Source: Squalus acanthias
Lineage: Eukaryota
Direction of reading: 5' to 3'
Length of the DNA: 64,000 bases
Assembly (NCBI GenBank): GCA_030390025.1
Contig: CM059452.1
Location: forward strand, 6,510,001 to 6,574,000
Part shown: positions 1-64,000 of the stretch, in pieces
How the letters are laid out: every line of letters starts with the position of its first letter
Position numbering within the stretch: position 1 is the first letter of the stretch
The notes under the pieces: generated by a model
What the model saw: only the letters and a program-made list of their open reading frames with translations
Databases searched by the model: none
What the model was told of the DNA's origin: nothing
Program-made: the position numbers and the translations under genes

Positions 1-706
1 TAAGGCGACCAAAACTGCACACAATACTCAAGGTGTGGTCTCACCAAGGCCCTGTTCAACTGCAGCAAGACATCCTTGCTCCTGTACGCGAATCCTCTCG
101 CTATGAAGGCCAACATACCATTTGCCTTCTTAACCGCCTGCTGCACCTGCATGCTTACCTTCAACGACTGGTGCACAGGGGCTCCCAGGTCTCGTTGTAC
201 TTCCCCTTTTCCCAATCTATTGCCGTTCAGATAATAATCTGCCTTCCTGTTTTTGCCACCAAAGTGGATAACCTCGCATTATACTGCATCTGCCACGCAT
301 CTGCCCAATCACCCAACTTGTCCAAATCATACTGGAGTTTCTCTGCATCCTCCTCACAACACACGTGCCCACCCAGCTTTATTTCGTCTGCAAACTTGGA
401 GATATTACATCTAGTTCCCTCGTCTAGATCATTGATATATATTGTGAATAACTGGGCTCCTAGCACCGATCCCTGCGGTACCCCACTAGTCACTGCCTGC
501 CACTCGGAAAAAGACCCGTTTATTCCAACTCTTTGCTTCCTGCCTGCCAACCAGTTCTCTATCCAAGTCAGTACTTTACACCCAATCCCATGTGCTTTAA
601 CTTTGCACGCCAATCTCTTATGCGGGACCTTATCGAAAGCCTTCTGAAAGTCCAAATACTCCACATCCACTGGTTCTCCCTTATCTATTCTACCAGTTAC
701 ATCCTC
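1..706 (-). mobile_element. CR1-clade LINE fragment (reverse transcriptase region)
   Basis: ORF 227..757 has CR1 RT motifs (VDVEYLDFQKAFDKVPH, GVPQGSVLG, ISKFAD); frameshifted; runs off the window start. Confidence 0.9.
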
Positions 707-833
707 AAAAATGTCAAACATTAATGAGCATAAATGTGAGATAAAAAGCAATTTCACGTTACTTTATGTTGAGAAAGTGTCAGTCAATATTGGTTGATGT
801 AAGGTGACCGGCGGTGGGAATCCGCGCTCTGTC

Positions 834-848
834 AGCGCCACCTAGTGG
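834..848 (-). promoter_or_regulatory. CTCF-type motif downstream of V RSS
   Basis: CCACTAGGTGGCGCT on the minus strand, about 43 bp beyond the nonamer. Confidence 0.65.
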
Positions 849-930
849 CTGGGTTTAAAGTATCTCCTTTGAGCTGATCTCACAGAACACGGTTTGTGTT
901 CGAGGTGTCCAGAGGCCCCTTCTCACTGTG

Positions 931-1225
931 GGCCTCAGTGCACAGTAGTACACGGCGCTGTCAGCGAGTTGCATCTCAGTGAAGTTGAAAACAGCGATAT
1001 TTCTGGACTTTTCCAGAATGACAAAGAAACGACCGTTAATTTCGCCCTTTCCAAAGGAATGTGCCTGAATTACAAAAGTCGGAGCCTTTTTCTGGCTCTG
1101 ACGGTAAAGCTGCAGGGAATAGCTCACTTCTGAAATCTGAATAGTTACAATTAATTCTCATCGACGTTCCTTCCGGATATTGGGCTTCTGTTGGCCACTG
1201 ATCGACGTAGTCTCCAGAACTCATC
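931..1225 (-). pseudogene. TCR alpha/delta V pseudogene (Leu-for-Trp family)
   Basis: SSGDYVDQWP..INCNYS, then frameshift into YSLQLYRQ..DSAVYYCALRP; RSS 891-930 CACAGTG-24-ACACAAACC; leader exon not located. Confidence 0.85.
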
Positions 1226-1329
1226 CTGCAGAAAACATTCCTGGTTACCGATGGAAACAGAGAGGAACACAGATCACACGTTTATCATTCTTTAAGAATA
1301 TATCTGTCTAACTCTCTGTGTATACACAG

Positions 1330-1690
1330 GGAGACAAAGAGACAGGAAGCGATAGCATTAGAATAATGGATAGACAGTGATAGATACACAGGTTGATAAA
1401 GAGAGAGATAGACAGAGGCATAGAGACGGACAGAAAGACAGAAAGACAGGCAGAGTGACAGACATAGAGACAGAGGGACCAACAGTAAAGCAGGCAGATA
1501 GACAGACAGTCAGATAGACGGACAGAGACAGACAGACAGACAGACAGACAGATAGCGAGACAGACAGGCAGACAGACAGACAATTCGATAAACAGGTGGA
1601 TAGACCTAGAGATCGTTGAGAGAGAGGGAGACCGAGAGAGAGAGAGAGACGCAAAGAGACAGAGAGAGAGAACGAGGCAGACCTAGAGAT
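1330..1690. repeat. (GACA)n/(GA)n simple repeat
   Basis: Visible low-complexity tract. Confidence 0.9.
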
Positions 1691-2429
1691 CGATGAATTG
1701 AAGACAGTTGTGTCAATAGTGGAATGGACAGACAGATGCATCAATAAATAAACCAACCGAATAACAACGGAGGAAAGGACCAAATAGCGAAAAGCCCAAA
1801 CTCCCTAATGGCCGCAGTCTCCCCACACCGGGAGCCCGCACTTCACCCGGTGCCTCCTCTCAGCTGCAGCTTTCGAACTGAAGGGGAGAATTTGAAATGT
1901 TTCCGTCAGCAAACGGAGTCCCCGTCATTTCCTGAATCGAACCAAGAGCCTGGTTTCAATGAGCTGCCGGTGATCATTGTCCCTCTCTGTGTTCATTATC
2001 ACAGCCCGCGGTCCTGGCGCACAGGCTCCGTGAGCTGTTCTGCTTTGCCCCGGACATCTTATCATCCGATCCCGGGAATGGGTGAGGATTCTGTCTGACC
2101 GTTACCGGTGTTTTGAAATTGATGCTCATGGTTAACGAGGAATCGATTTTCGGGTTTTCTTGTTGATGGAATATATTCCATTAGATAGAAATGAAAACCT
2201 GACACGATGTTGTCGGAATTCCCATGAACGCCAGTTTAATCTCGAACATTTTTGTCTGTATTTGTGTTTGTTTATCTGAGCAGATCGATATATGCATTTC
2301 TCTGTTTGTTTCCAGTGCTCCTAGTCAGGCTTGTAGTGGACACAGGAGGGCGCTCTCTGATCACTTGTGCAGATCATTCGTCTGAAACAACTTTCAGCTG
2401 AATATGCATCAATACCTTCACGCAGATCC

Positions 2430-2665
2430 ACCAGTTGTGTGTAGCGGGGTTTGCTTTGGCGCGTGGGTGCATGTATATGTCTGTGTTTAGGTCTGTATGT
2501 ATGTGTCTGTGTTTGTGTATAAATATCTATGAGCGCGTGTCTGTGTGTAGGTCATTGTTTGTGTATGTGCCTATGTGCATGCATATGTCTGTGTGTGTGT
2601 TTGTGTGTGTGTATGTCAGTGTGTATGTGTATGTGTGTGTGTGTATGCATGTGTCAGTGTTTCTG
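2430..2665. repeat. (TG)-rich simple repeat
   Basis: Visible low-complexity tract. Confidence 0.85.
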
Positions 2666-2707
2666 TTTCGAATACACTGTGTTTCTAATACGTGAAGCTT
2701 GTACTGT

Positions 2708-2722
2708 CCACAGGAGGGCGCT
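2708..2722 (+). promoter_or_regulatory. CTCF-type motif in V promoter (second copy near 2340-2354)
   Basis: CCACAGGAGGGCGCT about 200 bp upstream of the leader ATG; followed by CAGGAAGT (ETS) near 2760. Confidence 0.55.
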
Positions 2723-2906
2723 CTCTGATCACTTGCTAAAGGACATGATCCCCAACTACAGGAAGTGGCTGTATCGAGGGATACAAATGGCGGGGAGAAG
2801 AAATCCCAGCAGATCTGATGAGATCATCGCGCTGTTTCAGTTCCTCCCATTCCAGGCCTGGTACGTGCAGTGATCACAGTCTGTTTCTGGAGTTCAGACT
2901 GAAACC

Positions 2907-3379
2907 ATGGAGGTGAAACGTTGCCTGACTTTGGTTATTGTCTTGATCACAGATCTGTGATATTAGAATCTTCCTACAATATTCCCCAATCCTCATACGA
3001 TTTCCTATCTTCATCTCCGGGTGATTATTTCTCGGTCTAACCCGCTGCGTGTCCGCTGTTTATTTTCGGAGATGAGTGACAGAGACTCGATGTTCCAGTC
3101 AGAGCAAGGACTCCGATAAGAAGATGGTGCAGATGCAGCAATAACCTGCAGTTAAACAGTATCGGGTTCAGCTACAAACTATGGCCTGTTCTGGTATCGC
3201 CAGTGTCCTCACAAAACCCCTCAGTATCTGCTCAGAGCCGATAGTTATGGGAATAACGAGACAGCTCCGGGTTTTGAACACTTCAGCGGAAATCTCAACC
3301 AGACAAAAGGCACTTTTCACTTATCCATGAAAGGCTTGAAGGCCACAGACAGCGCCGTGTATTACTGTGCCCTGAGACC
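2907..3379 (+). pseudogene. TCR alpha/delta V pseudogene
   Basis: Leader MEVKRCLTLVIVLIT; V exon ..GLR*..ITCS*..LFWYRQ..DSAVYYCALRP with two TAA stops; splice sites damaged; RSS 3380-3417 CACAGTG-22-ATAAAAACA. Confidence 0.9.
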
Positions 3380-3993
3380 CACAGTGAATAAAGACCATTG
3401 AACCGAATATAAAAACAGGGCATAGGTCGGCATCAATGGTTGGGCTTCAGCAAAATACCAGGGACTAAATCCCAGAGAGTTTGTGATGAAAACGAATGGG
3501 AAAATAAAGCCTGATCCGTGCGGTTTTCTTCAGTTAAAGTCATTGTTGTCAGTGTTGGGATAAATTACATTTCTCTAACATTTTAATTCAGAGATTTCCA
3601 GCTGCCTGTTAGCACAGACCTGCAGATTTTTCGGATGAATAACAGGATCAATCTCTACAAGTAAAAGTCCTGGATAAGGATCAGATCCGTCAGGTGTCAT
3701 CATTCAAAAGTGATCTAATCTCAAATGAAAACGGAAATTTGAGGTAAGGTTACAGACGAATGGCAGACAGACCCGCCCCGAGCTGTTGGGGCCAATGACG
3801 GACTTTGACAGACTCACGAGTCTGAAACCAACAGACCGTTTGAAGTTTTCCCTTCACCTCACAAGACGTGAAGGTGAGGAACTGATCCCGTTGGAAGGTG
3901 CTGAAGGTTCATTAAAGGAAGGTTTATTCAGTCGTTTTCGTTTCAGCCGTGGGGGAATGTATTTCTGTTTAACTGCCCTGATTTAATTCTCAG

Positions 3994-4225
3994 GGAAATG
4001 TTGAGAGTGACGGGCTGATTCTGGGGGAGACGATGTTCAGTTGCACTGTAATTATACAGCTATAAGCACCAGCACTCCTTACCTATACTGGTACCGTCAG
4101 TATCCCAGCGGATCCATGGAGTATCTGCTGCAGATAAACAAATACAGCGAGAACGAAGGGACAGTTCCAGGGGTCCGTTTTTCAGCGAAGCTCAATGATT
4201 CGATCCGAACCGTCCCGCTGAATAT
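3994..4225 (+). pseudogene. 3'-truncated TCR V pseudogene
   Basis: LHCNYTAISTSTPYLYWYRQYPSG..RFSAKLNDSIRTVPLN, then similarity stops; no YYC and no RSS. Confidence 0.85.
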
Positions 4226-4564
4226 GAGAAAGGAATCACTGGACACCGGGGAAAGCGGGAGGGAAAACATACTGACTGGAACCTGTGCACACACAAAGAT
4301 CACGGGCATCCAGCATCAGTTGAACTGAAAGGAAATAAAAGTCAGTTTTTGTGAATGCGGATTGAGGGTTGTTGTTGTTTATTGTGGGGATCAGAAAGGG
4401 TCAAATGTCCCAGCGAAAACTGTGAATTTACAAGCTCCACTTCATCTTCTTTATGTTTCTGTCCCTGTAAGTTTTGATGTACAAGGCTCGACATTCACCA
4501 TCAGCATCACCGCAACACACCTCCCCAAAAGTGGACACTGGGAACTGGCCCATACACACACATA

Positions 4565-4830
4565 GGGCTGGATTTTGATACTGGGGCGGGTTGGAATCGT
4601 GCCATCCGCATTTCGTGTTATCCATCCGCCTGCAATTGGATGTGGGAGATTGATGCAATTTTCACTTAATTGGGCAATTGAGTTCCAGCATGTGGGAACC
4701 CATGAACCAATTAGTGGTTTCAGTCTGAAAGTCGCCTTTGATGATGTCATCATTGCAGGTCAGAGACTGCCCGGTCTCAGAGATTGCCTGGCTTTTGCTG
4801 TGAGAGGACCTGGATGCAAAATGAGCAGCA
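4565..4830. mobile_element. MITE fragment (GGGCTGGATTTT terminus)
   Basis: Same terminal motif as the 4902-6174 element; right boundary uncertain. Confidence 0.5.
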
Positions 4831-4901
4831 TCTCAGAGAGAGAGAGAGAGAGAATTATTTTGCAACCAAGTCCTCCCACGCAGTCTCTGAAGACATTCAA
4901 T

Positions 4902-6174
4902 GGGCTGGATTTTGAATGACCCGTGGAGTCGGGGTTGGAGTCGGGGGGGGGGGGTTAAATTTGCAGATTCGGGGGTCCCAACCCCATCCCGACTCCAACC
5001 CGCCTCCATGCCAATTTCTCTGGCGCCGGGTACCCGACCTGGTCTGAGACCCGACTCCCCGAGGCGGGAAGTGATTAGTGACAATTAACTGCCTGTTAAC
5101 AGGTAGTTAACAGGCAGTTTTTTGCATAATCCCTATTTTAAAAACAAAAGTGAGGGCTTCCCGACAGGTGGCAAACACTCCAAGTTATCGGGTCGGGCCG
5201 TGGGTCTGCAGGGGTTGGAGGGGTCGATATGTCCGGTGGGCAGGTGAGTGATGGGTGCATGTGTACAGAGGTAAGTGTATAAGGTAAGTGCGAAGTGTTG
5301 GAAAAAGTTTTACTTACCTTAACTTCCTCCTGCAGGTGTCAGCCCTTCAGTTCACGGGAGTTAGAAATCTCACCGGCACAGAAAGCAGGAAAGCCGTGGA
5401 CCTGTCAAAAACAGCAGCCTTCTGTTTTCTGTGCTGGAATGATTTCTAACTCAGCCTGAAAGGAAGGACTGAAGTTAGAAATCATATTGTGAGTGTTTGA
5501 CAGCTTCACAGAGCTGTCAAACGCTGATATTTCATCTGTCAAAAGCTCTTGACAGATGAAATGTCAGTCTGTGACGTCACCTGTTGCCGGGTGGCCCTTA
5601 ATTGGCCTGCTGAGCCCACTGGGCAGGCTCAACAAGGTCAATCAAGGGAAAATACAGTGGGTTGGCCACATCTCGATGGCGGCGGATTCACAAGCCAGAA
5701 TGTGTGATTCCCGACCCCAACACGACTCCAACTTCAAAATCCAGCCCAATGCAGCAGCATCAGAGGCAACTTTCAGACCTAATACTACTACTACCTTCAT
5801 CACAATACTACTACTACCTTCATCACATCTCCGTTGTAATAGTGGACCTGCAGCTGATAGTCAGCTATCCACTTGTGCTCCCGCCAGGTTTCACTGGCGT
5901 GTTTCACATCAGGCGTACTTCACGTCGGAAAAGGGTTAAACTAGCTAAACCGTTTCAAAATGGCATTACAGAGCCAATTTAGGGCTTGTTAAGGGCTTTA
6001 ATGGCTTCTCCCGCCTCTTGGAGGCGGGACAGAGTCGGGAACCCCGCGACCGATTTTGTCAAAATTGCGTGGAGGCGGAATGGAGTCGGGATGGGATCGG
6101 GACCCCCGAATCTGCAACTTTAACCCCCCACACGCCTCCAAACCCGACTCCACGGGTCATTGAAAATCCAGCCC
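4902..6174. mobile_element. Non-autonomous DNA transposon (MITE), probably PIF/Harbinger-like
   Basis: About 160-bp imperfect terminal inverted repeats starting GGGCTGGATTTT(G/C)AATGACCCGTGGAGTCGGG; no transposase ORF. Confidence 0.8.
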
Positions 6175-6227
6175 TTTATTGTCTGTTTTCACTAAATATC
6201 CGAACAAAGTAAAAGGTCTCATCGTAT

Positions 6228-6242
6228 CCGCCAGAGGGCGCC
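6228..6242 (+). promoter_or_regulatory. CTCF-type motif
   Basis: CCGCCAGAGGGCGCC. Confidence 0.55.
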
Positions 6243-7317
6243 GTGGTCGCAAGGTTCTCGCTGCTCCCTCGGCACTCGAACCATTGTTCTTCCTGATTTG
6301 TGTAAACGCATCACAATTTCAAAGCCTATTGCGTTTGTGTTCGTGCGATTCAGCAAAGTTTCCCCCCATCTCTTTTAATTGTCAACTATTCATCGTCACA
6401 ATCTTTACCACGCTTATGAATTATTTCCTTATACTGCAAATCTTAAAGCGACTGCGAGTGACATCTTTGGTCGCTGCCGTTTGAAAAAAACCCTTATATA
6501 TTAAAATCTGGAATGAAGGAGACACTCAGAGAGATGGGACTGTAACCCGGGTGAGGAGTATCTCCCGTGTCAATAAGAACCATTTCCCTTCCCATGTGAT
6601 TAATTGCAGCACAGTGGAATGGCGCCTCCTGTGAGTTTCAGGCAGACATTAATCTAACGGGTTCAGCAGATATTTGGGGAAGGGGCTCATGTTCCCCTCC
6701 GAGCAATTACCAACACAGTCGGTTGATGGCGGTAAGCTATTATCTCGAAGTGACAATATATCGGTTTGAAAGTAGATGAAGCTGTTGTTTATTTCAATCA
6801 CTGCCACTAATCAGACTGAGGTGGTTGACGGGGAGTCGGGTTTGATTAACCTGCTGGGGACCCATAGTGGGAAGATTTCCTCCGGTCTCTCTCTGGAAAT
6901 CTCATCCACAAGTTGTTTTAACGAAATCGCAAGCTGATTATTTTAGAATGCGTTCACTATTTCGTTAGAAATAGCGACCAGAGTAAATCTACCGCACAGA
7001 GCGGATAGTTCAGTGTAAACAAAATTGTTACGGGAGAAGGAAGTTAATGCTCTCGGTGAGCCGTCACACACCGACATAAAATAAACAAACACTCAGTGTG
7101 ACCAATTCGGGCCCATTAAATAAATCCCCAAACCTCAGCAAAGCTGAAATTTTCTTCACACCACAGGCAGCGCTCACTGAGTGATTGGCTCCAGCTTCAG
7201 ATACTTTATACCGTGGTTCAAAGGGTTTCAACTGAGCCATGAGCCGCACTTGAATCTCATTTCAATATATGGCGTGTGTTTTGGAGAAGGTGTCATTGGA
7301 AGGGAACAATGAGAGCA

Positions 7318-7337
7318 GGAAGTGACGTTGGACCAAT
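7318..7337 (+). promoter_or_regulatory. V promoter: ETS/CRE composite plus CCAAT box
   Basis: GGAAGTGACGT then CCAAT, about 90 bp upstream of the leader ATG. Confidence 0.6.
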
Positions 7338-7415
7338 AGGAGCATCTGACGAGGTCGATTCCGGTCCGGAATTGGGATTTTCAAGAGACCGACAGGTTCG
7401 GGCTCGGCAGCGGCC

Positions 7416-7872
7416 ATGCGGATATTCAGCGCCTGGGTTGTGTTTGGGGTGTTTATTGTCGGTAAGGATCAATCCAATCATGTCGTGTTCAAACTAAAGT
7501 GTTAATATTATTTAAGCTTTTAATACTCGGTCTTATCTTGCTCCTGAACACATGTTACAGATCAGAGTCATGGTGATTCTGTTACTCAGACCCAGACTTC
7601 AGTCAGCAGGGGAGAAGGTGAAGCGGTGACTATAAGATGCACCTACAGTACCACAGACAACAACTATTATTTATATTGGTACCGGGAACAACCAGAGAAG
7701 CAGCCCCAGTTTGTAATAAGGAGACGTTCTTGGGACACACAGGAACGGAGAGGAAATGGTTTCGGAATCCGTTTCTCTGCTCAGCTCCAGACCGCGACTA
7801 AATTCACCAGTTTAACCATCTCCGGGCTGCAGCTGACTGACGCTGCCGTGTATTACTGCGCTCTCTGGGACT
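7416..7872 (+). CDS. TCR delta/alpha V gene segment, intact (leader 7416-7461, V exon 7561-7872)
   Basis: MRIFSAWVVFGVFIV; GT-AG phase-1 intron; DSVTQTQ..IRCTYSTTDNNYYLYWYRE..DAAVYYCALWD. Confidence 0.93.
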
Positions 7873-7911
7873 CACAGTGATGGAAAGCAGTCTCACTCCC
7901 GTACAAAAATT
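7873..7911 (+). other. 23-RSS
   Basis: CACAGTG-23-ACAAAAATT. Confidence 0.93.
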
Positions 7912-8229
7912 GCCATTGGACGGTAGGGCGGAGCTCCTGTCTGTTGGGGTTGTTTAGAATCGCGGGCAGATGCAGCCACAATGTGCAGCGCGCTATCAGG
8001 CACTCAAACAAAAACCGAGAGGAAACCAAATTAACCTCGGATCAAATTGTCACCCAACTGTTTCCAGGAGCGGCCGAGAAAACAAACTGCAGAATCCAAT
8101 CGGCCCAAATGATCGATCAGAGAATGAACCGACCGGTTAAGCTGTCCTTTCTGCTTCTAATCCGCTGTTTTCCCTTTAAAATCGTGGATCGATGTTCGGA
8201 TTTGCTCAGAGAAAGTGGTCGCTTACACT

Positions 8230-8660
8230 CAAACGTCACTCAAATATCGTCGAAACAAGTCACCCAAACATGGCCGACGGAACGTCACTCAAACATGGCC
8301 GACGGCACATCACTTCAACATGTCCGAGCCAACGTCACACAAACATGGCCGACGCGCGTCACACAGACTGCAAACTGACGTCACGCAAACACAAAGCGGG
8401 AGAGTCTAACGCTGACTGAAGCTTAATGTTACATTGCATATTCTTCAAGTTTACAGAATAGAAATGGGAGAAATAATTAATTGTACTTCAGTCATCTTTA
8501 ATGCTTTGACGCCGATGATCCCTTCTGGCTGTACACGTTAATAAGTACCGTCTACAGCAAGTGCAGATTGACGTCACAGAGACTGCAGACTGACGTCACA
8601 GCGACTGCAGACTAACGTCACAGAGACTGCAGACTGACGCCATACAGACTGCAGCCTGCA
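8230..8660. repeat. Short tandem repeats rich in ACGTCA/TGACGTCA
   Basis: AAACATGGCCGACG repeats at 8266-8355; 22-bp unit TGACGTCACAGAGACTGCAGAC x4 at 8569-8655. Confidence 0.75.
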
Positions 8661-9414
8661 CGATGTCACCAGGGGACATGGGAATAGGAAAATCTGGGGT
8701 TTGTGATGGGAATGGAGGTGATGGGGAGAAATGAGCGTGAGGACAAGCAGAAAAGATGGGGATGAATAGACGGAAAAAGCAGACGGGGAACGGAAAAACA
8801 AACAGTAGGTTCAAATTCTGAACTGGAACAATAGAAGTGATTGATTGAAAGGAATATCTGATCAATGTACTCGTGCAGCTGAGTGAGCAACCCCTCGGTG
8901 GAACAGCCCCACCCATGTCTGCTTGCCATCTTTAAGTATCTGAGCATTGTACATATGCAAGTGAATGAGGCCCCTCACTGTGGACCAGCTCAGTGTCTGT
9001 CTGCTCTCAATGGTTAAAGATTTGAGCAATGCAGCTGTGCAGGTGAATGAAGCCACCTCCATAGATCAGCTCTTTGCCAGTCTGTACACTTTGAGAGGGA
9101 GATAGATAAAGGTGAGAATGAGTACAGTGAGACAGAGAGACACCAACAGAGGGAGATTGAGTCAGGCGTGTATTTATAAATATAAAGTCACAAAAAGGGA
9201 ACAGTTTAATAAGGGTTGTGCTGACTATTCCCCCATGAGGATAACCCCGGAAGCCGTGCAGCGGGGTAAAGGGATCGGCACTGTTCTGTGTAATACAAAT
9301 GGATAATGAGAGGGCTGATTAATCAAAACCTGACTGAGGTAGAATGACTCACACGGACACAGGCAGAGAGAGTGACGCTGGCTGAAACTCAGGGACACAC
9401 AAAGAGACTGCAGA

Positions 9415-10095
9415 CTTTTTTTTATTCGTTAATGGAATGTGGGTGGCGCTGGCAAGACCAGCATCTATTTCCCATCCCTATTTGTCCTTGAGAAGGTGAT
9501 GGTGAGCCGTCTTCTTGAACCGCTGCAGTCTGTGTGGTGAAGGTACTCCGACAGTGCTGTTAGGGAGGGAGTTCCAGGATTTTGACCCAGCGACAATGAA
9601 GGATCGGCGATACATCTAAGTTAGGATCCTGTGTGATTTGGAGGGTGGTGGTGTTCCCATGCATCTGCTGCCTTTGTCCTTCTAGGTGGAAGAGGTCGCG
9701 GGTTTGGGAAGTGCTGCCGAAGAAGCCTTGGCAAGTTGCTGCAGTGCATCTTGTAGATAGTACACACTGCAGCCACGGTACGCTGGTGGTGGATGGAGTG
9801 AATGTTTAAGGTGGTGGATGGGGTGCCAATCAAGCGGGCTGCTTTGTCCTGGATGGTGTCGAGCTTCTTGAGTCTTGTTGGAGCTGCACTCATCCAGGCA
9901 AGTGGAGAGTATTCCATCACACTCCTTACTTGTGCCTTGTAGATGGTGGAAAGGCTTTGGGGAGTCAGGAGGAGAGACACTCGCCGCAGAATACCTAGCC
10001 TCTGAACTGCTCTTGTTGCCACACTATGGTCCAGTTAAGTTTCTGGTCAATGGTGACCCCCAGGATGTTGATGGCGGGGAATTCGGCGATGGTGT
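9415..10095 (-). mobile_element. LINE 3' fragment (CR1/L2 group)
   Basis: ORF 9621..10022 resembles a LINE ORF2 C-terminus (LSTIYKAQVRSVMEYSPLAW..LDTIQDKAARLI); T-run at 9416 marks the tail. Confidence 0.8.
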
Positions 10096-10218
10096 GGACA
10101 TTAGTGAACTAAATCGTTTTTTACAACAATACGATAGTTAGTTTCATGGTTACCATTACTGATACTAGCTTTTTATTTCAGATTTATTTTAATTAACTGA
10201 ATTTAAACTGATAGTTCA

Positions 10219-10325
10219 GGGAAGTGGCGTTGAGGTAGAAGATCAGCCATGATCTTATTGCATGGCGGAGCAAGCTCGAAGGGCGAAATGGCCTACTCCT
10301 GCTGCTATTTCTTATGCTCTTATAT
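10219..10325 (+). mobile_element. CR1 3' UTR fragment
   Basis: GATCAGCCATGATCTTATTG..GGCCTACTCCTGCT..TTCTTATG tail, shared with other copies in the window. Confidence 0.8.
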
Positions 10326-10963
10326 TCTGAGTCTTTTGTATTCAGTCGGTCCTCTGACTATCTGGCACGGAACCAAGAACACACCATGTCCGTCCTTAGA
10401 GATTATTATTCGATTAATGTTTGTTCATTAGCTTCTTATCCTGTCCTGAAATTGAACATCTGGAACCTGCTTTTACTGCAGATTCTTACTTTATATATGG
10501 GCAAGTCTCTATAATTTTGAGAAATGTTCAATAAAGTTATTAGAATTATACGGGTCTTCCCCACCCGACCTATCGCTGTCTACACTGCAGACTGATATTT
10601 TAAACCAATCATTATTTGTCCGTTTGCCGTGCGTTATATCCGAAGCAGCGGTGCACCAGATACAGGCCACCCGCAGGTATGTTTATTCTCAATGGGACTG
10701 GCGTTTCCTGAAGATACAGAAATACACATCAACCATTTTTGATCTCATGCAGTTAATACAATAATCAGACGGAATCATTATTCGATGTGAGCGGTTTTAT
10801 ATGAGTTTGATGTGGATTCTGCTCGGGGGTCTGCGCGCACAGGAATGTAGTCACGTGTCAGTGTCTGACCCGCTGTGATAAACAGCCCACAATAGACAAC
10901 AGCTGTGACACAGAAACCTGCGGCAGTTATTGGACGAGGCTTTAGCTCGTTCCCATCACTGTG

Positions 10964-11267
10964 AGCCTCAGTGCACAGTAATACACCGCGGTGTCAGTCA
11001 GCCGCAGCCCCGAGATGGTCAATCGGTACAACTTGTCTGACTGCTGGACTGTATCATAAAACCGGCCTTGAGCGAAATCCGCCTGATATTCAGTACCGCC
11101 GCTCGTGTACCTCCGGACTGCAAACTCGGGCTGTCTGCCTGGGTATTGGCGGTACCAGAACAAGTAATAACCATCGCCAGGATAGGTGCAGGTTAAAGTG
11201 ACATCTTCTCCCTCCGTCTGTGTGAGCGAGGACTCTCGCTGAGTAACAGAATCTCCATCGCTCAGAT
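10964..11267 (-). pseudogene. Leaderless TCR V: open V exon and intact RSS, leader and promoter deleted
   Basis: DSVTQRESS..TCTYPGDGYYLFWYRQ..DTAVYYCALRL; acceptor intact; RSS 10925-10963; region equivalent to about 61390-62530 is absent. Confidence 0.8.
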
Positions 11268-11349
11268 CTGGAACACACGGTGAAAGAAAGCGGAAATCAT
11301 CGGTTAAAGGTTCAAACTGAACTAACTGACGGTGAAAATGCGCAGCGAG

Positions 11350-11628
11350 TTTTACATAAAATTAAATAGAATTTACTGCACAGAAAAAGGTCATTTGTCC
11401 CAACCAGTCTATGCCGTGTTTCTGCTCCACACGAGCCTCCACCCAGCCTTCTTCATCTCCCTCTATCAACATATCCTTCTATTCCTTTCTCCCTCGTGTA
11501 CTTATCCAACTTCCCCTTCAATGAATCTATGCTGTTCGCCTCAACTATTGCTTGTGGCAGCGGATTCTACATTATAACCTTGGTAAAGACGTTTCTCCAG
11601 AATTCACCATTGGATTTTTTGTGATTAT
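11350..11628 (-). mobile_element. CR1-like 3' fragment in the leader intron
   Basis: Counterpart of 62530-62810. Confidence 0.65.
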
Positions 11629-12350
11629 GTAGATGAAGATGTTCAGCGTGTTTCTCTTACTGTCAGTAATCAGGCTGAGGTTGTTGACGGGGCTCGGGTT
11701 TGATTAACCTTCTGCTGGGGACAAACAAGGGGAAGATTTCCTCTGCTCTCCCAAACACAGCGGGAAATCTCGTCCGATCGCTAGTTTAGTAGAATCGTCA
11801 TTCATTGTTTTAGAACGCGTTCACTCTGTCACTAGAAGTAGCGACCAGAGGAAATCTACCACTCAGAGCGGACACCTCGGTGTAGACACGAATATCACAG
11901 GAGAATGAGATTATTGCTCTCGGTGAGCCGTCACACACCGTCAGAAATTAAACCAACTCTCAGAAAAGGGAAGGTTTAGAGCCCTTTGAATATAATCCCA
12001 AATCTAAGCAAAGCTGCACACTTCTGTGCTGGTGCAAGGGGTGTGAAAATGAAACAAACACAGCGGCAGTGAGGAGGGAAACTTGAAATTGAACAGACAT
12101 TACACGGTACATTGGCCTATTAAAACTTCGCGGGCTTCCTCCTGTTCATCCCTCATTATAGAGTGAATGAAATCTAAAACCATACTCCTCTATTCAGAGC
12201 TGTTGGGAGCTGCCCTTGGGAATATTCTGTCCTGACAGTAACTGTCCTAATCAGACCATCACAGGCGGGTATTCCGGCCACACACTATTCTATTTACACA
12301 CGATGTGCTGCAGTATTTCTACAGGACGGGCACAGAGCTGTGCAGCTGTG

Positions 12351-12760
12351 GGTCTCAGAGCGCAGAAACTCTCAGTCGAACCGCGCCCTCCTCTGCGCTC
12401 AGCTCTGCTGTGAAACGGTCCTTGGCGAAGTCGGCTGGGAAGTTGCCGTATTCGGTGATAAGCAACACGTTTACCGGAGGCCGACCGGGAAGCTGCCGGT
12501 ACCAGGAAAGCTCAGGGTTTGTATCTGTTGTTGTAAAACTACAATTCAACCTCACCGTTTCTTCTTCACGCACCATCCTGTTCGAATAGTCTTGGTGCAC
12601 GGAATCACCGCCAACGCTATTGGCTGGAAGAGAAATTGATAATTTACAAATATCTGTCCCACTAACCGGACCTATTGGTGACTTTCCTGCTCGGATTCCA
12701 CATGTACTTACACAGCACAGAGAGCGCCAACACCACACTGAAATAAACAGGGAAACACAT
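12351..12760 (-). pseudogene. TCR V pseudogene (34-bp FR3 deletion removes YYC)
   Basis: Leader 12760-12712, V exon from 12623; lacks GGTTGG..TATTACTG relative to the paralog at 60237; RSS 12312-12350 with degraded nonamer AGAAATACT. Confidence 0.9.
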
Positions 12761-13384
12761 CGCTATCCGGGGGCCACAATATGAGCATCGCCCCTTTCTC
12801 TGCTGCAGCAAAAACTGCCACCAGTACAGGACCAGGCTGAGCTATTTAAACCTGTGACAAGCATAGAAAGGGAAGTGACCCTGCAACTATGTCACATCCG
12901 TTTGGGATAATTTCACACCATCAGGGAGTGGGGAGAATTGCTCTGGTCACTGTGGGTGCAGCAACATCCGAAATGTTTCAATGGAGATTCCTCTGGTCGG
13001 CATTTCTAGGGAAATCTTAAACAATTCCTTTTTTAACTACTTAATTGCAAAAAGAACGTATTTAAGATTAATTTAGAGAGAGACTAGAGGAAATCTTCGT
13101 GGAACGATTTAAGATTCGCTGCACTCAGTGAACAGAGACACTATGCCCCTTCCTTAGTTCATTGCATGTAGCAGTGACACTTTTCATAGACAGTGTTGAG
13201 CTGCCCTTAGCGTTACCCGGGGAAAATAAATGATGTTTTGATATAGCAAATAAAGACCGAGAGACTATGGAAATTCGCTCCACGGCGCCACCAATTGGAC
13301 GGAGCCAGAAACTACATGCTGACTGCTCTCCTTGGTCACTGTTACCGCCCAGTGTCTCTTTAACTCTCCTTCTGAGCTCATTTC

Positions 13385-13520
13385 ATAGACACATAGAATC
13401 TTACAGCACAGAAGGAGACCTTTGCCCGAACGTGCCTGTGCTGTTAGTACCACTGCCCTGATCTTTCCCCATAGCCCTAAAAATGTTTCCTTTTCAAGTA
13501 TATATCAAATTCCCTTTTGT
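13385..13520 (-). mobile_element. CR1-like 3' remnant (paralog near 59465-59605)
   Basis: CATAGAATCTTACAGCACAGAAGGAG tail motif. Confidence 0.55.
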
Positions 13521-13936
13521 AAATTCCTTTTTATAAGGAAGGCAGCATCCTACACAAGAGTTGCACCAATATATAGAGAGCTAATGTAGACCTTTGGTCC
13601 TCGGAAATTGCTCGGAGCGCCTCTGTGTGGGTGTGTCTCCCCCAATCTCTATGTAAAGATGAGAGATAATTATACAGAAAAATGAATAAAAGGAAGACAG
13701 AAGGAGGATGTAAAGTTTGGTTTGTAATATTGGAAAATAATGACCGGTTGAAGCTGTTCCCGGTAACCTCGCCACAAGCAGGCTGTTTAAAATCGATTCA
13801 ATATACCCATGTGAGTTTGTTGTAAAGTGTTTGTGCTACAGAGCAGCAGCAGGTTATTCGGAAAGAGACGGACAGAAGTTCCTCGCAGGTCTCTGTCTCT
13901 CTCTCACTGTGAAGCCTGAATTATCGCTTCTGTGAG

Positions 13937-13951
13937 AGCGCCCTCTGGTGA
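13937..13951 (-). promoter_or_regulatory. CTCF-type motif 25 bp downstream of RSS
   Basis: TCACCAGAGGGCGCT; same site at 21893 and 59029. Confidence 0.6.
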
Positions 13952-14016
13952 GCACTAACTGGAACTCTCAGTGTGGAGTTTTTGTACGGGATCCGCTATA
14001 TCTCTGCAGCAGTGTG

Positions 14017-14517
14017 GGTCTCATGGCACAGAAATACACGGCGGTGTCGGAGATCAGGGCGTTGCTGATCGTTAGCTCGGTAATCGTGGTAGTTTTATTA
14101 AATGTAGAAGAGAATCGGTCTATGTCAGTGAAGTCGCGGTTCCTGTTTACTATCCCTGCAATAATATAAACCACGTACTGTGGAGGCTGCCCGGGGTGTT
14201 GACTGTACCAGAACACTGTAGGGGTAGTAGTGCTTGTTTTCACGGTGCCGGTTAGTGTGACATTACTTTCCTCTTCAACTGTCATTTCAGGAACCGGCTG
14301 TTCCACTGTGTCTTGGCGGCTCCATTCTAAAATAACATAATAGTACATAGTCACCATCATCATCACCTCAATCAACATAACCATCATCATCACCACCATT
14401 TCACCAATAAGAACACCTGGGTTACAGCAGTCAGGGGAAGAATGCATTTTTACTGGGAAGGAAATACTTACTGACAAGTGATATAATGATGAGGAGCGGT
14501 GCGAGAGGGTTCCGCAT
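14017..14517 (-). CDS. TCR alpha/delta V gene segment, open but first Cys is Gly (leader 14517-14472, V exon 14326-14017)
   Basis: MRNPLAPLLIIISLV; DTVEQPVP..VTLTGTVKT..VFWYSQ..DTAVYFCAMRP; RSS 13977-14016 CACACTG-24-ACAAAAACT. Confidence 0.85.
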
Positions 14518-15368
14518 GACACTTCCTGGGTCTATAACTCTGCTGTCCGGGAAATCCTCTGTCGAAGCAGAAATAAAGACCACCGCGCCACTGCACTGCT
14601 GAAACAACCAATGCCAAACAGGGAACAGCGGCAGCAATCTCTCCAATAACACAGGGCAGGCAAGGCGGGTCAGAGCGAGAGCAGCAAACGGAAGCTGTGG
14701 GCGGGGCTGCCGCGGGCAGTGCCACCGCAAGATTTGTCTCTATAATTTCCAGTTGATAACGGCAACAATCATGTGACCACGGCGCCCTCTGACGGTGACT
14801 CTGAGAATTTCACACTGTCAGGATAATGGACAGAATAAAGTGTGAGTTTATCGATGGGGCAGTTTCCAGAGGACTGTTATTGGGAGACAATGTGTATTGT
14901 TTCAGACAATTCAGCTTTGTAAATAGGGCGAAGGGAAATGTGAATTAATTTAAAGGAAAGGACATTTTACTTTATTTCTGAATCTCTTTCTTTATGGCTT
15001 TCTCTCATGTTTTAGCTTTGTGTTTCTCACTCGTTATTTCTCACTTTCTTTCATTTCTCTTTCCATCTTTTCCTAATGTGCTGTCAGCTACACTCTCATT
15101 ATTTCACCGCTTTTTCTCTTTCTCTCTCTCATTCTCTCTTTGGTGTTTTCTCTTTCTTTTCCTCTCTCTATGTTTCCACCTCTCTTCATTTCTCACTTTC
15201 TTTAAATCTCTCTCTTCAATATATCATCACTATTCTGTGCTCATTCCCTCTGCCCTCCGATTATTATAACCGGGCCCCTCCCAATCCCGTTACTCCAAAC
15301 ACAGCAGAGCGGCGCTCCTCCTCGGGGCAGGTTTCTGTGCGGACTCTCCGCCTGTTTGTTACACTGTG

Positions 15369-15702
15369 GGCTCACGGCGCAGCGATAGGTGGCGCTGTCT
15401 GTCACTCGCGCGGCTCTCACAGTCAGGGCACTGAGTTTATTGCCTCCCCCGATTGAAGCAGTGATCCTCCCGTGTTGATCGGTCCCGCTTGTGGCCATCA
15501 CCAGGTGCTGGAGGGTCTGATTCGGGTTCTGTCTGTACCAGCGCTGGACGGTAAACGCAGCGGTAGCGGAGCAGTTGATCGACACGATTCCATCTTCAGG
15601 AACAACCACCCGCCGAGGGAGCTGCTTCACCTCATCTTCACCGCTCACATCCGTGCAGAGCAGAGTGTAAATCAGCAGGGAAATTCTGTAAATCCGGAGC
15701 AT
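15369..15702 (-). CDS. TCR alpha-type V gene segment with signal peptide in the V exon
   Basis: MLRIYRISLLIYTLLCTDVSG-EDEVKQ..INCSAT..RWYRQ..DSATYRCAVSP is uninterrupted; RSS 15330-15368 CACAGTG-23-ACAGAAACC. Confidence 0.8.
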
Positions 15703-15881
15703 TGTCGGATCAGCTGAAAAGGAGGCTGAAATAATTGTACAGAGTGGTCGGGTTTGAACCAGGACACAGATATTATATTCAGGATAATTAACAAGGAGAC
15801 ATATACCCGCTTCATGTGCAACTCAGAAGGTTTATTGCTTTCGAACTAACGAAACAAACTGTTTCCCGGAGTTTACCCATC

Positions 15882-16145
15882 CCGGGCCGCCCACACTCAG
15901 TGTTTCTGAGTGACACCAGCTCACACTGTCTCTGAGCTCACACCGGGTCGCTCACACTCAGTGTCTCACTGACACCAGCTCACACTGTCTCTGAGCTCAC
16001 ACCGGGCCGCCCACACTCAGTGTTTCTCACTGACATCAGCTCACACTGTCTCTGAGCTCACACCGGGCCGCTCACGCTCAGTGTTTCTCACTGACACCAG
16101 CTCACACTGTCTCTGAGCTCACACCGGGTCGCCCACACTCAGTAT
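15882..16145. repeat. 61-bp minisatellite (about 4 units)
   Basis: Units start at 15882, 15943, 16002, 16063, 16124; paralog at 56975-57177. Confidence 0.9.
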
Positions 16146-16169
16146 ATCTCACAAAGCTACTGCTTCCCT

Positions 16170-16775
16170 ATGTTGGTGTCTCCTTGCTTCACTCTTCTAA
16201 GTCACACCTTTATCGATCACCCTCTGTTGTTGCCTCTCTGCATCACTAACTGTACTCAGTCTCACCTTTATCTACCTCCTTTTCTTATCACTCACTGTAT
16301 TCAGTCACACCTTTATCTATCTCCCTCTCTTATCACTAACTGTACTCAGTCTCAATTTATCTATCTCCCTCTCTTATCACTCAATGTACTCAGTTATACC
16401 TTTGTTTATCTCCCTCTGTTATCACTCACTGTACGCAGTCACACCCTTATCTATCTCTCCCTGTCGGTGTCTCTCTGTATCACTGTACTCAATCACACCT
16501 TTATCAATCCCCCTCTGTTGGTGTCTCTCTGCATCACAATACCCGGTTACACCTTTATTTAACTTTTTTGTTGGTGTCTCTCTGTATCACTCACTGTACT
16601 CCGTCACGCCTTTATCAATCTCCTTCTGATGGGGTCTCTCTGTATAACTGTGCTCAGTCAAACATTTATCCAGCTCCCACTATTGGTGTCTCTGTATCAC
16701 TAAATTCTGTCACACATTTATCTATCTCCCTCTGCTGGTGTCTCCCTGTATTACTGTATTCAGTACTAAAATCCC
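16170..16775. repeat. Degenerate CT-rich minisatellite (about 45-60 bp units)
   Basis: ATCACTCACTGTACTCAGTCACACCTTTATCTATCTCCCT repeated; paralog at 56225-56950. Confidence 0.85.
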
Positions 16776-17310
16776 TCCCCTGAGAACGCAGGTTCCTTTT
16801 TTAACCCAGAGGATTGTTGGGACATGAAATTCCCAACCAAAAGCAGCGAGGAAGCCGAAACCATAATAACACTTAAAATGTAAATAGGTTAATATTTGAA
16901 AAATAAACTTACGTGTATATTGAAACAGGAGAATAATTGGACTAAATGAACAGTTTGCTCAGAGAACTGTCACAGGTTCAATGTGATTCTTCTGATTACA
17001 CGAGCCAGCTGGGCAAGATAATCGATATATTGATGACCGATTGAGTTTCCCCTGAAGCAGAAGATGTGAGACTGTCACTAACATTAACTCTAGACGATCT
17101 CGTATGACTGACAGCGAAACTGACGTGACAAAGCGTGGTCTTCTATCGCGATATCTCCTGTTTCCTGTACTATTGAAGGGGTCGCTATGAAGTTATACAG
17201 AAGCAGAGAGCGCGGTCTCATGGAGTCTGGGCAAGTTGCAGCCTCCAATAATCACCGCCAGCTTCAATACAGAGTGAGACGGAGCCTTGAGTAAAGAGTA
17301 TAAATCAGCC

Positions 17311-17794
17311 ATGGGGGATATTCACCTCTTCCTGTTCGTATTATCCTATGAGTATTACCAATCTGGTTTTAATCTTTCTGCTCTATAAACTGCTGTACCT
17401 CAATGTCAATGGGGTTGGGAGGAGACTCGTGTGGAGCATAAAGACAGGTGTAGACAAGTTGGGACGCACGACTGTTTCTGTAATGTACATTCTGTGTAAT
17501 TCTTAAATTGTGTCCAAAGATGCTCCAAGTTTGGCCCAGAATTCTCAGCCTGCCCGAGAGTTCGCAGTGGAAGAAAACCCCGATAGGATCCAGTGCGGGT
17601 TCAGCACCACAGACAACATCTGTTGGTACAGCCGACTGGAGAGCGAGGTCCCGGGATACATCCATTGTGGATTCAAAGGAGTGCGCCACCAAGGCCGGTT
17701 TAATATCCACACCGACCGGGATCAAAGTCTGAGCACACTCGGCAGCGGCCAGGCAGAGTTGGCGGATACAGGAACCTATTACTGTGCCGTGGGC
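17311..17794 (+). pseudogene. TCR alpha-type V: open exon, leader donor mutated (GT>AT)
   Basis: Leader MGDIHLFLFVLS followed by ATGAGT (paralog has GTGAGT); exon from 17520 ..RIQCGFSTTDNICWYS..YIHCGF..DTGTYYCAVG; RSS 17795-17833. Confidence 0.8.
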
Positions 17795-17974
17795 CACAGT
17801 GTGGGGGAAAGGTCCCGCTCTCCTACAATATCTCCTCTCTGAGCAAAGCCTTGGTAGATTGGGTGACAGTCAAATCGGTTCCGAAAACGAACAGTTTGGG
17901 CAAAGGGCGGTGGCACAGTCCGCAATTATATTGTTAAACTTGATGAGTTATGCCAGAAATGTTAAGCTTTCTTT

Positions 17975-18215
17975 TAACTTCACTCAGAGAGTCCTTTCAA
18001 TTCTTTGCCCCAGAGGGCTGTGAATGCTGAATCTTTGAGTATATTCAAGTATGAGATAGATAGACTTTTGGACTCTAGGGGAATCAAGGGATATGGGGAT
18101 AGTGCAGGAAAGTGGAGTTGAGGTCGATGATCAGCCATGATCTTATTGAATGGCGGAGCAGGCTTGAGGGGACGTATGGCCCACTCCTGCTCATATTTCT
18201 TATGTTCTTATGTTT
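17975..18215 (+). mobile_element. CR1 3' fragment
   Basis: 3' UTR and (TTCTTATG)n tail; paralog at 54785-55030. Confidence 0.8.
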
Positions 18216-18459
18216 TTAACTCTGTTGCATTATGGGTAACGAAATAGTAAATCAGATCTTTCGGTACTCAGCACATGGTGGGAACCGACCCTCATATTCA
18301 GCATTTGGAATAAATGTAGAATTTGCTGGGGCAAAATCTCTTCTACTGCCTATAGCAGAACCAGGGCTAGGAAACGGATATACTTAATTCTGTGGAAATG
18401 ACGCAACTTATTATGCCATCATAATACGGTAGATGAAAACCTCAATATTGTCCTCAAAT

Positions 18460-18572
18460 AGAAAGAAATACTTGCCTTTATACAGAGCTTTTCACCACCT
18501 CAGGACGTCCCAAAGCGCTTTACAGCCAACGAAGTAGTTTTGAATTGTAGTCACTGTTGTGATGTCGGAAAC
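18460..18572 (-). mobile_element. SINE/L2-type 3' tail remnant
   Basis: TTGCCTTTATACAGAGC..CCCAAAGCGCTTTACAGCC resembles L2-derived tails; recognised by eye only. Confidence 0.45.
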
Positions 18573-18777
18573 GTGGATTTATTGTGAAACGCGATGCGCG
18601 CCTATACAGGTCAGGTTTACAATATTACGGCTGATTGTTTGATTGGCTAGTCTGGCGCCAGTTCACTGGTTGAACAGAAGAGATGACTACAATTTAACGC
18701 TCTTTGCTTCTTTATTTATTTCTTTCTCTCCTTTATTTCTCCCTTTCTTCCTCTCTTTCTCTATTTTATCACTCTTT

Positions 18778-19693
18778 AGTTGGGAAAGCAAGTTGTGAAG
18801 AGGTCACAAAGAATCTCCAAAGGGATATAGGCAGGTTAAGTGATTGGGCAAAAATTTGGCAGACGGAGTTTAATGTGGGAAAATATGAGGTTATCCACTT
18901 TGGTAGGAAAAATAAAAAGCAAATTATTATTTAAATGGAGAGAGATTACAAAATGCTGCAGTACAGAGGGATCTGGGGTTCCTTGTACATGAAACACAAA
19001 AAGTTAGCAGGCAGGTACAGCAAGTAATTAGGAAGGCAAATGGAATGATGGCCTTCATTACAAGGGGGTGGAGTATAAAAGTAGGGAAGTCTTGCTACAA
19101 CTGTAAAGGGCATTGGTGAGACCACACCTGGAGTACTGCGTACAGTTTTGGTCTCCTTATTTAAGGAAGGATATACTTGCATTGGTGGCAGTTCAGAGAA
19201 TGCTCACTAGGTTGATTACTGAGATGAAGGGGTTGTCTTATGAAGAAAGGTTGAGCAGGTTGGGCCTATACTTATTGGAGTTTAGAAGAATGAGTGGTGA
19301 TCTTATTGAAACATATAAGATACTGAGGGGGCTTGACAAGGTAGATGCAGAGAGGATGTTTCCCCTCGTGGGGGAATCTAGAACTCGGGGGCATAGTTTC
19401 AGAATAAGGGGTTGCCCATTTAAAACGGAGATGAGAAGTAATTTGTTCTCTCAGAGGGTCGTGAATCTTTGGAATTCTCTACCCCAGAGGGCTCTGGAGG
19501 CTGACTCATTGAATATATTTAAGGTGGAGATAGACTGATATTTTGAACGATAAGGGAGTCAAGGGTTATGGGGAGCGGGCAGGGAAGTGGAGTTGACGCC
19601 AAGATCAGATCAGCCATCATCTTATTGAATGGCGGAGCAGGCTCGAGGGGCAGAATGACCTACTCCTGCTCCTATTTCTTATGTTCTTATGTT
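18778..19693 (+). mobile_element. CR1 LINE, 5'-truncated
   Basis: LVRPHLEYCVQFWSPYLRKD..FSQRVVNLWNSLP; (TTCTTATG)n tail. Confidence 0.92.
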
Positions 19694-19816
19694 CTTTATT
19701 TATTTTTTCTCCTCTATTTCTCCCCTTCTTTCTTTCACTGATACACTGTTGGAGGGAGAGTGTATTGGAATATAATTTTTTGCTATCGTTGAACCTTCCC
19801 TGTATTGTATTCCCAG

Positions 19817-20097
19817 GTCTTTTGTGCAAAGCCAGAATATCTCAACCTCCTCGGTTGTTCGGAACTGCTGGGGAGAATATTGAACTTTGGTGTAATTACA
19901 CGATACATGCTGAAGAAAGCGTGCATTGGTACAGACAATTCCTGAAACACGGGCCGAAGTACATAATCGCGGGGTTCACTGGTGAGACGGTAAAAGGGCG
20001 TTTCAGGATTTTGGTCAATAGAAAAACGGGGTTCGCCAGCCTCAGTGTCGAAGAGATCGCGGGATCGGACGCTGCAGTATATTACTGTACATTGAAG
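19817..20097 (+). CDS. TCR alpha-type V exon, open (leader exon not identified)
   Basis: Acceptor TTCCCAG; ISQPP..LWCNYT..VHWYRQ..GPKYII..DAAVYYCTLK; RSS 20098-20136 CACAGCG-23-ACAATAACA. Confidence 0.8.
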
Positions 20098-20342
20098 CAC
20101 AGCGTTACAAACACTGACTGAACGCGTACAATAACAACCCCCGCCCCTCTACTGAGCTCGCGGTTCCATCGCCACCGAAAATTTTATCAACACGTATGTC
20201 TATTTTTAGCCATTAATCTGATGGTTTCTCTCGCTGTTTCTTTGTCTCCCTGTGATTACATAGAGATATAGACCCATATATCCTTAAAGACAGAGAAACG
20301 CGTGATCTGTCCATTACTTGGATAACCAGGAATGGTTTCTTG

Positions 20343-20617
20343 GGACTGAGTTCCGGACAATCCGTCGAGCAGTGGCCAACTGGAAGGAACCTCGATGGGC
20401 ATTGATTGTAATTATTCAACCTCCGAACTACTACCTGGAGCTTTATCTTGAGAACCAGAACAAGACTCCCACTCGGATAATTCGAAGACATTCCTTTGGA
20501 AAGGACGAAGTTAACGGCCATTTCTCCGTCATTCTGAACAAGCCGAAAATTTTCTGTTTTCACCCTCACTCAGCTGCAGCTCGCTGACAGCGCCGTGTAT
20601 TACTGTGCACTGAGGCC
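20343..20617 (+). pseudogene. TCR V pseudogene (same family as 931-1225)
   Basis: Indels, damaged acceptor, no leader; ends DSAVYYCALRP; RSS 20618-20656 with degenerate nonamer GCAGTATCC. Confidence 0.85.
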
Positions 20618-20698
20618 CACAGTGAGAAGGGCCTCGGGACGCCTCGTGCAGTATCCGTGTTCTGTGAGATCAGCTCAAAGGAGATACTTTGAACCCGG

Positions 20699-20713
20699 CC
20701 ACCAGGTGGCGCT
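20699..20713 (+). promoter_or_regulatory. CTCF-type motif downstream of RSS
   Basis: CCACCAGGTGGCGCT; same motif on the minus strand at 26673-26687. Confidence 0.65.
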
Positions 20714-21358
20714 GACAGAGCGCGGAGTCCCACCGACGGGCACCTTACATCAACCAATACTGACTGACTCTTCCTCAATACAAATTGAGGTGAAATTTCT
20801 TTTTATTTAATATTTCTGCTCATTAATGTTATCCAATCCCTTGCAGTTGAATAATTTCACAAGTTAGTTAAGTGTAAATAATCTGTGCGCCTGGAGAACG
20901 TTTGGATTGATGGCAGTTTCTTTCTATTTCCCACCGCTATTTCAGCCCCTGGTTTTAACTCACTTCGCTGATGAAGATTTCAGTAACTTTTGAATAATAT
21001 AACAAACCTACAATTCCTGTCACGAGCATGCTTGCTCCGAATTTGTAATGAATGTGAAACTAACGCAGCCCTTATAGAGAGGCAGAGTTATATCGTTTCC
21101 GAAGGGTGCATTATTATTGAGTTCAGTTCCTCACAGGTGGATCCTACGTGTGACAACACCGCCCGCGGCAGCCCCGCCCACAGCTTCCGTTTGCTGCTCT
21201 AGCTCTGACCCGCCTTGCCTGCCCTGTGTTATTGGAGAGATTGCTGCCGCTGTTCTCTGATTGGCATTGGTTGGATCAGCAGTGCAGTGGGGCGGGGATC
21301 TGTATTTCTGCTCCGACAGAGGATTTCCCGGACTGCAGAGTTACAGACTCGGAGCAAC

Positions 21359-21828
21359 ATGCGGAACCGACTCGCACCGCTCCTCATCATTATATCACTT
21401 CTCAGTAAGTATATTTTTCCGAATATGAATCCATTCTCCCCCTGACTGATGTAACCCAGATGTTATTATTTGTAAAATGTTGATGATGATGATGATGATG
21501 ACTGCTACGAATCTTTTATGTTAGAATGGAGCCACCAAGACACAGTGGAACAGCCGGTTCCCGAAATGATGGTTGAAGAGGAAAGTACTGTCACGCTAAA
21601 CTGCACCTTGAAAACAAGCAATACTTCCCCTTATGTGTTCTGGTACAGTCAGTACCCCGGGCAACCTCCACAGTACGTGGTTTATATTATTGCAGGGATA
21701 GTAAATTGGAACCCCGACTTCAGCAACCGATTTACTTCTACGTTTAATAAAACTACCAAGTCTTCCGAGCTAACGATCGGTAAAGCCCTGATCTCCGACG
21801 CCGCCGTATATTTCTGTGCCATGAGCCC
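21359..21828 (+). CDS. TCR alpha/delta V gene segment, intact (leader 21359-21404, V exon 21525-21828)
   Basis: MRNRLAPLLIIISLL; VTLNCTLK..VFWYSQ..DAAVYFCAMSP; RSS 21829-21868 CACACTG-24-ACAAAAACC. Confidence 0.92.
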
Positions 21829-22663
21829 CACACTGCTGCAGAGATATAGCGGATCCCGTACAAAAACCCAGACTGAGTGTTCCGGTTAGTGCTCACCAGA
21901 GGGCGCTCTCACACCGATAAAAATAATCAAGAATTCAGCCTCCACAATGAGAGTCACCGTGAGATTCTAAAAAGGGCAAAAACACAACTCTTAACAAGAA
22001 CAGGTGCTCCACGTGCGGAATTATATTAGTTGTTGATTTCAACTCGTATTTATAGTAATAATAGAACTGCACAAATCATGTCTGCGGTGCCTCAACACAA
22101 TTTTTGTGCTTAGATGCCCTTTCAGTGTCTGCCTGCAGTATTGTGCAGCTCTTTACACATCTCCCCTGTCAGTTTTCTTGGCCCTTTCATCGTGGCCTGT
22201 ACACAGGGTTTATTTGATCAGAGTATGTTGCTGGGTCAGAGACAGTTTATACACAATGAACAGATTTCACAAGGTAGTGATTTTACTCTTTAATACAGGC
22301 CCCAAGCACAGAGTTCCCCCAATGTCCATTGTCCTTCAGAATGTCTCTTTAATGCTGGAATATTTTCTGTCACCATTAACAATTCTTCAGCTTCCGGGTT
22401 ACAATAAACGGACAAGAGTTTCATTCCCACCCCCGGTCTCTAAATGCGGAACCATTCCCCTATAAGGACACTGACTGTAGCCCAGCTCGGGGTGTTTCCA
22501 TTCACTGGCAGCCAGCTCACCACCTACCGGTCTCACAGCACCACTGGGGACACAAGGAAGTGAGGTGAGAGCATCCTGAGACACGACAGCAGATTATTGA
22601 GGGCGGGGGTTAGAACGGGTGTCTTAAAATATCCAACCCCCTTTTACAGAGCGGACAGCGACA

Positions 22664-23128
22664 ATGCGGCTACTCAGCATCTGGGCTGTGTGGGGGGCAT
22701 TTCTGACAGGTAATTGTGGACCAAACACATTTCATCTTTTCTCTCATTTCCAAGCATGGTTTGAATCTGAATTTTGAACACCCGCCGGTCTGATCTTTTG
22801 CTGGTTGAACATGTTTTTCAGATCTGAGTCTTGGAGATTCTGTCACTTAGCCGCTGTCCTGAGGAGTTGAGACAGAAGGAGAAGCGGCGAATTTAAGCTG
22901 TACCTATGATACTACACAGAGCGGCTATTATTGATACTGGTACCGGCAACACCCAAACACACAGCCCGAGTTTATTCTGATGAAATACCCGAGCGGTTGT
23001 GAAGTTAAAGCAGAATTTGCTCATACCCGCTTCTCTGCAAATCTCCAGATCTCAAGTAAATTCACCAGTTTAACCATCTCGGTGCTGCAGTTGACCGACA
23101 CTGCAGTTTATTACTGTGCCCTGAGACT
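22664..23128 (+). pseudogene. TCR delta-like V pseudogene
   Basis: Leader MRLLSIWAVWGAFLT (22664-22709); exon from 22822 with three in-frame stops; ends DTAVYYCALRL; RSS 23129-23167 CACGGTG-23-ACAGAAACT. Confidence 0.9.
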
Positions 23129-23785
23129 CACGGTGATGGAAACCCGTTGAACCCTCGTACAGAAACTCCCGGCGCTTTACTGATCTGAGGTGAACCGAGT
23201 CCCGAGGGAGCAGCGAGAAACATGTGACAATAGCGGCCTCTCGCTGCTATGATGGGAACTTTTACATTGTCGAGATACTGGATGTAAACACACAGTAAGT
23301 GAATCTGTGGGGCATTATCCAGCGCCCGTTTATGGGACGATGTATTGCAGCAATATTGATCACAAATGTCGATAACCATATATGGTCCACTTCAGCTTAA
23401 ATCTTGCTGATTCGTTTTCTTTTTTACATTTGTCAGGGAAGCCAGTTGATTGAAGCTCGTTCAAAACAATACGAAACCACAGCGATGCCGAATGTTAATT
23501 GTCGCGCCACAAAGGATGGAGATTCATCTCATGATTCCCGTCCATCCAATATACTGTGGGATTATTTAATGTAACTGCAGCCATTTTAAACTCTCGCTGA
23601 GCTGCCGTTATTATCTTTAATTATTAATGCAAGTTGAAATCACCAACTAATATAATTCCGGCAGAGGACCTCACCTGGTCTTGTTGAGCCTTGTGTTTTG
23701 TTACCCTTTTAAGAAGGTTCTTGTGACTCACTGCGGAGGCTGGATAATTTCTTCTGTTTAGAGGCGTGAGAGCGCCCTCGGGTGA

Positions 23786-24551
23786 TGTTATGGAGTTGGA
23801 AATAGGCGGCGTTACTTATGCCACGGATGTGTTGTCGGAAGCTCACTTCAGTGTCAAATATGACACCAAGGTTGCGAACAGTGTGGTTCAGGCTCAGGCA
23901 GAAGCTAGGGAGAGGGATGGAGTCAGTGGCGAGGGAACGGAGTTTGTGGCAGGGACCGAATCAATGATTTTGGTCTTCCCAATATTTAACTGGAGAACAT
24001 TTCTGCTCATCCAGAACTGGATGTCGGACAAGCAGTCTGACAATTTAGAGACCATGGAGGGGTCGAGAGAAGAGGTAGTGAGGTAGAGCTGGATGTTATC
24101 CGCATACATGTGGAAACTAACGCTGTGTTTTCGGATGATGTCGCCAAGGGGCAGTATGTGGATGAGAAATAGGAGGGGGCCAAGGGTAGATCCTTGGGGG
24201 ACACCAGAGTTAACGATGTGGGAGCACGAAGAGAAGCCATTGCAGGCGATTCCCTGGCTACGATTAGATAGATAAGAATGGAGCCAGGCGAGTGCAGTCC
24301 CAGCCAGCTGGATGACGGTGGAGAGGTGTTGGGGAAGGATGGCGTGGTCAACCGTGTCAAAGGCTGCAGACAAGTCAAGAAGGACGAGGAGGGATAGTTT
24401 ACCTTTGTCGCAGTCACAAAGGATGTCGTTTGTGACTTTGATGAGAGCTGTTTCGGTACTGTGGCAGAGGTGGAAACCTGATTGGAGGGATTCAAACATG
24501 GAGTTGCGGGAAAGATGGGTACGGATTTGGGAGGCGACAACACGTTCAAGA
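23786..24551 (-). mobile_element. L2-clade LINE RT fragment inserted into a V exon
   Basis: QSGF..HSTETALIKVTND..LLDLSAAFDTVDH..GVPQGSTLGPLLF..HMYAD. Confidence 0.9.
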
Positions 24552-24882
24552 ATATCCCTCCATGGAGATAAAACACGCACTGTGGAGGCTTCCCGAGGTG
24601 CTGAATGTACCAGAACACATAAGGGTTATGATCTCTTGTTTTCAAGGTGCAGTTAAGTGTGAGAATACTTTCCTCTTCAACCAACATTTCAGGAACCGGC
24701 GGTTCCACTGTGTCTTGGTGGCTCCATTCTAACATAAAATTATTGTAATAGTCATCATCATCATTTTACCAATAATACCATCTGGGTTACAGCAGTCAGG
24801 GGGAGAATGCATTTTTACTAGGATGGAAAAATTTGCTGAATAGTGATATAATGATGAGGAGCGGTGAGAGTCGGTACCACAT
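24552..24882 (-). pseudogene. TCR V pseudogene truncated by L2 (family of 21359)
   Basis: Leader MWYRLSPLLIIISLF with donor GCAAAT; exon from 24728 DTVEPPVP..LNCTLK..VFWYIQ, ending at CDR2. Confidence 0.88.
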
Positions 24883-25133
24883 GATGCTCCGAGTCTGTAA
24901 CTCTTCATTCTGGGAAATCCTCTGTCGGAGCAGAAATACAGATCGCCGCCCCACTGCACTGCTGATCTAACCAATGTCAAACAGGGAACAGCGACAACAA
25001 AAAAACTCCAATAGCACAGGGCAGGCAAAGCGGGTCAGAGCGAGAGCAGCAAACGGAAGCTGTGGGCGGGGCTGCCGCGGGAAGTGTTGTCACACTTGGA
25101 ATCCACCTGTGAGGAACTGAATTCAATAATAAA

Positions 25134-26281
25134 TTAGGGCTCCTGGGATTGGTCGTAATATACTATCATGGATTGAGGATTGGTTAACGGACTGAAGGCA
25201 GAGTGCAGGAATAAACGGATCATTTTCATTTTGGCAGGCTGTAACTAGTGGGATACCGCACGGATCTGTGCTTGGGACTCAGCTATTCACAATCTACATC
25301 AATGATTTGGATGAGGGGACCAAATGAAATATTTCCAAGTTTGCTGATGATACAAAGCTGGGTGGGAATGTAAGTTGTGAGGAGGATTCAAGCAGGCTTC
25401 AAGGGGATATAGACAGGCTAAGTGAGTGGGTAAGAACATGGCAAATGGAATATAATGTGGAGAAATGTGAAGTTATTCACTTTTATAGGAAAAATGGAAA
25501 AGAAGAGATTGTTTTAAATGGTGAGAGATTGGGAAATGTTGGTGTTCAGAGGGACCTGGGTGTCCTTGTACACGAATCACTGAAAGTTAACATGCAGGTA
25601 CAGCAAGCAATTAGGAAAGCAAATGGTATGTTGGCCTTTATTACAAGAGGATTTGAGTATAAGAGTAAAGACGTCCTACTGCAATTATATAGGGCCTTGG
25701 TGAGACCACACCTGGAGTATTGTGTACAGTTTTGGCTGCCTTACCTAAGGAAGGATATACTTGCCATCGAGGGAGTGCAACGAAGGTTCACCAGACTGGT
25801 TCTTGGGATGGTGAGATTGCCGTCTGAGGAGAGATTGAATAGACTAGGATTATATTCTCTATAATTTAGAGCAATGAGAGGTGATGTCATTGAAACATAC
25901 AAAATTATTACAGGGCTTGACAGGGTAGATGCAGGGAGGACGTTTCCCCTGGCTGTGGAGTCTAGAACCAGGGGTCACAGTCTCAGAATAAGGGGTCGAC
26001 AATTTAGGACTGAGATGAGGAGAAATTTCTTCTCTCAGAGGGTGGTGAATCTTTGGAATTCTCTACCCCAGAGGGCCGTGGAGACTCAGTCGTTGATTAT
26101 ATTCAAGACAGAGATCGATAGATTTTTGAATATTAAGGGAATCAAGGGATTTGAGGGTAGTGCAGGAAAGTCGAGATGAGGTAGAAGATCAGCCTTGATC
26201 TTATTGAATGGCGGGGTAGGCTCGAGGGCCCGAATGGCCTACTCTTGCTCCTATTTCTTAAGTTCTTACGTACTTATGTTC
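25134..26281 (+). mobile_element. CR1 LINE, 5'-truncated
   Basis: ORFs 25445 and 25874 match the CR1 RT C-terminus; 3' UTR and tail present. Confidence 0.92.
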
Positions 26282-26729
26282 CCTTCGGAAAGTATAGAAC
26301 TCTGCATCTCTATAAGGGCTGCGCTACTTTCACATTCATTAAAATTCGGAGCAAGCAGGCTCACCACAGGGATTGCAGAATTATTATATTAATCCATAGT
26401 TACCGAATTCTTCATCAGTGAAGTAGGTTAAAACCAAGAGCTGAAGCTAGCGGTGGAAATAGAACAAAACGGCAACCGATCCGAATGTTCTGGAAGCGCA
26501 CAGCTGATTACTACTTAACTAACTTGTGAAATTATTAAACTGTAAGGGTTTGTCTAACATTAATGAGCAGAAATATGAGATAACAATAAACTTCACCTTA
26601 ATTTATGCTGAGAAAGTGTCAGTCAGTATTGGTTGATGTAAAGTGACCGGCGCTGTGAATCCGCGCTCTGTCAGCGCCACCTGGTGGGCGGGTTTAAAGT
26701 ATCTCCTTTGAGCTGATCTCACAGAACAC

Positions 26730-26768
26730 GGTTACTGTATGAGGTGTCCCGAGGCCCTCCTCACTGAG
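26730..26768 (-). pseudogene. Orphan RSS relic of a V whose exon is deleted
   Basis: CTCAGTG-23-ACAGTAACC; flanks match 720-930 and 1330 onward, V exon missing. Confidence 0.75.
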
Positions 26769-26769
26769 G

Positions 26770-27130
26770 AGACAAAGAAAAAGAGAGATAAAGCAATAGA
26801 TTAATGACTGTATAAAGATAGATAGAAAGTTGCATAAACAGAGATAGCGAAACAGAGAGAGAAGGACAGAGAGCCAGAGACAGAGAGACAGACAGAATGA
26901 AGGAGAGAGAGCGAGAGAGAGAGACCGAAAGAGAGAGAGAGAGCGAGCGAGAGACAGATAGAGAGAGAGACANNNNNNNNNNNNNNNNNNNNNNNNNNNN
27001 NNNNNNNNNNNNNNNNNNNNNNNNNNNNNNNNNNNNNNNNNNNNNNNNNNNNNNNNNNNNNNNNNNNNNNNNNNNNNNNNNNNNNNNNNNNNNNNNNNNN
27101 NNNNNTGAGAGACAGATAGACAGACAACTA
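26770..27130. repeat. (GA/GACA)n tract containing an assembly gap (N 26973-27105)
   Basis: Visible. Confidence 0.9.
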
Positions 27131-27997
27131 GACTGATCTAGAGATCGATGAATGGAAGACAGTTGTATCAATCGTGGAATGGACAGACAGACACAAATGT
27201 ATAAATAAATAAACCAACCAAATAACAACCGTTGTTAGACCCCAAAGAACGAAAACCCCAAACTCCATAATGGCCGCAGTCTCCCCACACCGGGAGCCCA
27301 CACTTCACCCGATGCCTCCTCTCAGCTGCAGCTTTCGGACTGAAGGGGAAAATTTGAAGTGCTTCTCTCAGCACACGGAGTCCCCGTCATTTCCTGAATC
27401 AAACCAAGAGCCTGGTTTCAATGAGCTGCCGGTGATCATTGTCGCTGTCTGTGTTCATCATCACTGCCCGCGGCCCCGGCACACAGGCTCCGTGTGCTGT
27501 TCTGCTTTGTCCCAGACATCTGATCATCCGATCCCGGGAATGGGTGAGGATTCTGTCTGACCGTTATCGGCCTCACCCACAATACCTGGACACATCCCGG
27601 AACTGTTCGGAAGTTCGATTGACGTTTATTCTTCAAAAGGACTCTCATTTTAACCTTAATTAGAAATCGATGCTCACGCTTAATGAGGAATCGGTTTTAG
27701 GGTTTGCTTGTTGACGAAAAATGTTTAATTTGATAGAACTAGAACTTTTAACACGATGTTGTGGCAATGTCACTACCTCAGAATATTCCGTTAAGGACCG
27801 TTTACTCTCCAAAGTTTTAGTCTGTGTGTGTGTGTTTATCTCTCTGTGCTTGTTTCTGTGTATCTGTGTAGCCAATGCTCTATGTCAGGCGTGTGGTGAC
27901 CACAGCCCTAATAAGTTGTTAAAGCTCTTTCATCTTAAACAACTCAGCTGAATATACACCAATAAACTCCATAATATATGAACCATTGTGTGTATCT

Positions 27998-28090
27998 GGC
28001 TCACCATCACCTTCTCAATGGTAATTAGGGATGGGCAATAAATGCTGGCGTTGCCAGCGACGTCCACATCCCATGAATGAATTAAAAAAT
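27998..28090 (+). mobile_element. LINE 3' tail (same family as 9415)
   Basis: GGGATGGGCAATAAATGCTGG..CACATCCCATGAATGAATTAAAAAA. Confidence 0.7.
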
Positions 28091-28839
28091 GCCTGTATGT
28101 ATTATTATGTGTGTATATGCCTCTGTGCGTGCAAATGCCTGTGGGTATATGACTGTGTGTGCATTGTTGTGTGTATAAACCTGTGTGTATATTTCTATGT
28201 GTGTGTATGTCTGTGTGTATTTATGTTCATATGTAAGTGTGTGTGTTTCCAAAGTACTCGTACTCGTACATGCTCGTACTGTCCACCGGAGGGCGCTCTC
28301 TCATCACTTGAAAAAGATAATAATTCCCATCTGCAGGAAGTGGCTACTTAGAGAAATACGAATGGGCGGGGAAAAGAAATTCCAGTCGATCTGATCAGAT
28401 CCCCGCGTTGTTTCAGTTTCATCCATTTCAGTATAGGCAGTAATCAGAGTCTCTTGTTTGTGGAGTTCAGGCTGGAAAATACAGCCTGATCCGATCGGGA
28501 TCCTCCAGTTAAAGTTATTGCTGTCATTGTTGGGATAAGCGAAATTTCTCAACCATTTTAACCCAGGGTCAAATTCAGACATTTCCACCCCAGTGTTAGC
28601 ACAGAGCTGACTCTGGGATGAATAACAGGATCGATCTCTACAAATAAATGTCCTGGGTGTCGTCAAGATCCGCCAGGTCACATTTTAAAAGCTATCTCAC
28701 TGGTGCCGAGGGCTGTCCACTTATCATGGCCCTCGTAGTCTTGAGGCTTCGACTAGTAATGGAGCTCATTGACTGTGGTGGGAACTGAATCATACCGAGG
28801 ATTGAATTGATTTAGATAATTTTTCTCTTTTCACCTTAA

Positions 28840-29010
28840 TGAGAGACAGAGAGAGAGAGAGAAAGAGATAGAGAGAAAGACACCGAGCTAAACAGAGCGT
28901 GTGACACCGAGGCAGAAAGAGAGAGAGAAAGGGAGAGACAGAGAGAAACAGAGACAGAGAGATAGGCAGACAGAGAGCGAGAGTCAGAGAGGCAGAGAGA
29001 GAGATAGAGT
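28840..29010. repeat. (GA)n simple repeat
   Basis: Visible. Confidence 0.85.
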
Positions 29011-29265
29011 CACTGACTCACTCTCATAGCTTGGCAAGGATAGGGTTTGTAGGGAGACATCAGTAATTGATCCACAAGTAACACTGATTGGTGCACAGCT
29101 GGTGTCAGTTCTGAGAGACCAGCCAATCCTGTCCTTGGGCAACGCCCCTCAGTCTCCCAATAAGTGAAGTCTGCCCCTGATCTGAATTTACTCCTCAGTA
29201 TCAGACTAGAAGGGACAACACATTTCAAACATTGTTATTTTCCATCGCAACCTGAATCAAACATC

Positions 29266-29704
29266 ATGTGCTCCCCATGTTCCTTATTGGTAATAATGAT
29301 CGTGCTGCCCGGTGAGTCTATCTGTAAATGGTCAGTGCGTGTTCCATGGGCTATATTCACTCCAGACGTTTGACACATTCTTTATTTTGTTACAGGAACG
29401 AGTGGCAAAGACTCAGTGTCCCAGGATCCGCCTGAATTAATGGTTCAGGAAGGACAAACCATTATACTAAACTGCAGTTACTCGGCAGCGTACACTGGCT
29501 CAACTCTCTTCTGGTACAGCCAGTATCCCGGGGAAGCTCCCAGATATTTACTGAAGCGATATAGCTCGGTGTCCGGAGACAAGTCTCCAGATACCCCAGA
29601 CAGGTTCTCTGCTGATTTGGACCAAGACAAGAAAACGGTTCCTTTAAATATCTCCGGTGCTCTTGTCTCTGACTCTGCCGTATATTTCTGTGCGCTGAAC
29701 GCCC
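29266..29704 (+). CDS. TCR alpha/delta V gene segment, intact (leader 29266-29311, V exon 29396-29704)
   Basis: MCSPCSLLVIMIVLP; DSVSQDPP..LNCSYS..LFWYSQ..DSAVYFCALNAP; RSS 29705-29743 CACACTG-23-ACAAAAACC. Confidence 0.93.
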
Positions 29705-30082
29705 CACACTGTTACAGGGACGCAATCAGTCCGTACAAAAACCAGCAAAAGTCTCTCACCTCCTCTCACTGAATCAGATCTGCGACCTGGATTGTGATCA
29801 GATAATAGAACGCAAACCAAATTATTACGACGTGTCTGGCCGAATGGCCTGTTTCTGTGCTGTAATTCTATGTAATATCCCCCTGTATATCGGCTGTGGG
29901 TAGTTCTCATGGTCAGTGATCAGCTCTTTCAACGGGACCCTCCGGCACTTATACATAACCATTTCCCTTCACTGCCCCCACCGCACATACTGCTCCTGTT
30001 AAAGGGCCGACATTGGGTTTAATCCCACTCCAGTTCTCTGTTGTGAGGAGAACAATTTCACTCCGTTCCCCGCGCCCCGCTC

Positions 30083-30200
30083 TGACGTCATAATTTGGAG
30101 AACAAAGGAGCTGTGAGCTGATTGGATGAAATGGAGAACAAAGGACACGTGTGCCGATTGGATGAATTGGAGAACAACGGACCCCTGAGCTGATTGGATG
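30083..30200 (+). promoter_or_regulatory. V promoter: CRE plus triplicated 36-bp unit with inverted CCAAT
   Basis: TGACGTCA at 30083; GGAGAACAA..GATTGGATG x3. Confidence 0.6.
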
Positions 30201-30335
30201 TCACCTGTTGACTCTGTCAGGAATGAAGCAATCGGCAGAGAGACCGGATATTATTTAATATCTTCCGACTCTTGACTAAAACAATTACTGGTTCAACCCA
30301 TTTCTGTTCAAATCCGCCATCAACTCTCTGAAAAC

Positions 30336-30859
30336 ATGTTGGGTGTGACTTTTTACTCAGTCGTCACAGCTGCAGCTCTATTAACTGGTAAGTTCACAAG
30401 TTACACAAACTTCCTCTTGCAGGTGTCACTAACATAGAGAACCTTTTAACTGTGTTTCTCTATAATTCCCATATATTCCGTCACCATTATTATATTAGTT
30501 ATAATGAAATGACAGTAAGAGCTTACAGTTCTGTATTTCTAAATTTTTGCAGGTGTTACTGGTACAGACTCGCTCTCAAAGGGGCCGATTATAGCGATGC
30601 AGTTTGAAGGAGACTCGGTGACCATTAATTACAATTATTCGATCACTGATACTTTCTATTTCTTACAACTGCACCGTCAGGACCGGGACAAAGGCCCCAC
30701 ATTCTTGATCTACATCCCTTCTGGTGGGGATGTTTCCAAAGCAGAGGGCGCGGGGGCTCGATTTTCTGCATCTCTCGACACTTCGAAAAGTGAAGGGAAT
30801 TTCACCATCGGCGGCCTGCGGCTGTCTGACAGCGCGGTGCATCACTGCGGGCTGAGAGA
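30336..30859 (+). CDS. TCR V gene segment, open but non-canonical (C23Y, W41L, YYC>HHC); leader 30336-30387, V exon 30553-30859
   Basis: MLGVTFYSVVTAAALLT; GT-AG intact; VTINYNYS..FLQLHRQ..DSAVHHCGLR; RSS 30860-30898 CACAGTG-23-ACAAACACA. Confidence 0.8.
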
Positions 30860-31882
30860 CACAGTGACAGGAACCAGAGGGAGCCTCGTACAAACACACC
30901 GCCGGAATGTGACAAGGTCAGTGGGATAACGGACAGTGTGGAGAGAAACGGGGACTTACTAAACTTGTGACCAGAAGGTGCTGATTTAAAATATACCCAA
31001 ATAAGCAGCAAACCGAGAGCAACAGATAGGCATTGGGGAAACTTTCCTCTGGTGCAGTGAAAAGATGTGTTTAGAGAATTTATACCAGTTCATAAATAAA
31101 AGATATTGCGGCAGAAAGACTGCCCAAACAATTGGACATTGTGTTCCAGCCGTTCAAGGAGCTGCACACACCAGGCAAACCCAGCGGCAGGTCTATAACA
31201 CCGAGGGAACGCACTGATTGTGCGCAGGAAATAGGATCAAAACTTTGGATTTACATAAAGCCTTATCCAGTGTGTTTAGATTCCCCAAAACACTTCTGGT
31301 GTGTGATCAAGTAATCATTGAGTTAGATAATTAGTCTGATTTGTATCTGAATAAACAAACCTACCATGGTTATTTTGATTCATCTAAATTTTGAAACTTG
31401 TTTTATTCGTGTTACTAGCATCACCTTTTCTATCAAGTGCAGTTTATTTATTTTTTAAGCTCTAATTGCCAGGACACGACGAAATTCACCTTTCTTATTG
31501 TTATCTGGCATTTTCTTAAGATTCTGTCCCGGAGCACCGCGTGCAATACCAGGGGGCGGCGGGACTCCACCCTTCCGCTCAGTGAAGTCCGCGCCTTAGT
31601 TTCAGATGGAGTTTGTCAACTGTATATGAGGAACCAGTTGGCTGCCGGAAATTATTGCAATGGAAAAGGGTTCGATCGAAATCAACTCCTGATGTGAAGA
31701 TCAGAAACACAGACGAACCGTCAACTCACCAAATTGGCACAATATTTGTTTAAAAAGCAAGATGGTGACACCGAGAATTCTATATCCCTGTAATGAACGA
31801 CCACTGACGGTGAAGGAAGGGGAGTGGATACAATGATCAGTGTGAGGTGATGTCAGTCACGTGTTGAATTGGTTCAGGAACA

Positions 31883-32112
31883 TTTTTTATTCATGTTTTT
31901 AGTTCATGTGGACGTCGCTGACAAGACCGGCATGTACTTTCCATCTCTACTTGCACTGATACAACTGACGGTCTTGCTGGGCCGCTTCATAAAGCAGCTA
32001 AGAGTCAACCACATTGGTGTGGGACTGGACTGGACTCACCATTTCAGGGCAACGGGGGACCGGCAATAAAGGCGGCCTCGCCAGCGACACCTGCAGCCCG
32101 AGAATGAATTAA
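31883..32112. mobile_element. Two degraded LINE 3' tails in opposite orientation
   Basis: Similar to the 9415 tail (minus) and the 27998 tail (plus). Confidence 0.5.
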
Positions 32113-32349
32113 CATGCCACTTCTATTTATCCAATCAAACTGTGTCTCTCTCTCTCGTATGTCCAATCATCGCAAGGATCGTTAACGGACGGTCCCGATT
32201 GGTTAAAGCTGGAGCACGTGATTTGTCATTGAAGAATATTGCCGCGAGCTGCTCAGTGCAAATACTGGATCAGCTTCCCAGCAAAGGAGAGAGTATTGGA
32301 AATCAGCTCGACCCGGAGAGGCCCATACTGGCTGGGATTGTCGGGGATC

Positions 32350-32815
32350 ATGCATTTCAAATTCACCCTTTTGACTACCCTCACCTGTTTAACATTTGGT
32401 AAGTCTTTAAAGGATGTTATAGTACAAAGCTACGTGAAACAAAGTTTCATATTAAACCCACAATTAACCTCCAATCAATATTTTCAGTCTTTCCACCAGA
32501 TATGAGTCAGGGAGATTCTCTGTCTCAGGATTGGTCGGCTGCAGTCCGGAAAATGAGGCAGACTTTCAGAACGCAATGTAGCTATTCAACAAAAGCAGGC
32601 TGGTACGACCTGTATTGTACCGAAAGTATCCTGATACACCCCCGGAGATGATCGTGTGGAGAAGTTAGAGAAACAGTTGGGGAAAGGCAAAAAATATTGG
32701 GAATCGCTTCACTTCTGAATTAAAGACATGCTCAGAAGTGTCTATTTTAAGCGTCACTGATCTGCAGCTGAGTGACACGGCGCTGTACATCTGTGGATTC
32801 GCCCCATCGCTCCGA
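32350..32815 (+). pseudogene. TCR delta-like V pseudogene
   Basis: Leader MHFKFTLLTTLTCLTF (32350-32398); exon from 32500; 1-bp deletion at the Trp codon plus a TAG; ends DTALYICGFAPSLR; RSS 32816-32854 CACAGAG-23-ACAAAAGCT. Confidence 0.88.
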
Positions 32816-32934
32816 CACAGAGTTATGACCTAGTTCTTCTCTCGTACAAAAGCTGCCTGCGGTCTGTTTTGGCGGTGATGTGTTTCTGTGCGGTCAGAGA
32901 GAGCTGCAGCACCGAGTGCAATTCCTGTGGGCTG

Positions 32935-33378
32935 AATCATTGAATCATACAGCACAGAAGGAGGTCTTTCGGCCATGGTCCCTGTGTCGGCTCTTTGAAA
33001 GAGCTATCCAATTAGTCCAGTTCCCCGGTTTTTTACCCATAGCCCTACACATTCTTGCTTTTCAAGTGTATATCCAATTCTCTTTTGAAAGTTATTATTG
33101 AATCTGCTTCCACCACCCTCCCAGGCAGTGCGTTACAGATCATAACGACTGAACAAATTTCTCCTCCTCTCCCTTCTGTTGTGTTTGCAAATTATCTTAA
33201 ATCTGTGTACTCCAGTTACCGAGCCTCGTGTCAGTGGAAACAATTTCTCCCGATCTACTCTATCACAACTCCTCATAATTTTGAACACTTCTATTAAATG
33301 TCCTCTCAACTTTCTCTGCTCTATTGAGAACAAAACCAGTTTCTCTAGTCTCTCCACGTAACTGACGTCTTTCATCCC
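32935..33378 (-). mobile_element. CR1 3' fragment
   Basis: SYVERLEKL..LRGHLIEVFKIM. Confidence 0.85.
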
Positions 33379-33380
33379 GA

Positions 33381-33431
33381 CACGGCAAGAGAGCCCCAGG
33401 TGGGCAGAGGAAACGCTTCAAGGACACCCTG
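33381..33431 (+). mobile_element. Tiny RTE-clade LINE fragment
   Basis: Translates HGKRAPGGQRKRFKDTL, resembling the RTE/BovB ORF C-terminal motif. Confidence 0.55.
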
Positions 33432-33437
33432 CATCCA

Positions 33438-33985
33438 ACAGTTTTGGTCTCCTTACCTAAGGAAGGATATGCTTGCCATAGAGAGAGTCCAACGATGGTT
33501 CACCAGACTGATTTATGGGATGGGAGGATTGTCCTACAAGGAGAGATTGAGTAGACGAGGCCTATATTCTCTAGATTTGAGAAGAATGAGAGGTGATCTC
33601 ATTGAAACATACAAAAATCTTACAGGGCTTGACAGGGTAGATGCAGGGAGGATGACTCCCCTGGCTGGGGAGTCCAGAACCAGGGGTCACAGTCTCAGAA
33701 TAAGGGGTCGGCCATTTAGGACAGAGATGAGGAGGAAATTTCTTCATTCAGAGGGTGGTGAATCTTTGGAATTCTCCACCCAAGAGGGCTGTGAGGGCTC
33801 AGTCGTTGAGTATATTTAAGGTAGACATCAATAGATTTTTGGATGTTAACGGAAACAAGGTTTACGGGGATAGTGCAGGAAAGTGGAGTTGAGGTGGCGG
33901 ATCGGTAATGGTCTTATTGAATGGCAGAGCTGGCTTGTTGGGCCGAATGGACTACACCTGCTGCTATTTGTTGTGTTCTTATGTT
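33438..33985 (+). mobile_element. CR1 3' fragment
   Basis: QFWSPYLRKD..RMRGDLIETYK; 3' UTR abuts the satellite. Confidence 0.88.
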
Positions 33986-33987
33986 AC

Positions 33988-36900
33988 CTGAGATAAGGCC
34001 TATTACAATATAAACAAAGTAAAGGGCAGTAACAAATAAGGCAGGGCCCAGTGCAATAATTACTGATACAGCGACTAGTGTAATATAAACTGAGGCAGGG
34101 TCTCGTGTAATATAAACAGAGACAGGGTCTAGTGCAATAATAACTAAGACGGGGCCTAGTGTAATATAAACAGAGACAGGGTCTGGTGTAATATAAACTG
34201 AAACAGGGCCTAGTGTAATATAAACAGAGACAAGGTCTAGTGCAGTAATAACTGAGACAGGGCCTAGGGTAATATAAACAGATATAGGACCTAGGGTAAT
34301 ATAAACAGAGACTGGGTGTAGTGTAATATAAACAGAGACAGGGTCTAGTGAAATATAAACAGAGACTGGGTGTAGTGTAATATAAACAGGGACAGGGTCT
34401 AGTGTATTATAAACAGAGATAGGGTCTAGTGTAATATAAACAGAGACAGTGTCTAGTGTAATATAAACAGAGACAGTGTATAGTGTAATATAAACAGAGA
34501 CAGTGTCTAGTGTAATATAAACAGAGACAGGTTCTAGTGTAATATAAACAGAGACAGGGTCTAGTGTAATATAAACAGAGACCGGGTCTAGTGTAATATA
34601 AACTGAAACAGGGCCTAGTGTAAAATAAACAGAGACGAGGTCTAGTGCAGTAATAACTGATACAGGGCCTAGTTTAATATAAACAGATATAGGGCCTAGT
34701 GTAATATAAACAGAGACAGGGTCTAGTGTAATATAAACAGACACAGGGTCTAGGGTAATATAAACAGAGACAGGTTCTAGTGTAATATAAACAGAGGCAG
34801 GGTCTAGTGTAATATAAAGAGAGACCGGGTCTAGTGTAATATAAACAGAGACAGGGTCTAGTGTAATATAAACTGAGTGAAGGTCTAGTGTAATATCAAC
34901 AGAGACAGGGTCTAATGCAATATAAACAGTGACAAGGTCTAGTGCAGTAATAACTGAGACAAAAACTATTGTAATATAAACAGAGACAGGGTCTAGTGTA
35001 ATGTAAACAGAGACAGGGTCGAGTGTAATATAAACAGAGACAGGGTCTAGTGTAATATAAACAGAGACAGGGTCTCGTGTAATATAAACAGAGACAAGTT
35101 CCAGTATAATATAAACAGAGACAGGATCGAGTGTAATATAAACTGAGACAGGAACTAGTGAAATATAAACAGAGACAGGGTCTAGAGTAATATAAACAGA
35201 GACAGGGTCTAGTGTAATATAATTACAGACAGGGTCCAGTGTAATATAAATAGAGACAGGATCTAGTGTAATATAAACAGAGACAGGGTCTCGTGTAATA
35301 TAAACAGAGACAGGGTATATTATAATATAAACACAGACAGGGTCTAGTGTAATATAAACAGAGATAGGAACTAGTGTAATATAAACAGAGAAACGGTCTA
35401 GTGTAATATAAACAGAGACAGGGTCTAGTGTAATATAAACATAAACAGGATCTAGTGTAATATAAACTGAGTGAATGTCTAGTGTAATATCAACAGAGAC
35501 AGGGTCTAGTGCATTATAAACAGTGACAAGGTCGAGTGCAGTAATAACTGATACAGTATCTAATGTAATATAAACAGAGACAGGGTCTAGTGTAATATAA
35601 ACAGAGACAGGGTCTAGTGTAATATAAACAGAGACAGGGTCTCGTGTAATATAAACAGAGACAGGGTCCAGTATAATGGGCCGAAAATTGATCCCGGGAC
35701 GCGAGAGTACGCACTGCATACTCTCGCGTATTCCCACTCCAATTGCCGGTTTTCTGCATGCCCTGCGCATGCGCTGAAAACCGGCAATTGCTCTTCCGAA
35801 AAGGGGGCGTGGCCTGAGTGCATAGCGTGCGCGCTACAGGCTGCGCGCACGCTGTGCACTTCATGCTTTGGACGCGCAGGTAAGTAGGGAAGATTTTGGA
35901 AATGTAAAAAGGAGGAGTAAGACCCGCTTTTAAGAAGGTAAGTAGTGAATTAAGTATTTTTTTGAATTTTTTTTTACAGGTATATCTTTTTTATAGACTT
36001 TAAAGACAGGTAAGTTTATTTTTATAACTTTTTAAAAGATTTTAAATTTTTTCAAAAATTTAATTTTTTATTTAAAATGGTTAATTTAATTAACTATACT
36101 TATTTTATTAATGTGATGGTTTTTTTTTAATTTAATTGAGGTTTAGCTGTTATTTTGGGGGGTGTAAGATTCATAAGTCTCACAGCCATGCTCTGAGACT
36201 TATGAATGGAAGATGGTGTGCTGCCATTGGCTCTAACTGAGTCACGTGATCCCACAGCTCGCACGAATTAACTGCGCCGCTGGGATACGCAAGCCCAGCA
36301 CAGCTGATGTCTGGAACATCAAGTTCGTGCGAGCTGGATCAGAAAAATCATAAGCGAGGTGAGACATCGCGGGGAAGGCTTACCCCCGCGGGAAAAGAGC
36401 GAGATCAATTTCTGGGCCAATATAAACAGAGACAGGATCTAGTGTAATATAAACTGAGTCAGGAACTAGTGTAATATCAACAGAGACCGGGTCGAGTGTA
36501 ATGTAAACAGAGACAGGGTCTAGTGTAATATAAACAGAGACCGGGTCTAGTGTAATATAAACAGAGACAGGGTCCAGCTTAATATAAACAGAGACAGGAT
36601 CTAGTGTAATATAAACAGAGACAGAGTCTAGTGTAATATGAACAGTAACTGGGTCGAATGCAGTAATAACTGAGACAGGCTCTAGTGTGTTATAAACAGA
36701 GACATGGTCTAGTGCATTAATAACTGAGACAGGAACTATTGCAATATTAGCAGTGATATGGTCTAGTGTAATGTAAACAGAGACAGTGTCTCGAGCAGTA
36801 ATAACTGAGACAGGGTCTAGTGTAATATAAATAGGGACAAGTTCTAGTGCAGTAATAACTGAGACAGGGTCTAGTTTAATATAAACACAGACAGGTTCTA

Positions 36901-39900
36901 GTGCAGTAATAACTGAGACAGGGCCTCGTGTAATATAAACAGTGAAAAGGTCTAGTGCAGTAATAACTGAGACAGTGTCTAATGTAATATAAACAGAGAC
37001 AGGGTCTAGTGTAATATAAACAGAGACAGGGTCCAGTATAATATAAACAGTGACAGGATCTAGTGTAATATAAACTAAGACAGGAACTTGTGTAATATAA
37101 ACAGTGAAACGGTCTAGTGTAATATAAACAGAGACAGGGTCTAGTGTGATATAAACAGAGACAGGGTCTGGTGTAATATAAACAGAGACAGGGTCTAGTG
37201 TAATATAAACAGAGAGAGGGTCTAGTGTAATATAAACAGAGACAGGGTCTAGTGTAATATAAACAGAGACAGGGTCTAGTGTAATATAAACAGAGACAGG
37301 GTCTAGAGTAATATAAACAGAAACAAGGTCTACTGCAGTAATAACTGAGACAGGGCCTAGTGTAATATAAACAGACACAGGGTCTAGTGCAGTATAAACA
37401 GAGACAGGGTCCAGTGTAACTTCAACAGAGACAGGATCTAGTGTAATATAAACAGAGACTGGGTCTCGTGTAATATAAACAGAGACAGGGTCCAGTATAA
37501 TATAAACAGCGACAGGATCTAGTGTAATATAAACTGAGACAGTAACTTGTGTAATATAAACAGTGAAACGGTCTAGTGTAATATAAACGGAGACAGGGTC
37601 CAGTGTAATATAAATACAGACAGGGTCTAGTGTAATATAAACAGAGACAGGGTCTAGTGTAAGATAAACAGAGATAGGAACTAGTGTAATATAAACAGAG
37701 AAACGGTCTAGTGTAATATAAACAGAGACAGGATCTAGTGTAATATAAAAATAGACATGATCGAGTGTAATATAAACTGAGTCAAGTTCTAGTGTAATAT
37801 CAACAGAGACATGATCTAGTGCAATATAAACAGTGACAAGGTCTAGTGCAGTAATAACTGAAACAGTGTCAAATGTAATATAAACAGAGACAGGGTCTAG
37901 TGTAATATAAACAGAGACAGGATCTAGTGTAATATAAACAGAGACAGGGTCTAGTGTAATATAAACAGTGACAAGGTCTAGTGCAGTAATAACTGAGACA
38001 GTGACTAATTTAATATAAACAGAGACAGGGTCTAGTGTAATATAAACAGAGACAGGGTCTAGTGTAATATAAACACAGACAGGGTCTAGTGTAATATAAA
38101 CAGAGACAGGGTCTATTATAATATAAACAGAGACAGGGTCTAGTGTAAGATAAACAGAGACAGGATCTAGTGTAATATAAAAATAGACATGATCTAGTGT
38201 AATATAAACTGAGTCAAGTTCTAGTGTAATATCAACAGAGACATGATCTAGTGCAATATAAACAGTGACAAGGTCTAGTGCAGTAATAACTGAAACAGTG
38301 TCTAATGTAATATAAACAGAGACAGGGTCTAGTGTAATATAAACAGAGACAGGGTCTAGTGTAATATAAACACAGACAGGGTCTAGTGTAATATAAACAG
38401 AGACAGGGTCTATTATAATATAAACAGAGACAGGGTCTAGTGTAAGATAAACAGAGATAGGAACTAGTGTAATATAAACAGAGAAACGGTCTAGTGTAAT
38501 ATAAACAGAGACAGGATCTAGTGTAATATAAAAATAGACATGATCTAGTGTAATATAAACTGAGTCAAGTTCTAGTGTAATATCAACAGAGACATGATCT
38601 AGTGCAATATAAACAGTGACAAGGTCTAGTTCAGTAATAACTGAAACAGTGTCTAATGTAATATAAACAGAGACAGGGTCTAGTGTAATATAAACAGAGA
38701 CAGGGTCTAGTGTAATATAAACAGAGACAGGGCCCAGTGTAATATAAACAGAGACAGGATCTAGTGTAATATAAACAGAGACAGAGTCTAGTGTAATGTA
38801 AACAGTGACTGGGTCGAATGCAGTTATAACTGAGACAGGCTCTAGTGTGTTATAAACAGAGACAGGGTCTAGTGCAGCAATAAATGAGACAGGGCCTCGT
38901 GTAATATAAACAGTGACAAGGTCTAGTGCAGAAATAACTGAGACAGTGTCTAATGTAACATGAACAGAGACAGGGTCTAGTGTAATATAAACAGAGACAG
39001 GGTCTAGTGTAATGTAAACAGAGACAGGGTCTAGTGTAATATAAGCAGAGACCGTGTCTAGTGTAATATAAACAGCGACAGGATCTAGTGTAATATAAAC
39101 AGAGACAGAGTCTAGTGTAATATGAACAGTGACTGGGTCGAATGCAGTAATAACTGAGACAGGCTCTAGTGTGTTTTAAACAGAGACAGGGTCTAGTGCA
39201 GTAATAACTGAGACAGGGCCTCGTGTAATATAAACAGAGACCTGGTCCAGTGCAGTAATAACTGAGACAGGGCCTCGTGTAATATAAACAGAAACGGGTT
39301 CTAGTGCACTAATAACTGAGACAGGAACTATTGTAATATTAGCAGTGATATGGTCTAGTGTAATGTAAACAGAGACAGGGTCTCGTGCAGTAATAACTGA
39401 GACAGGGTCTAGTTTAATATAAACACAGACAGGTTCTAGTGCAGTAAAAACTGAGACAGGGCCTCGTGTAATATAAACAGTGACAAGGTCTAGTGCAATA
39501 ATAACTGAGACAGCGCCTCGTGTAATATAAACAGAAACAGGTTCTAGTGCTGTAATAAATGAGACAGGAACTATTGTAATATTAGCAGTGATATGGTCTC
39601 GTGTAACGTAAACAGAGACAGGGTCTCGTGCAGTAATAACAGAGACAGGGTCTAGTGTAATATAAATAGGGACAGGTTCTAGTGCAGTGATAACTGAGAC
39701 AGGGTCTAGTTTAATATAAACACAGACATGTTCCAGTGCAGTAATAACTGAGACAGGGCCTCGTGTAATATAAACAGTGACAAGGTCTAGTGCAGTAATA
39801 ACTGAGACAGTGACTAATTTAATATAAACAGAGACAGGGTCTAGTGTGATATAAACAGAGACAGGGTCTAGTGTAACATAAACAGGGACAGGGTCTAGTG

Positions 39901-42900
39901 TAATATAAACAGAGACCGGGTCTAGTGTAATATAAACAGAGACAGGGTCCAGTTTAATATAAACAGATACAGGATCTAGTGTAATATAAACAGAGACAGA
40001 GTCTAGTGTAATATGAACAGTGACTGGGTCGAATGCAGTAATAACTGAGACATGCTCTAGTGTGTTATAAACAGAGACACGGTCTAGTGCAGTAATAACT
40101 GAGACAGCGCCTCGTGTACTATAAACAGAAACAGGTTCTAGTGCTGTAATAAATGAGACAGGAACTATTGTAATATTAGCAGTGATATGGTCTAGTGTAA
40201 CGTAAACAGAGACAGTGTCTCGTGCAGTAACAACAGAGACAGAGTCTAGTGTAATATAAATAGGGACAGGTTCTAGTGCAGTAATAACTGAGACAGGGTC
40301 TAGTTTAATATAAACACAGACATGTTCTAGTGCAGTAATAACTGAGACAGGGCCTCGTGTAATATAAACAGTGACAAGGTCTAGTGCAGTAATAACTGAG
40401 ACAGTGACTAATTTAATATAAACAGAGACAGGGTTTGGTGTGATATAAACAGAGACAGGGTCTAGTGTAATATAAACAGAGACAGGGTCTAGTGTAATAA
40501 AAACAGAGACAGGGTCTAGTGTAACATAAACAGAGACAGGGTCTAGTGTAATATAAACAGAGACAGGGTCTAGAGTAATATAAACAGAGACAGGGTCTAG
40601 AGTAATATAAACAGAAACAAGGTCTACTGCAGTAATAACTGAGACAGGGCCTAGTGTAATATAAACAGACACAGAGTCTAGTGCAGTATAAACAGAGACA
40701 GGGTCCAGTGTAACTTCAACAGAGACAGGATCTAGTGTAATATAAACAGAGACTGGGTCTCGTGTAATATAAACAGAGACAGGGTCCAGTATAATATAAA
40801 CAGTGACAGGATCTAGTGTAATATAAACTGAGACAGGAACTTGTGTAATATAAACAGTGAAACGGTCTAGTGTAATATAAACGGAGACAGGGTCTAGTGT
40901 AATATAAATACAGACAGGGTCTAGTGTAATATAAACAGAGACAGGGTCTAGTGTAAGATAAACAGAGATAGGAACTAGTGTAATATAAACAGAGAAACGG
41001 TCTAGTGTAATATAAACAGAGACAGGATCTAGTGTAATATAAAAATAGACATGATCTAGTGTAATATAAACTGAGTCAAGTTCTAGTGTAATATCAACAG
41101 AGACATGATCTAGTGCAATATAAACAGTGACAAGGTCTAGTGCAGTAATAACTGAAACAGTGTCTAATGTAATATAAACAGAGACAGGGTCTAGTGTAAT
41201 ATAAACAGAGACAGGATCTAGTGTAATATAAACAGAGACAGGGTCTAGTGTAATATAAACAGTGACAAGGTCTAGTGCAGTAATAACTGAGACAGTGACT
41301 AATTTAATATAAACAGAGACAGGGTCTAGTGTAATATAAACAGAGACAGGGTCTAGTGTAATATAAACACAGACATGATCTAGTGTAATATAAACTGAGT
41401 CAAGTTCTAGTGTAATATCAACAGAGACATGATCTAGTGCAATATAAACAGTGACAAGGTCTAGTGCAGTAATAACTGAAACAGTGTCTAATGTAATATA
41501 AACAGAGACAGGGTCTAGTGTAATATAAACAGAGACAGGGTCTAGTGTAATATAAACACAGACAGGGTCTAGTGTAATATAAACAGAGACAGGGTCTATT
41601 ATAATATAAACAGAGACAGGGTCTAGTGTAAGATAAACAGAGATAGGAACTAGTGTAATATAAACAGAGAAACGGTCTAGTGTAATATAAACAGAGACAG
41701 GATCTAGTGTAATATAAAAATAGACATGATCTAGTGTAATATAAACTGAGTCAAGTTCTAGTGTAATATCAACAGAGACATGATCTAGTGCAATATAAAC
41801 AGTGACAAGGTCTAGTTCAGTAATAACTGAAACAGTGTCTAATGTAATATAAACAGAGACAGGGTCTAGTGTAATATAAACAGAGACAGGGTCTAGTGTA
41901 ATATAAACAGAGACAGGGCCCAGTGTAATATAAACAGAGACAGGATCTAGTGTAATATAAACAGAGACAGAGTCTAGTGTAATGTAAACAGTAACTGGGT
42001 CGAATGCAGTTATAACTGAGACAGGCTCTAGTGTGTTATAAACAGAGACAGGGTCTAGTGCAGCAATAAATGAGACAGGGCCTCGTGTAATATAAACAGT
42101 GACAAGGTCTAGTGCAGAAATAACTGAGACAGTGTCTAATGTAACATGAACAGAGACAGGGTCTAGTGTAATATAAACAGAGACAGGGTCTAGTGTAATG
42201 TAAACAGAGACAGGGTCTAGTGTAATATAAGCAGAGACCGTGTCTAGTGTAATATAAACAGCGACAGGATCTAGTGTAATATAAACAGAGACAGAGTCTA
42301 GTGTAATATGAACAGTGACTGGGTCGAATGCAGTAATAACTGAGACAGGCTCTAGTGTGTTTTAAACAGAGACAGGGTCTAGTGCAGTAATAACTGAGAC
42401 AGGGCCTCGTGTAATATAAACAGAGACCTGGTCCAGTGCAGTAATAACTGAGACAGGGCCTCGTGTAATATAAACAGAAACGGGTTCTAGTGCACTAATA
42501 ACTGAGACAGGAACTATTGTAATATTAGCAGTGATATGGTCTAGTGTAATGTAAACAGAGACAGGGTCTCGTGCAGTAATAACTGAGACAGGGTCTAGTT
42601 TAATATAAACACAGACAGGTTCTAGTGCAGTAAAAACTGAGACAGGGCCTCGTGTAATATAAACAGTGACAAGGTCTAGTGCAATAATAACTGAGACAGC
42701 GCCTCGTGTAATATAAACAGAAACAGGTTCTAGTGCTGTAATAAATGAGACAGGAACTATTGTAATATTAGCAGTGATATGGTCTCGTGTAACGTAAACA
42801 GAGACAGGGTCTCGTGCAGTAATAACAGAGACAGGGTCTAGTGTAATATAAATAGGGACAGGTTCTAGTGCAGTGATAACTGAGACAGGGTCTAGTTTAA

Positions 42901-45900
42901 TATAAACACAGACATGTTCCAGTGCAGTAATAACTGAGACAGGGCCTCGTGTAATATAAACAGTGACAAGGTCTAGTGCAGTAATAACTGAGACAGTGAC
43001 TAATTTAATATAAACAGAGACAGGGTCTAGTGTGATATAAACAGAGACAGGGTCTAGTGTAACATAAACAGGGACAGGGTCTAGTGTAATATAAACAGAG
43101 ACCGGGTCTAGTGTAATATAAACAGAGACAGGGTCCAGTTTAATATAAACAGATACAGGATCTAGTGTAATATAAACAGAGACAGAGTCTAGTGTAATAT
43201 GAACAGTGACTGGGTCGAATGCAGTAATAACTGAGACAGGCTCTAGTGTGTTATAAACAGAGACACGGTCTAGTGCAGTAATAACTGAGACAGCGCCTCG
43301 TGTACTATAAACAGAAACAGGTTCTAGTGCTGTAATAAATGAGACAGGAACTATTGTAATATTAGCAGTGATATGGTCTAGTGTAACGTAAACAGAGACA
43401 GTGTCTCGTGCAGTAACAACAGAGACAGAGTCTAGTGTAATATAAATAGGGACAGGTTCTAGTGCAGTAATAACTGAGACAGGGTCTAGTTTAATATAAA
43501 CACAGACATGTTCTAGTGCAGTAATAACTGAGACAGGGCCTCGTGTAATATAAACAGTGACAAGGTCTAGTGCAGTAATAACTGAGACAGTGACTAATTT
43601 AATATAAACAGAGACAGGGTTTGGTGTGATATAAACAGAGACAGGGTCTAGTGTAATATAAACAGAGACAGGGTCTAGTGTAATAAAAACAGAGACAGGG
43701 TCTAGTGTAACATAAACAGAGACAGGGTCTAGTGTAATATAAACAGAGACAGGGTCTAGAGTAATATAAACAGAGACAGGGTCTAGAGTAATATAAACAG
43801 AAACAAGGTCTACTGCAGTAATAACTGAGACAGGGCCTAGTGTAATATAAACAGACACAGAGTCTAGTGCAGTATAAACAGAGACAGGGTCCAGTGTAAC
43901 TTCAACAGAGACAGGATCTAGTGTAATATAAACAGAGACTGGGTCTCGTGTAATATAAACAGAGACAGGGTCCAGTATAATATAAACAGTGACAGGATCT
44001 AGTGTAATATAAACTGAGACAGGAACTTGTGTAATATAAACAGTGAAACGGTCTAGTGTAATATAAACGGAGACAGGGTCTAGTGTAATATAAATACAGA
44101 CAGGGTCTAGTGTAATATAAACAGAGACAGGGTCTAGTGTAAGATAAACAGAGATAGGAACTAGTGTAATATAAACAGAGAAACGGTCTAGTGTAATATA
44201 AACAGAGACAGGATCTAGTGTAATATAAAAATAGACATGATCTAGTGTAATATAAACTGAGTCAAGTTCTAGTGTAATATCAACAGAGACATGATCTAGT
44301 GCAATATAAACAGTGACAAGGTCTAGTGCAGTAATAACTGAAACAGTGTCTAATGTAATATAAACAGAGACAGGGTCTAGTGTAATATAAACAGAGACAG
44401 GGTCTAGTGTAATATAAACACAGACAGGGTCTAGTGTAATATAAACAGAGACAGGGTCTAATTTAACGTAAACAGAGACAGGGTCTAGTGTAATATAAAC
44501 AGAGACAGGGTTTAGAGTAATATAAACAGAAACAAGTTCTACCGCAGTAATAACTGAGACAGGGCCTAGTGTAATATAAACAGACACAGGGTCTAGTGCA
44601 ATATAAACAGAGACAGGGTCTCGTGTAATATAAACAGAGACAGGGTCCAGTATAATATAAACAGAGACAGGATCTAGTGTAATATAAACTGAGTCAGGAA
44701 CTAGTGTAATATCAACAGAGACCGGGTCGAGTGTAATGTGAACAGAGACAGGGTCTAGTGTAATATAAACAGAGACCGGGTCTAGTGTAATATAAACAGA
44801 GACAGGGTCCAGTTTAATATAAACAGAGACAGGATCTAGTGTAATATAAACAGAGACAGAATCTAGCGTAATATGAACAGTGACTGGGTCGAATGCAGTA
44901 ATAACTGAGACAGGCTCTAGTGTGTTATAAACAGAGACATGGTCTAGTGCAGTAATAACTGAGACAGGAACTATTGTAATATTAGCAGTGATATGGTCTA
45001 GTGTAATGTAAACAGAGACAGTGTCTCGAGCAGTAATAACTGAGACAGGGTCTAGTGTAATATAAACAGAGACAGGGTCTAGTGTAATATAAACAGAGAC
45101 AGGGTCTAGAGTAATATAAACAGAGACAGGGTCTAGAGTAATATAAACAGAAACAAGGTCTACTGCAGTAATAACTGAGACAGGGCCTAGTGTAATATAA
45201 ACAGACACAGAGTCTAGTGCAGTATAAACAGAGACAGGGTCCAGTGTAAATTCAACAGAGACAGGATCTAGTGTAATATAAACAGTGACAAGGTCTAGTG
45301 CAGTAATAACTGAGACAGTGACTAATTTAATATAAACAGAGACAGGGTCTAGTGTGATATAAACAGAGACAGGGTCTAGTGTAATATAAACACAGACAGG
45401 GTCTAGTGTAATATAAACAGAGACAGGGTCTAGTGTAATATAAACAGAGACAGGGTCTAGTGTAATATAAACAGAGACAGGGTCTAGAGTAATATAAACA
45501 GAAACAAGTTCTACCGCAGTAATAACTGAGACAGGGCCTAGTGTAATATAAACAGACACAGGGTCTAGTGCAATATAAACAGAGACAGGGTCTCGTGTAA
45601 TATAAACAGAGACAGGGTCCAGTATAATATAAACAGAGACAGGATCTAGTGTAATATAAACTGAGTCAGGAACTAATGTAATATCAACAGAGACCGGGTC
45701 GAGTGTAATGTGAACAGAGACAGGGTCTAGTGTAATATAAACAGAGACCGGGTCTAGTGTAATATAAACAGAGACAGGGTCCAGTTTAATATAAACAGAG
45801 ACAGGATCTAGTGTAATATAAACAGAGACAGAGTCTAGTGTAATATGAACAGTGACTGGGTCGAATGCAGTAATAACTGAGACAGGCTCTAGTGTGTTAT

Positions 45901-48900
45901 AAACAGAGACATGGTCTAGTGCAGTAATAACTGAGACAGGAACTATTGTAATATTAGCAGTGATATGGTCTAGTGTAATGTAAACAGAGACAGTGTCTCG
46001 AGCAGTAATAACTGAGACAGGGTCTAGTGTAATATAAATAGGGACAAGTTCTAGTGCAGTTAGAACTGAGACAGGGTCTAGTTTAATATAAACACAGACA
46101 GGTTCTAGTGCAGTAATAACTGAGACAGGGCCTCGTGTAATATAAACAGTGACAAGGTCTAGTGCAGTAATAACTGAGACAGTGTCTAATGTAATATAAA
46201 CAGAGACAGGGTCTAGTGTAATATTTAACAGAGACAGGGTCCAGTATAATATAAACAGTGACAGGATCTAGTGTAATATAAACTGAGAGAGGAACTTGTG
46301 TAATATGAACAGTGAAACGGTCTAGTGTAATATAAACGGAGACAGGGTCTAGTGTAATATAAATACAGACAGGGTCTAGTGTAATATAAATAGAGACAGG
46401 ATCTAGTGTAATATAAACAGAGACAGGGTCTAGTGTAATACAAACAGAGACAGGGTCTATTAAAATATAAACAGAGACAGGGTCTAGTGTAAGATAAACA
46501 GAGATAGGAACTAGTGTAATATAAACAGAGAAACGGTCTAGTGTAATATAAACAGAGACAGGATCTAGTGTAATATAAAAATAGACATGATCGAGTGTAA
46601 TATAAACTGAGTCAAGTTCTAGTGTAATATCAACAGAGACATGATCTAGTGCAATATAAACAGTGACAAGGTCTAGTGCAGTAATAACTGAAACAGTGTC
46701 TAATGTAATATAAACAGAGACAGGGTCTAGTGTAATATAAACAGAGACAGGGTCTAGTGTAATATAAACACAGACAGGGTCTAGTGTAATATAAACAGAG
46801 ACAGGGTCCAGTGTAATATAAACAGAGACAGGATCTAGTGTAATATAAACAGAGACAGAGTCTTGTGTAATATAAACAGTGACTGGGTCGAATGCAGTTA
46901 TAACTGAGACAGGCTCTAGTGTGTTATAAACAGAGACAGGGTCTAGTGCAGTAATAAATGAGACAGGGCCTCGTGTAATATAAACAGTGACAAGGTCTAG
47001 TGCAGAAATAACTGAGACAGTGTCTAATGTAATATGAACAGAGACAGGGTCTAGTGTAATATAAACAGAGACAGGGTCTAGTGTAATGTAAACAGAGACA
47101 GGGTCTAGTGTAATATAAGCAGAGACCGTGTCTAGTGTAATATAAACAGCGACAGGGTCCAGTGTAATATAAACAGAGACAGGATCTAGTGTAATATAAA
47201 CAGAGACAGAGTCTAGTGTAATATGAACAGTGACTGGGTCGAATGCAGTAATAACTGAGACAGGCTCTAGTGTGTTATAAACAGAGACAGGGTCTAGTGC
47301 AGTAATAACTGAGACAGGGCCTCGTGTAATATAAACGGAGACCTGGTCCAGTGCAGTAATAACTGAGACAGGGCCTCGTGTAATATAAACAGAAACAGGT
47401 TCTAGTGCACTAATAACTGAGATAGGAACTATTGTAATATTAGCAGTGATATGGTCTAGTGTAATGTAAACAGAGACAGGGTCTCGTGCAGTAATAACTG
47501 AGACAGGGTCTAGTTTAATATAAACACAGACAGGTTCTAGTGCAGTAAAAACTGAGACAGGGCCTCGTGTAATATAAACAGTGACAAGGTCTAGTGCAGT
47601 AATAACTGAGACAGCGCCTCGTGTAATATAAACAGAAACAGGTTCTAGTGCTGTAATAAATGAGACAGGAACTATTGTAATATTAGCAGTGATATGGTCT
47701 AGTGTAACGTAAACAGAGACAGGGTCTCGTGCAGTAATAACAGAGACAGGGTCTAGTGTAATATAAATAGGGACAGGTTCTAGTGCAGTAATAACTGAGA
47801 CAGGGTCTAGTTTAATATAAACACAGACATGTTCCAGTGCAGTAATAACTGAGACAGGGCCTCGTGTAATATAAACAGTGACAAGGTCTAGTGCAGTAAT
47901 AACTGAGACAGTGACTAATTTAATATAAACAGAGACAGGGTCTAGTGTGATATAAACAGAGACAGGGTCTAGTGTAATACAAACAGAGACAGGGTCTAGT
48001 GTAATATAAACAGAGACCGGGTCTAGTGTAATATAAACAGAGACAGGGTCCAGTTTAATATAAACAGATACAGGATCTAGTGTAATATAAACAGAGACAG
48101 AGTCTAGTGTAATATGAACAGTGACTGGGTCGAATGCAGTAATAACTGAGACAGGCTCTAGTGTGTTATAAACAGAGACACGGTCTAGTGCAGTAATAAC
48201 TGAGACACCGCCTCGTGTAATATAAACAGAAACAGGTTCTAGTGCTGTAATAAATGAGACAGGAACTATTGTAATATTAGCAGTGATATGGTCTAGTGTA
48301 ACGTAAACAGAGACAGGGTCTCGTGCAGTAATAACAGAGACAGAGTCTAGTGTAATATAAATAGGGACAGGTTCTAGTGCAGTAATAACTGAGACAGGGT
48401 CTAGTTTAATATAAACACAGACATGTTCTAGTGCAGTAATAACTGAGAAAGGGCCTCGTGTAATATAAACAGTGACAAGGTCTAGTGCAGTAATAACTGA
48501 GACAGTGACTAATTTTATATAAACAGAGACAGGGTCTAGTGTGATATAAACAGAGACAGGGTCTAGTGTAATATAAACAGAGACAGGGTCTAGTGTAATA
48601 TAAACAGAGACAGGGTCTAGTGTAATATAAACAGAGACAGGGTCTAGTGTAACTTCAACAGAGACAGGATCTAGTGTAATATAAACAGAGACTGGGTCTC
48701 GTGTAATATAAACAGAGACAGGGTCCAGTATAATATAAACAGTGACAGGATCTAGTGTAATATAAACTGAGACAGGAACTTGTGTAATATAAACAGTGAA
48801 ACGGTCTAGTGTAATATAAACGGAGACAGGGTCTAGTGTAATATAAATACAGACAGGGTCTAGTGTAATATAAACAGAGACAGGGTCTAGTGTAAGATAA

Positions 48901-51900
48901 ACAGAGATAGGAACTAGTGTAATATAAACAGAGAAACGGTCTAGTGTAATATAAACAGAGACAGGATCTAGTGTAATATAAAAATAGACATGATCTAGTG
49001 TAATATAAACTGAGTCAAGTTCTAGTGTAATATCAACAGAGACATGATCTAGTGCAATATAAACAGTGACAAGGTCTAGTGCAGTAATAACTGAAACAGT
49101 GTCTAATGTAATATAAACAGAGACAGGGTCTAGTGTAATATAAACAGAGACAGGGTCTAGTGTAATATAAACACAGACAGGGTCTAGTGTAATATAAACA
49201 GAGACAGGGTCTAATTTAACGTAAACAGAGACAGGGTCTAGTGTAATATAAACAGAGACAGGGTTTAGAGTAATATAAACAGAAACAAGTTCTACCGCAG
49301 TAATAACTGAGACAGGGCCTAGTGTAATATAAACAGACACAGGGTCTAGTGCAATATAAACAGAGACAGGGTCTCGTGTAATATAAACAGAGACAGGGTC
49401 CAGTATAATATAAACAGAGACAGGATCTAGTGTAATATAAACTGAGTCAGGAACTAGTGTAATATCAACAGAGACCGGGTCGAGTGTAATGTGAACAGAG
49501 ACAGGGTCTAGTGTAATATAAACAGAGACCGGGTCTAGTGTAATAAAAACAGAGACAGGGTCCAGTTTAATATAAACAGAGACAGGATCTAGTGTAATAT
49601 AAACAGAGACAGAATCTAGCGTATATGAACAGTGACTGGGTCGAATGCAGTAATAACTGAGACAGGCTCTAGTGTGTTATAAACAGAGACATGGTCTAGT
49701 GCAGTAATAACTGAGACAGGAACTATTGTAATATTAGCAGTGATATGGTCTAGTGTAATGTAAACAGAGACAGTGTCTCGAGCAGTAATAACTGAGACAG
49801 GGTCTAGTGTAATATAAACAGAGACAGGGTCTAGTGTAATATAAACAGAGACAGTGTCTAGAGTAATATAAACAGAGACAGGGTCTAGAGTAATATAAAC
49901 AGAAACAAGGTCTACTGCAGTAATAACTGAGACAGGGCCTAGTGTAATATAAACAGACACAGAGTCTAGTGCAGTATAAACAGAGACAGGGTCCAGTGTA
50001 AATTCAACAGAGACAGGATCTAGTGTAATATAAACAGTGACAAGGTCTAGTGCAGTAATAACTGAGACAGTGACTAATTTAATATAAACAGAGACAGGGT
50101 CTAGTGTGATATAAACAGAGACAGGGTCTAGTGTAATATAAACACAGACAGGGTCTAGTGTAATATAAACAGAGACAGGGTCTAGTGTAATATAAACAGA
50201 GACAGGGTCTAGTGTAATATAAACAGAGACAGGGTCTAGAGTAATATAAACAGAAACAAGTTCTACCGCAGTAATAACTGAGACAGGGCCTAGTGTAATA
50301 TAAACAGACACAGGGTCTAGTGCAATATAAACAGAGACAGGGTCTCGTGTAATATAAACAGAGACAGGGTCCAGTATAATATAAACAGAGACAGGATCTA
50401 GTGTAATATAAACTGAGTCAGGAACTAATGTAATATCAACAGAGACCGGGTCGAGTGTAATGTGAACAGAGACAGGGTCTAGTGTAATATAAACAGAGAC
50501 CGGGTCTAGTGTAATATAAACAGAGACAGGGTCCAGTTTAATATAAACAGAGACAGGATCTAGTGTAATATAAACAGAGACAGAGTCTAGTGTAATATGA
50601 ACAGTGACTGGGTCGAATGCAGTAATAACTGAGACAGGCTCTAGTGTGTTATAAACAGAGACATGGTCTAGTGCAGTAATAACTGAGACAGGAACTATTG
50701 TAATATTAGCAGTGATATGGTCTAGTGTAATGTAAACAGAGACAGTGTCTCGAGCAGTAATAACTGAGACAGGGTCTAGTGTAATATAAATAGGGACAAG
50801 TTCTAGTGCAGTTAGAACTGAGACAGGGTCTAGTTTAATATAAACACAGACAGGTTCTAGTGCAGTAATAACTGAGACAGGGCCTCGTGTAATATAAACA
50901 GTGACAAGGTCTAGTGCAGTAATAACTGAGACAGTGTCTAATGTAATATAAACAGAGACAGGGTCTAGTGTAATATTTAACAGAGACAGGGTCCAGTATA
51001 ATATAAACAGTGACAGGATCTAGTGTAATATAAACTGAGACAGGAACTTGTGTAATATGAACAGTGAAACGGTCTAGTGTAATATAAACGGAGACAGGGT
51101 CTAGTGTAATATAAATACAGACAGGGTCTAGTGTAATATAAATAGAGACAGGATCTAGTGTAATATAAACAGAGACAGGGTCTAGTGTAATACAAACAGA
51201 GACAGGGTCTATTAAAATATAAACAGAGACAGGGTCTAGTGTAAGATAAACAGAGATAGGAACTAGTGTAATATAAACAGAGAAACGGTCTAGTGTAATA
51301 TAAACAGAGACAGGATCCAGTGTAATATAAAAATAGACATGATCGAGTGTAATATAAACTGAGTCAAGTTCTAGTGTAATATCAACAGAGACATGATCTA
51401 GTGCAATATAAACAGTGACAAGGTCTAGTGCAGTAATAACTGAAACAGTGTCTAATGTAATATAAACAGAGACAGGGTCTAGTGTAATATAAACAGAGAC
51501 AGGGTCTAGTGTAATATAAACACAGACAGGGTCTAGTGTAATATAAACAGAGACAGGGTCCAGTGTAATATAAACAGAGACAGGATCTAGTGTAATATAA
51601 ACAGAGACAGAGTCTAGTGTAATATAAACAGTGACTGGGTCGAATGCAGTTATAACTGAGACAGGCTCTAGTGTGTTATAAACAGAGACAGGGTCTAGTG
51701 CAGTAATAAATGAGACAGGGCCTCGTGTAATATAAACAGTGACAAGGTCTAGTGCAGAAATAACTGAGACAGTGTCTAATGTAATATGAACAGAGACAGG
51801 GTCTAGTGTAATATAAACAGAGACAGGGTCTAGTGTAATGTAAACAGAGACAGGGTCTAGTGTAATATAAGCAGAGACCGTGTCTAGTGTAATATAAACA

Positions 51901-54004
51901 GCGACAGGGTCCAGTGTAATATAAACAGAGACAGGATCTAGTGTAATATAAACAGAGACAGAGTCTAGTGTAATATGAACAGTGACTGGGTCGAATGCAG
52001 TAATAACTGAGACAGGCTCTAGTGTGTTATAAACAGAGACAGGGTCTAGTGCAGTAATAACTGAGACAGGGCCTCGTGTAATATAAACGGAGACCTGGTC
52101 CAGTGCAGTAATAACTGAGACAGGGCCTCGTGTAATATAAACAGAAACAGGTTCTAGTGCACTAATAACTGAGATAGGAACTATTGTAATATTAGCAGTG
52201 ATATGGTCTAGTGTAATGTAAACAGAGACAGGGTCTCGTGCAGTAATAACTGAGACAGGGTCTAGTTTAATATAAACACAGACAGGTTCTAGTGCAGTAA
52301 AAACTGAGACAGGGCCTCGTGTAATATAAACAGTGACAAGGTCTAGTGCAGTAATAACTGAGACAGCGCCTCGTGTAATATAAACAGAAACAGGTTCTAG
52401 TGCTGTAATAAATGAGACAGGAACTATTGTAATATTAGCAGTGATATGGTCTAGTGTAACGTAAACAGAGACAGGGTCTCGTGCAGTAATAACAGAGACA
52501 GGGTCTAGTGTAATATAAATAGGGACAGGTTCTAGTGCAGTAATAACTGAGACAGGGTCTAGTTTAATATAAACACAGACATGTTCCAGTGCAGTAATAA
52601 CTGAGACAGGGCCTCGTGTAATATAAACAGTGACAAGGTCTAGTGCAGTAATAACTGAGACAGTGACTAATTTAATATAAACAGAGACAGGGTCTAGTGT
52701 GATATAAACAGAGACAGGGTCTAGTGTAATACAAACAGAGACAGGGTCTAGTGTAATATAAACAGAGACCGGGTCTAGTGTAATATAAACAGAGACAGGG
52801 TCCAGTTTAATATAAACAGATACAGGATCTAGTGTAATATAAACAGAGACAGAGTCTAGTGTAATATGAACAGTGACTGGGTCGAATGCAGTAATAACTG
52901 AGACAGGCTCTAGTGTGTTATAAACAGAGACACGGTCTAGTGCAGTAATAACTGAGACACCGCCTCGTGTAATATAAACAGAAACAGGTTCTAGTGCTGT
53001 AATAAATGAGACAGGAACTATTGTAATATTAGCAGTGATATGGTCTAGTGTAACGTAAACAGAGACAGGGTCTCGTGCAGTAATAACAGAGACAGAGTCT
53101 AGTGTAATATAAATAGGGACAGGTTCTAGTGCAGTAATAACTGAGACAGGGTCTAGTTTAATATAAACACAGACATGTTCTAGTGCAGTAATAACTGAGA
53201 AAGGGCCTCGTGTAATATAAACAGTGACAAGGTCTAGTGCAGTAATAACTGAGACAGTGACTAATTTTATATAAACAGAGACAGGGTCTAGTGTGATATA
53301 AACAGAGACAGGGTCTAGTGTAATATAAACAGAGACAGGGTCTAGTGTAATATAAACAGAGACAGGGTCTAGTGTAATATAAACAGAGACAGGGTCTAGT
53401 GTAATATAAACAGAGACAGGGTCTAGTGTAATATAAACAGAGACAGGGTCTAGAGTAATATAAACAGAAACAAGGTCTACTGCAGTAATAACTGAGACAG
53501 GGCCTAGTGTAATATAAACAGACAGAGTCTAGTGCAGTATAAACAGAGACAGGGTCCAGTGTAACTTCAACAGAGACAGGATCTAGTGTAATATAAACAG
53601 AGACTGGGTCTCGTGTAATATAAACAGAGACAGGGTCCAGTATAATATAAACAGAGAGAGGATTTAGCTTAAAATAAACTGAGACATGAACTAGTGTAAT
53701 ATAAGCAGAGAAACGGTCTAGTGTAATATAAACAGAGACAGGCTCTAGTGGAATATAAATACAGACAGGGTCTAGTGTAATATAAACAGAGACATGGTCT
53801 AGTGTAATATAAACAGAGACATGGTCTAGTGTAATATAAACAGAGACAGGGTCTATTATAATATAAAAAGAGACAGGATCTAGTGTAATATAAACAGAGA
53901 CATGGTCTCGTGTAATATAAACAGAGACACGGTCTATTATAATATAAACAGAGACAGGGTCTAGTGTAATATAAACAGAGATAGGGACTAGTGTAATATA
54001 AACT
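33988..54004 (+). repeat. 27-bp satellite array, about 20 kb (roughly 700 units), with higher-order repeats
   Basis: Consensus AGTGTAATATAAACAGAGACAGGGTCT; second subtype AGTGCAGTAATAACTGAGACAGGGTCT. Confidence 0.97.
35678..36418. mobile_element. 741-bp MITE inserted in the satellite, 3-bp TSD AAT (PIF/Harbinger-like)
   Basis: Ends GGGCCGAAAATTGATC..GATCAATTTCTGGGCC; AAT at 35675-35677 and 36419-36421; removing the element restores a satellite unit. Confidence 0.88.
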
Positions 54005-54784
54005 CACTGAACCTCCCTGTTCCCTCTCTCTGTCTGTCTCAGACAGCACCTAACTCACTGGACCTCCCTCCTCCCTCTCTCTGTCTCAGACAGCACCGAA
54101 CACACTGAAACTCCCTCCTCCCACATTAAACTCCATCTGCCAATTTTTTTGCCCAATCACTTAACCTGCCTATATCCCTTTGGAGATTCTTTGTGACCTC
54201 TTCACAACTTGCTTTCCCACCTAAAGAGGGATAACATAGAGAAAGAGAGGAAGAAAAGGAGAAATAAAGGAGAGAAAGAAAGAGAGAAAGAAGTAAAGAG
54301 CGTTAAATTGTAGTCATCTCTTCTGTTCAACCAGTGAACTGGCGCCAGACCAGCCAATCAAACAATCAGCCGTAATATTGTGAACCTGACCTGTATAGGC
54401 GCGCATCGCGTTTCACAGTAAATCCACGTTTCCGACATTACAACAGTGACTACACTTCAAAACTACTTCGTTGGCTGTAAAGCGTTTGGGACGTCCTGAG
54501 GTGGTGAAAAGCGCTGTATAAAGGCAAGTACTTCTTTCTATTTGAGCACAATATTGAGGTTTTCATCTACCGTATTATGATGGCATAATAAGTTGCGGCA
54601 TTTCCACAGAATTAAATATATCCGTTTCCTAGCCCTGGTTCTGCTATAGGCAGTAGAAGAGATTTTGCTCCAGCAAATTCTACATTTATTCCAAATGCTG
54701 AATATGAGGGTCGGTTCCCACCATGTGCTGAGTACCGAAAGATCTGATTTACTATTTCGTTACCCATAATGCAACAGAGTTAAA

Positions 54785-55030
54785 AACATAAGAACATAAG
54801 AAATAAGAGCAGGAGTGGGCCATACGTCCCCTCGAGCCTGCTCCGCCATTCAATAAGATCATGGCTGATCATCGGCCTCAACTGCACTTTCCTGCACTAT
54901 CCCCATATCCCTTGATTCCCCTAGAGTCCAAAAGTCTATCTATCTCAGACTTGAATATACTCAAAGACTCAGCATTCACAGCCCTCTGGGGCAAAGAGTA
55001 CAAAGGACTCTCTGAGTGAAGTTAAAAGAA
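54785..55030 (-). mobile_element. CR1 3' fragment
   Basis: Paralog of 17975-18215. Confidence 0.8.
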
Positions 55031-55204
55031 AGCTTAACATTTCTGGCATAACTCACGAAGTTTAACAATATAATTGCGGACTGTGCCACCGCCCTTTGCC
55101 CAAACTGTTCGTTTTCGGAACCGATTTGACTGTCACCCAATCTACCCAGGCTTTGTTCAGAGAGGAGATATTGTAGGAGAGCGGGGCCTTTCCCTCACAC
55201 TGTG

Positions 55205-55689
55205 GCCCACGGCACAGTAATAGATTCCGGTATCCGCGAACTCCGCCTGGCCGCTGCCGAGTGTGCTCAGACTTTGATCCCGGTCGGTGTGGATATTAAA
55301 CCGGCCTTGGTGGCGCTCTCCTTTGAATTCACAATGGATGTATCCCGGGGCCGTCGCTCACCAGTCGGCTGTACCAACAGATGCTGTCGGTCGTGCTGAA
55401 CCCTCACTGGATCCTGACGGGGTTTCCTTCCACTGCGAACTCTCAGGCAGGCTGAGAAATCTGGACCAAATTTGGAGCATCTTTGGACACAATTTACTAA
55501 TTACACAGAATGTACAGCACAGAAACAGTCGTGCGTCCCAACTGGTCAATACCTGTCATTATGCTCCACACGAGTCTCCTCCCAACCCCATTGACATTGA
55601 AGTACTGCAGTTTATAGAGCAGAAAGATTAAAACCAGATTGGTAATACTCACAGGATAATACGAGCAGGAAGAGGTGAATAGCCCCCAT
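55205..55689 (-). pseudogene. TCR V pseudogene (paralog of 17311)
   Basis: Donor intact, but two TGA stops (one at Cys23) and a 1-bp insertion; RSS 55166-55204. Confidence 0.88.
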
Positions 55690-56224
55690 GGCTGATTTAT
55701 ACTGTTTACTCAAGGCTCCGTCTCACTCTGTATTGAAGCTGGCGGTGAATATTGGAGGCTGCAACTTGCCCAGACTCAATGAGACCGCGCTCTCTACTTC
55801 TGTATAACTTCACAGCGACCCCTGCAATAGTACAGGCGATAGGAGATATCGCGATAGAAGGCCACGCTTTGTCATGTCAGTTTCGCTGTCAGTCATACGA
55901 GATCTGCTAGAGTTAATGTTAGTGACAGTCTCACATCTTCTGCTTCAGGGGAAACTCAATCGGTCATCAATATATCGATTACTTTGCCCAGCTGGCTCGT
56001 GTAATCAGAAGAATCACATTGGACCTGTGACAGTTCTCTGAGAAAACTGTTCATTTAGTCCAATTCTTCTCCTGTTTCAATATACACGTGAGTTTCTGTT
56101 TCAAATATTAACCTATTTACATTTTAAATGTTATTATGGTTTCGGCTTCCTCGCTGCTTTTGGTTGGGAATTTCATGTCCCAACAATCCTCTGGGTCAAA
56201 AAAGGAACCTGTGTTCTCAGGGTA

Positions 56225-57177
56225 GGGATTTTAGTACTGAGTACAGTAATAACAGGGAGACACCAGCAGAGGGAGATAGATAAAGGAGTGACAGAATTTA
56301 GTGATACAGAGACACGAATAGTGGGAGCTAGATAAATGTTTGACTGAGCACAGTTATACAGAGAAACCTCATCAGAAGGAGATTGATAAAGGTGTGACGG
56401 AGTACAGTGAGTGATACAGAGAGACACCAACAGAAAAGTTAAATAAAGGTGCAACCGGGTATTGTGATGCAGAGAGACACCAACAGAGGGAGATAGATAA
56501 AGGTGTGATTGAGTACAGTGATATAGAGAGACACCAACAGAAGGAGATAGATAAAGATGAGACTGAGTACAGTGAGTGATACAGAGAGACACCGACAGGG
56601 AGAGATAGATAAGGGTGTGACTGCGTACAGTGAGTGATAAGAGAGGGAGATAGATAAAGGTGAGACTGAGTACAGTTAGTGATAAGAGAGGGAGATAGAT
56701 AAAGGTGAGACTGAGTAGAGTTAGTGATACAGAGAGACAACAACAGAGGGAGATCGATAAAGGTGTGACTGAGTACAGTTAGTGATAAGAGAGGGAGATA
56801 GATAAAGGTGAGACTGAGTACAGTGAGTGATAAGAGAGGGAGATAGATAAAGGTGAGACTGAGTACAATTTGTGATACAGAGAGACAACAACAGAGGGAG
56901 ATCGATAAAGGTGTGACTAAGGAGAGTGAAGCAAGGAGACACCAACATAGGGAAGCAGCAGCTTTGTGAGATACACTGAGTGTGAGCGGCCCGGTGCAAG
57001 CTCAGAGACAGTGTGAGCTGGTGTCAGTGAGAAACACTGAGTGTGGGCGGCCCGGTGTGAGCTCAGAGACAGTGTGAGCTGGTGTCAGTGAGAAACACTG
57101 AGTGTGGGCGGCCCGGTGTGAGCTCAGAGACAGTGTGAGCTGGTGTCAGTGAGAAACACTGAGTGTGGGCGGCCCGG
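56225..57177. repeat. Two adjacent minisatellites (GA-rich degenerate; 61-bp x about 3)
   Basis: Paralogs of 15882-16775 with different copy numbers. Confidence 0.85.
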
Positions 57178-57355
57178 GTTGGGTAAACCCTGAGACACAG
57201 CTTGTTTAATTATTTCGACAGGAAGAAGCCTCTGATTTCAACATGAAGCGGGTGTTTGTCTCCTTGTTAATTATCCTGAATATAACATCCGTGTCCTGGT
57301 TCTAACCCGCACTCCGTGTACAATTCTTTCAGCAGCGTTTTCATCTGATCGGATA

Positions 57356-57690
57356 ATACTCCGGATTTACAGCGTTTCCCTGCTGATTTACACTCTGATC
57401 TGCACGGATGTGAGCGGTGAAGATGAGGTGAAGCAGTTCCCTCGGCGGGTGGTTGTTAGTGAAGAGAGAATCCTGTCCATCAACTGCTCCGCTACCGCTG
57501 AGTTTAACGTCCTGCGCTGGTACACACAGCACCCGGATCTGACCCTCCAGCATCTGGTGATGGCCACAAGCGGGGCCGATCAACACGGGAGGATCACTGC
57601 TTCAATCGGGGGAGGCAATAAACTCAGTGTCCCTGACTGTGAGAGACGCGCGAGTGACAGACAGCGCCACCTATCTCTGCGCCGTGAGCC
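57356..57690 (+). pseudogene. TCR V pseudogene (paralog of 15369-15702)
   Basis: ATG>ATA; 1-bp insertion near 57630; ends DSATYLCAVSP; RSS 57691-57729. Confidence 0.85.
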
Positions 57691-58463
57691 CACAGTGTAA
57701 CAAACAGGCGGAGAGTCCGCACAGAAACCTGCCCCGAGGGGGAGCGCCGCTCTGCTGTGTTTGGAGTAACGGGATTGGGAGGGGCCCGGTTATAATAATC
57801 GGAGGGCAGAGGGACTGAGCACAGAACAATGATGATATATTGAAGAGAGAGATTTAAAGAAAGTGAGAAATGAAGAGAGTTGGAAACATAGACAGAAGAA
57901 AAGAAAGAGAAAACACCAAAGAGAGAATGAGAGAAAGTGAGAAATAACGAGTGAGAAACACAAAGCTAAAACATGAGAGAAAGCCATAAAGAAAGAGATT
58001 CAGAAATAAAGTAAAATGTCCTTTCCTTTAAATTAATTCACATTTCCCTTCGCCCTATTTACAAAGCTGAATTGTCTGAAACAATACACATTGTCTCCCA
58101 ATAACAGGCCTCTGGAAACTGCCCCATCGATAAACTCACACTTTATTCTGTCCATTATCCTGACAGTGTGAAATTCCCAGAGTCACCGGCAGAGGGCGCC
58201 GTGGTCACATGATTCTTGTCGTTATCAACTGGAAATTATAGAGACAAATCTTGCGGTGACACTGCCCGCGGCAGCCCCGCCCACAGCTTCCGTTTGCTGC
58301 TCTCGCTCTGACCCGCCTTGTTTGCCCTGTGTTATTGGAGAGATTGCTGCCGCTGTTCCCTGTTTGGCATTGGTTGTTTCAGCAGTGCAGTGGCGCGGTG
58401 GTCTTTATTTCTGCTTTGACAGAGGATTTCCCGGACAGCAGAGTTATGGACCCAGGGAGTGTC

Positions 58464-58963
58464 ATGCGGAACCGTCTCGTACCGCTCCTCATCATTATAT
58501 TACTTGTCAGTAAGTATTTCCTTCCCAGTAAAAATGCATTCTTCCCCCGACTGCTGTAACCCAGGTGTTAGTATTGGTGAAATGATGGTGATGATGATGG
58601 TTATGTTAATTGAGGTGATGATGATGGTGAATATTACTATTATGTCATTTTAGAATGGAGCCACCAAGACACAGTGGAACAGCCGGTTCCTGAAATGACA
58701 GTTGAAGAGGAAAGTAATGTCACTCTAACCGGCACCGTGAAAACAAGCACTACTACCCCTACAGTGTTCTGGTACAGTCAACACCCCGGGCAGCCTCCAC
58801 AGTACGTGGTTTATATTATTGGAGGGATAGTAAACAGGAACCGCGACTTCACTGACATAGACCGATTCTCTTCTACATTTAATAAAACTACCAAGATTAC
58901 CGAGCTAACGATCAGCAACGCCCTGATCTCCGACACCGCCGTGTATTTCTGTGCCATGAGACC
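58464..58963 (+). CDS. TCR alpha/delta V gene segment, open but first Cys is Gly (leader 58464-58509, V exon 58654-58963)
   Basis: MRNRLVPLLIIILLV; VTLTGTVKT..DTAVYFCAMRP; RSS 58964-59003 CACACTG-24-ACAAAAACC. Confidence 0.85.
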
Positions 58964-60236
58964 CACACTGCTGCAGAGATACAGCGGATCCCGTACAAAA
59001 ACCCCACACTGAGAGTTCCAGTTAGTGCTCACCAGAGGGCGCTCTCACCCCGCTAAACAGAAGCGACAATTCAGACTCCACAGTGAGAGAGAGACAGAGA
59101 CCTGCGAAGAACTTGTGTCCGTTTCTTTACCAATAACCTGCTGCTGCTCTGTAGCACAAACACTTTACAACAAACTCAAATGGGTATATTGAATCGATGT
59201 TAAACAGCCTGCTTGTGGCGAGGTTACCGGGACCAGCTTCAACCGGTCATTATTTTCCAATATTACAAACCAAACTTTACATCCTCCTTCTGTCTTCCTT
59301 TTATTTATTTTTCGATATAATTATCTCTTATCTTTACATAGAGATTGAGGGAGACACACCGACACAGAGGCGGACCGAGCAATTTCCGCGGACCAAAGGT
59401 TTACATTATCTCTCTATACATTGGTGTAACTCTTGTGTAGGATGCTGCCTTCCCTATAAAAAGGAAATTGCAAAAGGGAATTTGATATATCCTTGAAAAG
59501 GAAACATTTTCAGGGCTATGGGGAAAGAGCAGGGCAGTGGTACTAACAGCACAGGCACAACGGGGCAAAGGTCACCTTCTGTGCTGTAAGATTCTATGTG
59601 TCTATGACATGAGCTCAGAAGGAGAGTTAAAGAGACACTGGGCGGTAACAGTGACCAAGGAGAGCAGTCAGCATGTAGTTTCTGGCTCCGTCCAATTGGT
59701 GGCGCCGTGGAGCGAATTTCCATAGTCTCTCGGTCGTTATTTGCTATATCAAAGATAATTTATTGTCCCCGGGTAACGCTAAGGGCAGCTCAACACTGTC
59801 TATGTAAAATGCCACTGCTACATGCAATGAACTAAATGACTAAGGAAGGGGGATAGTTTCTCTGCTCACTGAGTGCGGGGAATGGTAGATTGTTCCACGA
59901 AGATTTCCTCTGGTCTCCCTCTAAATGAAACTTAAATACGTTTTTTGTGAAAATCAGTTATTCAAAAAGGAAGAGTTTATGATTTCCCTAGAAATACCGA
60001 CCAGAGGAACCTCCATTGAAACATTTCGGATGTTGCTGCACACACAGTGACCAGAGCAATTCTCCCCGCTCCCTGATGGTGTGAAATTATCACAAACGGA
60101 TGTGACATAGTTGTAGGGTCACTTCCCTTTCTATGCCTGTCAAGGGGTTAAATTGCTCAGCCTGATCCGGTACTGGTGGCAGTTTTTGCTACAGTAGTGA
60201 AGGGGTCGATGCTCATATTGAGACCCGCGGAGAGCG

Positions 60237-60680
60237 ATGTGTTTCCCTGTTTATTTCAGTGTGGTGTTGGTGCTCTCTGTGCTGTGTAAGTACCTGTGGA
60301 ATGCGAGTACAAAACACACCAATAGGTCCGGTTAGAGGGGCGGATATTTATAAATGATCAATTTCTCTTCCAGCTAACAGCGTTGGCGGCGATTCCGTGC
60401 ACCAAGACTATTCGACCAGGACGGTGCGGGAAGGAGAAACGGTGACGTTGAATTGTAGTTTTACAACAACAGATACAAACCCTCGACTTTTCTGGTACCG
60501 GCAAATTTCCGGTCGGCCTCCGGTGAACGTGTTGCTTATCACCATATACGGCAGCTTCCCAGCCGACTTCGCCAAGGACCGTTTCACAGCAGAGCTGAGC
60601 GCAGAAGAGGGCGCGGTTCGGCTGACAGTTTCTGGGTTGGAGCTGTCAGACGGCGCCGTGTATTACTGCGCTCTGAGACC
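60237..60680 (+). CDS. TCR alpha/delta V gene segment, intact (leader 60237-60285, V exon 60374-60680)
   Basis: MCFPVYFSVVLVLSVL; DSVHQDY..LNCSFT..LFWYRQ..DGAVYYCALRP; RSS 60681-60719 CACAGCT-23-ACAAAAACT. Confidence 0.92.
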
Positions 60681-61426
60681 CACAGCTGCACAGCTCTGTG
60701 CTCGCCCTGTACAAAAACTGCAGCACACCGTGTTTAAATAGAACAGTGTGTGGCTGGAATACCCGCCTGTGATGACCTGATTAGGACAGTTACTGTCAGG
60801 ACAGAATATTCCGACAGGGCAGCTCCCAGCAGCTCTGAATAGAGGAGTATGGTTTTAGATTTCATTCACTCTATAATGAGGAATGAACAGGAGGAAACCC
60901 GCGCAGGTTTAATAGGCCAATGTACCGTGTAATGTCTGTTCAATTTCAAGTTTCCCTGCTCACTGCCGCTGTGTTTGTTTCATTTTCACACCCCTTAAAC
61001 CAGCACAGAAGTGTGCAGCTTTGCTTAGGTTTGGGATTATATTCAAAGGGCTCTGAACCTTCCCTTTTCTGAGTATTGGTTAATTTCTGTCGGTGTTTGA
61101 CGGCTCACAGAGAGCAATAATCTCATTCTTGTAACATTCGTGTTTACACCGAGGCTTCCACAGTGTGCGGCAGAGTTCTAGTGACATAGTGAACGCATTC
61201 TACAATAATGATTACTGATTGTACTAAACTAGCGATCAGACGAGATTTCCCGCTGTGTTTGGGATGTCGCTAACGCAGAGAGACCAGAGGAAATCTTCTC
61301 CTTGTGTGTCGCCAGCAAACCCGACCCCCGTCAACCACCTCAGTCTGAATAGTGACAGTGAGTCAAGTAAACTCAATATCTTCATTTATATTCAAATATT
61401 TTTGTCACTTTGAGGCGACTCTCAGC

Positions 61427-61860
61427 GTCAATAAAAGATCACGCTGTCTCTCCGGTCAATAAAAGATCAAGCTGTCTCTCGGGTCAATTAGAAATCAAGC
61501 TGTCTCTCCGGTCAATCAGAGATCAAGCTGTCTCTCGGGTCAATTAGAAATCAAGCTGTCTCTCAGGTCAATTGGAGATCAAGCAGTCTCTCAGGTCAAT
61601 TGGAGATCAAGCTGTCTCTCCGGTCAATTAGAGATCAAGCTGTCTCTCCGGTCAATTAGAGATCAAGCTGTCTCTCCGGTCAATTAGAGATCAAGCTGTC
61701 TCTCCGGTCAATTGGAGATCAAGCTGTCTCTCCGGTCAATTAGAGATCAAACTGTCTCTCAGGTCAATTGGAGATCAAACTGTCTCTGAAATCAATTGGA
61801 GATCAAGTTGTCTCTCAGGTCAATTAGAGATCAAGCTGTGTCTCGGGTCAATGAGAGATT
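61427..61860. repeat. 28-bp minisatellite (about 15 units)
   Basis: GAGATCAAGCTGTCTCTCCGGTCAATTA; GTCAAT/ATCAAT recurs every 28 bp from 61427 to 61847. Confidence 0.92.
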
Positions 61861-61943
61861 ACGGTGTATTTTTTTATTAATATTTCTCTCTCTGATCAGC
61901 AGAATGTGACGTTAGTGGATGATTCAGTACTCTGCAACAAACA

Positions 61944-61968
61944 CACCTGTGGTTAGGAAGTGACATCA
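61944..61968 (+). promoter_or_regulatory. V promoter composite: E-box/RUNX/ETS/CRE-like decamer
   Basis: CACCTG, TGTGGT, GGAAG and AGTGACATCA packed into 25 bp, about 155 bp upstream of the ATG. Confidence 0.65.
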
Positions 61969-62122
61969 GACTAGCCCCAGCCGGCGACCTCAGCTCTTTC
62001 TGATTGATGTTCTGCAGGAAGTGACATTCGACCAGCCCCAGCCGGTGATCTCAGCTCCTACTATTTGATGTTCTGCAGGTTTCTGAGACACAAAAAGTCC
62101 CTCGAATTGCGGAGCAGCAACA

Positions 62123-63200
62123 ATGCGGCTCCCTGTTCTCTCTGTGGTGTGGGTGACATTCATTTTCGGTCAGAATTTTATAACTTTTAAAACGGCTTAA
62201 TTCGTCGAGGAATAAAATTGAAAACCAGAGAAGTTACTTAAACTTGTGTCGAACCTTGGTTAGATCACACTTGGAGAGCTGTGCACAGTTCTGGTCTCCA
62301 TAATAAAAAAAGGATATAGGGACACTGGAGCAGGTGCAAAAAATTACAAGGATGATACCAGAACTGAGAGGTTGTAACTATGGAACAAGTTGGGGCTCTT
62401 TACTCTAAAAAGAGAAGACTGGGAGGTGACCTGATAGAGGTCTTCAAAATTATGAAGGTTTTTGATACGATAGACGTAGAGAAGAGGTTTCCACTTGGGG
62501 GGATTCCTAAACTAGGGACCATAAATATAAGATAATCACAAATACATCCAGTAGGGAATTCAGGAGAAACGTCTTTATCCAGAGAGTGGTGAGAATGTGG
62601 AACTCACTACCACAAGGAATAGTTGTAGCGAATGGCATAGAAGCATTTATGGGAAAGCTAGATAAGCACACGCGAGAGACAGGAATAGAAGGAAATGCTG
62701 ATAGTGTTAGAACAAGAGTGGTGGGAGGAGGCTCGTGTGGAGTATACACACGGACATAGACTAGTTGGCCGAATGACCTATTTCTATACAGTAAATTCTA
62801 TTCAATTTTATGTAAAACTCAATGCGAATTTTCACCGTCAGTTGGTTCAGTTTGAACCTTTAATGCATATTTTTCGCTTTCTTTCACCGTGTGTTCCAGA
62901 TCTGAGCGATGCAGATTCTGTTACTCAGCGGGAGTCCTCACTCACACAGACAGAGGGAGAAGATGCCACTTTAACCTGCACCTATTCCGCCAATGGTTAC
63001 GTATTCTGGTACCGCCAATACCCAGGCAGACAGCCTGAGTTTGCAGTCCAGAGGTACACGAGCGGCGGTTCTGAATATCAGCCGGATTTCGCTCAAGGCC
63101 GGTTTTCTGATACAGTCCAGCGGTCAGACAAGTTGTACCGATTGACCATCTCGGGGCTGCGGCTGACTGACACCGCGGTGTATTACTGTGCACTGAGGCT
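62123..63200 (+). CDS. TCR delta/alpha V gene segment, intact (leader 62123-62168, V exon 62900-63200)
   Basis: MRLPVLSVVWVTFIF; DSVTQRESS..TCTYSANGYVFWYRQ..DTAVYYCALRL; RSS 63201-63239 CACAGTG-23-CCAATAACT. Confidence 0.9.
62215..62810 (+). mobile_element. Degraded CR1 fragment in the leader intron
   Basis: CACACTTGGAG..CAGTTCTGGTCTCC..GGTGACCTGATAGAGGTCTTCAAAATTATG. Confidence 0.8.
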
Positions 63201-63902
63201 CACAGTGATGGGAACGAGCTAAAGCCTCGTCCAATAACTGCCGCAGGTTTCTGTGTCACAGCTGCTGCCTGTTGTGGGCTGTTTATCACAGCGGGTCAGA
63301 CACTGACACGTGACTACATTCCTGTGCGCACAGACCCCGAGCAGAATCCACATCAAACTCAGATAAAACCGTTCACATCGAATACTGATTCCGTCTGATT
63401 ATTGTATTAACTGTGTGAGGTCAGCATTGGCTGCTGTTTATTTGTGTATCTTTGAGAAACTCCAGTCCCATTGAGAATAAACACACCTGCGGGTGGCCTG
63501 TATCTGGTGCACCGCTGCTTCGGATATAACGCACGGCAAAGGGACAAATAATGATTGGTTTGAAATATCAGTCTACAGTGTAGACAGAGATAGGTCGGGT
63601 GGGGAAGATCCCAATAATTCTAATAACGTTATTAAAACTTTCTCAATATTATAAAGACTTGCCCATATATAAAGTAAGAATCTGCAGTAAAAGCAGGTTC
63701 CAGAAGGTCAAATTCAGAACAGGATAAGAAGCTAATGAACAAACATTAATCGAATAATAATCTCTAAGGACGGACATGGTGTGTACTTGGCTCCGTGCCA
63801 GATAGTCAGAGGACCGGCTGAATACAAAAGACTAACTGAGAAGGTATCAGAAGAGATGAAATAGTGAGATACAAACCGTGAAATGAAAAAAAATAATTAA
63901 AG

Positions 63903-64000
63903 ATTAAACTGGACCCTGTCTCTGTTTGTATTACACTAGGCCCTGTCTCAGTTATTAATGCACGAGACCCTGTCTCTATTTATATTGCTCTAGGTCCTGT
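63903..64000 (-). repeat. Start of a second 27-bp satellite array in opposite orientation
   Basis: GACCCTGTCTCTGTTTGTATTACACTAG is the reverse complement of the satellite unit; runs off the window. Confidence 0.9.

Follow-up and report, generated by a model that had tools for sequence, protein, structure and literature searches.

One copy of a duplicated block within an array of antigen-receptor V genes has lost a V pseudogene through a real, constitutional deletion that left a dead orphan 23-RSS behind. The original prediction had explained the loss as an imprecise signal joint made by RAG in the germline, and the two breaks do lie in or at heptamers. We lean towards an ordinary germline deletion of the V pseudogene as the cause. 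A RAG-initiated germline event (a trimmed signal joint or a cut at a single RSS), the scar of which was inherited, is a tentative alternative that we hold with clearly lower confidence.

A V gene missing from one of three paralogous copies

The window (the whole 64-kb stretch of DNA analyzed, to which all counts and enrichment figures given here are confined) carries antigen-receptor V genes arrayed in both orientations. Nine V queries from the window, run in tblastn, returned 22 V genes or remnants outside the masked satellite. The array has V-set exons with 23-spacer RSSs; spacers were 22-24 nt long in all 19 of the 19 V-associated RSSs scored. The top atlas matches of an intact neighbouring V (29395-29700) were TCR alpha/delta V clusters, and by taxon the atlas placed the window in Chordata. 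The family of the deleted gene is Pfam V-set (E=5.5e-06 for paralog A); its own atlas matches were mixed V-set, and a PDB search returned only generic V domains. The window also holds an inverted duplication of about 8.5 kb with several V genes and about 90% identity (10330-18880 versus 63833-54119) and, inside the V cluster at about 33980-54010, a 20-kb tandem array with a unit of about 27 bp by self-alignment offsets. The repeat of this array begins again at the window end (63900-64000).

As predicted, the block at 26560-28690 parallels the one at 720-3720. By BLAST, block A (712-3716) is collinear with block C (26551-28697) in four segments of 68-89% identity, and the far end of block C has an additional 73% segment against block A. 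Paralog B (20183-21106) is inverted, and the flanks of the first V are common to B, A and C. Past the RSS, this flank is identical at 193 of 216 positions between C and A, at 187 of 211 between C and B and at 184 of 210 between A and B; the three copies are therefore about equally distant. In block C the conserved flank (26551-26729) is about 89% identical to A and B by alignment and presumably includes a CTCF-like motif from 26674. Motifs of this CTCF-like pattern are found at 835, 13938, 20699, 21897, 26674, 59033 and other positions, a few tens of bases past several V RSSs. In mammalian V arrays, CTCF-like motifs lie a few tens of bases beyond V RSSs. Both block copies also share a 96-codon open frame with a hydrophobic stretch (1808-2098 and 27270-27560, plus strand; about 88% DNA identity), which had no match in a Pfam search.

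About 400 bp that are kept in two paralogs (929-1329 in A; 20250-20620 in B) are absent from block C at 26766|26769. The far flank resumes at 26768-26769, where it matches A from 1330 (59 of 74 positions) and B (43 of 51). For each paralog this match was better than 1000 of 1000 dinucleotide shuffles, and A and B were the best matches in the window. Breakpoints were taken from local alignments and from enumeration of joins; MAFFT and a global aligner misplaced or split the 400-bp gap. The far flank (26769-26860, from alignment and a read contig described below) is the 5' flank of the lost V gene; it is paralogous to A 1330-1420 and B 20160-20249 and enters a GA-rich repeat. A scaffold gap of 133 N (26973-27105) lies in this repeat about 200 bp from the junction, and the collinearity with A continues past it.

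The original prediction had a V exon of about 400 bp missing. The size of the deletion was right, but the lost piece is a whole V gene, with about 40 bp of 5' flank, a leader-like exon and a mini-intron (23 nt in paralog A) in addition to the V exon. In paralog A of the deleted segment (929-1329, minus strand; from alignment and Pfam V-set), the V exon (1225-931) is frameshifted and the leader-like exon (1288-1249) has an in-frame stop. The ATG at 1288 and the donor at 1248 were assigned by sequence pattern alone because no full-length relative was found (a protein search for longer relatives of the deleted V family gave 14 candidates, of which none passed). The heptamer of paralog A, CACAGTG (924-930, minus strand), is followed by a 24-nt spacer and a nonamer with one mismatch. 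Paralog B (20250-20624, plus strand; heptamer 20618-20624) is a V pseudogene with stops and frameshifts, and both surviving paralogs are thus pseudogenes. The leader-like exon and V exon of paralog A are only 23 nt apart (1288-1225, minus strand) and a similar remnant is present in B, a distance that appears too short for splicing and suggests that decay preceded the split of the copies.

At the junction itself, an independent scan for orphan RSSs recovered a minus-strand 23-RSS at 26768 whose heptamer has one mismatch and whose nonamer has two. Its heptamer remnant CTCAGTG (26762-26768) coincides with the deletion junction and is the consensus heptamer changed at position 2, with loss of the essential CAC. 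The 23-nt spacer (26739-26761, minus strand) is paralogous to those of A and B, and the nonamer ACAGTAACC (26730-26738, minus strand) accounts for the two other mismatches. An RSS that lacks the CAC should be inert.

The junction was compared with four of the 11 listed public runs: X1 (organism A), X2 (another sample of organism A), X6 (organism B) and X7 (organism C). Among the other listed runs, X10 and X11 had small shares. Contig 8 of run X1 spans 26715-26860 with no differences, reaching 52 nt past the junction in one direction and more than 90 in the other. Because this contig bridges the junction without differences at a word depth of 128, compared with 54 and 77 in the flanking contigs, the junction is constitutional and did not arise from the N gap. 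Another X1 contig, over 26281-26475, had one substitution and one gap relative to the window. X1 is the best-matching run and may be the assembly's own source; its tissue is not on record. The junction was thus covered in one of the four runs compared and, as a filter removes some records, the end of cover at 26780 in X2, X6 and X7 (at about 26690 in X7) says nothing on presence, absence or polymorphism of the junction in these samples. In the left flank, X6 differed from the window at 4 of 278 positions and X7 at 3 of 189. Position 26506 is G in the window and C in X2, X6 and X7, with no such contig in X1, and may represent an allele or an assembly error. Two X6 contigs match through the nonamer (26738), continue with about 6 nt of spacer-like end and then, over 30 letters judged by eye, with the end of a V (the Cys codon plus about 11 nt). 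This suggests a paralog that lacks the heptamer and about 17 nt of spacer, near the V border, and it may be the kind of second case that a RAG origin predicts. An exact-pattern scan of metagenome contigs gave no matches.

Anatomy of the junction and the far-side heptamer

Read on the V-sense strand, the junction consists of a left anchor shared with the paralogs, an 8-nt core (CCTCAGTG) and the spacer; the letters agree with those originally reported. A perfect signal joint would be 14 nt long. When all joins of the two parental ends were enumerated, the perfect signal joint was 6 edits away from the observed core, in agreement with the original description of a signal joint minus about 6 nt. 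Seven parses that are not signal joints were 1 edit from the junction, with A or B as the parent. These place the V-side break at -1 to +3 nt from the border of the bona fide RSS heptamer and keep 0-4 of the 7 bases of the cryptic heptamer. Some of them join within a 1-2 nt C run and leave the V heptamer complete but for one substituted base; two others are in-register hybrids of both heptamers in which one base was inserted. The core can also result from a trimmed signal joint, and the sequence by itself does not decide between them. The 14-nt head-to-head fusion of two heptamers is not seen, as the core keeps one heptamer's worth; this lowers the signal-joint reading without excluding it, because trimmed joints exist. 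Nor is the junction a V-D or V-J coding joint, since the V is gone and no J-like FGxG motif is found at or near it.

The microhomology at the junction amounts to a 1-2 nt C run or to an imperfect repeat of 5/7 to 6/8. Within 4 nt of the breaks, the best microhomology was 3-4 nt at the junctions; this is non-discriminating, as random pairs reach at least 3 nt in 82% of cases and at least 4 in 41%. Microhomology, which the original prediction had named as an explanation that would count against RAG, is thus compatible with the data but not demonstrated by them.

On the far side, the break falls inside an outward-facing cryptic heptamer CACAGGG that is present in both of the two paralogs, where it had been predicted (1325-1331, plus strand, in A; 20254-20248, minus strand, in B). 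The site was also correctly said to have no good nonamer. The best nonamer at a spacing of 12 ± 1 has 6 of 9 mismatches in both A and B, compared with 0-4 mismatches in the nonamers of all 19 real V RSSs, and the pair departs from the 12/23 rule, by which a 23-RSS is partnered with a 12-RSS that has a nonamer. Among 1624 CAC sites, the CACAGGG heptamer ranked 125; the nonamers ranked 870 and 1036, and the sites overall 310 and 407. A comparable outward heptamer lies 300-520 nt upstream of 14 of the 19 window V genes. As in off-target RAG joins, a CAC motif lies within about 10 bp of the break, for which the chance with any CAC is about 14% for 8 positions. The orientation is not convergent, and the cryptic site and the V RSS point apart.

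The heptamer is close to a palindrome, so an outward cryptic heptamer matches it as a direct repeat at 5 of 7 positions, and 357 of 1800 7-mers that are direct repeats at 5/7 or better also read as outward cryptic heptamers. This effect raises the chance of the far-side match from 5.5% to 7.4% (loose) or 20% (strict), so that palindromy explains the coincidence only weakly to modestly.

Chance, controls and the origin of the deletion

The coincidence of breaks and heptamers was evaluated against a null in which all 30-800-nt deletions that overlap a V exon at the 19 RSSs were taken as uniform. Under this null, 0.73% of deletions end within 2 nt of the heptamer on the V side and 0.04% coincide on both sides, where the start must lie in an outward heptamer that has no more than 2 mismatches. 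For five V-damaging events, the expectation per window is 3.6% for the V side and about 0.2% for both sides. A loose homology-guided null gave 0.27% and the strict null about 0.7% in all; none of these figures takes into account that the site was chosen, for its coincidence, from a very large scan.

The five events, a count that excludes the smaller indels inside A and B, provide controls within the window. The second is another whole-V deletion in block C, which was not part of the original prediction: 598 bp (A 2901-3498, plus strand, a V pseudogene with its RSS at 3380 included) are absent at 28473|28474. Its junction (28465-28485, plus strand) served as the internal control, and its far break is about 119 nt past the heptamer start. 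With two whole-V deletions, block C is a V-less duplicate. Both deletions begin just upstream of a leader ATG (about 7 and 40 nt). The third event, a 34-bp deletion in the 3' end of a V (12362|12363 versus 60635-60668), stops 12 nt short of the heptamer; it has a CTG repeat at its ends and removed the region of the second Cys codon. The remaining two are Vs truncated at the 3' end well before the RSS position (4020-4250, plus strand, and 24553-24723, minus strand), the latter of which abuts a LINE-like fragment as judged by eye. Both ends are resolved in three of the five. The original prediction had held that a lack of heptamer enrichment at breakpoints would speak against it, and this was borne out by half: one event of the five is sited at a heptamer, against expectations of 3.6% and 0.2%.

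Another orphan RSS, at 7977-8016 (plus strand), has the heptamer CACAATG, a 24-nt spacer and a perfect nonamer, and lies about 100 bp past the RSS of the V at 7557-7871. No V stands in front of it and no parent paralog was found within the window. A weak reading of an opposite-strand RSS overlaps its heptamer. Positions 7977-7985 were considered as a second signal joint and rejected: the two heptamer readings overlap and their order is wrong.

On balance, we judge that the deletion probably arose by an ordinary germline event. Replication slippage, or end joining after a break that was not made by RAG, would have removed a degenerate V of TCR alpha/delta type from one block copy. The join could have formed through the 1-2 nt C run or through the imperfect direct repeat that the V heptamer (CACAGTG) forms with the far site, which reads CCCTGTG on the V-sense strand. 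A repeat-guided join would leave one hybrid heptamer. This agrees with the junction except for a single added or altered base, which is unremarkable given the paralog divergence of 11-12%. Loss of the gene was probably neutral; this neutrality, the repair pathway and the pseudogene state of the ancestor are inferred, while the deletion, its extent, the junction sequence and the second, off-heptamer deletion were observed directly. The preference for an ordinary deletion comes from several sides. Seven simple parses are 1 edit from the junction compared with 6 for a signal joint, and the far partner has no nonamer of the quality found in every real V RSS. The neighbouring V and RSS of block C were also lost away from heptamers, as were the sequences removed in the 34-bp deletion and the two truncations. 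Outward sites lie upstream of most Vs, a share of the direct repeats of the heptamer double as cryptic heptamers, and both surviving paralogs are pseudogenes. In addition, off-target signal ends at mouse Tcrd are mostly perfect and mostly joined to convergent CACs (85% and 69%; PMC4995090), and the site here is divergent and trimmed.

One argument against an ordinary deletion is the placement of both ends on heptamers, with a probability of 0.04% per event, 0.2% over five or 0.27% under the loose homology-guided null, which the palindrome argument raises only modestly. Moreover, in one parse every base of the V heptamer is kept except for a single substitution that came later, which is what a RAG signal end would look like; the best microhomology of 3-4 nt does not discriminate the junctions from random pairs; and the loose end in X6, by eye, suggests a second loss near the heptamer border of a paralog. 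Roughly, ordinary deletion would give such a pattern in about 0.04-0.15% of events, and a RAG event of this geometry would perhaps give so trimmed a joint 10-25% of the time. We infer a share of 0.05-0.5% for off-target back-to-back germline RAG joins among V-damaging events, because off-targets at mouse Tcrd make up about 1% of junctions and are mostly convergent (PMC4995090). From these estimates combined, the span for RAG is about 10-50%. The junction is not filed as a signal joint because it has neither the 14-nt fusion nor a 12/23 pair, though it may have arisen like one.

Of the two routes by which RAG could have acted, a trimmed germline signal joint fits better, although we regard it as unlikely. 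RAG in a germ cell or early embryo would have paired the V 23-RSS back to back with the nonamer-less CACAGGG 400 bp upstream. The V gene would have been excised as a coding circle and the two signal ends joined on the chromosome; the joining step, or a second cut at the joint, would have cost about 6 nt. The original prediction is supported in part: both breaks are in or at heptamers, which is rare by the null (about 0.2% per such window), and at least one run shows the junction to be constitutional. Germline RAG joining is known in shark Ig loci (PMC2193156, PMC2193153), imprecise signal joints make up as much as 24% at TCR beta and delta, with exonucleolytic loss at delta (PMC2192893), and RSS ends lost 1-12 nt in many insertions described in PMC2118463, which also reports that signal joints can be re-cut. 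Bare CAC motifs serve as off-targets, and the back-to-back chromosomal signal joints of Trdd1-Trdd2 are made from two real RSSs (PMC4995090). Against this route, the core is 8 nt long, six edits from a perfect joint, with 0-4 of 7 cryptic-heptamer bases left and no 12-spacer nonamer at the far site; four of the five events in the window lie off heptamers, with no apparent enrichment there; and off-target use is mainly convergent and perfect (PMC4995090). In the open-access literature searched, we found no report of a germline signal joint or other signal-side germline scar at off-target sites, or of germline RAG products in a TCR locus of a shark.

A germline RAG cut at the V 23-RSS only is quite improbable. 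The signal end would have stayed intact, the coding side would have been resected by about 400 nt and rejoined at the 1-2 nt C microhomology, and one later substitution would have inactivated the heptamer; the far CACAGGG would be incidental or used as homology. Consistent with such a cut, there are 1-edit parses that retain the V heptamer in full, the orphan scan returns a 23-RSS with a single mismatch in its heptamer, and coincidence on the V side, taken by itself, has a chance of 3.6% across five events. Lymphocytes are known to undergo breaks at single RSSs, which occur with excised circles (PMC6509286), and joins to cryptic RSSs can show resection and use of microhomology, mainly when 53BP1 is absent (PMC13196745). 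A single cut nevertheless requires extensive resection on one side only, and the far heptamer would then be a coincidence of 5-20%. The known route depends on a signal circle excised within the same cell (PMC6509286), and by sequence the outcome is indistinguishable from that of an ordinary deletion.

Finally, a misassembly close to the N gap, or a lymphocyte's somatic rearrangement that entered the assembly, is very improbable: the gap in the GA repeat is close by and the bridging run may be the assembly's own source, but the depth of the bridging contig is not below that of its flanks, as it would be for a rare somatic clone, collinearity with A continues past the gap, and the RSS remnant differs from both paralogs along the entire flank.

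Comparison with known germline and somatic RAG products

V genes turn over by birth and death through duplication, decay and deletion. The window resembles such turnover in its duplicated blocks, pseudogenes and whole or partial deletions, with five of the 22 V genes and remnants, or their copies, damaged. Unlike ordinary turnover, which does not predict it, one breakpoint coincides with a RAG cut site. If the deletion is ordinary, it is one more lost pseudogene in a V array and of little importance. Germline TCR V deletions appear in the literature; passages of PMC12227049 and PMC5931798 added nothing further on germline RAG products.

The germline-joined Ig genes of the nurse shark are the closest precedent for an inherited change at an antigen-receptor RSS. 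Lee et al. (2000, PMC2193156) suggest five independent germline joining events among the NS4 light chains, one of them within 7 Myr. As described there, these are expressed coding joints in Ig clusters, between bona fide 12/23 partners and with trimming and P nucleotides. The junction described here differs in that the coding part was lost and the signal side kept, there is no J or D partner, and the array is of TCR type. In channel catfish, rearrangement products have also been claimed in the germline of the TCR (alpha/beta), but these are V-J coding joints ascribed to transposition from T cells and not to RAG in germ cells (PMC6170632).

Among somatic products, the deletional joints of Trdd1-12RSS and Trdd2-23RSS share the back-to-back geometry, with the coding segment excised and the signal ends left on the chromosome, and the off-target joins at Tcrd share a bare CAC motif at the break (Zhao et al. 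2016, PMC4995090). In that study the back-to-back joints use two real RSSs and the off-target ends are mostly perfect and convergent. The loss of bases recalls the imprecise signal joints of TCR delta (Candeias et al. 1996, PMC2192893), which are a minority (up to 24%, N additions included) and are likewise somatic and formed between bona fide RSSs.

If the deletion was made by RAG, germline RAG activity would reach beyond Ig clusters to a TCR locus, and beyond coding joints to signal-side scars at off-target sites. In addition to making germline-joined Ig genes, RAG would then trim TCR V repertoires on an evolutionary time scale, and orphan RSSs in such loci would preserve a record of past off-target RAG cutting in germ cells. 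The orphan RSS at 7977 and the X6 paralog that seems to lack its heptamer might be further cases. Lewis and Wu proposed that germline RAG reshapes Ig and TCR loci (PMC2193153), and counts of orphan-RSS breakpoints across shark genomes make this proposal testable. They describe a germline hybrid joint between D segments of the horned shark, which this junction would resemble, if RAG acted here, as a product other than a coding joint that was fixed in the germline. As they describe it (Lewis and Wu 2000, PMC2193153), where signal joints are termed exact fusions, the hybrid joint arose by inversion between two bona fide RSSs, whereas the V gene studied here was removed by a deletion between one bona fide RSS and a site that has no nonamer.

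What the first reader, a model, noticed from the sequence alone, without database searches (positions are those of the whole stretch)
53900..64000. Five-V cassette bracketed by inverted copies of the 27-bp satellite: candidate satellite-driven invertible or duplicable V module
Seen: the duplicated cassette (54119-63833) begins about 115 bp after the 20-kb satellite ends. It ends about 70 bp before the same satellite restarts on the opposite strand (63903). The other copy (10330-18880) has no satellite at its ends and is inverted. Established: recombination between inverted repeats flips the DNA between them. Inference: the satellite may act as a substrate that captures, flips or amplifies blocks of TCR V genes, changing whether they rearrange by deletion or inversion. 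Only about 100 bp of the right array is visible, so its size is unknown.
Basis: partly seen in the sequence, partly recalled or inferred. Interest (0 to 1): 0.8.

Follow-up and report, generated by a model that had tools for sequence, protein, structure and literature searches.

The report
Shark TCR V duplicate between satellites
In a shark-type T-cell receptor locus, an old inverted copy of five V gene segments does sit between two opposite-facing satellite arrays, but the junctions look like scars of a past chromosome break rather than a working flip switch.

Summary
Observation confirmed. 54119-63833 is an inverted duplicate of 10330-18880 (6.5% substitutions, patchy), carries five TCR alpha/delta-type V segments of a cartilaginous fish, and lies between a 20-kb 27-mer array (+) and a 27-mer array on the opposite strand (about 100 bp visible). 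Both ends within 120 bp of an array edge is unlikely by chance (rough post-hoc P 4e-4 to 2e-3).

The left junction is a non-homologous break: a LINE is cut at 54119 with 4-bp microhomology to an intervening 47-mer, and the array ends abruptly there. The visible right array is not homogenised with the left one (14 of 98 mismatches at best; longest exact match 29 bp). The other copy has no satellite, and 6 of 7 V orientation switches in the window do not span an array. Recombination between inverted arrays cannot duplicate the block or make these junctions.

Most likely: ordinary V 'homology-unit' duplication, then an inversion that broke inside the array and split it. At most 2 of the 5 V segments look intact. 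Recurrent flipping is possible but not shown.

The parts
33986..54003 (+). Main 27-bp tandem array (about 739 units, two unit subtypes). Degenerate left edge, abrupt consensus-like right end, near-perfect internal block duplications at lags 3186 and 4752/4753 bp
35678..36409 (.). About 730-bp insertion inside the array with about 20-bp imperfect terminal inverted repeats and an apparent 3-bp target duplication (MITE-like)
54001..54122 (+). 47-bp tandem repeat x2.5 between the 27-mer array and the cassette. Third unit cut short; shares 3 bp with the 27-mer end and 4 bp (TCCC) with the LINE
54119..63833 (.). Cassette copy 2: inverted duplicate of 10330-18880
54119..54221 (-). First 100 bp of a CR1-like LINE fragment, cut at 54119; the same insertion continues to 19696 in copy 1
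   Evidence: RVT_1 match in paralogous LINE copies
55166..55500 (-). V-A with 23-bp RSS; stop codon and frameshift, pseudogene
57244..57729 (+). V-B with leader and 23-bp RSS; 1-nt frameshift near the 3' end in this copy (open in copy 1)
58464..59003 (+). V-C: open frame with leader, but first conserved Cys is Gly in both copies (Cys in paralogue V21829); 24-nt spacer; 67% identical to a Chiloscyllium V
60237..60719 (+). V-D: open frame with leader and both Cys; non-consensus heptamer CACAGCT; candidate functional
62123..63239 (+). V-E: open frame, leader 731 bp upstream of the V exon, weak nonamer; 71% identical to a Chiloscyllium V; candidate functional
61392..62533 (.). 1142 bp present only in copy 2; holds the 28-mer and 61-mer minisatellites and the V-E leader exon
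63834..63902 (.). 69-bp spacer between the end of homology and the right array; no match longer than 15 bp elsewhere in the window
63894..64000 (-). Visible edge of the second 27-bp array, opposite strand, both unit subtypes, cut by the window end
10330..18880 (.). Cassette copy 1: same five V segments in opposite order and strand, no 27-mer at either end. V-D lost its YYC by a 34-bp deletion, V-E lost its leader, V-B is open
18781..19696 (+). Uncut CR1-like LINE fragment at the right end of copy 1, with 3' tail and similar pyrimidine-rich flanks on both sides
10210..10329 (+). CR1-like 3' tail that abuts the left end of copy 1

Best explanation
The five-V block is an ordinary multi-gene duplication ('homology unit') in a cartilaginous-fish TCR alpha/delta V region. 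The inverted arrays around copy 2 are most likely the result of a rearrangement, not its cause. Steps: (1) shown: a block of at least 8.5 kb was duplicated long enough ago to reach 5-6.5% divergence with separate gene losses in each copy; (2) shown: copy 2 was later broken inside a LINE and joined by short microhomology to tandem-repeat DNA at the end of the 20-kb array; (3) inferred: that break was one end of an inversion whose other end lay inside the compound satellite, so part of the array was carried round to the far side of the cassette and now faces the other way (array-splitting inversion); (4) shown: the left array has since grown by direct-repeat block duplication of 3-5 kb; (5) inferred: the two arrays are now a passive substrate for re-inversion, with no sign of recent use.
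For: The LINE is whole in copy 1 (18781-19696) and cut at 54119 in copy 2 with TCCC shared with the 47-mer. The left array's right end is consensus-like to the last unit (2-7 mismatches per 81 bp to the best other place in the array), while its left edge is degenerate (31 and 11). The right array's near edge looks like an old edge (9 and 10; 46 non-duplicated interior blocks have median 4, maximum 9). This asymmetry is what splitting predicts: a fresh cut on the left, the original edge on the right. One event explains the opposite orientation and both edge coincidences. Copy 1 has no satellite. Homology-unit duplication with hitch-hiking pseudogenes is the described mode of TRAV/TRDV expansion in cattle (PMC4289303, passages). 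Array-splitting inversions are described in deer mice, 3 of 9 satellite-flanked inversions (bioRxiv 10.1101/2024.05.29.596518, section 10).
Against: The reciprocal junction lies beyond 64000 and was not seen. A 47-mer remnant sits between the 27-mer and the LINE, so the model needs a compound array or an inserted patch. In its present orientation copy 2 has 4 of 5 V segments on the majority strand (15 of 22 in the window are +), so simple parsimony points to copy 1 as the inverted one. A plain deletion at the left junction plus an independent right array fits the same data. In the deer-mouse study the satellite-mediated class was the commoner one (6 of 9). No outgroup genome was available to polarise events.
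Confidence: 0.45

Rival explanations
1. Independent arrays plus a deletion. The 27-mer is a dispersed minisatellite family present in both orientations in this locus. A deletion joined the LINE to the 47-mer/27-mer block on the left. The right end of homology is set by retroelement insertion and loss in copy 1. The inverted orientation is a coin toss.
For: A CR1-like tail abuts copy 1 exactly at 10329, so copy 1 may be the derived side there. The window holds many unrelated minisatellites (22, 25, 28, 36, 45/54, 47, 61 bp). Simple tandem repeats are enriched on short shark chromosomes (bioRxiv 10.1101/2022.10.17.512540, passages). Copy 2 has the majority V orientation. The right array is diverged from the left.
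Against: Needs two separate coincidences with array edges. No third 27-mer cluster occurs in 44 kb of non-array DNA. Does not by itself explain the clean right end of the left array.
Confidence: 0.3
2. One reading: the two inverted arrays recombine and flip the 9.9-kb block, now or repeatedly, and the satellite promotes capture and amplification of V blocks.
For: Geometry allows inversion. The left array recombines actively with itself (blocks of 3.2 and 4.8 kb with 800-bp windows at 100% identity). Both cassette ends are near array edges. Inversions between inverted satellite arrays are documented in deer mice.
Against: Visible right units differ from the best left match at 14 of 98 bases, whereas 59 of 60 random interior 98-mers have a better match. 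Longest exact match is 29 bp, against nearly 100% identity over more than 100 kb in the deer-mouse example. Such crossovers cannot duplicate the block or cut the LINE. Copy 1 and the other inverted paralogues have no satellite. Only 100 bp of the right array is visible, and edges are the least homogenised part, so this test is weak.
Confidence: 0.12
3. The more likely recombination substrate is the cassette pair itself: two 8.5-kb inverted copies 35 kb apart exchange sequence by gene conversion and could invert the whole 18881-54118 interval, satellite included. Not exclusive of the best explanation.
For: Divergence is patchy, 2.0-17.6% per 500 columns (chi2 189, df 14), and stays uneven after the two most divergent zones are dropped (1.8-9.8%, chi2 68, df 12, p 8e-10). 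Perfect tracts of 173, 142, 136 and 127 bp exist, far longer than the 29 bp shared by the visible arrays.
Against: Patchiness could come from exchange with further copies outside the window or from selection. Perfect tracts are still short. No haplotype data.
Confidence: 0.2
4. Assembly artefact: the cassette orientation, the array length or the duplicate itself comes from misassembly or a misplaced haplotype.
For: An N run at 26973-27105 lies between the copies. Near-perfect 3-5 kb block repeats in the array could be over-assembled. A unique block between long inverted repeats is a classic place for orientation error (own knowledge).
Against: The copies differ by 6.5% plus large indels and different gene lesions. 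A paralogous segment crosses the gap collinearly with matching spacing (125 vs 136 bp). No N lies in 27106-64000.
Confidence: 0.06

Closest known systems
TRAV/TRDV homology-unit duplications (bovine TRA/TRD; PMC4289303, passages seen)
   Same: Multi-gene block with V segments of different families duplicated as a unit; shared and copy-specific lesions; later insertion/deletion.
   Different: Smaller (8.5-9.7 kb against 15-157 kb), inverted, in a cartilaginous fish, one copy bordered by satellite.
Satellite-splitting inversions (deer mouse 'centromere-splitting' class; bioRxiv 10.1101/2024.05.29.596518, section 10 seen)
   Same: Opposite-facing arrays at both ends of a segment, with one break inside an array.
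   Different: 10 kb rather than megabases; a 27-bp minisatellite-type unit with no evidence of centromeric role; ancestral state not polarised here.
Satellite-mediated (ectopic recombination) inversions (same study, 'centromere-mediated' class)
   Same: Inverted arrays flanking a segment.
   Different: There the arrays are nearly 100% identical over more than 100 kb and present in the ancestral haplotype. Here 86% over the visible 98 bp, and the ancestor is unknown.
Inverted V blocks in antigen-receptor loci (salmon TRAV block of 29 genes, PMC8559430 passages; mouse Igk versus Igh, PMC11153149 abstract)
   Same: V segments in both orientations, joined by deletion or inversion.
   Different: Orientation matters in Igh scanning but not in Igk or salmon TRAV. 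The shark TCR alpha/delta case is untested, and no J or C segment lies in the window to say which strand is deletional.

Membership tests
TCR alpha/delta V region, cartilaginous fish | V-set domain with leader exon and 3' RSS with 23-bp spacer | tested here: met
   Pfam V-set above cut-off for 7 of 8 V exons scanned (V-A copy 1 just below); 23/24-bp RSS; leader models
TCR alpha/delta V region, cartilaginous fish | Closest named relatives are chondrichthyan, with TRAV/TRDV names among vertebrate hits | tested here: met
   Best named hits of the 9-V profile are Chiloscyllium punctatum and Callorhinchus milii (unnamed Ig-like proteins); named hits lower down are TCR alpha/delta V; V-E 71%, V-C 67% to Chiloscyllium. 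Species not identified.
TCR alpha/delta V region, cartilaginous fish | Linkage to TRAJ/TRAC or TRDD/J/C | not testable with these tools
   No J or C segment was identified in the window; no eukaryotic genome collection available
Homology-unit (segmental) duplication | More than 1 kb, at least 90% identical, several genes plus intergenic DNA in the same order | tested here: met
   7548 aligned columns, 494 mismatches (93.5% identity), five V segments collinear
Inversion by recombination between inverted satellite arrays | Arrays in opposite orientation on both sides | tested here: met
Inversion by recombination between inverted satellite arrays | Long near-identical homology between the arrays | tested here: inconclusive
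   14 of 98 mismatches, longest exact match 29 bp, but only about 100 bp visible
Inversion by recombination between inverted satellite arrays | Breakpoints inside the arrays, flanking junctions intact | tested here: not met
   The one clear break is outside the 27-mer, inside a LINE, with 4-bp microhomology to a 47-mer
Inversion by recombination between inverted satellite arrays | Both arrays present in the ancestral haplotype; both orientations exist | not testable with these tools
   No outgroup genome, haplotypes or reads
Array-splitting inversion | One array end is a fresh cut, the other array keeps the old edge | tested here: met
   Edge profile, (small sample; also fits independent arrays)
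Array-splitting inversion | Reciprocal junction at the far end of the displaced array | not testable with these tools
   Lies beyond position 64000
RAG- or switch-type programmed substrate | RSS-like or AGCT-rich repeat units | tested here: not met
   Best of 788 CAC-started candidates in the arrays has 5 mismatches to the RSS consensus; AGCT 0.3 per kb against 4.2 outside (consensus motifs recalled)

The most novel reading that the evidence does not exclude
The right array is long and shares near-identical higher-order blocks with the 20-kb array, so the 9.9-kb block flips recurrently in the germline. Haplotypes would then differ in the orientation of two working V segments and of their CTCF-like sites, giving a heritable, satellite-controlled switch of TCR V usage in a shark-type locus.
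Probability: 0.08. Interest if true: 0.7.

Novelty: new member of a known kind. Interest (0 to 1): 0.3.

Why it matters
As it stands, it is a small, well-resolved example of how a shark-type TCR V region is remodelled: block duplication, gene loss split between copies, repeated inversion, and a break at a large tandem array. It offers one sharp test (the LINE remainder beyond the right array) of whether satellites here are cause or consequence. If recurrent flipping were shown, it would be a natural experiment on whether V orientation matters for RAG joining in the oldest lineage with TCRs. The ten literature searches (listings only) showed no title or abstract opening that describes a satellite-bracketed V block in a shark TCR locus, but the library lacks most subscription papers, including the nurse-shark TCR alpha/delta locus paper.

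Tried and rejected
Satellite remnants at the ends of copy 1: none. Homology resuming beyond the retroelements left of copy 1: the 69-bp spacer has no match there. The LINE tail left of the big array (33869-33986) as the orthologue of the tail at 10210-10329, which would tie copy 1 to the pre-inversion state: rejected, it is the least similar of 5 tails compared (78% against 81-86%). The LINE at 33438-33985 as the missing remainder of the cut LINE: wrong orientation and 76% identity. The array as cryptic RSS or switch-like repeat: rejected. The array as coding: stop-free frames up to 1301 codons exist on the minus strand only because the unit lacks stops in two frames; a protein search with 192 codons of it found 0 of 1824 candidates at E 1e-5, so its spread in other genomes stayed unchecked. 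A single-V protein search found nothing (0 of 4 candidates); the profile search worked. PDB and Atlas searches only confirmed a V-set domain. VGP preprint passages and the Science Advances paper passages held nothing on V orientation in shark TCR alpha/delta. No eukaryotic DNA collection could be searched, so genome-wide mapping of the 27-mer was not done. Supplements of the papers were not opened; tables of shark locus coordinates (PMC12227049 table S1) may bear on locus identity.
Full report
What the window is. It is a V-segment region of a TCR alpha/delta-type locus of a cartilaginous fish. A scan for CAC-started heptamers with 12 or 23 spacers outside the main array gave 22 rows, most with a 23/24-bp spacer directly after a YYC-type motif. 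Seven of 8 V exons scanned pass the Pfam V-set cut-off. A profile of 9 window V exons found 405 proteins among 1059 candidates; the best named ones are from Chiloscyllium punctatum and Callorhinchus milii, and named hits further down are TCR alpha/delta V. V-E and V-C are 71% and 67% identical to Chiloscyllium proteins. The species was not identified, and no J or C segment was identified in the window, so alpha/delta rests on similarity and on the 23-bp RSS.

The observation. 54119-63833 is an inverted duplicate of 10330-18880. It starts 115 bp after a 27-mer array (TRF 34068-54003, 739 copies; degenerate units back to 33986) and ends 69 bp before the same unit on the other strand. A both-strand scan finds no other cluster above shuffle level and none at the ends of copy 1. 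The edge coincidence is not easily chance: 0.8% of non-array bases lie within 120 bp of an array edge, giving about 4e-4 for 2 of 4 ends, and 55 of 24456 placements of an interval of this length do as well. These figures are post hoc and ignore that tandem arrays themselves tend to interrupt homology.

The duplicate is old and mosaic. Excluding the 45-61-bp minisatellites, 494 of 7548 aligned columns differ (6.5%), from 2.0% to 17.6% per 500 columns. Without the two most divergent zones it is 5.3% and still uneven (chi2 68, df 12). Large indels include 1142, 78 and 34 bp. Gene lesions are split. In copy 2, V-A has a stop and frameshift, V-B a 1-nt frameshift, V-C lacks its first Cys (as in copy 1), and V-D and V-E are open with leaders but have a non-consensus heptamer or nonamer. 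In copy 1, V-B is open, V-D has lost its YYC, V-E has lost its leader with the 1142-bp segment, and V-A has no leader model. This is the pattern described for bovine TRAV/TRDV homology units (PMC4289303, passages). It also argues against a duplicated haplotig.

Left junction. The 27-mer does not touch the cassette. The array stops mid-unit and passes, over 3 shared bases, into a 47-mer x2.5. The third 47-mer unit is cut and joined over 4 shared bases to a CR1-like LINE (family name recalled; RVT_1 match in paralogous copies). The first 100 bp of that LINE are shared with copy 1, where it continues without a break to its 3' tail at 19696 and has similar pyrimidine-rich flanks on both sides. So copy 2 is the derived side here, and the join is non-homologous.

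Right junction. Homology stops where copy 1 has a 120-bp CR1-like 3' tail ending at 10329. The 69 bp that follow in copy 2 match nothing else in the window. Which copy is derived at this end cannot be told.

The arrays. The left array contains near-perfect direct block duplications at lags of 3186 and 4752/4753 bp and others, so it recombines with itself, unless partly over-assembled. The visible right array has both unit subtypes but its best ungapped match in the left array has 14 of 98 mismatches; 59 of 60 random interior 98-mers do better. The longest exact match is 29 bp. Per 81 bp, the right edge has 9-10 mismatches to its best match, against a median of 4 and a maximum of 9 for 46 interior blocks outside the duplicated part. 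The left array's left edge has 31 and 11, its right end 2-7. The left array thus looks cut on the side facing the cassette, and the right array looks like an old edge or a separate array. The array is not RSS-like or switch-like.

Other rearrangements. Of 22 V segments or fragments, 15 are + and 7 are -, with 7 switches of orientation; only one (32816 to 55204) spans an array, and one is internal to the cassette and shared by both copies (list compiled by hand). Eight other non-transposon paralogous block pairs that I picked from the 55 rows of 60 bp or more printed, five of them inverted, have all ends at least 5.3 kb from an array edge. They are older (67-89%), so arrays could have been lost, but inversion in this locus clearly does not need a visible satellite. 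The N run at 26973-27105 lies between the two copies; a paralogous segment crosses it collinearly with matching spacing, which supports the join.

Mechanism. Recombination between inverted arrays would flip the block but leave both junctions as they were, and it cannot make a second copy (established NAHR logic). It therefore explains neither the duplicate nor the cut LINE. One inversion with a break inside the compound array and a second break in the LINE explains the cut LINE, the clean array end, the opposite orientation and both edge coincidences. It predicts the LINE remainder at the far end of the right array. Against it: the 47-mer patch needs an extra assumption, and copy 2 now has the majority orientation. 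I put it at 0.45, independent arrays plus a deletion at 0.3, and actual satellite-mediated flipping at 0.12. Separately, the two cassette copies, with perfect tracts up to 173 bp, are a better visible substrate for exchange than the arrays. The deer-mouse preprint names both classes, splitting (3 of 9) and mediated (6 of 9), the latter with nearly 100% identity over more than 100 kb in its example (section 10).

Would orientation matter? In mouse, RAG scanning of Igh uses only convergent RSSs, while Igk uses both orientations (PMC11153149, abstract). In Atlantic salmon, TRAV genes of the inverted block are used at comparable frequency, 13 of 14 functional ones expressed (PMC8559430, passages). 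The window already mixes both strands. A flip would affect at most two plausible genes with weak RSSs, plus two or three CTCF-like sites (motif recalled).

Literature seen: passages of PMC12227049, PMC5931798, bioRxiv 10.1101/2022.10.17.512540, PMC4289303, PMC8559430, PMC13320880; passages and section 10 of bioRxiv 10.1101/2024.05.29.596518; abstract of PMC11153149. The nurse-shark locus paper was not held. No supplements were read.

Verdict. A real, non-chance arrangement with a mostly ordinary explanation: a V homology unit with a rearrangement scar at a satellite. Interest 0.3. The flip-switch reading remains open only through the unseen right array.

Noticed in passing
window 37118-53532: The 27-mer array has nested near-perfect block duplications (lags 972, 3186, 3294, 4752/3, 4915, 8101, 9667 bp), i.e. 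recent higher-order amplification or over-assembly.
   Followed up: partly
window 35678-36409: MITE-like insertion with imperfect terminal inverted repeats and an apparent 3-bp target duplication inside the array; elements with similar ends appear near 4565-5747 and 4891-6172.
   Followed up: partly
window 848, 6228, 13951, 14795, 20699, 21893, 26687, 58186, 59029 and three weaker sites: CTCF-like motifs (12 found, 0-6 in 20 shuffles), several just downstream of V RSSs and pointing with the V; they invert with the blocks.
   Followed up: partly
window 20617-21700 / 26769-24553: Older fold-back inverted duplication (85%) with a 2.9-kb spacer and LINE insertions, no satellite.
   Followed up: partly
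window 712-3716 / 26551-28697: Older direct paralogous block that crosses the 133-N gap; the V exon is missing from the second copy while its RSS side remains.
   Followed up: partly
window 10900-11041 / 63123-63264, 14874-15046 / 57935-58107, 18194-18329 / 54670-54805: Perfect tracts of 136-173 bp between the cassette copies, one covering the V-E 3' end and RSS: possible gene conversion.
   Followed up: partly
window 33914-54003, minus strand: Stop-free frames up to 1301 codons formed by the 27-mer; a likely source of spurious gene models.
   Followed up: yes
window 15882-16764, 56236-57177, 9081-9160, 61419-61859, 8232-8658, 30096-30200: Several unrelated minisatellites (45/54, 61, 28, 25, 22, 36 bp); the 61-mer array lies just upstream of the V-B leader in both copies and differs in copy number.
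   Followed up: no
window 1-33000: Most other V segments are broken too; of those modelled, 7873, 21829 and 29705 look intact.
   Followed up: partly
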